Position numbers and translations under genes: made by a program. A stretch of 54,610 nucleotides of DNA from Intoshia linei (Eukaryota; Animalia; Orthonectida): contig LWCA01000103.1 of the NCBI GenBank assembly GCA_001642005.1, positions 1 to 54,610 of the forward strand, in the 5' to 3' direction. The notes under the pieces are model-generated. The model saw nothing but the letters and a program-made list of their open reading frames with translations. It was not told the DNA's origin and did not search any database. This document shows, piece after piece, positions 1-54,610 of the stretch. The stretch's first letter is position 1; every line of letters starts with the position of its first letter.

Positions 1-478
1 AAAATATTTCGGAAAAAAAATATATGAATACTAAAATGCTTTTTTGACCGTGAACTCGTCACTTATTCGGATTGAAATTTCTGTGTGTGTTAACAGGATA
101 CAACTGTAAAACCTGTAAATTTTTTGAAATTCTAGGGCTGTTTTCATTAAAAAAAGAAGGGTAATTTGGGGTTTTGGCCCTGAAGATAACATTTTTGAAA
201 TTTAAATTTATGATAATGTTTATAATTTTAAAATCCGTATTAGCGTATATATTTTTTTAAATTTTCCAACTCGTTTGATTTTCAAAAAAAGGGATCAATT
301 TGGGTTTTTGACCCGTAAGATGTGAGTTTGGGAGGTTGAAATTTATCTCATTATACGTACCGGGAAAAACTGTAATTGAAATGTAGACTTTATAAAATTC
401 TAAGACGGGTAGGTATTTAAATAAAGCTGAACACACACACAAACAAAAATCGCGTAGCATATTATATAATTTTTTATA
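1..478 (-). repeat. Helitron-like family copy (5' portion)
   Basis: Clearly similar, same-orientation copy at ~48998-49454 and reverse-complement copy at ~32462-32930. Confidence 0.8.
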
Positions 479-1350
479 TAATATTGAGTATGGAAATATT
501 TTTACATTTTATCTTACAATTTAAAATTTTTGGATCGCGATATTTTATGTTCATGAGGGGTCGCGAGCACAAAAAGGTATATATATGTATGCACTGCTAT
601 ATATGTATCGCTCTAACAATACATCACCCAAATGAATGTTGGTGAACTGAATGTTTCCGAAGGTTCAAAATAAATCATATAAAAGTGGTAGGAAAATTGT
701 TTTGAATTTTCCTATTCTATAACTAATTAATTAAAAAATTACGAAGCAAAGTTTATGACTATTTAATAAATAAATGAAATAACTCATTAATATAATTAAC
801 ATAATAAAATAATATGTTTTTTTTAATCATATCCATATTTTCATCCTCACTAATCCCTCTGTGGAGTTGGAATCTTCCACTGAATAATGCTGCACAAATT
901 AAATTAAATTTTATGTTTTAATTTTAACCTTTTCACTGTCTAATACTATTTTATGATGCATCACCACACGTCTGGAATTTATGTTTTAATTATTTAATGT
1001 ATTATTTTTAAATCACCTATTTGAAAATATATGAAAATAAAAGAATACCGTTTTGCAAAATTATGCTGTGTATATCATAGAATACACAGACGTGTGAAGT
1101 GAAATTGCTGTGTATAGTATAGAATACACAGACAGTAAAAGGGTTAATAATTATTTTTGTTAATCTAGATTTGGGTCTACACAACAAAAACCAACAAAAC
1201 GCTCGTACGAGTGACATATAACGAAGTTTTAAATGAAAGGTATTTTTTACTAAACATGATATATATTTCATCAATCCGATGATGCATTAAATTAATGTAC
1301 TATCGTATATATACCCTTTCACTTTCAATATGATAACAAATTACAACTGA

Positions 1351-1491
1351 ATCGGTTCAACCAATGTGATAATTAGCACATGCTTTTAGCAATTATATTT
1401 GCTAAATTCAATGTGATATAAAATTTGTTAATAAAGTGTTACTCAATATCATCATTATGAATTTAGCTATTATCACATGGGTTGAACCGAT
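1351..1491. repeat. Short inverted-repeat (MITE-like) element
   Basis: ATCGGTTCAACCAATGTGATAATTAGC pairs with GCTATTATCACATGGGTTGAACCGAT. Confidence 0.7.
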
Positions 1492-3229
1492 TCGACCATT
1501 CAGACATTTAAATGGTATAGATAGGACTGAATCATAAATGTATTGCTTATTAGTAATGGTCAATTATCCTACAAAAAAATGAGAATAGAGTCTCTAAAAA
1601 TATTAAAAAATATTTTTTTAAAAAATGGAAAATTGGGTTTGTGACTCTGAAGGATGCAATTTCGGAAATGAAAGTTAGATATTAATATTACTTGCGAAAA
1701 ACTGTATTAAAATTCGATATGTTAAGTTCTGAGGTTGTTAATGTGTTAAATAAACGACAACACAGTCATACACAGACATTCGGTTTTTATATACATGTAT
1801 AATAAGTAAAAGATAACCCATACATCAATATCTATTTATATTATATAGTCTATTTTATCTTTGAACAATGTAAATTGATATTTTTAAATCTAATATAGAG
1901 TAAATCGGTCAAAATTGATATCTAGTGATAAATGTACAACAATTGAACTCAATAAAACGTTTGGAAAACTTTTCATTGCTAAATTAACAGAATCTTTTAC
2001 AAAAATGTTTGAACTTTGTACAAGTAATTATAATACATAAATGTAGTATAGTTTTATAATATATTAAAGGTCAAAATCTATTGTTTTCTTCAAGTTTTTA
2101 TATACACTTCTCAAATACTAAATGGTTAAATAACATTTCGTTGATTTTAAAGCATGTAAATTATGTATGCAGTTCCATGAAAACTATTGATGTCGTTATC
2201 AAAGGTATATTTTAACGTGAAAATGATGATAGTATTATTTAATTTGTTAGGAAATAGATACATGACACCAGTCATCACCTCACTAGCCCTTGTTATGATG
2301 GAAGCACAGTATAGGACTATTCAAGGATTTACTTATCTCATCGAAAAAGAAGTATTTATAGATTCAGTCAAATTTTAAAACTAACTTATTTTTTACATTT
2401 TATGTATCTATATTTTATTATATAAATATGATAGTTATATAATTTATATATTATAATAAATATTTGCTCTGTAAATTATAATTTTTTTATATTTAAATAT
2501 ATTTTTTAATTAGTGGCTGTTGGTAATGCACCCGTTTCGATCTAGTTACTATTCGAATCAAATTTCTAAAATTGTAATACATTGATACATCATTAAATTA
2601 AGATTATAGTATTGACTATATAATTATGTATAAAAATGTTAAAGTTATACCTCGTATAATCTCGCTTTGGGCACTTCCTATTATGTTAATTCATGGTATT
2701 TTTTGAAATGTATGTCAAATTAGCCTCGTTTTGGGACATTTTATATTTTTTCATTTAAGATTTTAGACTAAACTTTTACATAATTTTATGACTTCTAAGT
2801 TTCAAGGATATGTAATATTATTTATAATATCACCTAACATTGCACAATAATATTTATATAAGTAAAGGATGCTTTATATAATTAAGTTATTACAACACTT
2901 TTAAAGGTGTAGGTTGCACCGAAATTGTAAATAAAATTAATTTTTAAAAAAAATATTTTTTTTTAATTGAAGGACCGTTAATTATTTTAATTTTTTTTTA
3001 ATAAAATAGTTTTGAAATATAAAATATAAAATACTTAAGTGGTTTTTTGACCACAAATTTTCTAATTTCTTTTTTGAATATTCACTTAATAGAAATGTTT
3101 TAATGTTTAATATTATCATTTGAAACAGTTTTTATGTTAATATTATATGATGAACATTGTAGAATATATTTTAAATTGAATATTTACCAGAACTTTGATT
3201 CTTTAAACTATTTTCTTTCTAGCTATTTG

Positions 3230-3407
3230 AATTCCCACACTTCAAAACTTATAAACTGTTTCTTAAGATATAAATGTGAAGTATTTTTTAATAAATGAGG
3301 CCTCTTTTTAATATATAAGTGTGAAGTACTTTTATTAGTTTAGGGCCTTTTTTAATGAGTGGCCATTGGCTACAGCCCATATTGCCCATGCCTTAAAACG
3401 GCTCTGA
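3230..3407 (-). repeat. MITE-end repeat with a second copy at ~29218-29400
   Basis: CAGAGCCGTTTTAAGGCATGGG.AATATGGG.TGTAGCC...GGCCACTCATT is present in both, in inverted orientation. Confidence 0.7.
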
Positions 3408-4586
3408 TCATGAAGACAATACATTTCACTTTCAAAAAATTATATCTTCATGATCAAAACCCCAAATTCCCCATCTTAACGTAATAAAATTCTTTTTTGT
3501 GTGTCTGTCTGTGTGTGTATTATCTTTATTTTATAAAATTTTAAAAAAATATTATTCCCAGAATTTACAAAAAAAAACACATTTCACATTTTTCCATTTA
3601 AAATAAATAACATGTTAAGTTAAAAGTTAAGCTTTCATGTTCAAAAACGCAATTTACTATATAAACCTTTTTTTAGTGAAATTATTTCATTAACAAAAAA
3701 AATTTGATATAATTAATGATCCTAAAATTGAGATTATGTCATTAAACGTTTGGGACCAACTCCTTTAAAGGATTGGTAATAGTTTATCATTTTTAGTATC
3801 ATTTTTATGCAGGATTTAATTTTTTTGATATAATTAAAATGTTAGCCTTAAATAGAGCTAGGTGCTGTTTGTACGATGTACAAAACAGTTAATCTAGTTA
3901 CTTTATACAACTAACGATATTTACAGCAATTAATAATTCATTTAATAAAAATGCAGTTTTATCATACTTCGATTTACGAAATTTTCAAAATAAGGTACCC
4001 CAAAACGAGGTTATACTGTATAAATAATAACTAATGAAAAATGCTACTGCGTTTGTTTGCTACACGTTTTTGTCAAAAAGTAAAAATCGAGAAGCTTATA
4101 AAAAGAGATTTGTATGAAAGGTTTTCTTATCAATATTTTTATTCAAACATGATTCTCTCAATTTAAATAAATTGCCTCGGAGAGCCAACAGTCAAATTGA
4201 ATATATATGGCTTTAAAAATTTTTGGATCCTCTATCGATTGTTTAATCCTGTGGTTGTCAAATTTTTTTGTTTTAGTATTTCCCTATATCTCGACTAAAA
4301 AAATTTTCCCACCAAACAAAAAATTTTTCTGATATCACCTATCGATTTAAAATATTAGAATATGACCCATAGACCTATGCACGACCCGTTAAATGTAATA
4401 TATAATTACTTAGTCGCGTTTTCAAGATAAAACAAATACAGTACATGGTACTATATGTCATAATAAAAAAATGAAATAACTTAACTATATTTTCATTTTT
4501 AGAAACCTATATTCCTTGTATTTATCGATTGTCTTCATCAATTAATAAACCAGTACTCATCAAAATTTGAATATAACGTATATTTT

Positions 4587-5975
4587 TTGATTATGATTTG
4601 GGATTCTATATCTAGTGGATTACACATTGAATACAACTGTGACAGTTTCGAAGATTTGACAAAACAAATAAATAATTTAAATATGCTAAATGAAAACCAA
4701 GCAGAGAGTCTACGCAGAAGAGCACATGAATTGAACATAAAAAGTGAAAAATATATAACCTATCCAAAATTATTCAGTCTAACAGAACGATTTTCTCCAA
4801 AGCAGATACTGTTGTTTAAAAATCCATTGTACATATTAACATTGTACGAAACTGAACTCAGCCTCGTAAATAAAAGTAGAAATAATTCAAACCTTAGTTT
4901 AGGATCTAAACAACAAGTGAAGAAACCCATCAAAGATTCGTGGATTAAACAAAATTCCTCTCAAAGTAGTTATGAATCCAAATCAACAAGTTCAGTTTCG
5001 CAAAACTATAGCGAAAATAAAAGTTTACATCAAAATACATCCGGAAATGAGAGTGGAGATGAAACCATATTTTTAAATAAAACTAAAAATAAACAAGCCA
5101 ATAAATTATATATTGCATCAGAAGACTACGGAGAAAAATTGAAGAATAATAATACATTGGAAGATTTTAAAAAACGTTTTCTACACAAAACTGATTTATT
5201 TAAATTACTACACATGGAAAAATTTTCAACCTACGGAAAAAGAATACAGGATGCATTTTTTAAATACGGAATTGTACGAAAAAGCGACTATGAAAATTTT
5301 TATCTACAACCAAATCGTATATATGATGGGAAAAATACTTTTTATTTATTAGCTAATGCCAATATCCCCTATTTAAAGTTTTTTTATATTTACTTTTTAC
5401 GATGGAATCCTAAGTTGCGTATACAATATTTTGAAAATGGTTTATTGTATCAGGAAATGTGTATATTATCCAATTCAATCAATGAACTTCTGAATATATT
5501 GGTAAAGAATAAATTCAAAATTTATGACCAACAAGTTCAATTGCCGAAATATAATCGAGATTTTGTCCGAAAATATTACAAAAATCAAATTACTCCAGAA
5601 ATTGAAGATAATGAACCATCATGTGGTTTGTCTAATGGGTTTCAAATTTCTCAATGCTTTTCACCAGATTTTAATAAAATACTAGATTGGAAGTGTCTTA
5701 CTGGCTTTCCCATTAAAACCACCTCAGCTTTTCCATTTTTATGTCCAATGGAGCGAGATATTCATAGTACTATAACGGCTGTAAAGTATAATGCACCAAC
5801 ATTCATAAAACAGGAACATAATCCCTATTCTGGACATGTTAGGAGCCTGTCTAATATCAACAAAAAACAATACATTTTAAAATCATGTGTTATCCAAGAA
5901 AATCTTCCAAACGAATTTCCTCAAAACAGTTCTAATCTTAATAAACTTGAAAATAAACAAAATTATGATTTGTAA
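4587..5975 (+). CDS. Hypothetical protein (462-aa ORF; probably the terminal exon of a spliced gene)
   Basis: A long ORF in very AT-rich DNA is unlikely by chance; Ser/Asn-rich central linker; possible acceptor near 4503; no recognisable domain. Confidence 0.6.
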   Translation: MIMIWDSISSGLHIEYNCDSFEDLTKQINNLNMLNENQAESLRRRAHELNIKSEKYITYPKLFSLTERFSPKQILLFKNPLYILTLYETELSLVNKSRNNSNLSLGSKQQVKKPIKDSWIKQNSSQSSYESKSTSSVSQNYSENKSLHQNTSGNESGDETIFLNKTKNKQANKLYIASEDYGEKLKNNNTLEDFKKRFLHKTDLFKLLHMEKFSTYGKRIQDAFFKYGIVRKSDYENFYLQPNRIYDGKNTFYLLANANIPYLKFFYIYFLRWNPKLRIQYFENGLLYQEMCILSNSINELLNILVKNKFKIYDQQVQLPKYNRDFVRKYYKNQITPEIEDNEPSCGLSNGFQISQCFSPDFNKILDWKCLTGFPIKTTSAFPFLCPMERDIHSTITAVKYNAPTFIKQEHNPYSGHVRSLSNINKKQYILKSCVIQENLPNEFPQNSSNLNKLENKQNYDL

Positions 5976-6386
5976 ATTTCTTATTTGTCAGTAAAATTAT
6001 ATATTTTGTACACATTAAAGTTACACCTAGTCAATAATCAGTGATTATAATCATCACGAGTTGTTATTGTTTCGTCAAAATATCTAAAAATAAAAACCGG
6101 GTTTTTTCATGGTTAAATTTCCATGATAAATATATTTTTACCAAAATTCAAAATCACAAATCTCTAATTCAGTTTAAATTTAATTTAAGGTGAAATGACC
6201 GTTGTGTGATGAACAATTTTGGGAACCACTCCTTTAAAGAATTTTAAAGAGTGAATAATATCGTTGGTAAGTAAGATTTTATTATTGAATTTTTTTCTAG
6301 AATTAACAAAATCCACTCTCGACAGAGCTAGGTACTGGTTTGTACGAAATACATAACTTTCAAGCTAGTAAAATATATTTTATTAG

Positions 6387-9300
6387 TTAAAATTTAATTA
6401 TTTGTATAACATCATCATTTGTGCATATTTTTATGTCCGATTGACGAATTATACTACGACGTCGAAGTGCATCATCATAGAATGAAACTTTTCGTTCTGA
6501 ATTTGCTATTGATAGCTCATTATCATTGTTTTTTTTTGAATTTGATTTTGAATCATCTTTGACGGGTGGCTTATATGATGATCTCAAAGTTAAGCCATAC
6601 ATGTATATCTTGAATATGAGCATGCATATAAAGTCCATTATTTCAAAGAGTGATAAAACTGAAAGACCTGTAAACAGTCCTGCATAACCACCCATTTCAC
6701 CTAAAATGTATTTATAAAGATTTTGAATTAAGCCACTAGCTTTATTAACTTAAATCTAATCAAAATTACTAAATCACGAAAATCTTAGAAAAATAGCAAG
6801 TTTACCAAATTTAAAAAAATACACACTGATGAGTTTGCAACTATTTGAGTTATCCCAAACTTATACATAATTTTATGTGTTATGCTACATACATAACTTA
6901 TTTATCAAGTAAAAGTTGATTAAAATGTGTCTGTGTGTAACCATTTATTGAGATGGCTGATAGTCCGAAAGATGAGACCTTTACGGTCAAAACCTAAATT
7001 ACCCCTAATATTTATATTTAAAAAAAAACACAAATTCTCAGACATTTTTTTAAATCATTACATTACCATAAATTTTTGAAAACTAAATTATAAAATCTTA
7101 CTTAAAAATACATCTATTCCATATCCAGGTGATTGCACAACCGTTTGCTTTCTGAATTGTTTAAAGTAAATGTCAATTTTCATAAAATTTCGACTAAATA
7201 AATAATTATATTATTTAAAATATTTTGTGGAGACCGTGAGATTCAAATAAAATTTAAAAATAATTTTATCAATTTTTGTTTAATTTTATTGGAGAATTTT
7301 TAATAATTATTACAGTTTCCAGATGTTTGAAATTTACCCGAAACCTAGAAGACTGCTACATTATTATTTAAAAAATCCTACTTTTATCCCACCTTTAATA
7401 AAATTTAATAAAAACTACCATTTCAAACCCTCAGGTAAAAATTGATTTTGCCTAATTTAATCATACCCAACATAAAAATCCAATTTTACCAACCATTAAG
7501 CAAAAAATCTGATTTTTGACAAAAATTTTATAAGAAACCTAAAAAAAATTTAATTTACTTTAATGGAAAAATCCCCTTTTTCCAATATTTTTTTCAAAAT
7601 ATGATTTTATCAATGTTTAAGAAAATATCGTCTGTTTCCAATATTTTTTAAAAAAATATAATTTTACCAACAATTAATGAAAAAATCTCAATTTTTCCAA
7701 TATTTTAATATTTATAATATCTTATGAGAAAAACCTTTAATTTTTTCATAAACATTTTATATTTCATGTTCCCATTGGGATACAAAAATATTTTGAAATA
7801 AGGGTTCGTACACTATTTGGATCGGAAATCACTGCTCTAGAGAATAGACGTCACCGAACCTACCAATTTTGAAACTCCAAAAAATCAAAAATAGATCCCA
7901 AACAAAATTTTTGCAAATGATGGGTTATGGTATATACTAGAGTTCTGCATCGGATCGTGTTGAGGTGATACATGTACGTGTATGTAACAACCAAAGGAAA
8001 AATTTTAGTCCGAAACACGATACAAACACGAAATATGAAAAATCCTTCAACACGATTAAAATTTAATCAAAAATTAATTAAATTAAAGATTAGTTAGTTG
8101 AAAAACTTTAAACACGAAATATAAAAAAATTTCAACACGATCCGAAGTTCGTGTTCGTGACCAATTTTTTGAGGGTCAGGAGTCCTGACTCAGCACTTAA
8201 ATCCTAAATTTGATACACTTATAAATTTTTATAATGCGGAATTTGGAAAAATCAGCATCTAATTTACAAAAATTTCTCGTCTCTCGTTACAGTAGATTCG
8301 ACTCTGCTCGGATAAGCACATTCTTTTCGAATAGCGTTTAATAATAATAATAATAAACTAATATAACGTAATCAGGGTTGTGTAGAGGAGTTGGGGCATA
8401 TTTCCAGGTTTACAATCATGGGCCTACTTAAATTTATTAATAGGTAATGATTAAAAATTTATTAAGTATACCAAAATTATCGTAAAATAAAATGATCTAT
8501 TAACAGTCGTATTGATTATTTTTAATTTTTAGATAATGAACAATCGATAAAGCAATGTTTAGAGGTCGCATGTTTTAAAAAAATTTGTTAGGGGCCTACT
8601 CCTGGCTCTCCACGACCCTGAACGTAACTTGCAAGCCTGATAACTCGATATAAAAAATTTGTATTTTTCAAACTAAAGGGTGTAAATAATATCGAAATAG
8701 ACTAAACAATAACAAGTTTATCATGATCTGGATACAATCTTATGATGCATCGTAAGTTTAGATTCGCATAATACCATATTACATTTTTGCACAAGATTTT
8801 CGAAAAAATCGACACACTAATGTGCAGTTTCTGTATTAAATTCACAATGTAAATATTAATAGGAAATGTCAATAATAAATAGAACTTACGATATAAAATT
8901 GGCATCGAGAGCAATTTTTTTGAAGTAATCATTATACGAGAAACCAATTTTAACAAATCTAGAGGTAATAATTTCTTCAACAGAACTAAGTTCATTAGAA
9001 AAACTATTGAGAAGAAGGTTGATTTTATCGGTATAAAGAGTCAGAGATTCCAAAATGATATATTGTGCATTCTCTAGAAAGTCATCTAGCGGTGTTTCTC
9101 TCAACCAAATGGACCACAATGGAACTTCCTCGTCAACATTATACTTGGTAGTGTCTTCTAAACTAGGAGAAATTTTGTTCCAAATCATGAGCTCTGTTAT
9201 ATCCGAATAAAAATACCCTGAACCATGATACTTTTCCAATTCACTTAAATTTTCCAACGCATTCATGTACCCTTCAGAAATGACGTGAATTATATCATTA

Positions 9301-12300
9301 ATGGAATTGATAAATTTATAAATTGTTGTAACCATAGATAATTTCAGATCTTTGACAGAATTATACCCATTTTCTGCATAATTATCGGTTATAAAATGTG
9401 TCATTATATCTACTTTGTTGTAATAAGAATGTGAATATCCCTGTATTTTATCCAATAAAATTCTGTACGCAGAAAATAAATCTTCTTTAACATTTTTAAC
9501 AGACATAGACGGTTTAGCATTTTTTATGGCATATTCTACATTTTTAAAATTATTTTCTTGGTCCATTTTAATGGAATTGAGTTTATTGATGTATTCGTAT
9601 AGACAAGAATCTACCTTTGGATATAATGTATAATACATACTGCTCAGTATAAAATAATCCATATAGTTTTTCTTGTTTGTAACTTTTGATAGGTTGATTA
9701 GTGTAGTTGAAATTGTACCAAACAAATTTGTATGATTTCTCATGACCATTTTGCAATCCTCCATAATGAAGAATTTTAGTGGTAGGTATTTTAAAATGTT
9801 ACGATTTTCATATTTTAAATCTATCTTTAATTTTACATTATTTTTTTCTAAAAACACCTCAGAGTTGTATTCATCCATCAAGTTTTTACCTATCGAAATT
9901 TTTGCTAGGATTTCTTCGATTAGCACAGGTAAAACTTTATCTTTTTTCAAGTTGGTGTTTATAATATTTTTAGATATTAAATCTATCTTTTTCAGATAAT
10001 CCCAAATTTCATCACGATACAGTTTGATAACATGCAATCTATCTGCATACATTTTTTGAAAAGTGTATATTGATTTATCCACGTCTAAATTGATGTATTC
10101 GACATCGTTTTTGTAAATATTCATTAAAGTAATCATGTTGAGCCATAATTGATACACTTCAGATGATTTTGCGTCTTCTCCGCCCATTTGACGCACTAAA
10201 CCAATGAATCGTTCAAACCTGTTTTTCATGTCTGTCATGAGAAGTAGTAAATCAGCAAACGTATCACCTTTTATTCTATCTGATGTGTCGATTGCCTTAT
10301 TGTATTTGGCTCTTAATTCATCTTTTCCGTCTTGTAATATTGTATTCACGCTATTTTCAGACAACGCGGCGTACGATAGACTTGTCTCATAACTTATCTG
10401 CTTGCACGGTTTCGGGCATATACATGTTGTATTTTTCGATTTTTTCGAAAAAGGTAAGATACAATCGTAAACTTGTCTCAGATTACAAGTATCCACTCGA
10501 TAAGTTTCATTAATGTTTGGCGGCATGTAAGCATCTCTGCATTTACATTCCTTGACTAAATTTATAGTTTCACAGTCCCTCGTACAACCGGATAAACTGT
10601 AATAATCGTAGTGAGTAAGATTTTTTGTGCCACACGTGTCCCACGGTTCCGGCAAATTGGAATTTTCATGCATTAAAACCCCTGACAATGCATGTGTGCC
10701 TGGTGAGATTGCAAACCCTAAATCTCTAATTCTAGGAATTTCATCTGAACCATGCAAAATAAGTTTGACACCTGCATCAGAATTCAAACCTCTCATATAT
10801 TCGTATTGTTCAATATTCAGTGTCAAACTAAGACCAAATTGAACTCCTGATTCAGCTGTTTTATTGTTTTCCAGTATAAACGTGTAGCATCGACCATAAT
10901 CGGTTTGTATCGGCAAAAAATTTGAAAAATTACATGGCATTCCTTGCCACGTACACCCGAAAACCATATCCTTCAATTGATGCGACGTTTTATTATATAT
11001 TTCTTGCAAGGGCATAAAATGAATTTGTTCAGAATATTTCCATTTTGGTATAGGTACATTCTCCATCTTTAAATCCTGATCAACGACAATTGATTTTTCT
11101 GCATACAGAGTACTGTTTTTACAGTTTGCATATATTTCATCGTCGAAATAAGCACAATTACTAATTTTATCGCACATAAATTCTACTGGTATACAAGACA
11201 TGGTTCCAGAACAAGCCACGTTATCATATGCGCATTTTTGAGGTTTACATTTACCGGGATTCAGATTTAAATCATCTATGGACGCACTGAATCCTTCTCC
11301 GTATAAACTTATGGAAAGTTTATATTTCCCTTGTGGAACTGTAAACTGGCCTTTTAGCCAATAATCAGTGTGAATTGCACGTATCTCCCATTGTGTGATT
11401 GAATTGTTATAGTAAAATTCCATTCCTAATTTGTTTTTCAAGTCATAAATGTTATAAATTTCATCCTTTGTCAAATTTGTTGTATTTGCGTTTGAATAAT
11501 TACTGTACATATAAAGGGTATCATTAAAATTTTCTTTTATTGTGTTCTTTTTATTAGTATACAAATTAAATCTTAAATAGGCATATGTATTTGGAGTTAT
11601 GCGTTTCATGTTGTAGTAGAATGTCAAGCATTTAGGCGTGTCAATTTCTACAAATTTATTGGTTGTTATTTCCAAATCGTACTTTTTGTTTTTATCCAAC
11701 ATGGTTGATATGTAATATCCTCCTAAATTATTTTTTATATAGGTATACTTATATTTAAGTTCACTGTTATTCCGCATCCTGGTCATGACGGGGAGAACGA
11801 ACAAGGCGTTGCGAAATTTTAGGAAATGAAAATTTTAAGACCTACAAAAATTCGTCCCTCTATTATCTCATTCATCCAAAATAAGCATTTCAAAAATTAT
11901 ATTTTTGAGTATTATAAATATGGTGTGTGTCTACTGTAGTAATAAAAAATTTGGCAGAGACAAGTGGTCCCTCTTATGAATCACTAGATTATGTGTAAAT
12001 GTTTATACGTGTAGCAAAAATACTTTGTAAAATAAAATTACTTGGATTACTATTATCGGATTGTGGACTTTTAATACGCAGCCAAGAATTTGTGGAATTG
12101 ATAAATCCAAAATTGCACAAAAATTCATTGTTAAAATTACAGTTGAAACTCTTGAATTTTTCTTGAACTAAATAAGTTTATTTACAGTTACTTAATTTAA
12201 AAACATAAGGAATGACTGGAACCTGGTCTAATCCTTATTTTATTGCAATAAATGATCCAACACTCACAATAAAATAATGATTTGATATGTATTTGATATT

Positions 12301-15300
12301 ATCTGTTATTAAACTTTAATAACAGACAAAAAAGACAAATTAAAATAAAAATAACTAATTAATTTACATTTCTTTAATTTAAAGACATGTTATAATAATA
12401 CTGTTTTTATTTATTGTATTGATGTTAGTACGATAGGTATAGTATTATATGTTTATTATTATTATTTAATTAACCTGAATTGATATGTTTCTTATAAGAC
12501 GTAGTTTTAGTAAACAGCAAGATGTCGGCAATTTTAACAACTCCATAAGTTGATTGATAAATAAATTTAAAAACAAGTCGTATCTCCCCGGCTTCCAATT
12601 TAATATTTGATTTGTGCCATGAAGCTTCAGAATCAGCAAATTTGACAGTAAATAAATGAATTTCTTCTTTAGTAGATTCATCAATTGATGCGATTTCCAT
12701 ATTCATGAATTTTACATAATAGTCAAACAACAACCAGGATACATTTTTGTTTTTATAGACTGGAGATATAAATTTTATCCAATCATTTGCGTAAACCACA
12801 TTATCTGGAGCAACATAAGATTGAACAATATGTTTTTCTAAAATTAAAAAATGATAAAAAAAAATTGAAAACTAAAATTTAATTATATAAAACCCTGAAA
12901 CGTTCCACATCTTAAATTCACATATCTCAGGTTGGAACTTTCATAGTTGAGAAACAAATTAATAACAATATACAATAATACTAATTTTTTACCTGTATTA
13001 TTGAGCATTCCATCTTTGAAGTAAGCATAATCATTTTTATTGTCAGCAACTATTAGTGTTCTATTCAAGCTCAAATGTAAATTGGACACATAATATCGAT
13101 ATCCACATGTATCTTCATCCGTAAATGCGCAATTTATCCCTAATGGTTCGTAAACTAAAAAATTCAATTTTAGTCAAGTTTAACGGATAAATAGAACAGA
13201 TAAATATGATAAATTATATATGTGAATACGTCACATTGCTAGATTGTATGAAAATATTTTTTAGAAGCCTGTACTTATATAAAATTGAATGTCTGGTGTG
13301 TCTGTGTTTGTCAATGTGTTACCGTATATTTAACAAATTGACAATCGTAGAATGTAAATAAACCCTATTTCTAATAAAAGTTTTCCTAGGGCATGTCTAC
13401 ATATATTTTTCAGTGCCAGAATTTGAGTCCTTCAGAGTGAAAAACCCACTTTGCCCTTTTATTTTAAAATAAACTCAGCCTAAAAATTTAATAAAACCAT
13501 ATATGCTGGTATGCGTTTTAAAATCATTAGGATTGTCGGTAATCTCAGCCTCACAAATGTACAAAGTTATGGTTAAAACCACAAATAACCCTTTTATTAA
13601 AAATGAAACATGTCAAAAAAAATTATAAAACATCAATTATGGTGTAGTTTTAAAAACGATAAGCATTGTTATATATCTCAACCTCAAAATTGTGTATAAT
13701 AACGATCAAAACCACAGATAAGCCTTTTTTTAAAAAATGAAAATAGCCTTAAAATTTAAAAAAATTACAGTTGATACAGCTATATATGTATATTCTATTA
13801 CTATAAAAATTTTCAATCTGAAAAAGTGACGCCTTCACGCTCAAAAAAGCACATTAGTATTAATTTTTTTTCGAAACAATTTTAACAATTTATCACTTTA
13901 TTACGAAACTACTATGAAAATACCGGTATTTACAATTTTATTTTTTATGGAATTTAAGCAATTTATGAAAATTTTTAGGATTGTATGGTTTGACTTTATT
14001 TTTAAGATTATACACTCATTATTTCTAAAAATTAAAAAAATGGCATCAAAAATTGTTTATTCCTTACACAAATGTTTACAAAATAAAAGTAAAGGGGATT
14101 AATTCACTTTATAGTAAAAGATAATGTGAAATGACCGGTACTCAGTGAAAAAATTTTGCAACCACTCCTTTAAAGGATCGATAATAGTGAATAGTAGCAT
14201 TTTTAAATTGGTTAATTTATTTTCATTAATTATCTTATTTTCTTATTGAATTGATTTTTTTGGGTAGAATTAAAAAAGTCTACCCTTGACAGAGCTATGT
14301 GCTCTTTGTACAACGTAATTGGCTTTCAAGCTAGTAATATATAAAAAAATGAATATGTATCAATAAAATTACACAAATTCCTAGCAGTAACAGCTTGAAA
14401 GGAAATGGTTGATTTGACAGACATGGTGGTATATTCTGTTGTTTGTCCTGTTTGAGTGGTACCCGTAAATTTTTTAGTAATTACGGTAGTGGACTCATCA
14501 ATATTAGTAAAGTTGATAAAGTCTGCAACCCTTTTAAGACACATTGGACAAATTCTATAATAAGACCAACAGTGATTATATATATCATGTTTTTCCGTAG
14601 ATATTACATCATCATTTTTCTGTTTCGGTGAAACAGTGGACATTGTAGTAGATGATTGCATTGATTCAGGAGTATTTGGTTTAATCTTTACGGTAGAGTT
14701 TGCCTTAACGGTAGTAGGATTTATAGTGGAAGGCATGGCGGATGTAATTTCTTGAGCCGGTGGGTGTTCACAATCTCCAAACGTAATATTTGTAACATAT
14801 ATTACAGCATTTTTATCCGCTAGAACGGCATCAAAGCGTAAATGAAATGTACCACTAGGTAAAGCTAAAACTGTAAATTGATATTTAGCGAAATTAAACC
14901 CATGTATTTTACACAATGGAACGACTTTGAATGGATTATCCTTAGTAAACTTAGACACGTAAAGAGAAGAACCTTTTGTGACGTTCATTAACATTCTCAC
15001 GCAACCTTCATGCGAATTTATTTTTACGTTTTTATCTGTTTTTGTATTCTTTTTTCCAGCAAGATTTTCAACGTTAAATTGAAATGATGTTACATTATTA
15101 GAGACATTCATTAACGGTAGAATGAGAGTTGCAATGTCTCCTTCGTTAGCCTGTTTAATATCAACACCCAAAACATGTTTATTATTTATTGTTTGCCGTA
15201 CCCATTTCACTTTACTTTCACTATCTAATTCATACCCACATAAAAATGTGCTATTGAATGAACATACAAGATTTGGAGTAGCTAAAATAGATTTTATATA

Positions 15301-18300
15301 AATATTAGTAGAAATAAATACTGCAATGCCATTCGTCTTCACCATTCGGACAATCTTTTATACCGTCACAAAATAGACTTTTTGATATGCAAACTGATTT
15401 TTTTCCAGAACATCTATGTATGTCTTTTCCTTTTGGACAATCTGTATATGTGTGTATATAAAATTAATCAATATTTTTCAAATACTGTTAATTACTCGCT
15501 GTATTTATTTCTATAAAGTTGTAATGGTAGATATGACTCTATAGGGAAGATTCTGACATACTTTTTCATTTAAATAATAAAATAAACATTTCACAGGGAG
15601 TGTAGTTGTAAATTTGACTTTGTGTTTTGAAAAAAATGTATTATTTTGACATTTTAATCTCTTAATTACTTAAAATTAAATGTCTGTGTGTCTGTTACAG
15701 TATATTTAAAAAATTAGCAGTCTCAGAATTTAAAAAAACTAAATTTCATATACAGTTTTTGTAGGGGATGTTGAAATCTATATTTAAAGTTTCTAAGGTG
15801 ACCACAACTTCGTTTTTTTCGCAACACCGAAAAACGTACTATTATCAATTTAAGTTTATTATGTATTTAATTTCACAATAGAATATTTCATTTTGTACTA
15901 AAGAAATGTAATTAAAATTTTGTAACTAAGTAATTATTGTGAATTGTGAATACATTGTTAGTACAAATGTACGTTTTTAGTACGTTTTTATTCTGGTCGC
16001 TCTATATTATTAACTTATTCTAATATTATTATTATTCTTATTTACTAACTTATTCTACTTTGTTGTAATAGTGAAGTTACAGTAACAGTTCCAACTGAGT
16101 TGTAACTTCACTTTAATATTAATAAACTTAGTTGAGCATGTGTATTTTATCGATAAATTATAATGCCACATTCGGACCTTAAATCTACAAGATTCCTTCA
16201 GATTTAATAATCTATCTTTCATTCATTACCATTACATACTTTGATGAAAAAACTGATTTATCGTGTTATTGTAGAATTTTTTAAATGATGACAGACATAA
16301 TATTTAAGATAATTTTACCACAAATTTCGATAGAACAATATTCTAAATCATATTTGGAATTGTTCTAAATTATATTCTAAAAATTGAGTATGAATTCATA
16401 CTGTGACACACCAAGCACCATTCTTGTCGTCATCCGGATTTCTACAATAATTTTTTGATATCGCAGTGTCGTTGACTAAATTTCTCTTATCCGTGTATAA
16501 CCACATCATATCAATCATTTTTCTGGGTATATCATTCCAAGCAATGCACGGTTCTCCGGACACAGTTATATTTTGTTTTCCAGTATAATCTGTACCAAAA
16601 AAAGAAGTGGCACACGTCGCTATTAAAAAATAACAAAATTTTAGATAATTTTAAATTACACTAGAAAGACTGAACCCTTTCTAATGTTAAATAATTAGAT
16701 TATACACTTACTATTTTGACATTTCCCAATTTTAATATCATCAAAAACTGAAAAAATTCCCCTTTTCCCAATGGATGAGTGACTTGCTTCTATCACTATT
16801 CGATAATAGCCTGTTGGAATATTTATCTGTACTTGAGACCAATAAGAATGACCTTCTGTATTACGTTCCCAAAGTGTATTCATTGAATAATCTCTTTCAA
16901 GTGTTTTTATTGATAGTTTTCCAGATAATATTTGATAGTATAATGACAAACAATTGCTTCCATCTGATAGTATATACGGCGATCTTAACTGAGCTTTACG
17001 AGTCTTTTGAATAAATGTATCCATTGTCATCATGTATGATCCATTAGCTAAAATAAACTGTAATATTATGGCAAAAAGCAATTCTCACTCATCTCTGAAT
17101 AGTGAAATATGCTTATATCACAAACTGTAGATGATCACGCGTTAACCACGTTGAAAACCACAAATTTAAACCCTTAAATAAAAAATAAGTATACTCCTTA
17201 AAGTGGTATGATCGTAATGTGGAATAAATTTATTTATCAAATTGTGACTGTCCCATGAAACTCGTTGCCATTTCACGGCTGCTGTGATGATGTTATCAAA
17301 ATTACATTTATCTTGCTTAAAATCACATTCTAACGTCTTAAAAACTAAAATGATGAATAATTAGTTTAAAAATATTTAATCAACCTCGACATTTTTTTCT
17401 TCTGTAATAATTTACATTGTTGCGTTTTTCCAGTTTTAACGATCCAGAATTAAAGTCAACTGGCGTTATATAGCAAACGTTTAAATTGTAGTCAAAAATC
17501 ACAGAACAACATGTATCGTTTTCTATTTCCAGGCAGACGGATTTACACACATCTATGGAGAGATCCTTACTATATCATTAATTAATAATATGAACATTAT
17601 TACAATCTATTATATATTCATAATAAATTACTAGTATAGCCGGGCTTGATCATTTCCAATTAAATCGGTTTCCGTATAAATGTCAAAAGCTGTGTGGATC
17701 TGTTCGATTTTGTCTACTTTAATACATTTATTAAAATAGTATTAATAAAAATAATGAGATTTAAAGTGTTACATTGTTGCACAAGTCAGGAACATTTAAA
17801 ATATAACCATCTGGCAACATTAATTTTTTAATAATATAAATGCATCGTATCGCAAAATAATTAATAATTAAATAATTTAAACTAACCTGTACTATCGTTG
17901 TTGGAAAAACTATTGTTACTGGAATATGCGTTTTGTAGAATGTTAAAAACTCCCAATTTTTGAGCTGCCGTGAGTCTGAAAATTGAAAATATAACATTAT
18001 TAACAATCGGTATATTCAGGCATATCAATACTACACAATAATAATACTATTATCAATACAAACCAGTGATTTCCAACCGTTTGATTCTTTTGGTATGAAA
18101 TAAACTAATGGAGAAGGGCTATTTCAATGTATCATTGCAATGACGATAAAATTTTTGAAAAAATATTGAAATCCCCATTTATTAAAAACTTGCGGTTAAA
18201 CTAAATTCTTTTCTTGAAAAAACTCCGGTACGTGTTACTGGATATATACCGTTAGATTTAGTTATATTTAATATTAATTTATTTTTATCTGAGATATGAA

Positions 18301-20370
18301 CCGCCCATGGGCCGTTAGTTGGAAAACGCTTAAATAATTTATAATTAAGTAATAGTTTTTACCTAAATGTATTTTGATTACATATCGTTACTCTAGGAAA
18401 GTCTATTGAGTCACTATCTAATGTTTAATTAACGTTATATAAAATTAAAAGATATTCAATATACTAAAATAAATTATAATTATTTATTCATTCTCTTCCA
18501 GTAATATTGAAAAATAAATTTCTTTTATTAATTTGTCAATTTTCAATCTAACTCATAGAAAAATCAATTTTTTTAATACATGTACGTTTGTACATTTATT
18601 ATTGTTTCAACACTTTTTGAATAGTTTTTGTAACAATTTAAAATTCATTGTAATTCAAAAACAGTAAATAAAAATTATATCTGAGAATGGATCAATCATC
18701 ATAAGTGGCTTATCACATAAATTTAAATTTATATACTACATTATGTATATAAATAATGTGTATAGCAAATGAGTAAATTATTTATTACACAAAATTTCCA
18801 CGTTGACGTTCTTTGGGTAAGTGTACATAAACATCAGTCGGCTTACAGTCATATATATAAGTATTATCCAAAAGGTTGATACGGTTAATAACCATATTAA
18901 TCTAGTTTTAAAATATACATGTATACGAGATTTCAATATTACAGACAACTACATGCATGTAGAAAAACTAGGTTGACTGTTATGTACTACGTACAAACAG
19001 CAGCTAGCTCTGCCGAGGGCAGACGTTTTAGTTTAAAGACCAATTTTTTAATTTATTATATAATATGATTGTATGATTTTAAAAACAATCAAATTATACT
19101 ACAAGTCGAACAAATCTTCATAAATAATGATTTTAAAATAGCTATCAGATTGTATATCCTTTTAAATCCTCGTAAAAAATTCTAGTTAACAAATAATGTC
19201 AGTTTGTTATTATTTTTTATTTTGTACTTATTTATAAATTATTATAATTAATGTATCAAGTTAAAAAATTAATACCAAAATGATTTTTAGACCGAGAAGA
19301 CGTCACTTTGTGAGATTAAACTTTCCGTGTGTTTTAACATGAGATAACTGTATATTCTGTAATTTTTGTTCAAAGTTTAAAATTATTTTCATTTTTAATA
19401 AAAAAAGGGTAATGTGAGTTTTTATTCGTGAAAATGTACTTTTTTGAGATTGCGATTTATGATAATGTTATTATTTGTAAAAATATCACTCAATTTATGT
19501 TTTATAAAATTCTAAGTTTTTTTCATTTTAAATAAAGGAGTAATGTACGGTTTTGGTCTAGAATGTTTTTGAATAGCTTTTTGAAATTGAAATTTATAAT
19601 GTTCATGATTTTAAAATATTATCAGTGTGCATATTTTTTAAATTCTAGGTCTCTTTGATTTAAAAAACAGATAATTGCGGTTTTTGACCGTTAACATATA
19701 AATAAAATAATAATTTTCGTGATTAAAATAATTTATCAATTTAATTATTACTGCTACCATTACATAATCATTAGAAATCTTCAATATTACCGTATGGTAT
19801 CCACCAAATATTTGATAAATTTTTTTTAGAATTTAAATTTTGTGTAAGCTAGCCTGCTCACGGTAGAAAAGTTTAGAAACATAACTTCAACGGGTTAGTT
19901 AAAGTGAATGTTAATATGTTGGATAATAGTGACGTGTTTATGTATAATTAAATTTAAAAACTTGATTGCAAAATTAAAATCATCCGTTTTTAACAGAGTT
20001 CCCTCCTCATTTAACTATCGTTTGTACCAAGTATAAAACTATCAATATATTCAATATTCACTACTAGATTCTAGTGTATTATCTTGTAATCTAAAACTTG
20101 TTAAATCTCGAAAAAATATAAATTTAAAGAAAAAAATATTATTTTCGATGATTATCAAATTTTAAAAAAAATCAAAGATTCAAGAAATATCTACAATTAT
20201 AAATACATCTAACCGTCGTATTTTGTAGTCTTCACGGTTTCCAACGTATCTTAAACCGCAAACAGAAACCTCCGAACTAAAATTGCATAGTTCATCGTTT
20301 ATATTAACTACAATTAAAATTAAAAATCATAAAACTACATTAATCATAAAGTTGTACCTTTTGGCTTCAT
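6387..20370 (-). CDS. Giant multidomain DEG/ENaC (ASIC/FaNaC-like) ion channel subunit, ~21 exons, ~2100 aa: TM1 - PAN - MAM - Kringle - LDLa - MAM - S/T stalk - MAM - MAM - LDLa - DEG/ENaC palm/thumb - helical insert - TM2
   Basis: Manual GT-AG exons with consistent phases: 20358-20370, 20214-20307, 18789-18901, 18363-18417, 17887-17975, 17773-17810, 17632-17699, 17385-17569, 17195-17344, 16712-17047, 16402-16619, 16319-16364, 15322-15441, 14373-15281, 12993-13154, 12475-12837, 12205-12227 (least certain), 12042-12150, 8890-11722, 7102-7193, 6387-6700. DEG/ENaC hallmarks: pre-M1 FSSEVSVCGLRYV; TM1 RLIWLLTVSTFWIILIYMTV; post-M1 FPRVTICNQN; TDYGRCYTF; GLSLTLNIEQYEY; Cys-rich thumb; CPKPC; TM2 SEMGGYAGLFTGLSVLSLFE. 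Confidence 0.9.
8373..8620. mobile_element. hAT-type MITE (248 bp) in a channel intron
   Basis: TIRs CAGGGTTGTGTAGAG/CTCTCCACGACCCTG; 8-bp TSD AACGTAAT/AACGTAAC. Confidence 0.8.
11120..13154 (-). other. MAM domains 3 and 4 and LDLa repeat 2 of the channel
   Basis: MAM3: CAFTDEDTCGY...KFISP...LLFDYYV...WHKSNIKL...IRLVFK...IADILL. MAM4: CNFNNEFLCNF...WLR...GYYI...CLTFYYNM...WLKGQFTVP.GKYKLSI...IDDLNLNPGKC. LDLa2: CAYDNVACSGTMSCIPVEFMCDKISNCAYFDDEIYANC. Confidence 0.8.
13268..14334 (+). mobile_element. Non-autonomous Helitron-like element, near full-length, in an intron of the channel gene
   Basis: Starts with the family 5' motif (T)ACTTATATAAAATT...TGTCTGTGTG and ends AGAGCTA.GTGCT.TTTGTAC...CAAGCTAG|T. 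No TIRs or TSD. The same 3' end recurs at ~3853-3896, ~6324-6368 and reversed at ~18968 and ~32102. Confidence 0.7.
14373..15281 (-). other. MAM domain 2 followed by a Ser/Thr/Pro-rich mucin-like stalk
   Basis: CSFNSTFLCGY...WVR...ATLILP...GCVRM...LPSGTFHLRFDA...VTNITFGDC, then PSTINPTTVKANST...SSTTMSTVS...GTTQTGQTTEYTT. Confidence 0.75.
15322..15441 (-). other. LDL-receptor class A repeat 1 (single phase 1-1 exon)
   Basis: DCPKGKDIHRCSGKKSVCISKSLFCDGIKDCPNGEDEWHC, with the CDGxxDCxxGxDE motif; not in the supplied ORF track. Confidence 0.9.
16319..16619 (-). other. Kringle domain of the channel
   Basis: CATSFFGTDYTGKQNITVSGEPCIAW...KNYCRNPDDDKNGAWCVT plus a 46-nt exon NNSKYDLEYCSIEIC; contains the NYCRNPD signature and six Cys. 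Confidence 0.9.
16712..17344 (-). other. MAM domain 1 of the channel
   Basis: CDFKQDKCNF...W.R...PHYDHTT..GSYM...AQLRSP...CLSLYYQ...WSQVQINIP.GYYRIVIEA...DDIKIGKC, the canonical MAM motifs, split over two exons. Confidence 0.85.
17385..17790 (-). other. PAN/Apple domain within the channel ectodomain
   Basis: Spliced translation DLCNN-IHTAFDIYTETDLIGNDQARLYYKDLSIDVCKSVCLEIENDTCCSVIFDYNLNVCYIT...VNYYRRKKC fits the PAN pattern (CxxxC...C.s..y......C...YY..C). Confidence 0.75.
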
Positions 20371-20959
20371 TGACCAGATTCAGAGTTGATTGATATTGTT
20401 TAACATATTTTTATTATGATTATCATTATTATCAAGCATAATATAAAGTTTCATTTAATTAGGTTTAATCCGTATTATAGTCATTAATTAGGATAGATTG
20501 TCCTATAGATTGTGTCAAATGTATAGAATTAAATGTTGTAATTTTTAAGCAAATTTTATTACGTTTTGTTTCAGGTCACAAAGTTAATGCGATTAATATT
20601 AACATTTGAATTTTATTTGCGAACCATTTACAAATTATATCAAGTTTACTTATTTGTTGTGAGATTTCTAGATAATGGAAACTAATTTTTAAAATTTTTA
20701 AGAGTTTATTGTATATCAAGGGTCGAGCAATTTTTTTCGTCCTCCATCCCATAAACCCTAAAAATAAAATGTTGTGTTATATCTTATTTACCAGTAATAT
20801 CAAAACTTATTACGGACTGTAAACATTAAACAACACATGTTAAATCATTTAAATTTGACCAGTCGATAGTATATATTTAAAATTTAAGTCTAAAAATGAC
20901 ATAATATTAGTATTTTATACGTTTAAATTATTTATTATATTATTTATTTATTAAATTAT

Positions 20960-21235
20960 ATTAAGGTCTGTCAAAATATTCAAAATTGAGGATAAGATAC
21001 TTTTATATTTTTCTCCATTCATTATCCTCTTAATGCACACAATATTTCCTGTTCCATTAATGCTAAAGCATCCCCAAATCATTATACTACCGCCACCATA
21101 CTTGACAGTAGGAATCAGATTTTTTTCTTGGAATTCCTCCTTTGCTTTACGGAAGATAAATCGATTAGAATTTCTTCCAAACAACTCAATTTTGGTCTAG
21201 TCAGACCAAATTATCCTCTTAAAATAATCATATTT
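20960..21235 (-). mobile_element. Tc1/mariner transposase relic
   Basis: IIWSD*TKIELFG...PTVKYGGGSIMIWGCFS..GTGNIVCI...MNGEKYKSIL, a Tc1 DDE-domain fragment with a stop replacing the E of WSDE. Confidence 0.85.
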
Positions 21236-22189
21236 ACTTGTCTGTTAAGAAAGTAATAGAATTCGAGTTTTCAAAATTTATTATTTCTATTACAGTTTTT
21301 CGAGAGTGATGTTTTATCGCAAATTTCATTTTCAGAAATTTAATATTTCAAGGTCAAAAACCCCAATTATCCTTTTTATTTAAAATTTAAACCCGTCCTA
21401 GAATTATAAAAAATCATACGCATTCTCGATGAAAAATTATTTTTAATATATCATCAACCAATATTTTTTAAATATTTCGATTAAAATAAAAATTGAAAAT
21501 GTAAATTTAATCCTACAATTTCAAAATAAACGTGCAGTGAACGTATACACATTTCCAATAAAGAAATATGGGTGAAAATCTATATAATTCATTCCTTCGG
21601 AATTTTTTTTATTGCTACGCAAATTTTAAATTCTCATTTTCAAAACATTTTGAATAAAATTTAAATATAAACTAAAAAACGAAACTAAAACATAATTTTT
21701 ATATTTATTACAATCCTTGTTTGTTCCAAAGTTTGTAATAATAAAAACACTCTACATAATTGTGTATATATTTGGCAATTCAATTTGATATATAACTTGA
21801 ATCTTGCTAAAATTATATTTTGTAATTTTTTAGCATTACCAATTTTTAAATACTACATTGAGTGTAATTAAATTATAAAATAAATTGCAAGGTGCAGTTT
21901 TATCGATATAATTTCATATTATTTAAAAAAATCAATAATTAACGATTATAAATGAATTTTATTTTTCTATTAGTTTAATTTTCAAACTATAATCGATATC
22001 GAATGATTGTGAAAGCATTTGGTATTAAATCAAAATGTAGATTTTAACTAACTACTAAAATTAAAATATCATCTGTTCACAAGTAACATTGTATATTTCT
22101 AAATATTATTGATTATGTATCTATTTGTTTTATATATCAAATTTTTATAGTTATTATTTATTTTACATTTGCGTCAACAATAAACGAAA

Positions 22190-25100
22190 ATGGCTTCTGA
22201 ATGGAAAAAAAAACACATTGACCAAATACATCAACAATTGGTAGAATTTACAAATAAATGTCTAAATACGACGGAAAGTGATAAGGTTTCTATTCTACAA
22301 TCATTTTTATTGATAAGTTGTGGTTGAGACATATTTTCAACCATTATAATCTTATATGATTAATTTTAATTTTATGTTAACACGTAAATGATACAACCAA
22401 TTATTACAAACAGTTCAATGATAATTGATCAAATCTCGATTTTTATAGATATTTGCAAATTTTCTAAAATAATTCATTTGATATAATCTAGGATTTTCAC
22501 CGTTATTCCCAACATGGTCTATATTAGTGTTATATACATTAGGAGTGTTCCAAAATTTTATAAATTAGGTCCAAATACTGATAAAGTTGCGTGTGATAGT
22601 TTTATGATAATCGTGAAAAAAAAAATTTTTGAAAATTTTTAGTGGAAGAGCTTGTCATTTTAAAAATTTCATACACAAATGTTCTAGAAAAACTAAAATA
22701 TAACTTTATTTACTGGAATGTTACGATGAGATCCTGTAGTTATGTTTTGAGTGGTCTTGTGTTGTTCGTTATGTTTGGTTGTTCATTTTCCACCTTTAAA
22801 TTTAATTCTACCTCCTTTATTATTATTTTATAGATGTTTAAAGTTCTTTTCATTTTATAAAAATTGGTTGGTGAAATTTTGTTTTTTCTTTTAGAATCAG
22901 ATAGAGAGATTTCTATATAAAATTTTGATAAAATTGGATTTTTTATCTAAAAATTGGTAAAAAGGGATAATTTCCTTTAAGAGTTGGTAAAATTTTGGTT
23001 TTTTCACATATTTAACTAAATGGAATAAAATATGTTAAAAATTTATCATTTACCCTATTCACCCACAATTATCTAAAATTTTAGTATTCACCCCCTCATA
23101 AAACTATTCACCTCTTGGGGGTGCATGTGCACCCCCATGAGAAGCACTGCATTAGAACAAAACTCGTATCAATAAATCAATTGAAATTGAATACAACGTT
23201 TATAATTTTCAAACTGCCTGTAACATATATACGAACTTGTGTATTTTTAATCAATTTAGAATTCAAATTTACATCCACCCATCAACACACTTGAAAATTA
23301 TTTGATCAATTTGAATGAAAAAATAGAATGTAATAATGAAATAATGAATAAGCAACAAGGGATGATTTACGAGAAAAGTATATTGAAATTTAATGATAAT
23401 TTAAACGTAATTACTAATTAGCCATTCTCACAGAAAGGTTAAAGAAAGAAAACGAAAACGTAATAAGTTCATAACTAATTAATATAATTATAATTAACTT
23501 AATTTGAGTCAATTAAAATTTTAAATATAATACAAGTTAATTTTTAACGACATTGTATTTATATTTTGTTTTTCTATATAAAGTTTATAACAAACCAAAG
23601 TTATCAGCTTTTAATAATAAGTTATTATGCGTCGAGAAAAAAGAAAAATTCAGTAAGATGTCAATTTTTGATTCTATTAGTATAATTGAATGAAAGGAAA
23701 AGCAATTGCCCCATGTTGTTTTAGTGTACCATAGATACAATAGAATGTAATTTTTAAAGGTGTATTTTTATTTAAATATAAATCAGAATTCACTAGAAAT
23801 TGACAAATGTTAGGAACGAAATGAAAATTATCCAAAAAAAAATATTTTTTTTCTTTTAAATTTTTTGGAGATTTTTCAGAGCACATGGTCCGTTTTTTTG
23901 TCAAAGATTTACTTTTTTTATATAGAAAAACAATAGAAATAATAAAAATTTTTAAATTTTGAAAAAAGTGGTCAACTTCTCACAATTGTTCTATGGTCCG
24001 TTACTGAACATATTATTATATATTCTGCAGGGATTTCTTATGAATAAGTGAATTACATTAATCTAACATTGAGCGCATTGAGAATTATCAATAAAATAAA
24101 ATTTAAAATATAATCATAATTATAATCTGAATCTTAATGAAACCAGTTGATTTTAGATGCAAAAAAAATTTGCACAACTAGAATCCAAATACAATGTTTT
24201 GAATATTATTCTCACTAATAAAATGGAAAAGATTGTTCACTTGAAAAACGGTATTTATCCTAACTTATATATAAATCTATTTGTTTGTCTGTTTGTTTGT
24301 TATCATTTATTTCAATAATTTAGAATCTGAGAAATTTAAAAATTCCACATTTCTATTACAGTTTTTTGAGGGGAAGAAAGAAAGTTACATTTCTATCTCA
24401 GAAATTGAGTTTTTTAAGGTCAAAAACCCCAATTGACCTTTTTTTAAAATTTAAACCCGTCCTAAAATTATAATAAAATACACAATCTGATCAAGATTTT
24501 AAAATCATCAACGTTATGATTATATTAAAATGTTATATCTTCACTCCCAAATGCCCAAATTACTTTTTTTTTTGTAAAAATAAAAAAAGTCCTAGGATTG
24601 TATACAACATAAATTCTGAGATAGTTTTTTAAATCATAAGCATTATCATAAATGGCAACCCTCAAAAAAGTTTATTTTCACGATCAAAACACCAGATTAT
24701 TTTTTTTTAAAAAATAAAAACCCCTAGAATTTAAAAAAAATCAATCTGACAAAATGACGTTTTTGTGGTCAAAAAAGCACTTTAGTCTTCATTTTTTTTC
24801 GAGACTATTTTTTAAAACAAAAAATTTGAAATAATGAAAAGTTTTCAATTAAAAAAATTATTCTGATACAGCTTATTCCAGTTAATGTAAATACAAAATT
24901 TCCAAAAATTTTTAAAATCCATATTCTAAATCAGTTTTTTTTGGTACAGACAGTAATATAGATCTAACAATGATAAATGTACATCTTTAAAACCCCATCT
25001 ACCTGGATTTTGGGATTGATATATTATTATTAACTTAGGGGTTTGTATAAACGTTATTAACCCTAACCAAAAATGTAAGATTATATTACTCGCGACCACT

Positions 25101-28100
25101 TAAAATGTAATTTCTAAAAAACGTCCAAATATTATCACTACATGAACTTTTGACGTTCCCAGTGTAAATATTTTATTTTTTCTGTAAACCAGCATTAACT
25201 TTTATTACATTAAATTTCTGCAATTAAAATTTAATGCAATTTTAGATAATGAAAATTTAAAAACAAATATAAAAAGTATCAAGAGAAAATGTAAAATTCT
25301 ACAAAATGAAAGGTGACATTTTTTAACATTTAATTAACGTTAACTTTTTTATATTTTTAATTAATCATTATTTTTTAGTCTCAATTATGTATTTGAAGAA
25401 ACGAAAATTTTAAAAACACTAACAAAGGTAGTTTATATTTTTATGTAGGTATGTCAATTTTTTCAATAAATGGTTACACACACAAACATACAGACATTCA
25501 TTTTTTGTAAACATCAAAAAACATACATTTTGAGTTAAATCACGTTATATACAATTAATGTAAGTAAGGAATCCTTACTAAGGATAAACCAACAGTTTTT
25601 CATAGATTCCAAGTCAGCCCCAATCGAACCAGTCACCAAGAATTACCGACAAAAATTTGATTCATTTCATTTCTCAAATAATATTCAAGGATAGATGAAT
25701 GAGTTTTTCGTCAATTCTGTTTAGTAGTGTAAAACATTGCCTTAATTCATAATATTTATTAATAAAATTAACTATGATTACTTAGAAAATGAGCATGTAT
25801 GAAGAAAATTTACAAAATGTAAAGAAGGTGTGCCAAACAAACCCAATGACGGATAAAAGCAAAATACAAATATTGACATGTATAGGAGAACAAATAATAT
25901 CGTCCAAATTAAAATATAACCTGGAAAAAGAAAATGCGGATTCACTAAATGTAAATAATAATAATATGACTTTTAAATCACATTCCAATATTTCTGAAAT
26001 GTTTCAAAAAAATGTAAAAAAACTAAAAAAAAAATCACCCATAAAGATTCAAAATATTTTACCAAACCAATTAAAATCGAATAATCTAAAACAAGAATCA
26101 AAACGTTCAATATTAAATTATCCTAGTGCTTTAAAAACACATCATGTTGCAAAAAGTGTGAAGATTCTGTTGATGAGTAACAAAATAAATCAACGAGTGT
26201 TTGCCAAATATATATTAAATGTTACTCAAGGCACCGCAAGTGATCTTTTATCTAAACCTAAACCATGGGAAGGATTAACTACAAAAGGAAGACAAAGTTA
26301 CTTTAAAATGTATCATTTTTTAAATGACGGAGAAAAAATTGAAAAACTGCGAAATTTGAAATATAAACGTAAATTTTATAGAAAAGTTATGTCCTGTAAT
26401 AGGACTATTGTTTTAGCGTTCAGTTGGCAATTATAGACTTTTTTTAAAAAAATTTTTTTAAATATAAAAATTCATAAAAATATTTTTTATCATTTCAAGA
26501 GTTTGAATAAAATTATAACACGCCAACGATTTTTTGGTATCATGTGTGATAATGATAATTTAGATAAAGAGTTAAAGAATAAAAATACATTGAAAAATCT
26601 TTGTCTAAATTTAGAATATACTTACAACAAGAAATATCATTCTGATACAGAGATTAACGAAAAAATTGAAAAAGTTGACAATTTCAAATTAAAAGAATAT
26701 CCACTAACCCATTTAAAAAAAAGTCATAATTTTAAACGAAAATATCAATATTTAGAAAATGGGTTAAATATTAATATGCAAAAACGTCGTGTATCGGAAA
26801 TTATAAAATGTGTATCAAATAATTATAAAAAATCGAAAAAATGCAAATATAGCTGTATGAATTGTAAAAGTAAAATTAGTAAATACCTGAAACGTGAACC
26901 AAAAATAAAAAATTCAAGCCAAAATAATCAAATTGATAATATTTTGACTTGTGACCCTATAAAAATACCAAACGAAATTAAAGATAAAGAATACACACAA
27001 AAAAAATTGACCTCATCTCTCGAACAAACAACACCTCTAAATAAAGAAATATTTGATAAAAAAGATAAAAAACAAAAAACTGTTCAAAATAATTTATTAT
27101 TAAATTACAGCATGTGCAAAATTTTAGATAAAACTGAAAAAAAAAATTCAGTTCAAGAAAATAATTGCATTGATTCAAAATTAAATTTAACTACCACTTT
27201 TCAACCAATACCTTCCAATTTAAATGTTCAAACCATTCAATCATCAAATAATATTCACCTCAAACTTAATAATATGGGTTTCTTTAATTTTAAACCAGTT
27301 TTTGAATTTAATCGATTACATAAACGGAATAGCATGTTGTGGAATAATTATACACTGGAAAAGTTTTTAACCATTATTGGAATTTATAATTTCGATATCA
27401 CCACATTTTTTAATACTCACCTCAAAATGAACCACAGTTGCGCGTTGGCTTTTTGTTTTATACCTATTCGCTTTTTAAATGATGCCACTTTTCTCTATTT
27501 TTCCAATATTATTAGACAAATTGAACCATGGGTGCAAGTTGAATTGGTCAAATTTGGTAAATTTTATTTTTTTATTATTTATCATAAATTTTATGCGATT
27601 AAATTAGTTTCTAATTGTAAGTAGAATGTTGTATTCAAAAAGGTTCACAAAGTTTATTATGCTTTATCATTAATTATTAACCCATGAATGAGAATATTCT
27701 TAAATCCAACCGTTTTTACTAAAAATCAATAAATATAAGTATCAAAAGTTATAATTTAATTGATTTTCTATAACAATTTATACTTGTATTACCCTTAACA
27801 GAATTCCATGCTTAATGTTCCATGAATTAATTTAATTTTTTTAAAACAGGTTGCATAATCAATATCTAATTCTTCAGATAATCCGAAGAATTTATTTTTA
27901 TATTCCAATCAAAAGTGGATCAGCCTTATAGACAATAAAACAATATACACACAAAATAAAACTGTTATCCTCTCCTTTTTTGTTTTACTACAAATATTAT
28001 GATTTCAGAAGTGGCTAGAGTTTTGTTAGATCCCGTTTATAGTATAATCCAGTTTCATCACAATTCTATACATCGTTTGGCTTATATTCAGAAATTTTCT

Positions 28101-30671
28101 TATTATTATATTATTCGAAAAAGAATTTTGAACGTTTATTAAGAAATAGTCAGAAAAAAGTCATTTTTAGAAATGACTCAATACCAGAGGTGTCAGACTC
28201 AATTTGCTTAGCGGGCCAAATGTGAAAAAAAATTATTACGCGGGCACAAAAAAAATCTTTACTCTAAAAATTATGTTAAACTAAGTTTTAATAAATTCAT
28301 AAAATGAAATAAACAAAAATTTTTCAAAATTTCAATACAATTTCATTTATAAATATGAGTCATTTTTATCCATGCGCGAGAAGTGAAGGGTTAAAACAAA
28401 AATTAAATTACAATGATAAATAAATCAAAGTTAAGAAAAAAACAAATTTGAGAAAGTTCACTTTTACAAATGTTAAATGTCAAAATTGATCAACCAGGAT
28501 TAAAGTACACAAGCCCTATTTTCAACTAAAGTTTTGGTAAATGGTCTATTTAAAATGGCTAGTTGAATTTATTAAGTGGTGAACACAAAATTTAAGTAAC
28601 TTTATTAGTTGATAATGGATTTACTGTAAATCATTTAAATGTAGTTTTCTTCATTTTGTTAATCATTCTATTTTCGTTCATTTGAATGTCGTTTCATTTT
28701 TTTTGAGTGAATTTTAATTATAAGATACTTATATAACTAAATTTATATGATGAGTCTTCATGCACCACGCTTAATTTGTTATAATGATGCATTAATGAAG
28801 TTATCTGATTGAAAAAATGAAAATTAAGTTAACTGAATTTATATGATGAATCTTCATGCACCACGCTTAATTTATTATAATGATGCATTAATGAAGTTAT
28901 CTGATTGAAAAATGACAGAATTAAGTTAAAATACATACATTGAGTGAGCGTTTTGTTTTTCGATTAAATTTATTTTCAATTTTATAATGTGAGAATGAAA
29001 AAAAATTCGATAAATTATCATAAATGAAATATGTTTCACATGAAAACAAGCACAAATTATTTTATCCATTTTAAAGGCAGTCTATTTTGTTAGTCAAATA
29101 AATGCAGTAATAGATCATAGTTTCTTAACCAGGGTTGTGGCCTTTAGGGGGTCGCAAATTTTAATAAATTTATATTTTATAGTTTTATTGTTTATTAGGT
29201 ACATAAGACCTCTCAATCAGAGCCGTTTTAAGGCATGGGTAATATGGGTTGTAGCCTAGGGCCACTCATTAAAAAAAGCACCCAAATTAATAAAAGTACT
29301 TTACATATATCTTAAAAAGAGGCCCAATTTATTAAAACATACTTTACATTTATATCTTGAGAAATATATAGTTTTGAAGTGTGGGAATTCAAATAGTTTA
29401 AAGTTTTTGTAAAAGAAATATAAGTTACTAGAAACCTACATAATATATTTTAATGCTTTTATTAATACTCAATAAAATAAGACTCTAAGTCTCTAACCAA
29501 CAGTATGCCCTGTCTTCTAAAAAGGGACCCTAAAATTTTATTATTGCTTCGCTCGAAACTTTAAAGGGCCTCCGGCCATTTGCTTAGCTCAGAGCCACGA
29601 AGTGCCTTAAGACGTCTCTGCTCCCAATACCGCTATTTCGCTATGTGGTCATTAACAAGTCATAGTAAAATAATTATAAATATAGTGGCGGTATTGAGAG
29701 GCCTGACTGTATATTCATTTGATAAAATTAAGAAGGAATTATTATTTTATAGTCTACTCCCTTATTTATTGGATATTTATAAAAAAATTGATGACTTTTT
29801 TATGGAAGGAAATTTAAATTGGAACAATATATGCGCGGTTTGTACTGATGGTGCACACGCTATGATGTGGTTAAAATCTGGGTTGAAAGTAAAAATAAAA
29901 GAAAAAGTTCCTGGTGTTAAAGTGGCAAATTTCTCATTAATTTAAAGTTACATGATTATTAAAAGTATGTAATATAATAAATGAATTAACATCTATTTTG
30001 AATATGAATTATTTGTTACGCATTTTAAATTTCAAAACGAAACAAATTACGAAACTAATCATACTTGTGTAATTTTGAAAATATGGATTCAAAATATGTA
30101 GATTTATACTAGAGTTTTTTTAAATTCAACAGCCCCATCAATGCTAAATTGAGTCAAGTTTACTAGTATGATGATTACCATAATTGTGATAATCTTAATA
30201 AAACTTTTAAATGGTAATTGAAAAATATATTATTTGATTTCCCGTTTATCATGAATTTTAATTTATAACGAGTTCGCACAATTTTTTAACTTTGGACCTG
30301 TAATCCTTTAATTATATAAAATGTGAACGTTTTATTTTCTAAGTAAATGGTTACACAGACACACATTTTAGCTACTTTTACTTTATATAAATAAGGATAT
30401 ATTTTTAATTGTAACTGATTCATTACTTTTAGATATTAATTCGATAACAAAATTAAAAAAATTAAAGATACAAGAAATGTACGTTTATGTATTGGAAAAT
30501 GTAAAAATTTTAAAAGAAATAGTTGAATCACTGATGAACATTTTCCTGTCAGTAAATTTTGGAGAAATGATTGAAACGGCAATTCTATCGTCAACATTTT
30601 CTCGAAAAATTGAAGAAACTGAATTTTACAAATATATAACAAATTTTATTAAACTTCAGGCAAAAGCCTAA
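22190..30671 (+). CDS. Cux/CUTL-like transcription factor gene, multi-exon and reduced (N-terminal coiled coil plus one clear CUT domain; 3' end uncertain)
   Basis: First exon MASEWKKKHIDQIHQQL resembles the Cux/CASP N-terminus (W-K-x-x-D-L-x-x-L-Q-x-x-L). Coiled-coil exons near 23260, 24157, 25246 and 25379. CUT domain at ~26130-26360, QRVFAKYILNVTQGTASDLLSKPKPWEGLTTKGRQSYFKMYHFLNDGEKIEKLR, closest in pattern to Cux CUT repeat 3. Large exon ~26500-27556; phase-compatible last exon ~30433-30671. Confidence 0.65.
24257..24870 (+). repeat. Helitron-like family copy (5' portion) in an intron of the Cux-like gene
   Basis: Begins ATCCTAACTTATATATAAA...TTTGTTTGTCTGTTTGTTTG and shares internal motifs (GGTCAAAAACCCCAATT, GGTCAAAAAAGCAC) with other copies; similar starts at ~50309 and ~52625. 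Confidence 0.7.
28739..28930. repeat. Tandem duplication, two copies of ~96 bp
   Basis: AATTTATATGATGA.TCTTCATGCACCACGCTTAATTT.TTATAATGATGCATTAATGAAGTTATCTGATTGAAAAA occurs twice. Confidence 0.85.
29765..29935 (+). mobile_element. hAT (Charlie/Buster-like) transposase fragment
   Basis: DIYKKIDDFF....LNWNNICAVCTDGAHAM...KSGL...IKE, containing the CTDGAxAM motif. Confidence 0.75.
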
Positions 30672-30697
30672 AATATACATAAAAATAAATGTTGATT

Positions 30698-31672
30698 CTA
30701 CATATCAAATTGTTCAAAATTAAAGTAGTATTTTTGATCGACACAAGATTCATAGGTAGGACAATCTGAGAATGATTCAGTAGAATTTGAATTTGGTATT
30801 GTTGGAGGCAGATTATCTGATATTGTTGACGTTGCAGTAACAATACTAGAATGCCTTTTATATCCAAAGGGTATTAATGCCGTAAATACTGTGATTAAAA
30901 GAAAATTTAAAAAAAACAAAATTTGAATCAAATATTCATTTTTAACTTCATTTGAATAATCTACATATTCCATTACATTTCGATAAATGATAATAAAAGT
31001 GTTGGTTACAATGTTGGTAATTACAATATAGAGACATGTAATATGTATATTGTTGGAAACTTTAACTTTACGGTGTTGTATTGAATGTGTTTTTGACTTC
31101 ATACTTTTTCCATAATATAATTGAGTCGTTATTATTACAAATATTGGCAATATAGTAGTAAATAGTGAATCATATCCTGTAATATATGCATTGTTGTAAA
31201 ATTTTATAATGTACTTGCTTCTGTACGAACTTGAATTGTAGTACAAAATACCCGATAGTACACCTGCAACTGAAAAGCACATAAACTGACCGAAGCACAC
31301 TTGACGTAATGATATTTTCCATCCATTGTTCCAACTATAAGCGCATCTAACGATGATAGAATGAATGAGGATATACGTAATGTTTTTTGATAGAGCAGAT
31401 AGCACAAAAAATATGACAGCGTAAGCAGCGTTTGTCACCTCAAACATGTTTTTGTTTACGGCATTCATTTCCAATATACCCAACATCATTGTTTGGAAAA
31501 AGAAACAAATTACAATGTTTATGTAATATAGAGAAATTAGAGTTTTTTCATTTATTATACCTTTGAATATGTTGTTGATTGATAAAATGCACAATCCAAT
31601 GCATGTCAGTACGACAGCCATTACTACATACTGGTAAATCATTTCTCCGGTTGTTTCTTCTGAATGTATCAT
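30698..31672 (-). CDS. Intronless orphan 7-transmembrane protein (divergent GPCR/chemoreceptor-like)
   Basis: 324-aa ORF with seven hydrophobic segments, SIIVRCAY at the end of TM3 (DRY position), LP in TM5, basic ICL3 and a Ser/Thr-rich C-tail. Confidence 0.7.
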   Translation of the reverse strand: MIHSEETTGEMIYQYVVMAVVLTCIGLCILSINNIFKGIINEKTLISLYYINIVICFFFQTMMLGILEMNAVNKNMFEVTNAAYAVIFFVLSALSKNITYILIHSIIVRCAYSWNNGWKISLRQVCFGQFMCFSVAGVLSGILYYNSSSYRSKYIIKFYNNAYITGYDSLFTTILPIFVIITTQLYYGKSMKSKTHSIQHRKVKVSNNIHITCLYIVITNIVTNTFIIIYRNVMEYVDYSNEVKNEYLIQILFFLNFLLITVFTALIPFGYKRHSSIVTATSTISDNLPPTIPNSNSTESFSDCPTYESCVDQKYYFNFEQFDM

Positions 31673-32101
31673 TGAACTGGTTTAAAAAATCAAAAATATT
31701 TGTAATATTTATATTAAAAGTTTCAAATTATTTGTAAGCTTTTATTATAATAAATATTATTGGAAATGTTGATCAAGAGAAATATATCCAACGCCTACAT
31801 TTGTATAGTGCTCCATTTGTTTATTTTTACAGCTGAATAAATTCGAAACGACTGGTTTCCAACTAGTCTGAATTTTAAACAAAGCTATATAATTTTTCTG
31901 CAATTTCACTTGGTTAATCAAAATTAATAGTATTTATATCGCGTTTATTCTACATTAAACCCATAAACTACTTTATACGTATAGACTATTTCATTAGTAG
32001 TGTACAATGTACATATTGTTAATAAGACATTCATAACAACTAAAATATAATGAATATATTGTTTCTTTTACACTAATTTTAATGACTAATTTATTAAAAT
32101 A

Positions 32102-33000
32102 GTAGGTTAATTGTTATGTACTTGGTACAAACAGCACATAGCTCTGCCGAGGGCGACTTTTTTAATTCTACCAAAAAAATAAATTCAATAATAAAATGTT
32201 ACATTCACTATTATAAACCTTTTAAAGGAGTGGATTCGAAACTTTTTAGTGAAATTAAGTGTTTTCGTAAAGTTTTTGTTTGGAAATACAAAAAAATGAA
32301 TACTAAAATTATTTTTTGACCGTAAAGGCGTCACTTTAAAATGTTTTTTAAAATTATAAGGCTATTTTAATTTTTAAAGGGTAATCTGTGGTTTTGATCG
32401 TGAAAATAGACCTTTTTATGTGTTTGCAATTTTAAAAACTATCCCATAAGTTGTTTTAAGTTATATAATATGCTACGTGATTTTTGTTTGTGTGTGTGTT
32501 TAGCTTTATTTAAATAACTACCCGTTTTAGAATTTTATAAAGTCCACAATTCCATTACAGTTTTTTCCGGAGGTTTCGCAAACTTAATTTCAACCACCCA
32601 AATTCACATCTTATGGGATAAAAACCCCAATTGTCCTTTTTTTGAACATCAAAAAAGTTAACAATTTAAAAAAATATATACTCTGATACGGATTTTAAAA
32701 TCATAAACATTATCATAAATTTAAATTTAAAAAAGTTATATCTTCAGGGCCAAAACTACAAACTACCCTTCTTTTTTAATGAAAACAGCCCTAGAATTTA
32801 AACAAATTTACAGGTGGTACAGTTTGATACCTGTTAACACACACAGAAAGTTTCAATCCAAATAAGTGACGACTTCACGGTCAAAAAAGCATTTTAGCAT
32901 TCATATTTTTTTTTTCGAAATATTTTATTAACAACAAAAAGTAAAACAAAAAATCTGAAATAATTAACAATCCGAAAATTAAAAAAAAAATATTATTCTG
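32102..33000. repeat. Two abutting Helitron-like fragments in opposite orientation
   Basis: 32102-32460 is a reversed 3' end; 32462-33000 is the reverse complement of 1-478. Confidence 0.7.
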
Positions 33001-34689
33001 ATAGAGATTTTTAGTTATATATAGAGATATACAATTGCAATTAAAACAAGTTAAATCACTATTTAATGAGATGGATGAGGTTTATGATTTAGTACAAAAT
33101 TTTTGATATTCGGTGTTCGAATTTCTGACTTATCTTAGTTAACTTTAAAGTTAAATCTTTATTTAATTTCAAACTAAGTGTATTTCTCAGTTTTTTTTAT
33201 TAATGTTTGGTAAAAGTGGATTTTTTTTAAGGGTTAGTAAAAGTCGTTTTTTTCTTTTTAATAATATTAAATTATTCCTGAAATAATAATAATCCCGTTA
33301 TATAGCGGGACCCCTTTGGGAAGCTGATATAAAGATTAATTGTTTCTAATTGCGCCCAATAGAAAAAATGTTGAGAAACACTGTACTACGCAGTTAATAA
33401 TCTTTTCATATTTTCCACTAAATGTCCATATTTCATAAGACAATGCGTTAATTTGACCCCAAGAAATGAATTCTATTGAGACGATATCGACTATTTTTAG
33501 TAGAGAATTATATTTTTTTCGAAGCAGAACTAATGAAGCTACAAATAATTAGGAAAATTAAAATTTACTCACTTAGCTAGTAATGTTTCATTTATTTCTA
33601 TCGATCACAGTATTATGGAATCTGTCGATAAGATCGATTCTGACATTAATAAAATAAATCGGAAAATTTATAGATCTAGGGACAAAACATTGTACGTTTA
33701 CTATTTTTCGTTAATAGTTAGATTCATTTCAAAATTATAGATGCAACCACGGAGAAAATTCCTTATGCGTTCACTGTTCGCCATTAGAAGTAATTGATAA
33801 AATGTATATAATTAATAATTATCGTCGTATTGAACGCTGACTACCGTAGAATACTCGCTACCAGTATACCTGTTAGATCTCAGTTTATAATTAAAATGTA
33901 TATTTTCACAGATAGCTTAGTCTACTGAGCAGTGGTTCCCGTTGGGTCCCTCGACCACTTTGGAAAATGGTGGGAATTTATCCCAAAGCCTAGACGACCG
34001 GTACATTATTATATATACAATCCCACTTTATCATATAATTAATAAAATTTAATAAAAAATACCATTTTAAAACCTCAGGAGAAAATCGACTTTTACCGAT
34101 ATTTTTTTGAAAATCCCTTTTTTCCAATATTTCTAATTTAATTTTAAAATTTCTCTTAAATCTGTGCCCCTCAGACTCTGTAGGCCCCCTGGTGGGGCCA
34201 AGCCCCCCATTTGGGAACCACTAATTTAACCATAAACTCTATGACATGTCCGAATATTAGGGAAAATGGATGAAAGTTGTGAAAGAAAAAAGTAAAGACG
34301 CAGTATTTTTGAACCAAAATTAATAATATTTATATTATTCCGAAGCAAATTAAATGGGGATCATTACCTATACCTGTATTTGTTACATTTCAAAATGGAA
34401 TAGCCCTACTATACATGCAACTAATTTAAATAGTTAAAAAATGGCTGTAATAATAACTTGATTTGACATAAAATTTAAAAATATTATCTGTCGTTTATTT
34501 TTTTAATTCACATTGTGAATAGACACAATAAGTTTAAACTATGGTTACAATTTACCGGTAAATTTTAAACAGAAAAAATATTGAAATATATTATAAAGTT
34601 GAGTATTCCTTATCTACGCAACAATAAGTTATGCACAAAAAGTAAATTTGCCACAATTTATCAAAAATTTTTTAATTTGAATAATATTT

Positions 34690-36117
34690 TTAATTATATC
34701 CAGGCATTTGCTGTGTCGTAGAATAAGGCATTTGTTGAGTCATAGAACTTGACATTTGCGTTAATTTCGACATTGCATCTGATAAACAATTTTGTATGTA
34801 TGCATTCCAGCCACTAGAAAGTTGTTGATCAATAAAATTTCTCTTTCCAATCTAATAAAAATTACAATAATATACATCTATCTATATCAGGATCGGCAAC
34901 CAGTGGCCCACAGAATAATTTTGGTGGCCCTTTGAGTATATATGTAAATTATTTTTAAATGTATTTTTAAATTTTTAACTTTAAAACCGTTTTAACATTT
35001 TCCACTACAATTGGCTTATTATAATCATTTTAATACTGAATTTTCAAATCGCCCTGGATTTTATTTTGTTTAATATACTAGAATCGTTTATCTTTAATTA
35101 AAATTGAAATGTATCATGTGTAAATTTTGAAAACGGGACCAATGGAATTTTTTGGTATAAAATGTTGCCCACGAGATGCAAAAAGTTTCCGATCACTGAG
35201 CTATATGTTGTATGTTATAAAAGAACCAAGTCAAACGTTAATCACGAGAAAACAAATTTAACAAAATTTATAGTGAAAATTATAATAAAAGAAAAACAAA
35301 TCGAAAAAAAGTGATTGTAAGACAAAGTTAGGCAAATCCTGTATGTAAACTTGATAAATTCGGATCATTCAGAATAAGAATTTGACATGGATGTTTTATA
35401 ATAAACTAAAAATAATATAAAGACCTGTATGGTCATTGTTATGAATACAAATTCGGAAAATTGAATATTCCCTGGAAACAAACGTGCCATAATTTCATAA
35501 GCAACAGGGTATCCTAGGGCGTCTAAGCCAATTTGATATTCATATGAATTCAAACCATCACTTAATTTAGACAAATTAAAGGCTCGATAGCACAGGCTTA
35601 ATCCATGTATATAATTCATTAAATATTCAAATTCTTTAGAATTCAGTTGATTGGATGATTTCCCAAAATGTGCTAAAATTTTATCGTGAATTTATTAATG
35701 CAGCGGATCCCAAAGTTTCAAATACTTATTACAAGTAGGTAACAATATGTAAGTGACAAAATAATGTATCATCAAAATGTTGGATTTATTTTGTTATGAA
35801 CCCGCCTGAGAAAAATTGCATTAAGTAGTAATAAATTAATCTTTCAAAAATGAAATATTATTACATATTAAATATTGCAATAAACCCATTGATATTTTAA
35901 ATCGAAAATCTAAATTTAATATTATAAAATTTTAAATGTAAATTTTAGTTACCTTTAGCAAGACAAGGCATCAGTCCGTTAATATCTATAGTGTGACCAT
36001 TAGCTGAATGACTATTTGAAAATATTCACGTTAAGTATATAATTTAAAAAATGTATACTTTAAAAAACTTTGCCCGTATTGAGTCGAATCATGTGTCCTT
36101 CCCTGATTTTGAAACAT
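34690..36117 (-). CDS. Divergent penta-EF-hand family protein (sorcin/grancalcin/ALG-2-like)
   Basis: Five phase-consistent exons give ...GHTIDINGLMPCLAKDFRFKISMGLLQYLISHFGKSSNQLNSKEFEYLMNYIHGLSLCYRAFNLSKLSDGLNSYEYQIGLDALGY...GNIQFSEFVFITMTIQ...; helix spacing and hydrophobic pattern match PEF proteins. Confidence 0.6.
34888..35198. mobile_element. hAT-type MITE in the last intron of the PEF gene
   Basis: Imperfect TIRs CAGGATCGGCAAC/GTTTCCGATCACTG; TSD ATCTATAT/AGCTATAT. Confidence 0.75.
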
Positions 36118-36795
36118 TTCAATTTTGTAGAGCAATGTAAATAAAAATGTATAACGTTTGAGCTGCTAAATGTACTCCTTAACTATAGTTATAAATATAC
36201 TTTTTTAGTTTATCGAATATAGTGTAAAAATCTAGTTAACTTACTGATAAATCAAAAGAATTTCAAGAGTTCATATCAACATTCTAAATTTACATTCTAA
36301 TTTGAATTTGAATTAATTTGTAAAATGTAGTAACTATTAGAATCCAAGTTGTACAAATGAATGATACATTTTAAAAATTAAGGTACAAATTAATTTTTTT
36401 CAGCAACGTAGTCTGACATTTTTAGGTAAGTGTTCTAAAAATTAACATCAAGTATATTCTCTTAATCACAGTGCATTCCAATATATAATTAAAAATTTGT
36501 ATAAAAATTACTGTAATATACAGTTTATAATTACATATAAAAAAGTTTAAAAAAAATGCGGATTGAAAAATGTTAAATGAAACCAAACTTCATTATCAAA
36601 TGTGATTATTAATCAGTGATTAAGGTCTAATAAATTTAATTCAAATAAATTAATTTATTTTAAATTCCGACATAATTTAAAAATAAACATAAAAAATCTT
36701 ATAAAATGAACATTTCTATAATATTTTCAAAAAATAAAATTAGTTTCGATAACAATATAAAGTTTATTTCAAATAAATTATCGATCAAAACGTGA

Positions 36796-37405
36796 ATGAC
36801 GTCTAAAGTAAGTTAAAATTAATAATATACATATTAAAATTTAATACCAATATATTAGAAAAAATCTGCTCAGTCTACAAATTCTAAATTGTCTTTGGCT
36901 GCAAAAACGGGGAAATGTTTATACGGTTACAAAGAAGCGCTTAGGTTTTTTTAAATTTATATTAAAACTCATTTTTTCAGATCCATGAGAGCACGACATT
37001 CAAAATTAGTTATTATTCCAACTTCAATTTCTCCAACCAGGTATAATAAATAATTCAAGCATCTTAAAAATTTAATAGAACCAGCTTGATTGAATATTAT
37101 GCAATGTTGACGGGTGTAGCTGTACATCATTACGAAGGAAATGCCACTCAATTAGGAATTGCGTGTGGAAAAAAATACAACACTGGAACCGTCTCTATAG
37201 TCGATGCAGGTATTTGTTTTTCCCATTATAAATCAGTCATCCCCAACGCGCAGAAGACAGTTTTAGACGTTTTGATTTTATTCATGTGTAACATGAAAAA
37301 TTAAATTTAAATTGAGAACCCTGTTGTAAAATTAAAACTTGTCTATTATACTTAAATTTAGGTGACAGTGACATAATCAAGTGGATGGAAGATAGCTCTG
37401 TATAA
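36796..37405 (+). CDS. RPL30: 60S ribosomal protein L30 (eL30), 5 exons
   Basis: Spliced [110 protein letters not shown]; IEYYAML...HHY.GN..LG.ACGK and GDSDII are eL30 signatures. Confidence 0.93.
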
Positions 37406-37431
37406 AACTAATAAATAAAAGTTTAATATAA

Positions 37432-38184
37432 TTAAGCCTTAATTGGTTCGACAGGAATCTCCTTTACAACTTTTGGGGCTTTAACTTCTACTTCAGTTGA
37501 TATGACGTTAGCTTCCAATTCTTCAGAAAGGTAATATTGCAGAGGGTCTGGCCAAATGTCTTGATATATAACTTCGACGACATCATCGGAATTGTAGTCT
37601 TCGATACCAGTGTTTTTCTTCTCAATAAACCAATCCAAAAAACCTTGAATTGTATTTGTTGTATTTCTTGAATCAGCATATTTTTGGTCTTTCCACTCAA
37701 TCTCACAGTAAGTCTTTACTATACCCTTTGTTTTGTCCATTGTAATTTGTTTCCAAAGTTTAGTTTGAATATACGGGTTATCTCTGAAAATTAATTCGAC
37801 TCGATAATTTATCAAGTATTCCTTTTCCTCTTGAGTACTCTCGTCTGACATTTTTTCATCATGTAGAAATACAATGTTTATGTTGAAAAGGTATTCCAAC
37901 AATTTAGCATCTGAATCAGTAATCATACAGTTTATTCTAGGATGATTTAGTAATGTTTTTGTCCAGAATGACGGCAATTGTTCCAATAATGGCATTCTTT
38001 TGTTATAAAATGGAATTCGTTGAATTCTAGAATTATAGTCAATTATTTGAATTTCTTTACATGCTTTTTCATCTATATCTTCAATATCGTTTTGTATTGC
38101 CTCAATTTGTTCAATTATATTTACTTCTATATTTGAAAATTCTGCCATACAATCCATGAATTTTGCCTTTTTTGTAGTCGACAT
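37432..38184 (-). CDS. SET/TAF-I (NAP-family) histone chaperone, intronless
   Basis: EQIEAIQNDIEDIDEKACKEI, PFYNKR, LPSFWTKTLLNHP, FRDNPY, IEWK, FLDWF and IYQDIWPDPLQYYL are NAP/SET motifs. Confidence 0.9.
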   Translation of the reverse strand: MSTTKKAKFMDCMAEFSNIEVNIIEQIEAIQNDIEDIDEKACKEIQIIDYNSRIQRIPFYNKRMPLLEQLPSFWTKTLLNHPRINCMITDSDAKLLEYLFNINIVFLHDEKMSDESTQEEKEYLINYRVELIFRDNPYIQTKLWKQITMDKTKGIVKTYCEIEWKDQKYADSRNTTNTIQGFLDWFIEKKNTGIEDYNSDDVVEVIYQDIWPDPLQYYLSEELEANVISTEVEVKAPKVVKEIPVEPIKA

Positions 38185-39847
38185 TTTCTAATTTGTTTTA
38201 ATTATTACATTATGTTTTAAAATTATTACCTTAATTTCAATTATCCGGGAAAAATAAAGTGTTTAGAATACAATAATGTGAGCTTAAATTTATTGTATTT
38301 ATAATTACTATGACATTAAATGCGTTTTTTACTGAATTTTATAATCCATATTTTATAACGTACAAATTTAAACCATTACAATAATTAACCGTTGACGTAC
38401 CTGTATACGGTGTGAACTTTTTTTAAATATTAGTTGCAAAATAATTTTTAATTACATACTAAATTTCAAAAAATTATTATGTTAACAAAAAAAATTTTTT
38501 TTTTGTAAGTAGTTTTCAATTTTTTATCAGAATTTATGATTCTGCTTATCAGTAAAAGAAAAATAGAAATGATTTTTTTATTTGTGAATAACATTTACTG
38601 AATGTACTATAGTATTTTTATACCCAACTAACGAAAATGATAATATTGTGTGCCAAATTACTAAATTTTATATTGAAATGTTTCGTAAGTCAATTTTTAT
38701 TATCTTTTCTTAATTCCGTGGTGTGTTCATGTTAGTGTTATTTTAAATTTAGCGAGAAAGCTTGACCTTTAGTAGTAGTTCACCTTAATAACATAGATAT
38801 TATACCCGATAATATTATTTTTATTTTTTGGAACCAACACAGAATATGCCATGGATTGCCACCTGTACCAGGTTGTTTATATGTATAAATTTAATAATTC
38901 CATAACAATAAAATTTAAATTGTAATACAAATTGTAAAGTTTAACACAAATTAATTAACATTAAATATTTAAATTAAAAAATGAGTTTATGTAAATAGTA
39001 AATCAGTAAATATAATAAAATATAAAGACGATGTTTTGTAAGCGTAATATACACATTCCCTTTTTTAAATAAATGTATTATTCATCTGCCTTATTATAAA
39101 TACAAAATTTCAACTACAAAAATCTACGTATCCCGGTGAAAAATAATTTTTATCATCCATATTATCAACTAATATTTTTCAAATGTTTCGATTAAAATAA
39201 AAATTGAAAATGTAAATATTGATCCTACAATTTTAAAAATAAAGTGCAGGGAACATCTACATATTTCCAATAAAGAAATATGGGTGAAAATCTATATAAT
39301 TCATTCCTTCGCAATTTTTAAATTTCGAATTTTTATTTTCAAAAAATTTTTATGAAAACATTTAAATTTAGATAAGAAACTAAACAAGGAAACTAAAAAC
39401 TTTGTTAATATCATTTTTATATTAAAATCCTTTGCAATAATGGTAAAACTCGACTGAAATGTTTATAAAGTAAAGATTCAGTTAATTATTGATACACAAT
39501 TGCTATTTTTAAGTATTTATTAAATTGGTACTGAATATATGTCATCACTAGGGCAAGTAAAAGTCAGAAAAGTTAAAATTTGATATATTAAATAGTTTAA
39601 CATTTCCAGCATGATGGCACCAATATCGTCAATATTAATTGGCTAATTAAAATTTTATAAAGTTAATACGGTTAGAAAAGTTAAAATGTTTTCTAAATGT
39701 TAGAATTTTTTTAAAAGTTAATAAAGTTAGATTTTGAAATATTTAATTATTTACATGTGCAAATTGCACAAAGCAATGCACATTGTGCATTGTTTTTAAA
39801 TTTTACAAATCTGAATCTTAACCAAATTTTAATCTAATAATCAGTTA

Positions 39848-40330
39848 ATGCCTAAATTTCCAAAGTCGAGACAGAAAAAATTTATAATATTTTAAGAATA
39901 TTTTCAAATGAATTTAAAATGAAGGACGGCAGTTTAATTTTTATCAAATGCAATTGTGATATCTCATTTGAAAAATTATATTATGTGCAGAGTCATAGGT
40001 CGTCTGTTAAACACAAATCATTAAATTTGAATGATACTACTCCAATCCGTAAATATTGCAAATTAAAAAGTGATTTTGCCATTAATATAGAACTTTTTGC
40101 CTCGTTAGACCTTACACAAGTTGAACAACAAAAATTTAAAAAAATTTTTTACCAACATGGGGAAATCGCTACCATCTGAAAACAATTGTTGTGGTAAAAC
40201 CGACCAGGTATATTTGAAACAAATTGAAAAGATAAAGTCGTGTTGTAAAGATGAATTGTATTTTTGTATTGTAAGATGTATTTTTCAAAATGTTGTTTTA
40301 CTAGCAAATAAAATAGATACAGTGAAATGA
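39848..40330 (+). mobile_element. Degraded hAT/CGGBP1-like transposase N-terminus (BED-type zinc finger)
   Basis: MPKFPKSRQ...EF..KDGSLIFIKCNCDISFEKLYYVQSHRSSVKH with stops and frameshifts; the upstream repeat ~39140-39400 also occurs at ~21430-21690. Confidence 0.55.
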
Positions 40331-40909
40331 GGAAGCATTTTTGAGAAAATAGTAAATAATGTCTATAGAATGAGAAATCCAGAGAGTAAGAAAAAAAAAC
40401 AAGCTTTCTTTTATGCATTATTGGCTCCATTAGCAATTTATAAAGTACACAGTTTGATAGCCGTCAGTATAGGGTTTATATGCAATATAAATATATAATC
40501 TTTTTATAGACGAAGTTACTTTATTTTATATATTCTTAATTCAATTATACTTGTGTACCCAATTATCGAGATAATTGAAATGCATGAAAATACGGTTACA
40601 ACTGGGCACAATATAGGTAAATATACATTTTATAAATTACTGTGTGGTATTCATTCTAGCTGTGGAACTTACAGTAGAATTTGTAAACCTTTTCTATCGA
40701 ACTGGAATGGTGTCTTCACTAATATTTGTTCCAGTCAGCCAAATTGTTGTTGCGTTATTTTTTGAAGTTATCAAAAACAAGGATTCTAAAGAATAAATTA
40801 TAATAATAAAATATTTTAATTAATTGATATTTGATTGTTAGTTAGGGTAAATGATGCCTTTTTATTATAATTTTATAATCGAATGTGTATGTTTTATGTT
40901 TTATTAGAT

Positions 40910-41091
40910 CAGTGGTTTTCAACCTTTTTGTGTTCGCGACCTAAAAATTTTCTATATACTCCAAACATCTTATCAATTCACATAAATGAAAATATTAAAA
41001 AAGCATATTCAGTTTTATATATATTTTATACTGTGTTCAAATTCTCACGACCCCCCTGATAAATTTCCCGACCCCCGGTTGAAAACCACTG
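40910..41091. mobile_element. hAT-type MITE (182 bp)
   Basis: Perfect 15-bp TIRs CAGTGGTTTTCAACC/GGTTGAAAACCACTG with a perfect 8-bp TSD TATTAGAT. Confidence 0.92.
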
Positions 41092-41819
41092 TATTAGATG
41101 CACAATATTTCATTATTTATTTACGATAGATTGGATGCCTAAAATAGTTCTAATATGGAAATATATATTGTTACGGTAACTAGGATACATTTGCAAAATC
41201 GATCAATCATCTAAAAATAAAATCTCGCCGAATTTTTTTTAAAACTAAAAATGTAATCCAATGACTAGACTCTAGTCTACTACTCTACAGTCAGGGTAGA
41301 CTGTATTGTATCTTAGTTATTAATTGTGTATATTAATATGTTTCAAAATTGTACGTATTTATAATTATATGTAATGCATATAGTATTGTATATGCAAAAA
41401 ATAAAAGAAAATTTGAGCAAATATTAGCTAATTAATTATAAATAATACGTTTATTCGATTTCGTGGGCCGCATACTATTATATAACTGGCCGTAGTTTGC
41501 CACCCGTGGAATAGAGTATAGAATAGTGATCCAATTTACTATTACAATTTAGTATTTACCCACGAGTGGATAATTTGATATTTTTATTTTTTTGCTTCGC
41601 ATGCACAGTAGAGTTCTGCAACTCGATCAGAATACGAACTTCGGATCGTGTTGAAACATTTTTTATATTTAGTGTTCACATTTTGTTTACAAAGTTTAAT
41701 TATTGGTTTAGTGTATGTAGCTTACATGAAAATTAAATTAAATGGTTAATAAAAAATTTTTATTGTATCTTAAAAATTGTCATAAAATAATAATTTATTT
41801 TGAATATTTGACTTTCAAA

Positions 41820-43155
41820 AATGTATAATATTCTTTCTAAACAAACGATGCATTGTTCCATATTGCATAGTTTACTTTTTCCATAATAAGCCCTACTTAT
41901 GACATCTTTATTTTAATTTATGAATTGAGTATAACCATCAAAATTTGTGCAATTCGAATTTAAACATAAGTATAAATCATTACATTTACGATTTACAACC
42001 AAATTGATACTTGATGCATATAAACTTTGATCTTTACTACACTGCTAGAAAAACGTTTGGGACTGTAACATATCACAACTCATGTTAATCACAATTTATA
42101 AAATATTATATAAATACAGTTGTTAAAATCATTTATATATATCGAAAATTTATGGGGAATTCTTTCAAGGGATATATACTCACACAATAAACAATATTCA
42201 TCATTAAAAGATCTCAAATTATCCATTATAGCAGCATGGGCAATATTAAACAAGATGTAATTAATAGCCTCATTAATTCGATGCCAAATCGAATTTTTAA
42301 ACTTATTAAAAAAAACGGATGTTGTACCCATTATTAAAACATAATCATTTCATTATCATTAACATTAAGCTATTTTAACTCAATTGTCCTCAACTTTTTT
42401 CCAATAGAATTGTTGAAGATTTTCGTTAAATTTGATTAATTAAGCATAAGTTTTAATTAAAGTTTTTTTTATGTTATTAAATCGAGCAATATATTAGTTG
42501 TGATTAAAATATTATTTCGAAATGGCATATTTCGATTATTTTAAGGTTTTAGAATACTTTCTGTAAATTTCCTAAACTTTTTTCTAGCAGTGTATATAAT
42601 TTCCAATAATGCGATTTTATTAATTTTTTTATTACGAAACAATTCTCCTCAAGTTGACCGTAATAGGCTAATTCTATTGATTCTAAATCCATACATTTTA
42701 AATTGTAATGAAATAAGTTGCAAAAACTACCCAGATCTATTTTCATAGATTTTGTTTTTTAAGGTCGGTTGAAAATTATTTGTAATTTCCATGAAAAGTT
42801 TGTGCCTACTTTTACATTTTTGAAAAATTACTGTACATGTCGCAGTTCTATTAATTTTAAAAAATGTTTTTTTTTGAAAATTGTCTTTACCGGATAAATT
42901 TGTCAATATAATCGCATTATAATTTTCAGTTGCCTTATAGTGATCATTCAAAAGTTTGATCGTATTTGATTGTATGATCCATCAAATCGGTTTTGATTGG
43001 GAAAACATAGTGTAGAGTAAATTGTTTCTAATGCAAACTTGATAGACTCTGCCACCTTGGAAGGTTTGCACTGTTTAGGTGTAATGGTCGTATTATCGCA
43101 CATACCCCATTTTAATGTAATTATTAATAATATTGAATAGTGTATCCTTTTCATT
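41820..43155 (-). pseudogene. Frameshifted paralogue of the 44560 secreted protein, interrupted by a Tc1-like relic
   Basis: Three consecutive ORFs in different frames align with the 44560 protein: FALETIYSTLC/EAFETIFAAVC; CTVIFQKCKSRHKLFMEITNNF/CFNILKNSKIRRKSIMNYIVNDF; KCMDLESIELAYYGQLEENC/KCIENEALAVAYSGSLVEYC. A signal peptide is present. Confidence 0.7.
42141..42337 (+). mobile_element. Tc1/Tc3-like transposase C-terminal relic
   Basis: IENLWGILSRDIY...DLKLSIIAAW, then a frameshift, then NSLINSMPNRIFKLIKKNGCCTHY*. Confidence 0.8.
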
Positions 43156-44559
43156 TTAAGTGAATATTTTAGTAGTTTCGTTATTAACAATGTTTAATAA
43201 TTATAATTATTATAATAAAATAAATTCATATAATAATGTTATACATCCGTTGTTTTTTATTACGTTAATGAGAAATTAATACCTATTAATCAAATCATTT
43301 TTTATACATTTTTTTATTTTTCAGGGATGCATTTAAACTTAAATATTAGTGAATTTTTAGTCCTGAGTCAGGATATGGTTTTCAATTATAATGAAAATAT
43401 TACCATAAATCACATTATAAAAATTTGTACATTAAATTCAGGTAATCCTATATTAGACTTTATTACTGGGCAGTGGCGTGCTGATGTTAGTGATTGTGAT
43501 TTCCCGGAAAATTTTAAAAGTCGAAAACTGGAAATTCCCGGTAAATATAAAAAAACTATTCAATATTTCAATGTAATATGCAATCTAGTATTACAGGAGC
43601 GCCACATTAATGAGATTGATAAAGTTGTACATTGTACATAATTATACAATTGAAAATGAAAATTGGGATTGAGAAATAAGTAAGTAAATGGATTCTATTC
43701 ATTACCTTTTTTTTTTTTATAAAATCAAAGTCAAAGAAGATAACATTAACCTGGCAGAATATAGATTAATATATTTTGATATTTTAAATGAAATGCAGGC
43801 TTATTTATCTATCAAGGGACCAATTTTAAAAAGTGATTTTTTGAATTATGATTTTAATTCTGCTGAACACTTATAAATAAGAATAATAACATTACATATA
43901 AAATGTTATATTAAGTCTCAATTTCTCGAGTCTATATACTTGTCTGTAAAAATGATACGAAATATGTATAATGCATTGATTAAAATTAATATGAATTATA
44001 ATAGACTTAATATGGTCTTGTTAAAATCAATAAAACTATTAAATCATTATCTTGTTTCTAATTATATTTTTATAAATATTTGTTATGTATGAAAGATTAT
44101 AATTTTTGACTGTGGGATATTTTTTTACTTGATTAATTGTATAATATAAAAAAAGTTTTATTGTAATATTAATTGATTATTCATTTGATTATAATGCATT
44201 TAACCAGAAAATAAACTATAAAAGTTATTTGTATGATTGTAATTTAATGGACTCAACAAAACTAAATATAGTTTATTTGGTTTAAATTATACTCATTTTC
44301 AACATATTAGATAATAGGAAATTGAATTATTGTCAAGTAGCTACATGTATGTTTATGAATTACATAGTTAATCATATAATTCAGATATTCGAGACAATGT
44401 CAATTTATTGAAAATATACATTCATGTCAATATAAAGCTATTATTTTACAGTCTATTTTAATGCTAAAATATAATTTAATGAACCAATGGCTTTACAATT
44501 ATTGTGCTAATAAATAAAAATAAATTGAAAAAAATTCACTCTTATTTAAATCGCTTAAA

Positions 44560-46493
44560 ATGAAACTGGGATTTTCTGTTATATATGGCATCAATATGTT
44601 ATGGTTATGTTGTTGTAGCCAGTACAGAACTTACAATAGAGAACATTCAAAAAATAAAATAATGTCCATATGTTTAAATGAAGCATTTGAAACAATATTC
44701 GCAGCAGTTTGTGATGGGCCACTTTTTAAAGTAAATTATCAAACCTCTATAGATACTTTTATAGACGTTGAAACAAGAAGATTGTATCCTAACCTACATA
44801 GAATAGAAGATTATGATGACGACAGTTCTTTTTGTCCGTCCACATCCATGAATAAGAAAATTTGTTTTAACATTTTAAAAAATTCTAAAATAAGGCGTAA
44901 GAGTATCATGAATTATATTGTAAATGATTTCAGGTTGGCGATTGATATTTTATGCCGTCCACATCAGAAAGTGAAACCGAGGCTTCAAATGTATTGCCAG
45001 GGACATGAGTATTACTCCAAATGTATTGAAAATGAAGCTCTGGCTGTAGCATACTCTGGTAGCCTGGTTGAGTATTGCTCAATTTTGAATAATGCCATTA
45101 ACTGTATGCAAAAAGAATCGGAAAGTTTTCCAACGCTAAAGAATGTTGTTTTAAACAAAAACCTTAGAATTATTTTAATTGAGTTGGCCTCTAAAACTCA
45201 ATGCAACGTTATTAATCCGTGTGTATATAATCCATGCTACAATGGAGGGCAATGCGAATATAAACTTAGTTTTGGAAAACACCAATTACAATGTACATGT
45301 CCTCCATGCTATGTAGGTGAATTTTGCCAAGAATATTCACCATTATATATGGATGTAGAATTAATAGAATATACTCAAGTTAAAAGTGACGAAACTTCTC
45401 AATTTTACCAAGGAATAGCCAAACAGTGCAATTTCATTCAATACATGATATGTATGAAAAGATCAGCTGAATCGTTAATAGATGAAATATTACTAGAGTT
45501 AACTATTGGAAAACCCCATGTCGAGAAAATAATAATGAAACAAATTCACGCCAATATATGTAAAAAAATTGAATCGTTTAAAAATTGTCTACATTATTTT
45601 GGACACGCCTGCAGGAGCACGTCGTATTCGTCTACGTTTAAAATAATTGAAATTTTAATGAATGAAATAACTTCTCTATGTATCGACGATGTGAAATTTG
45701 AGAAATTATTAAATATACCTACATGTTTAACCGGTATTGCAGTTGGTCAAAACTCATCAAATAAAATTCAAATTCAAAAATGTGTCGTGCCAATAGTAAT
45801 GAAAATGCAAAACCTTCGGTTGGGAACACCAACTATACCGTATTTATTCAATTTACATGAAATATTACACAATTCATTTACATGCTTAAGAAAATATCTA
45901 CCCGATTGTATTAAAGAATCTTTGGAAGGCGTTTTAGATACAGTTGTTAAAATATTACATGAAACTGCACCGATTAATCATGTCTGCTTAGATGCCAAAA
46001 GATGCATTATCAAGTATGATATTTTGATTTATGGTGGTAGCAGAAGTCCTTTTAATCCCATTATAAAAATACAAAATTTAACATATTTTTACGAAGTATA
46101 CGAAGAAACTCAGGATTGTATATATGAAAATATACACTTAGACCAAACATGCAATAGTGATGAAATTGCGGAAGTATTTTCATTTCTTTGGGCTAGAAAG
46201 ATTAGCTTATTGAGTATATTCCAAGAGAAAAGTCTACATCCATGTTACAAAAAAAATCCTTGCAAAAAGGGAACATGCATTCGTGAAAAATATAATAAAT
46301 ATTATTGTAAAACTGGTAACACAAATCAGAACAATACAATTTTTGAACAAAATCATATGTTTTCCAACTGCATTTATCAAGCTCAAGCAATGATTGATAT
46401 TATTATTCATCCTATTTGTAAAGATGGTGATATTGAAGACCAATCAAGTCAGTTTTATCAATGCATATTTTTACAACTTCCCGATTATTGTAC
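44560..46493 (+). CDS. Secreted Cys-rich protein with EGF-like domains (first large exon; continues after a GTAAGT donor near 46494)
   Basis: N-terminal hydrophobic signal peptide; EGF NPCVYNPCYNGGQC...CTCPPCYVGEFC; partial EGF HPCYKKNPCKKGTC...YYC; intervening Cys-spaced helical segments. Confidence 0.75.
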
Positions 46494-47559
46494 GTAAGTC
46501 ATTTAATAATCAAATCAAGACTGCAAATGTAATCTCTACTTGCACATGTGTGAGTAAATATAACATTTTTTGAGTATTGGAGACGGGCATGGGTGGGCCA
46601 AATCAAAAATTTTAAAATTAACAATTGACTATTTACTGTTTTTTTTGTTTACAATTTTTAACTGATTTTTTTGATTTTGATAATTTTTGTTTTACATTGT
46701 ACATTAGGGCTATTCCAATTTGGACTTTGTTTTGAAATTTAAAAAAGACATGTATATAATAATATCCATTTCATTTGCTGCAGAATGATATAATTTTTTT
46801 TTATTTTTGTCATAAAAAACCTCGCGTCTTTACTTTTTTCTGTTTTCCTAACATTTTTCATAGTAATCATTTTCCGTATTTTAAGATATAACATAGATCA
46901 TGTGACACTAATCATATTAATTAAAAAACATCAATAAAAAATCGTTTATTTTAGACACAGTTCACGGACAAACTTTTCGTCGTTTTTAAAAAAAATCAAT
47001 ATAAATAAATTTTACATCATAAAAATGTATAAATTCGTAGGTTATCACTTGAGTAAACTTTATTATAATATACAGATTGACTTAGTCACAATTGCGTTCC
47101 TTTAAATTTTTTGCGCATAGAGCTGAACCTATCCAACCTGAAAAATTAAGTCTAAAAAAATTGTTCATAAACTAGGCATAGTGGCATGGCCTTAACGACC
47201 TCTCTTAGTCTCTTGAGTTGATATTATAAATTTAAAACTTAATATACCTATGATATTCAAGAATATAATTTATTAATGCTTAATTTGGAAAAATAAACCC
47301 TTTTTACAAAATTTTCATCGATGTCCCCAAAGAGAGGTTTTGGGTATGCCGCAAAATAAATATTTTGAAATACAGTAATGTAGTTCCAGAAATGTTAAAT
47401 AACATGATTATAATAATTATTTTCTGGGTAACATGACTTTTTAAAAAGTATCCTTTTGATCAGCCATCAACAGGTTTATTTTAAAATTTTGAGATCTCTT
47501 AATCAAGTGACTGCTGTTGTTCATAAATTTTATAAATACAATTTAAATTTAAATTAAAT

Positions 47560-48560
47560 GTTAGAATCAAATTCAATAAATTGTTTAAAATGTGAAAATA
47601 CGAGTTATGATCAAGATTATATAAACAGTCGAAATAATTATTTAAAAGAGTTGGAAGTAGTTTATGAAAATTTATTTGGTAGAGGACACAAAGATGGTAT
47701 ATTAAAATTTTGATGTTTAAGATTTTTTTTAAACATTATTTTATTTTTTACTAGCTTGACTGTTATGTATTTTAATTTTAAGACAGAATTGGATTTATTA
47801 TAGACAATGAGTGTATGATCTTAACAGTAAACAAATAACAAGAAAATTTTTTTATTTTTTTTCCTCACTTTTCAAACATTAAATATATTATACAATATTA
47901 GGACATCTCAGAGTTTTGTGCATTTGTTTTAAGCCGACCAACTTTTGATCGACAGAAAATTTTGGATGTTTTTACGTACATAATTACACATGACAGCAAA
48001 AATTTAATTAAAAATTAAAATTTAAAAACTACATTTGAGCAAAGTTATATAGATAAAATTACAAAAGAAGAAGATGCCATTTTAAATCCATTTTTAAAAA
48101 GATATCAAGAAATGATACATGTTAGGAATAATAAAATATTTTGGTTAATCAATCAATACAATTGTGGAATTGATGAGTCTATATATGCATATTATATTGA
48201 TTTATTCGATATGGAACAAGAGTAAATTTATTAATTAATTAATTGTAATTACAATTATCATTAATATTTAATTATTTTTTTAGATTTTTCTTTGGTCTTT
48301 ATTCCGGGGATGCGGGATTGTTATATTTTAAGCTAGCTTCTTACTACTCTCATATTAGTTTAGAAAAAGCTACTTCATTTTTATACAAGGTAACATATTA
48401 CTATTTTACCTATATGTCAAATAAAATTAATTATTTACAACTACACACTAATGTAAAAAACTGTAATTTTATGAAATGATGGTTAACCTAATTTACTTTT
48501 AAATTCGTACTTCAGGTCACCCTATGAAAGGAAGATTATGAAGTTGTTACGTTTAATTTT
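47560..48560 (+). CDS. Fragments of a multi-exon gene with TPR-like helices (boundaries uncertain)
   Basis: Phase-consistent exons ...YYIDLFDMEQE|FFFGLYSGDAGLLYFKLASYYSHISLEKATSFLYK and LEVVYENLFGRGHKD resemble TPR-type helical repeats; full model not resolved. Confidence 0.35.
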
Positions 48561-48997
48561 AGTTTAAAATTTATTTTAGTCAAGAAAATGTTTTGGATTT
48601 CTACCAAAAACCTATCAAATACACGAAAAAATTGACTATTATTTAAATATGTTGAAATAATATTAAAATAAAATTGTTGAAAGATTAATTGTTTTATTAA
48701 ACATTACATTTATTTTACTAATTACATCTTTAATAATCTTTAACTAAATGTTTTTAAAGGGCCAATATTAAAATTTATTTATGTAAAGGTTCACTCCTCC
48801 TCTCAGAGGTTGGACTCAGAATGCTGAATAATAACTATATTTTAGGGGACCTAGATTTGGATGAAATACCTCTTGTTAAAATTTCTTAAGTACATTTTCA
48901 ATTTTATTTGAAATATTTGAAAAAATTGTATATATGTCAGAATAATCTTTTTTTTTAATTTTTGGACTTAATTATTTCACATTTTTTGTTTGTTAAT

Positions 48998-49454
48998 AAA
49001 ATATTTCGAAAAAAAATATATGAATACTAAAGTGCTTTTTTGATCGTCAAGTCGTCACTTATTCGGATTGAAAATTTTTTTGTGTGATAACAGAATACAA
49101 CTGTACCACCTGTAATTTTTTTAAATTCTAGGGCTGTTTTTATAAAAAAAAGTAATTTGGGGTTTTGGTCCTGAAGATATAATTTTTTTAAATTTATGAT
49201 AATGTTTATGATTTTAAAATCTGTATCAGCGTATATATTTTTTTAAATTCTCCAACTCGTTTGATTTTACAAAAAAAGGACAATTTGGGTTTTTGACCCG
49301 TAAGATGTGAGTTTGGGAGGTTGATATTTATGTTATTATCACCCCGGAAAAACTGTAATTGAAATGTAGACTTTATATATTTTTAAGACTGGTAGTTATT
49401 AAAATAAAGTGGAACACACACACAAACCAATATTGCGTCGCATATTATATAATT
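48998..49454 (-). repeat. Helitron-like family copy
   Basis: Direct repeat of 1-478, e.g. TTTTGACCCGTAAGATGTGAGTTTGGGAGGTTGA in both. Confidence 0.8.
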
Positions 49455-49859
49455 ATCTCCCTGATCTGCCAATTTGCTTATCACTTAAAAATATATTTAG
49501 AATTCAATAAATGTTTAATCACTATTTGAAGTACAAATTAATATAATACAGTGCAATACAATCAAAAGTTAAAATGGTCCGTATGTGAGGAACCACTGCC
49601 CTAATAATTACTGAAGTCTACATTTTGCAGTATTACTGTTTGGTTATTTAGAAAATTAGTGACATTTACAAAATGTTCAAGAATCAAAATCGTCTTTATT
49701 CAATATTTTAACAGTATCGATTCTTGAAAAATTCGGAATACTAACCATTCTCGATTCAATTAATCTTCCATCAATATAATCATGCGTTATTGACAGTAAA
49801 GTTAATTTCAGAGGTTGAAATAAAGTGTCTAAGAATAACCTAATAATAATAAAGTAAAC

Positions 49860-51767
49860 TAAAATTTATTTACAAACATGTATACACATTATTAACAGGA
49901 TTCTGAATCAGAATTAGAACCATAACAAACGAGTGACGATTCTGTAAATCTAGAAATTCATTATTAAATTTATATAAAAAAAAACTTTTTTTTTGGAGCA
50001 ATACACGAAGACAATAATTTTCTTTGTAAACTTGACTTTTTGGAAGCTTCAGTGTTTAAAATCTGGTCAATGTCTATTAGAGCGTCGTCGTCAAATTGAG
50101 TTTTAACTACATTGTTCTAGAAATGTACATTTATTATATTATATTGAAACTAACATTTTCATTTATATATGTTACCGTCCGTTTGAAGAATCACTGATTC
50201 TGCAGAATGGCTAAATCAGTCATTTTATTATTTCAGGCAGTATAAAGAACATTTCATCTAATTTTAAATTTTTTCGATATCTGAAGGAAAAATTCATTTT
50301 ACTTTTACATCCTTACTTATATAAAATTTAGTGTTTCTGTTAACGTTTAATTAAAAAATTAAGTCCCAGAATTTAAAAAACCCAATTACTAATACAGTTG
50401 ATCAAAGATTATACATTTATTTTCCGAAATTAAGTCCTTTAGTGTCAATAACACAAATGGACCTTTTTTATGATTAAATGAATGCTAGAATTTAAAAAAA
50501 ATAAATTCTGTGAATCTTTTTAAAAGTATTAACATTATAGTAAGTATTTGTGCTAGCTGTTGTTGATACCAAGTCAGTTAATTATAGGTTTTCTTAAATG
50601 CCGTCTACATACAAAAACTGTCAAGCTTCAATTAAGTTCGACTTCACGTATCAGTACAATGCTAATGTAAAGAAAAAAGAATAAACTTGTGCTTTACGGT
50701 ATCATACTCGCCTGTTTTAACAAAACTGCCAAACCTACTGCACCCCTTTACTTTTTTTTGCAATTTTACAATAACCTTATTTGATGTTAAAATAATTAAC
50801 ATAAACCCCATAAATTGGTATCGTGATAATAATATATTATTGAGTCAACGATGTCTAATATTATTAGTCTATTCCTAGGGAAATATGAACGTTCGTTCTT
50901 GAAATTACTTTAATTTCATCAAATAGAGCTTCATTTTCAAGTTCAATTTCATTTTGCTTCATTTGTTGCTTTTTGACAATTTCTTTTAAATAATCTGAGT
51001 CTTCCAATGCACAAACACGCATATCACTGTCTAGTCTATAAAATATATAAAAAATGTTTATTCACTCAAAATTGCGTGATCCTGTGTATCTTCTTGGTTT
51101 TTCATTCGTAGTAACTGTTCAGCAGATACAGTTTTGTCAACCAAAATTTTTGTTTTTTCTATAATAAAAATTTAAATATAGTGGAAATATTGTATCCTTA
51201 CATTTTTATGTATACAGTACTTTTTAGTGATACTATACTAAAAGTATCGAATTAAGCCCTTAATCAGTTCTCATCAATCTGGGTGGTGTGAGATACTTTT
51301 AAATTATTTTATCAACTATTATATTTTGAGACATTTTACCATTCGGCATCTTAAAAAAATTAAAAATACTTTTAGGAAGTGTGAAGTGAAACAAAATTTG
51401 ATGATCACCGCAGTAACGTTTGATAGAGTGGGTTTTTAACATATCGTTCGATAAAAGTGGATTCATTATTCAAGGTTTAGAATATTCCGATTTTTGATAT
51501 AGGGGTTAATACAACTAACTTTTTTTACAACTTTTTCATTGCATTCTAATCTGATCTTTCTAAAATGATGGTGCTCTCGACGATCAAATTTACCAGAAAA
51601 TGCTTATAAAAAAATTAAAATGAATATAAATTTAGTTCTCAGAGCTGAATATACAAAGTTACATCTATTAAATACGATAATGATGCTATAAATACAATAA
51701 TACTATGATTACCTGGCTCTCCATATCTCACTTTATCCCATTCTTCTTTTCTTCTGCGGTCAGCCAT
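49860..51767 (-). CDS. Hypothetical multi-exon gene (charged/coiled-coil protein)
   Basis: First exon MADRRRKEEWDKVRYGEP (ATG at 51767, GT donor), followed by spliceable exons AFSGKFDRREHHHFRKIRLECNEKVVKK and DMRVCALEDSDYLKEIVKKQQMKQNEIELENEALFDEIK. Confidence 0.55.
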
Positions 51768-51834
51768 AAGTTAAAATATATAATTAAAAAAAAGTTTGTT
51801 TCAAATTAAAATAAGTTTTTTTTTTAAAGTTGAA

Positions 51835-52303
51835 ATGATCAAAACGTATACTAACGTTATAAAATATTGTAAAAAGTATTTATCTCTCCAAAATCTGAAT
51901 AATGTTGAAATTCAGCTAAAAAATAAAACGTCAAATAAAAATGTAAAATTTACAGATAAAGTCATTAAACATCAAGATTTATCGAAAAAAACAAATATTA
52001 GTGACAATATTATCAACTTGGCCAATTTAACACCTCGTCATTTAATATCTAAACATCCAATATCAATTTTAGGTAAAATAAATTTTGGCCTTTTGATAAA
52101 TTTATTTTAGCTGTTAAAATAAAGGAATATTTTAATGTTCACTATACAAAAGGTGATGGGAGGCCGATATTTGTTTATGTTGATAATATCAATCCAATTG
52201 TTTCAACTAAGGAAGCTTTCGATGATTTAGATTTTGCTAAAAATCACCCTAGTCGTTCATTTAATGATAGCTACTTTATGAATTCAGATTATTTATTAAG
52301 AGG
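51835..52303 (+). CDS. FARS2: Mitochondrial phenylalanyl-tRNA synthetase, first two exons (remainder not found in the window)
   Basis: HPISIL|AVKIKEYFNVHYTKGDGRPIFVYVDNINPIVSTKEAFDDLDFAKNHPSRSFNDSYFMNSDYLLR matches the FARS2 N-terminal motif (HP...F...DN..P.V....FD.L....HPSR...D.Y......LR). Confidence 0.85.
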
Positions 52304-54610
52304 GTATTTATTTTGTACTGTATTTTTTATGAATTTATATTTTCATGAAATTTTTACATCATACATATATTTTTCATAAATTATAATTATAAATTAAATA
52401 AAAAAATTAAAAATCATTTTTTGAAAATGATAGACAGATCATAGATAATTTTTTTCTTCCAATTTTTAAAATATTTTTGGTATTCAATACATACTATTAT
52501 GACACATGCACACAGTTATGTATCGAAATATAGCCGTATGTAATTTAACAACTAAATTATAACTATTTATTGATATTGCGAAAGTTTTTTCAAATAAGAT
52601 CTATTTTATGTCACAAATTGGAAAATCCTTACTTATTACATAAAGTTAGTTAGATAATTTAGTTAAAAATGTCTGTCTGTTCCAGTTTATTTATGAAAGT
52701 TTTTCCAGAGCTTCATCGTAATTTTCAATTTCAGAAATTGAGTCCTTCAAGGTCCAGAACCCAATTGTCATTTTTTTTTAAATTCAAACCCGTCCTAGAA
52801 TTATAAAAAATATACAATCTCATCAAGATTTTAAAACCATCAACATTATTGTTATTTTCAATTTCAAAATCTTATATCTTTACGGCCACAACCATAAATT
52901 AACCTTTTATATAAAAATGAAAAATTTATTTTTAGATTTTATTAACGATTTAATTTCTCGAATTCTGGCAATTTACATTATTTAAATTGTATTCAATGCA
53001 ATTATTATAGTTACCATTTATGATTTTTTACAATTAAGTTTAAATATTAAAAAAGGTGGAACCGCAGTTACAGAACAGTAGCAACGCAGTTGTACTTTCC
53101 GGAAACAGTTGACATTAACGTTATACGATTGATAACAACTTCACCACCTGGCATGGCACTTTTAACGCAGACAATGCAGTTTATTAATACGAAGTCACGA
53201 TATAAATCTTATCATTCAAATGGAAAGGTAAACAAGCAATAGATGATCAAGGGTGCAATTTGCAATTGATCAAATGTGTTTAGTTTTCATTCTCTACTTT
53301 GTACCCTACTATGTAGCTTTGTACGCTGATTAAAAATCGTATCAATATATCTGGACTACGATACAAATACAATAAATTCTACTCTACGAGCTTTTATATT
53401 AAATTTAATATTAATTTAATATCGTATTGCATCTACCACTAAGAATCATCATTCCTACTATGCCAGATAATTATTCCTTATATAGAGAATATTTTGAATT
53501 TAATTTTAAAATAAATTATCATAATTTATTCATGTATATCGGCCGAAATAGGATATTTTATAACCATAGAATATAAACAAATTTTTATATGCATAAGCTA
53601 CATAATGCATGTAGTTACTCTATTTGGATTGTAAACAAAATATCTATGCAACAAAAATACATGACGGAAATGTAATTTTTTCATATCATAAGTGAATGTG
53701 GCGATAGATATATAACAAACTAATATTTTCATGTTGAATAAAAGAACCGACAAGTCATTAAAACTAGCATCATATAATATAATAGACTTTGTTAGTGCAG
53801 AAGAAGGGTAGCTAAGATGAAAGTAAAGGTGAAGATAGAAAATTATTTCTTAATCAAAATAAAAAGTACAAATAACCGTTCTCATTCATTCGTTTATACT
53901 ATGAAAATATAAAGACGTGTCGTTACAACAGAAAATCATCTAAAGCCAATATTATTACAAAAAATAATAATTATATTACCAGATCGGCATTTATTCGACG
54001 AAACATTTCCAATCTTGCTTCTCGGTTTAAATTTAAAAAAAACAGAATTCTGCTTTAAAAAAATACTTAACCAATTGTTTGGGTAGTTTATGGTTGAATA
54101 AATTAACTAACAGTTATAAAAAAACATCTACATTAATAAAATATAAATATCTTCAAGATGCAATTATAAATACAGATATATCAAATACCTATATTGCTAT
54201 CATCACCGTTCTGAAATCTGATTAAAAGTAACAATTTTATTGTATCATTTTTATAATATTGATAAATATGTCTTTTTCTGAAGCGATATCTTATGATTTA
54301 AATGTGTTCTCACCTTAAAATAACATTACCACATATTAACAATTCATAAATTAATAAAATACAATAATTGCCCAATGGAAAATGTTTATAAATACATGTA
54401 ATATGTATATATAAAATACTATTATAATAAATATATGGCAAGTAATGATAGAATGTATCAAAATATCAATGCATACACAATTGGAAAAATGGTGGTGGTG
54501 TGACAGAGTTGCCAGATTAAAAAGTTCATATTGCGCAGAATAGGGCGTTGGAAAACTTATTAAAATATTAAAAACTTCAAATTGATTTACTAGAAATAAT
54601 CATTTACATT

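What the first reader, a model, noticed from the sequence alone, without database searches (positions are those of the whole stretch)
6387..20370. Receptor-channel chimera: DEG/ENaC channel with a PAN-MAM-Kringle-LDLa-MAM-stalk-MAM-MAM-LDLa array in its finger domain
Seen: the channel's N-terminal half (pre-M1, TM1, FPRVTICNQN at 20370-18363) and C-terminal half (palm, thumb, TM2 at ~11000-6387) are separated by about 1000 aa of extracellular adhesion/ligand-binding modules, all spliceable in one frame (~2100 aa total). Known: typical DEG/ENaC subunits are ~500-700 aa trimers, and the finger region after FPxVTxCN is the variable gating region (peptide site in FaNaC, protease-removed inhibitory tracts in ENaC, tether-related regions in MEC-4). 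Inference: a trimeric channel carrying a large antenna of MAM, kringle, PAN and LDLa modules could be gated by protein ligands, cell or matrix contact, mechanical tethering or proteolysis, for example host sensing. I do not recognise this architecture from any described channel. The ORF track shows it only as unrelated fragments.
Basis: partly seen in the sequence, partly recalled or inferred. Interest (0 to 1): 0.95.

Follow-up and report, generated by a model that had tools for sequence, protein, structure and literature searches.

The report
Giant sodium channel carrying adhesion modules
This is a real, transcribed gene of the parasite Intoshia linei for a sodium-channel subunit (DEG/ENaC family) about four times the usual size, because a chain of about 1,100 residues of cell-adhesion and ligand-binding modules, plus a 480-residue helical bundle, sits inside its outer domain; relatives exist in an annelid worm, but nobody has described or tested them.

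Summary

**Gene model.** On the minus strand (20370-6387), 19 exons with canonical GT-AG borders give one 2,100-aa open frame with only two hydrophobic segments:
- pre-M1, TM1, FPRVTICNQN and finger helix 1
- PAN, MAM, kringle, LDLa, MAM, Ser/Thr/Pro stalk, MAM, MAM, LDLa
- the ASIC-like core
- the last palm strands and TM2

**Evidence for one gene.**
- MAM4, LDLa2 and the channel core lie in one uninterrupted exon.
- Spliced RNA contigs confirm seven junctions, from PAN to MAM2.
- Exons 1-5 have no RNA cover. Their link rests on reading phase, profile matches and collinear relatives.

**Relatives.** The window is a whole contig of Intoshia linei (an orthonectid).
- A paralogue on another contig and three Capitella teleta loci share the module order.
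- Molluscs, nemerteans and Owenia share only the helical insert.

**Public record.** The locus is already deposited as a 2,120-aa "hypothetical protein" (OAF70867.1). That model has a wrong N-terminus and lacks TM1 and the FPxVTxCN motif.

**Function.** Gating through the array is inference only. It is a new variant of a known channel family.

The parts
20358..20370 (-). Exon 1: putative start codon (MKPK...), 13 nt
   Evidence: Read directly: ATG followed by a GT donor. Inferred only. There is no RNA cover and no homology. The deposited model uses a transposase remnant here instead.
20214..20307 (-). Exon 2: cytoplasmic pre-M1 segment, with Cys-Gly where the family has His-Gly
   Evidence: hhalign places it on columns 11-38 of the subfamily profile, E = 1.7e-4. 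AG/GT borders.
18789..18901 (-). Exon 3: TM1 (RR-LIWLLTVSTFWIILIYMTV...PKNVNVEIL)
   Evidence: hhalign places it on profile columns 40-75, probability 93.6%, E = 2e-7. Hydropathy peak at aa 37. The deposited model reads this exon in the wrong frame. No RNA cover.
18363..18417 (-). Exon 4: post-M1 motif YSDSIDFPRVTICNQNTF
   Evidence: Read directly. It matches the subfamily consensus FPxVTxCNQNxFR. The deposited model skips it.
17887..17975 (-). Exon 5: finger helix alpha-1 equivalent (RLTAAQKLGVFNILQNAY...)
   Evidence: hhalign places it on profile columns 97-115, E = 0.006: weak, but in the expected order. AG/GT borders and compatible phase.
17385..17716 (-). Exons 6-7 (17716-17632, 17569-17385): PAN/apple module
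   Evidence: Pfam PAN_1 19.6 bits, below the 21.4 cut-off. The same module is found in the paralogue and in Capitella. The 17632|17569 junction is seen in an RNA contig.
16712..17344 (-). Exons 8-9 (17344-17195, 17047-16712): MAM domain 1
   Evidence: Pfam MAM 50.6 bits, E = 2.5e-13. Junctions 17385|17344, 17195|17047 and 16712|16619 are in RNA contigs. The deposited model lacks 37 aa here.
16319..16619 (-). Exons 10-11 (16619-16402, 16364-16319): kringle
   Evidence: Pfam Kringle 38 bits on the exon and 59 bits in P0002. The 37-nt intron is confirmed by RNA.
15322..15441 (-). Exon 12: LDL-receptor class A module 1
   Evidence: Pfam Ldl_recept_a 32.9 bits in P0002. Junctions 16319|15441 and 15322|15281 are in RNA contigs.
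14373..15281 (-). Exon 13: MAM domain 2, then a Ser/Thr/Pro-rich stalk (aa 672-804, 35% S+T+P)
   Evidence: Weak Pfam MAM match, E = 0.0072. Family HMM first detection E = 1.5e-5. Composition. Covered by RNA contigs down to 14400 and beyond.
12475..13154 (-). Exons 14-15 (13154-12993, 12837-12475): MAM domain 3
   Evidence: Family HMM E = 7e-8 at first detection. Aligns with the first MAM of Capitella P0001. Borders reproduce the deposited model.
11260..12167 (-). Exon 16 (12167-12042) and the start of exon 17 (from 11722): MAM domain 4
   Evidence: Weak Pfam MAM match, E = 1.6e-4. Family HMM E = 4e-4 and 9e-4. Aligns with the second MAM of P0001.
11120..11249 (-). Within exon 17: LDLa module 2 (six Cys, degenerate acidic cluster)
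   Evidence: Pfam Ldl_recept_a 18.6 bits, below the 24.1 cut-off. Aligns with the LDLa of P0001.
10359..11021 (-). Within exon 17: channel core (beta-ball, palm, Cys-rich thumb)
   Evidence: Pfam ASC 157 bits. The AlphaFold2 model matches ASIC1 structures, Foldseek E = 1.2e-10, about 30% identity. It lies in the same ORF as MAM4 and LDLa2.
8890..10358 (-). Within exon 17: all-helical insert of about 485 aa between the thumb/beta-10 and the last palm strands (knuckle position)
   Evidence: AlphaFold2 gives long helices of 50-66 residues, mean pLDDT 71-76. No specific fold match. Homologous to the insert in Capitella. Homologues of 800-1,000 aa in molluscs, nemerteans and Owenia have their ASC match split at the same place. 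Three RNA runs hold 0.88 of the sampled words of 8889-11834.
7102..7193 (-). Exon 18: last palm strands (RNFMKIDIYFKQFRKQ...)
   Evidence: tblastn with Capitella P0001 and P0046. Borders reproduce the deposited model.
6387..6700 (-). Exon 19: TM2 with G-L-S filter (EMGGYAGLFTGLSVLSLFEIMD), cytoplasmic tail, stop at 6389-6387
   Evidence: tblastn with the Capitella proteins. Hydropathy peak at aa 2008.

Best explanation
It is one 19-exon gene of Intoshia linei for a 2,100-aa DEG/ENaC subunit.

**Shown.**
- The polypeptide has two membrane helices and an outer part of about 1,950 aa.
- An array sits after finger helix alpha-1: PAN, MAM, kringle, LDLa, MAM, Ser/Thr/Pro stalk, MAM, MAM, LDLa.
- A helical bundle of about 485 aa sits at the knuckle.
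- Every module is bounded by phase-1 introns, the mark of exon shuffling.
- The same order recurs in a paralogue and in three Capitella genes.

**Inferred.**
- It assembles as a trimeric Na+ channel, like other family members.
- The three arrays act as built-in binding or tether arms for matrix, cell-surface or soluble protein partners.
- Pull or binding at the finger is passed to the thumb and palm, and so to the gate.
- This is the site where peptides act on FaNaC and where proteases act on ENaC.
For: - **One ORF joins array and core.** Exon 11722-8890 holds MAM4, LDLa2 and the ASC core (157 bits) without interruption.
- **Complete open frame.** The 19 exons, all GT-AG, give a 2,100-aa frame. 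Eleven of them, including the first exon of each of the seven array modules that starts at an exon border, begin in phase 1.
- **Topology.** Only two hydrophobic windows.
- **RNA.** Contigs splice at seven predicted junctions from exon 6 to exon 13. The same runs hold 0.88 of the words of the stretch 8889-11834.
- **N-terminal exons.** They fall on successive positions of the subfamily profile.
- **Pore and core.** FPRVTICNQN, the GLS filter and the conserved Glu and Asp of TM2 are present. The core model matches ASIC1, Foldseek E = 1.2e-10.
- **Paralogue.** G000:C1252 has the same order, with Pfam support.
- **Capitella.** P0046 and P0153, and the locus of P0001, are collinear. Each genome locus holds a TM1/FPAVTICN exon upstream.
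Against: - No RNA contig covers exons 1-5, so the TM1-to-PAN link is not seen directly.
- Exon 1 is a guess.
- The pre-M1 His-Gly motif reads Cys-Gly, and the filter's middle residue is an unusual Leu.
- No current, ligand or expression site is known.
- Array-bearing relatives were found only in Capitella, so the comparative base is narrow.
- The C. elegans EGF-plus-ASC proteins (EGAS) gave no currents in oocytes (PMC10424705). A fused module is therefore no proof of a working channel.
Confidence: 0.6

Rival explanations
1. The array is a regulatory cap that is cut off. Proteases would remove or open part of the finger insert and so switch the channel on, as furin and other proteases do at the GRIP domain of ENaC.
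For: [quoted passage not shown]
- A basic cluster ends the PAN module in four loci: YYRRKKC in the window, YYFRRRRV in the paralogue, FFRRRRC and YYRRTEC in Capitella.
- The Ser/Thr/Pro stalk is a likely exposed linker.
Against: - No cleavage is shown.
- The basic cluster lies next to a conserved Cys and may simply belong to the PAN fold.
- The array has none of GRIP's inhibitory tract features.
- Conserving about 1,100 aa of folded modules seems costly for a mere plug.
Confidence: 0.17
2. The protein is mainly an adhesion or uptake receptor, and the channel scaffold serves only as a trimeric membrane anchor, with little or no ion conduction.
For: - His-Gly reads Cys-Gly, and the filter is GLS rather than GAS/GGS.
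- MAM-plus-LDLa arrays are typical of non-channel receptors such as MALRD1, which was hit by the array region at E = 1.1e-7.
- EGAS proteins gave no currents.
Against: - TM1, FPxVTxCN, the thumb cysteines, G-x-S and the TM2 Glu/Asp are all kept, in both Intoshia copies where seen and in all three Capitella genes.
- That conservation is hard to explain for a mere anchor, least of all in a 41.6-Mb genome of a much simplified parasite (PMC6543705).
Confidence: 0.15
3. There are two products. The array exons would form a separate or alternative transcript, and the channel with TM1 would skip them (exon 5 joined further downstream).
For: - RNA contigs stop at 17708 and do not reach exons 1-5.
- Array modules are phase 1-1, so skipping them keeps the frame.
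Against: - MAM4 and LDLa2 cannot be skipped, because they share an exon with the core.
- Exon 6 begins at an AG acceptor, with no start codon or signal peptide.
- The RNA contig ends only 8 nt short of that acceptor, at low depth.
- Five loci in two species keep TM1 upstream of the same array.
Confidence: 0.07

Closest known systems
Capitella teleta CAPTEDRAFT_191217 (P0001), CAPTEDRAFT_202568 (P0046, UniProt R7VBR3) and CAPTEDRAFT_202570 (P0153): uncharacterised predicted proteins
   Same: - Same order: TM1/FPAVTICN, PAN, MAM, kringle, LDLa, MAMs, ASC core, long helical insert, TM2.
- 33-37% identity in the core.
- 191217 is nearest to the window gene; 202568 and 202570 are nearest to the Intoshia paralogue.
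   Different: - 202568 and 202570 also carry a CUB domain, and have a stalk in place of LDLa2 before the core.
- The Capitella proteins keep His-Gly.
- The JGI models skip the FPAVTICN segment. The 191217 model is cut in two, with a gag-like gene (Pfam PEG10 capsid) called on the other strand between the pieces.
Lophotrochozoan DEG/ENaC subfamily of 800-1,000 aa, for example Lineus longissimus XP_064628199, Haliotis asinina XP_067658355, Pecten, Ostrea, Owenia
   Same: The ASC profile is split after position ~393 by an insert of about 450-500 aa, at the same place as the helical insert here. Core identity is 32-40%.
   Different: Ordinary short finger. No MAM, kringle, PAN or LDLa found.
ENaC alpha/beta/gamma with the GRIP domain (PMC6197857)
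   Same: An extra domain is inserted in the finger after helix alpha-1, at the periphery of the trimer, where it controls gating.
   Different: GRIP is a small beta-sheet with inhibitory tracts removed by proteases. Here the insert is about 1,130 aa of independent adhesion-type modules.
C. elegans EGAS-1 to EGAS-4, 'EGF plus ASC domain ion channels' (PMC10424705)
   Same: A DEG/ENaC fused in one polypeptide to an extracellular adhesion-type module.
   Different: EGF only; no MAM, kringle, PAN or LDLa. The position of the EGF module was not checked here. No currents were obtained in oocytes.
MEC-4/MEC-10 touch channel with extracellular MEC-1, MEC-5 and MEC-9 (from my own knowledge)
   Same: A DEG/ENaC thought to be linked to extracellular matrix proteins built of adhesion modules.
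   Different: There the matrix proteins are separate gene products. Here the modules are part of the channel subunit.
MALRD1 / MAM and LDL-receptor class A domain-containing proteins
   Same: Alternating MAM and LDLa modules. It was hit by the Capitella array region at E = 1.1e-7.
   Different: No channel domain; single-pass or secreted receptors.

Membership tests
DEG/ENaC (Pfam ASC, PF00858) | Match to the ASC profile above the curated cut-off | tested here: met
   157 bits against a cut-off of 23.6, profile positions 128-391, on exon 17.
DEG/ENaC (Pfam ASC, PF00858) | Two transmembrane helices flanking one large extracellular domain | tested here: met
   Only two Kyte-Doolittle windows of 1.6 or more, at aa 37 and aa 2008 of the 2,100-aa reading. 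The TM1 exon fits the profile at E = 2e-7. TM2 aligns with the Capitella proteins.
DEG/ENaC (Pfam ASC, PF00858) | Post-M1 motif FPxVTxCN | tested here: met
   FPRVTICNQN in exon 4.
DEG/ENaC (Pfam ASC, PF00858) | Pre-M1 His-Gly motif | tested here: not met
   Reads Cys-Gly (SVCGLRYV). Gly is kept and His is replaced. Capitella P0046 has LHGLRY. The motif is conserved in the family, but I do not take it as strictly defining.
DEG/ENaC (Pfam ASC, PF00858) | G/S-x-S selectivity filter and conserved acidic residues in TM2 | tested here: met
   GLFTGLSVLSLFEIMD, so the filter reads G-L-S. The subfamily consensus is GAS.
DEG/ENaC (Pfam ASC, PF00858) | ASIC-like fold of the beta-ball, palm and thumb | tested here: met
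   The AlphaFold2 model (pLDDT 76.5) matches 4fz0, 7rnn and 2qts at E = 1e-10, with about 250 aligned columns and about 30% identity.
DEG/ENaC (Pfam ASC, PF00858) | Trimeric assembly and amiloride-sensitive Na+ current | not testable with these tools
   Needs expression and electrophysiology.
MAM domain (PF00629) | Profile match above the cut-off | tested here: met
   MAM1 scores 50.6 bits against 26.4. MAM2-4 fall below the Pfam cut-off as single exons. A HMM built from the family's own strong MAMs detects them at E = 7e-8, 1.5e-5 and about 5e-4.
Kringle (PF00051) | Profile match above the cut-off | tested here: met
   38.0 bits on exon 10 alone and 59 bits in P0002, against a cut-off of 34.3.
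LDL-receptor class A (PF00057) | Profile match above the cut-off | tested here: met
   LDLa1 scores 32.9 bits against 24.1. LDLa2 scores only 18.6 bits. LDLa2 has six Cys and aligns with the LDLa of P0001.
PAN/apple (PF00024) | Profile match above the cut-off | tested here: inconclusive
   19.6 bits against 21.4 and 19.1 bits in the paralogue. The segment is conserved in all three Capitella loci.
ENaC GRIP domain | Small beta-sheet with a protease-removable inhibitory tract between finger helices alpha-1 and alpha-2 | tested here: not met
   The position is the same, after alpha-1. The insert, however, consists of Pfam adhesion modules, not a GRIP-like sheet. This is a likeness in site only.

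The most novel reading that the evidence does not exclude
The finger array and the knuckle bundle would make this the first DEG/ENaC with its own built-in extracellular tether or protein-ligand receptor. Binding or pull on MAM, kringle, PAN or LDLa arms, assembled by phase-1 exon shuffling, would directly open a trimeric Na+ channel. This ancient annelid invention has been kept in two copies even in the stripped-down orthonectid genome.
Probability: 0.3. Interest if true: 0.85.

Novelty: new variant of a known kind. Interest (0 to 1): 0.63.

Why it matters
How force or large ligands reach the gate of DEG/ENaC channels is an old open question. In the nematode touch channel the supposed matrix tethers are separate proteins and hard to study. 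Here the candidate tether or receptor arms belong to the channel subunit itself, at the finger, the region where peptides and proteases act on other family members.

The family has members in Capitella teleta, whose DEG/ENaCs have already been expressed in oocytes (PMC9234716). The idea can therefore be tested with and without the array.

There are three further points:
- The gene is a clear case of exon shuffling into an ion channel.
- It is a shared derived trait that fits the placement of orthonectids within annelids.
- It shows that the public gene models are wrong at the N-terminus in Intoshia and in two of the three Capitella genes.

Tried and rejected
**Searches that gave nothing**
- Pfam on the short TM1 and TM2 exons alone found nothing. 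Profile comparison exon by exon did work.
- The ESM Atlas search of the helical insert gave no usable hit.
- Foldseek on the insert alone gave a best E of 0.013. VIA-align gave a best Z of 11.0, under the noise level of about 13 that the tool gives for helical bundles. So there is no specific fold relative.
- Rfam on the whole window gave no match.
- Literature searches for ASC with MAM or kringle, for Intoshia ion channels and for Capitella DEG/ENaC found no description of this architecture.
- Word-based protein searches found array-bearing relatives only in Capitella. They are limited in reach, so this does not show absence elsewhere.

**Ideas dropped**
- An early guess that the genome is a flatworm's, prompted by earlier notes on micro-exon genes, was dropped once the deposited protein named Intoshia linei.
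- The joints 19535>20375 and 19020>19441 and the very high depth at 18965-19035 are set aside. Their sides are only 21 nt, their ends are not canonical, and the place is a dispersed repeat.

**Steps not taken or limited**
- Complex prediction was not used, since a trimer exceeds its size limit and no binding claim rests on it.
- My own joined (spliced) protein went to no search or fold tool. It was put together only inside scripts to count length, phases, hydropathy and composition and to compare with the deposited model.
- All searches used single exons by reference or database proteins.
Full report
**What is in the sequence.**
- The window is very AT-rich, 22-33% G+C.
- Between 20370 and 6387 the minus strand carries a row of open segments that read as parts of one protein.
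- Pfam finds ASC (amiloride-sensitive sodium channel) at 157 bits in the 982-aa open segment 11834-8889. Weak MAM and LDLa matches lie ahead of it in the same uninterrupted frame.
- Pfam also finds MAM (50.6 bits), kringle (38 bits) and a near-threshold PAN_1 in upstream segments.
- Read directly, the upstream end holds four elements in order:
  - a pre-M1 segment, ...FSSEVSVCGLRYVGNREDYKIRR;
  - a TM1 exon at 18901-18789, LIWLLTVSTFWIILIYMTV...PKNVNVEIL;
  - an exon ending at 18363, YSDSIDFPRVTICNQNTF;
  - an exon at 17975-17887, RLTAAQKLGVFNILQNAY.., which matches the first finger helix of the subfamily.

**Gene model.**
- Nineteen exons, every one with an AG acceptor and a GT donor, give 6,303 nt: 2,100 codons and a single terminal stop.
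- Hydropathy shows only two membrane-like segments, at aa 37 and aa 2008. About 1,950 residues therefore lie outside the cell.
- The layout of the protein is:

| Residues | Element |
|---|---|
| 1-36 | N-terminal tail |
| 37-55 | TM1 |
| 80-89 | FPRVTICNQN |
| 93-121 | finger helix 1 |
| 122-212 | PAN |
| 212-374 | MAM1 |
| 374-462 | kringle |
| 462-502 | LDLa1 |
| 502-671 | MAM2 |
| 672-804 | Ser/Thr/Pro-rich stalk (35% S+T+P) |
| 805-980 | MAM3 |
| 980 to ~1175 | MAM4 |
| ~1177-1220 | LDLa2 |
| 1256-1476 | channel core |
| 1477 to ~1960 | helical insert |
| 1967-1997 | last palm strands |
| from ~2000 | TM2, with a G-L-S filter |
| to 2100 | cytoplasmic tail of about 70 aa |

- MAM2-4 are too divergent for Pfam's cut-off. 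A HMM built from the family's own strong MAM domains detects them, at first-detection E = 7e-8, 1.5e-5 and about 5e-4.
- Each module from PAN to MAM3 (PAN, MAM1, kringle, LDLa1, MAM2 plus stalk, MAM3) starts and ends in intron phase 1, and MAM4 starts in phase 1. This is the classical pattern of modules spread by exon shuffling (established knowledge, after Patthy).

**RNA evidence.**
- Three public runs of one 2024 study hold 0.88 of the sampled words of the stretch 8889-11834, which holds most of the large exon.
- Their contigs were laid on 14400-20399. They skip seven introns with CT..AC ends, which is GT..AG on the minus strand, exactly at the predicted borders: 17632|17569, 17385|17344, 17195|17047, 16712|16619, 16402|16364, 16319|15441 and 15322|15281. 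The runs are therefore cDNA.
- PAN through MAM2 and the stalk lie on one minus-strand mRNA. Introns are as short as 37-40 nt.
- One contig of 2.0 kb and one of 2.1 kb run on past 14400.
- The most upstream contig ends at 17708, 8 nt short of the exon-6 acceptor, at depth 2.4.
- Nothing covers exons 1-5. That is a gap in evidence, not evidence against the link.
- Exon 6 has no start codon or signal peptide of its own.

**Link of exons 1-5 to the array.**
- The reading phase is compatible across these junctions.
- hhalign places exons 2, 3 and 5 on successive positions of the subfamily profile: columns 11-38, 40-75 and 97-115, with E = 1.7e-4, 2e-7 and 6e-3.
- The relatives described below are collinear.

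**Whose gene it is.**
- An exhaustive protein search returned a 2,120-aa protein, 95% identical over the large exon.
- It is OAF70867.1 / A3Q56_01374 / UniProt A0A177B984, 'hypothetical protein' of Intoshia linei, on a contig of 54,610 bases, the length of this window. The genome of 41.6 Mb in 3,520 contigs fits that species.
- So the locus is already annotated. The deposited model has four faults:
  - it starts with a Tc1/mariner-like remnant (21329-21002; I recognise the motif, and Pfam found nothing for the 81-aa piece);
  - it reads the TM1 exon in the wrong frame;
  - it skips the FPRVTICNQN exon;
  - it lacks 37 aa of MAM1 that the RNA contigs include.
- As deposited, the protein therefore has no TM1.

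**Relatives.**
1. *A paralogue in the same genome.* It lies on the minus strand of G000:C1252, 13.4-34.6 kb, in this order:
   - TM1 plus KFPSITICNHNMYR in one exon (ASC, E = 6.8e-10);
   - PAN plus MAM in one exon (MAM, E = 9.4e-12);
   - kringle (E = 6.5e-11);
   - LDLa (E = 7.7e-12);
   - further MAMs;
   - core, helical insert and last palm strands.
2. *Three Capitella teleta genes.*
   - P0046 (CAPTEDRAFT_202568, 1,980 aa) and its tandem neighbour P0153 (202570, 1,933 aa) carry ASC, MAM, kringle, LDLa and a CUB domain, in the same order, with TM1 at the N-terminus.
   - P0001 (191217, 1,275 aa) is a truncated model. In its locus L001 a TM1/FPAVTICNQNLFR exon (867-1040), a PAN exon (1650-1832) and a kringle (3781-4218) lie upstream. 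A gag-like gene (Pfam PEG10 capsid) is called on the opposite strand between them and the model.
   - In the P0046 locus the genome reads ...NESLMFPAVTICNSNKYR in the TM1 exon, a segment that the JGI model skipped.
3. *Two old lineages.* By summed tblastn bits, 191217 is nearest to the window gene (484 against 187). 202568 and 202570 are nearest to the paralogue (382-426 against 253-297). This suggests two old lineages, each with members in both animals. It is a rough measure; no tree was built.
4. *A wider group without the array.* Proteins of 800-1,000 aa from molluscs, nemerteans and the annelid Owenia have an ordinary finger. Their ASC match is split after about profile position 393, and the total lengths leave room for an insert of about 450-500 aa there. 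None of the 150 best representatives outside Intoshia and Capitella has a MAM domain.

**The second insert.**
- AlphaFold2 on the core plus insert (alignment A1, 34 sequences) gave a mean pLDDT of 76.5. The core is ASIC-like, and Foldseek matches 4fz0, 7rnn and 2qts at E = 1e-10 with about 30% identity.
- From the end of the thumb onward the model is made of helices up to 66 residues long.
- The insert alone (A2) gave pLDDT 71, all helical.
- Neither Foldseek (best E = 0.013) nor VIA-align (best Z = 11.0, below the helical noise level of about 13) gives a specific relative. It is a long helical bundle of unknown kinship, placed where ordinary channels have the small knuckle.

**How it most likely works.**
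- *Shown:* a two-TM DEG/ENaC polypeptide. It keeps FPxVTxCN, the Cys-rich thumb, G-x-S and the TM2 Glu and Asp. It carries a large modular array after finger helix 1 and a helical bundle at the knuckle. The design is conserved in five loci of two species.
- *Inferred from the family* (solved ASIC, ENaC and FaNaC structures): three subunits form a Na+ channel, so three arrays and three bundles would crown the trimer.
- The finger is the known control site. [quoted passage not shown]
- MAM, kringle, PAN and LDLa are protein-binding modules of receptors and matrix proteins (general knowledge).
- My best reading, at about 0.6, is a channel whose arms bind matrix, cell-surface or soluble proteins, with binding or pull at the finger biasing the gate.
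- The rivals are:
  - proteolytic unmasking (0.17), prompted by the shared site and by a basic cluster at the end of PAN in four loci;
  - a receptor that only uses the channel scaffold as an anchor (0.15), prompted by Cys-Gly for His-Gly, the odd G-L-S filter and silent EGAS proteins (PMC10424705);
  - separate or array-skipping transcripts (0.07).

**Comparison and novelty.**
- It is a member of DEG/ENaC: all tested defining features are met except the His of the His-Gly motif.
- It works 'like' ENaC only in where the extra domain sits, and 'like' the MEC-4 complex only in the idea of a matrix link.
- C. elegans EGAS proteins show that module fusions exist in the family, but with EGF only.
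- I found no paper that mentions ASC together with MAM, kringle or PAN. Nor did I find one on these Capitella or Intoshia proteins.
- The sequences themselves are public as unnamed predictions.
- I therefore rate it a new variant of a known kind: real, conserved and undescribed, but not unseen.

**Limits.**
- Exon 1 is a guess.
- Exons 1-5 and 14-19 have no junction-level RNA support.
- The reach of the protein searches is limited.
- Function is wholly inferred.
It was used only inside scripts for counting and for comparison with the deposited model.

Noticed in passing
window 18965-19035: A dispersed repeat of 55-70 nt lies in the intron upstream of the TM1 exon. The genome search gave over 2,000 first-look candidates, and the 40 that were scored are 90-98% identical. 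RNA contig depth here is very high, up to about 2,000, with many different flanks. Rfam has no match. Its nature (MITE end, SINE or other) is unknown.
   Followed up: partly
window 20954-21329 (minus strand): A Tc1/mariner-like transposase remnant (...KYGGGSIMIWGCFS...) has been taken as the first exons of the deposited gene model OAF70867.1. Pfam found nothing for the 81-aa piece at E <= 0.001, so the call rests on the motif.
   Followed up: partly
G000:C1252:13400-34600 (loci L002-L004), minus strand: A second giant DEG/ENaC gene with the same module order. TM1 and FPSITICN share one exon, and PAN and MAM share another. It is closer to Capitella 202568/202570 than to the window gene.
   Followed up: partly
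L001:867-4363 and L005:4305-4480 (Capitella teleta): The JGI gene models are faulty. 191217 lacks its upstream TM1, PAN and kringle exons; a gag-like gene (Pfam PEG10 capsid) is called on the other strand at L001:7503-9094, between those exons and the model. 202568 skips the FPAVTICNSNKYR segment that the genome encodes in the TM1 exon.
   Followed up: partly
window 15282-15321, 16365-16401, 17345-17384: Introns of only 37-40 nt, confirmed by RNA contigs. They are among the shortest spliceosomal introns in animals.
   Followed up: no
window 4587-5975 (+): A 462-aa ORF without any Pfam match, convergent with the channel gene. Its end lies about 400 nt from the channel's stop codon.
   Followed up: no
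window 25789-26436 (+), 37432-38184 (-), 30698-31672 (-), 44560-46497 (+): Neighbouring genes: a CUT-domain protein (E = 2.3e-24) and a NAP/SET-like nucleosome assembly protein (E = 4.2e-12). There is also a 324-aa ORF with several long hydrophobic stretches and a 645-aa Cys-rich ORF, neither with a Pfam match.
   Followed up: no
window 14823 and 14965: Two single-base differences (G>T, A>G) between the assembly and the RNA contigs of all three runs. They are probably strain polymorphisms.
   Followed up: no
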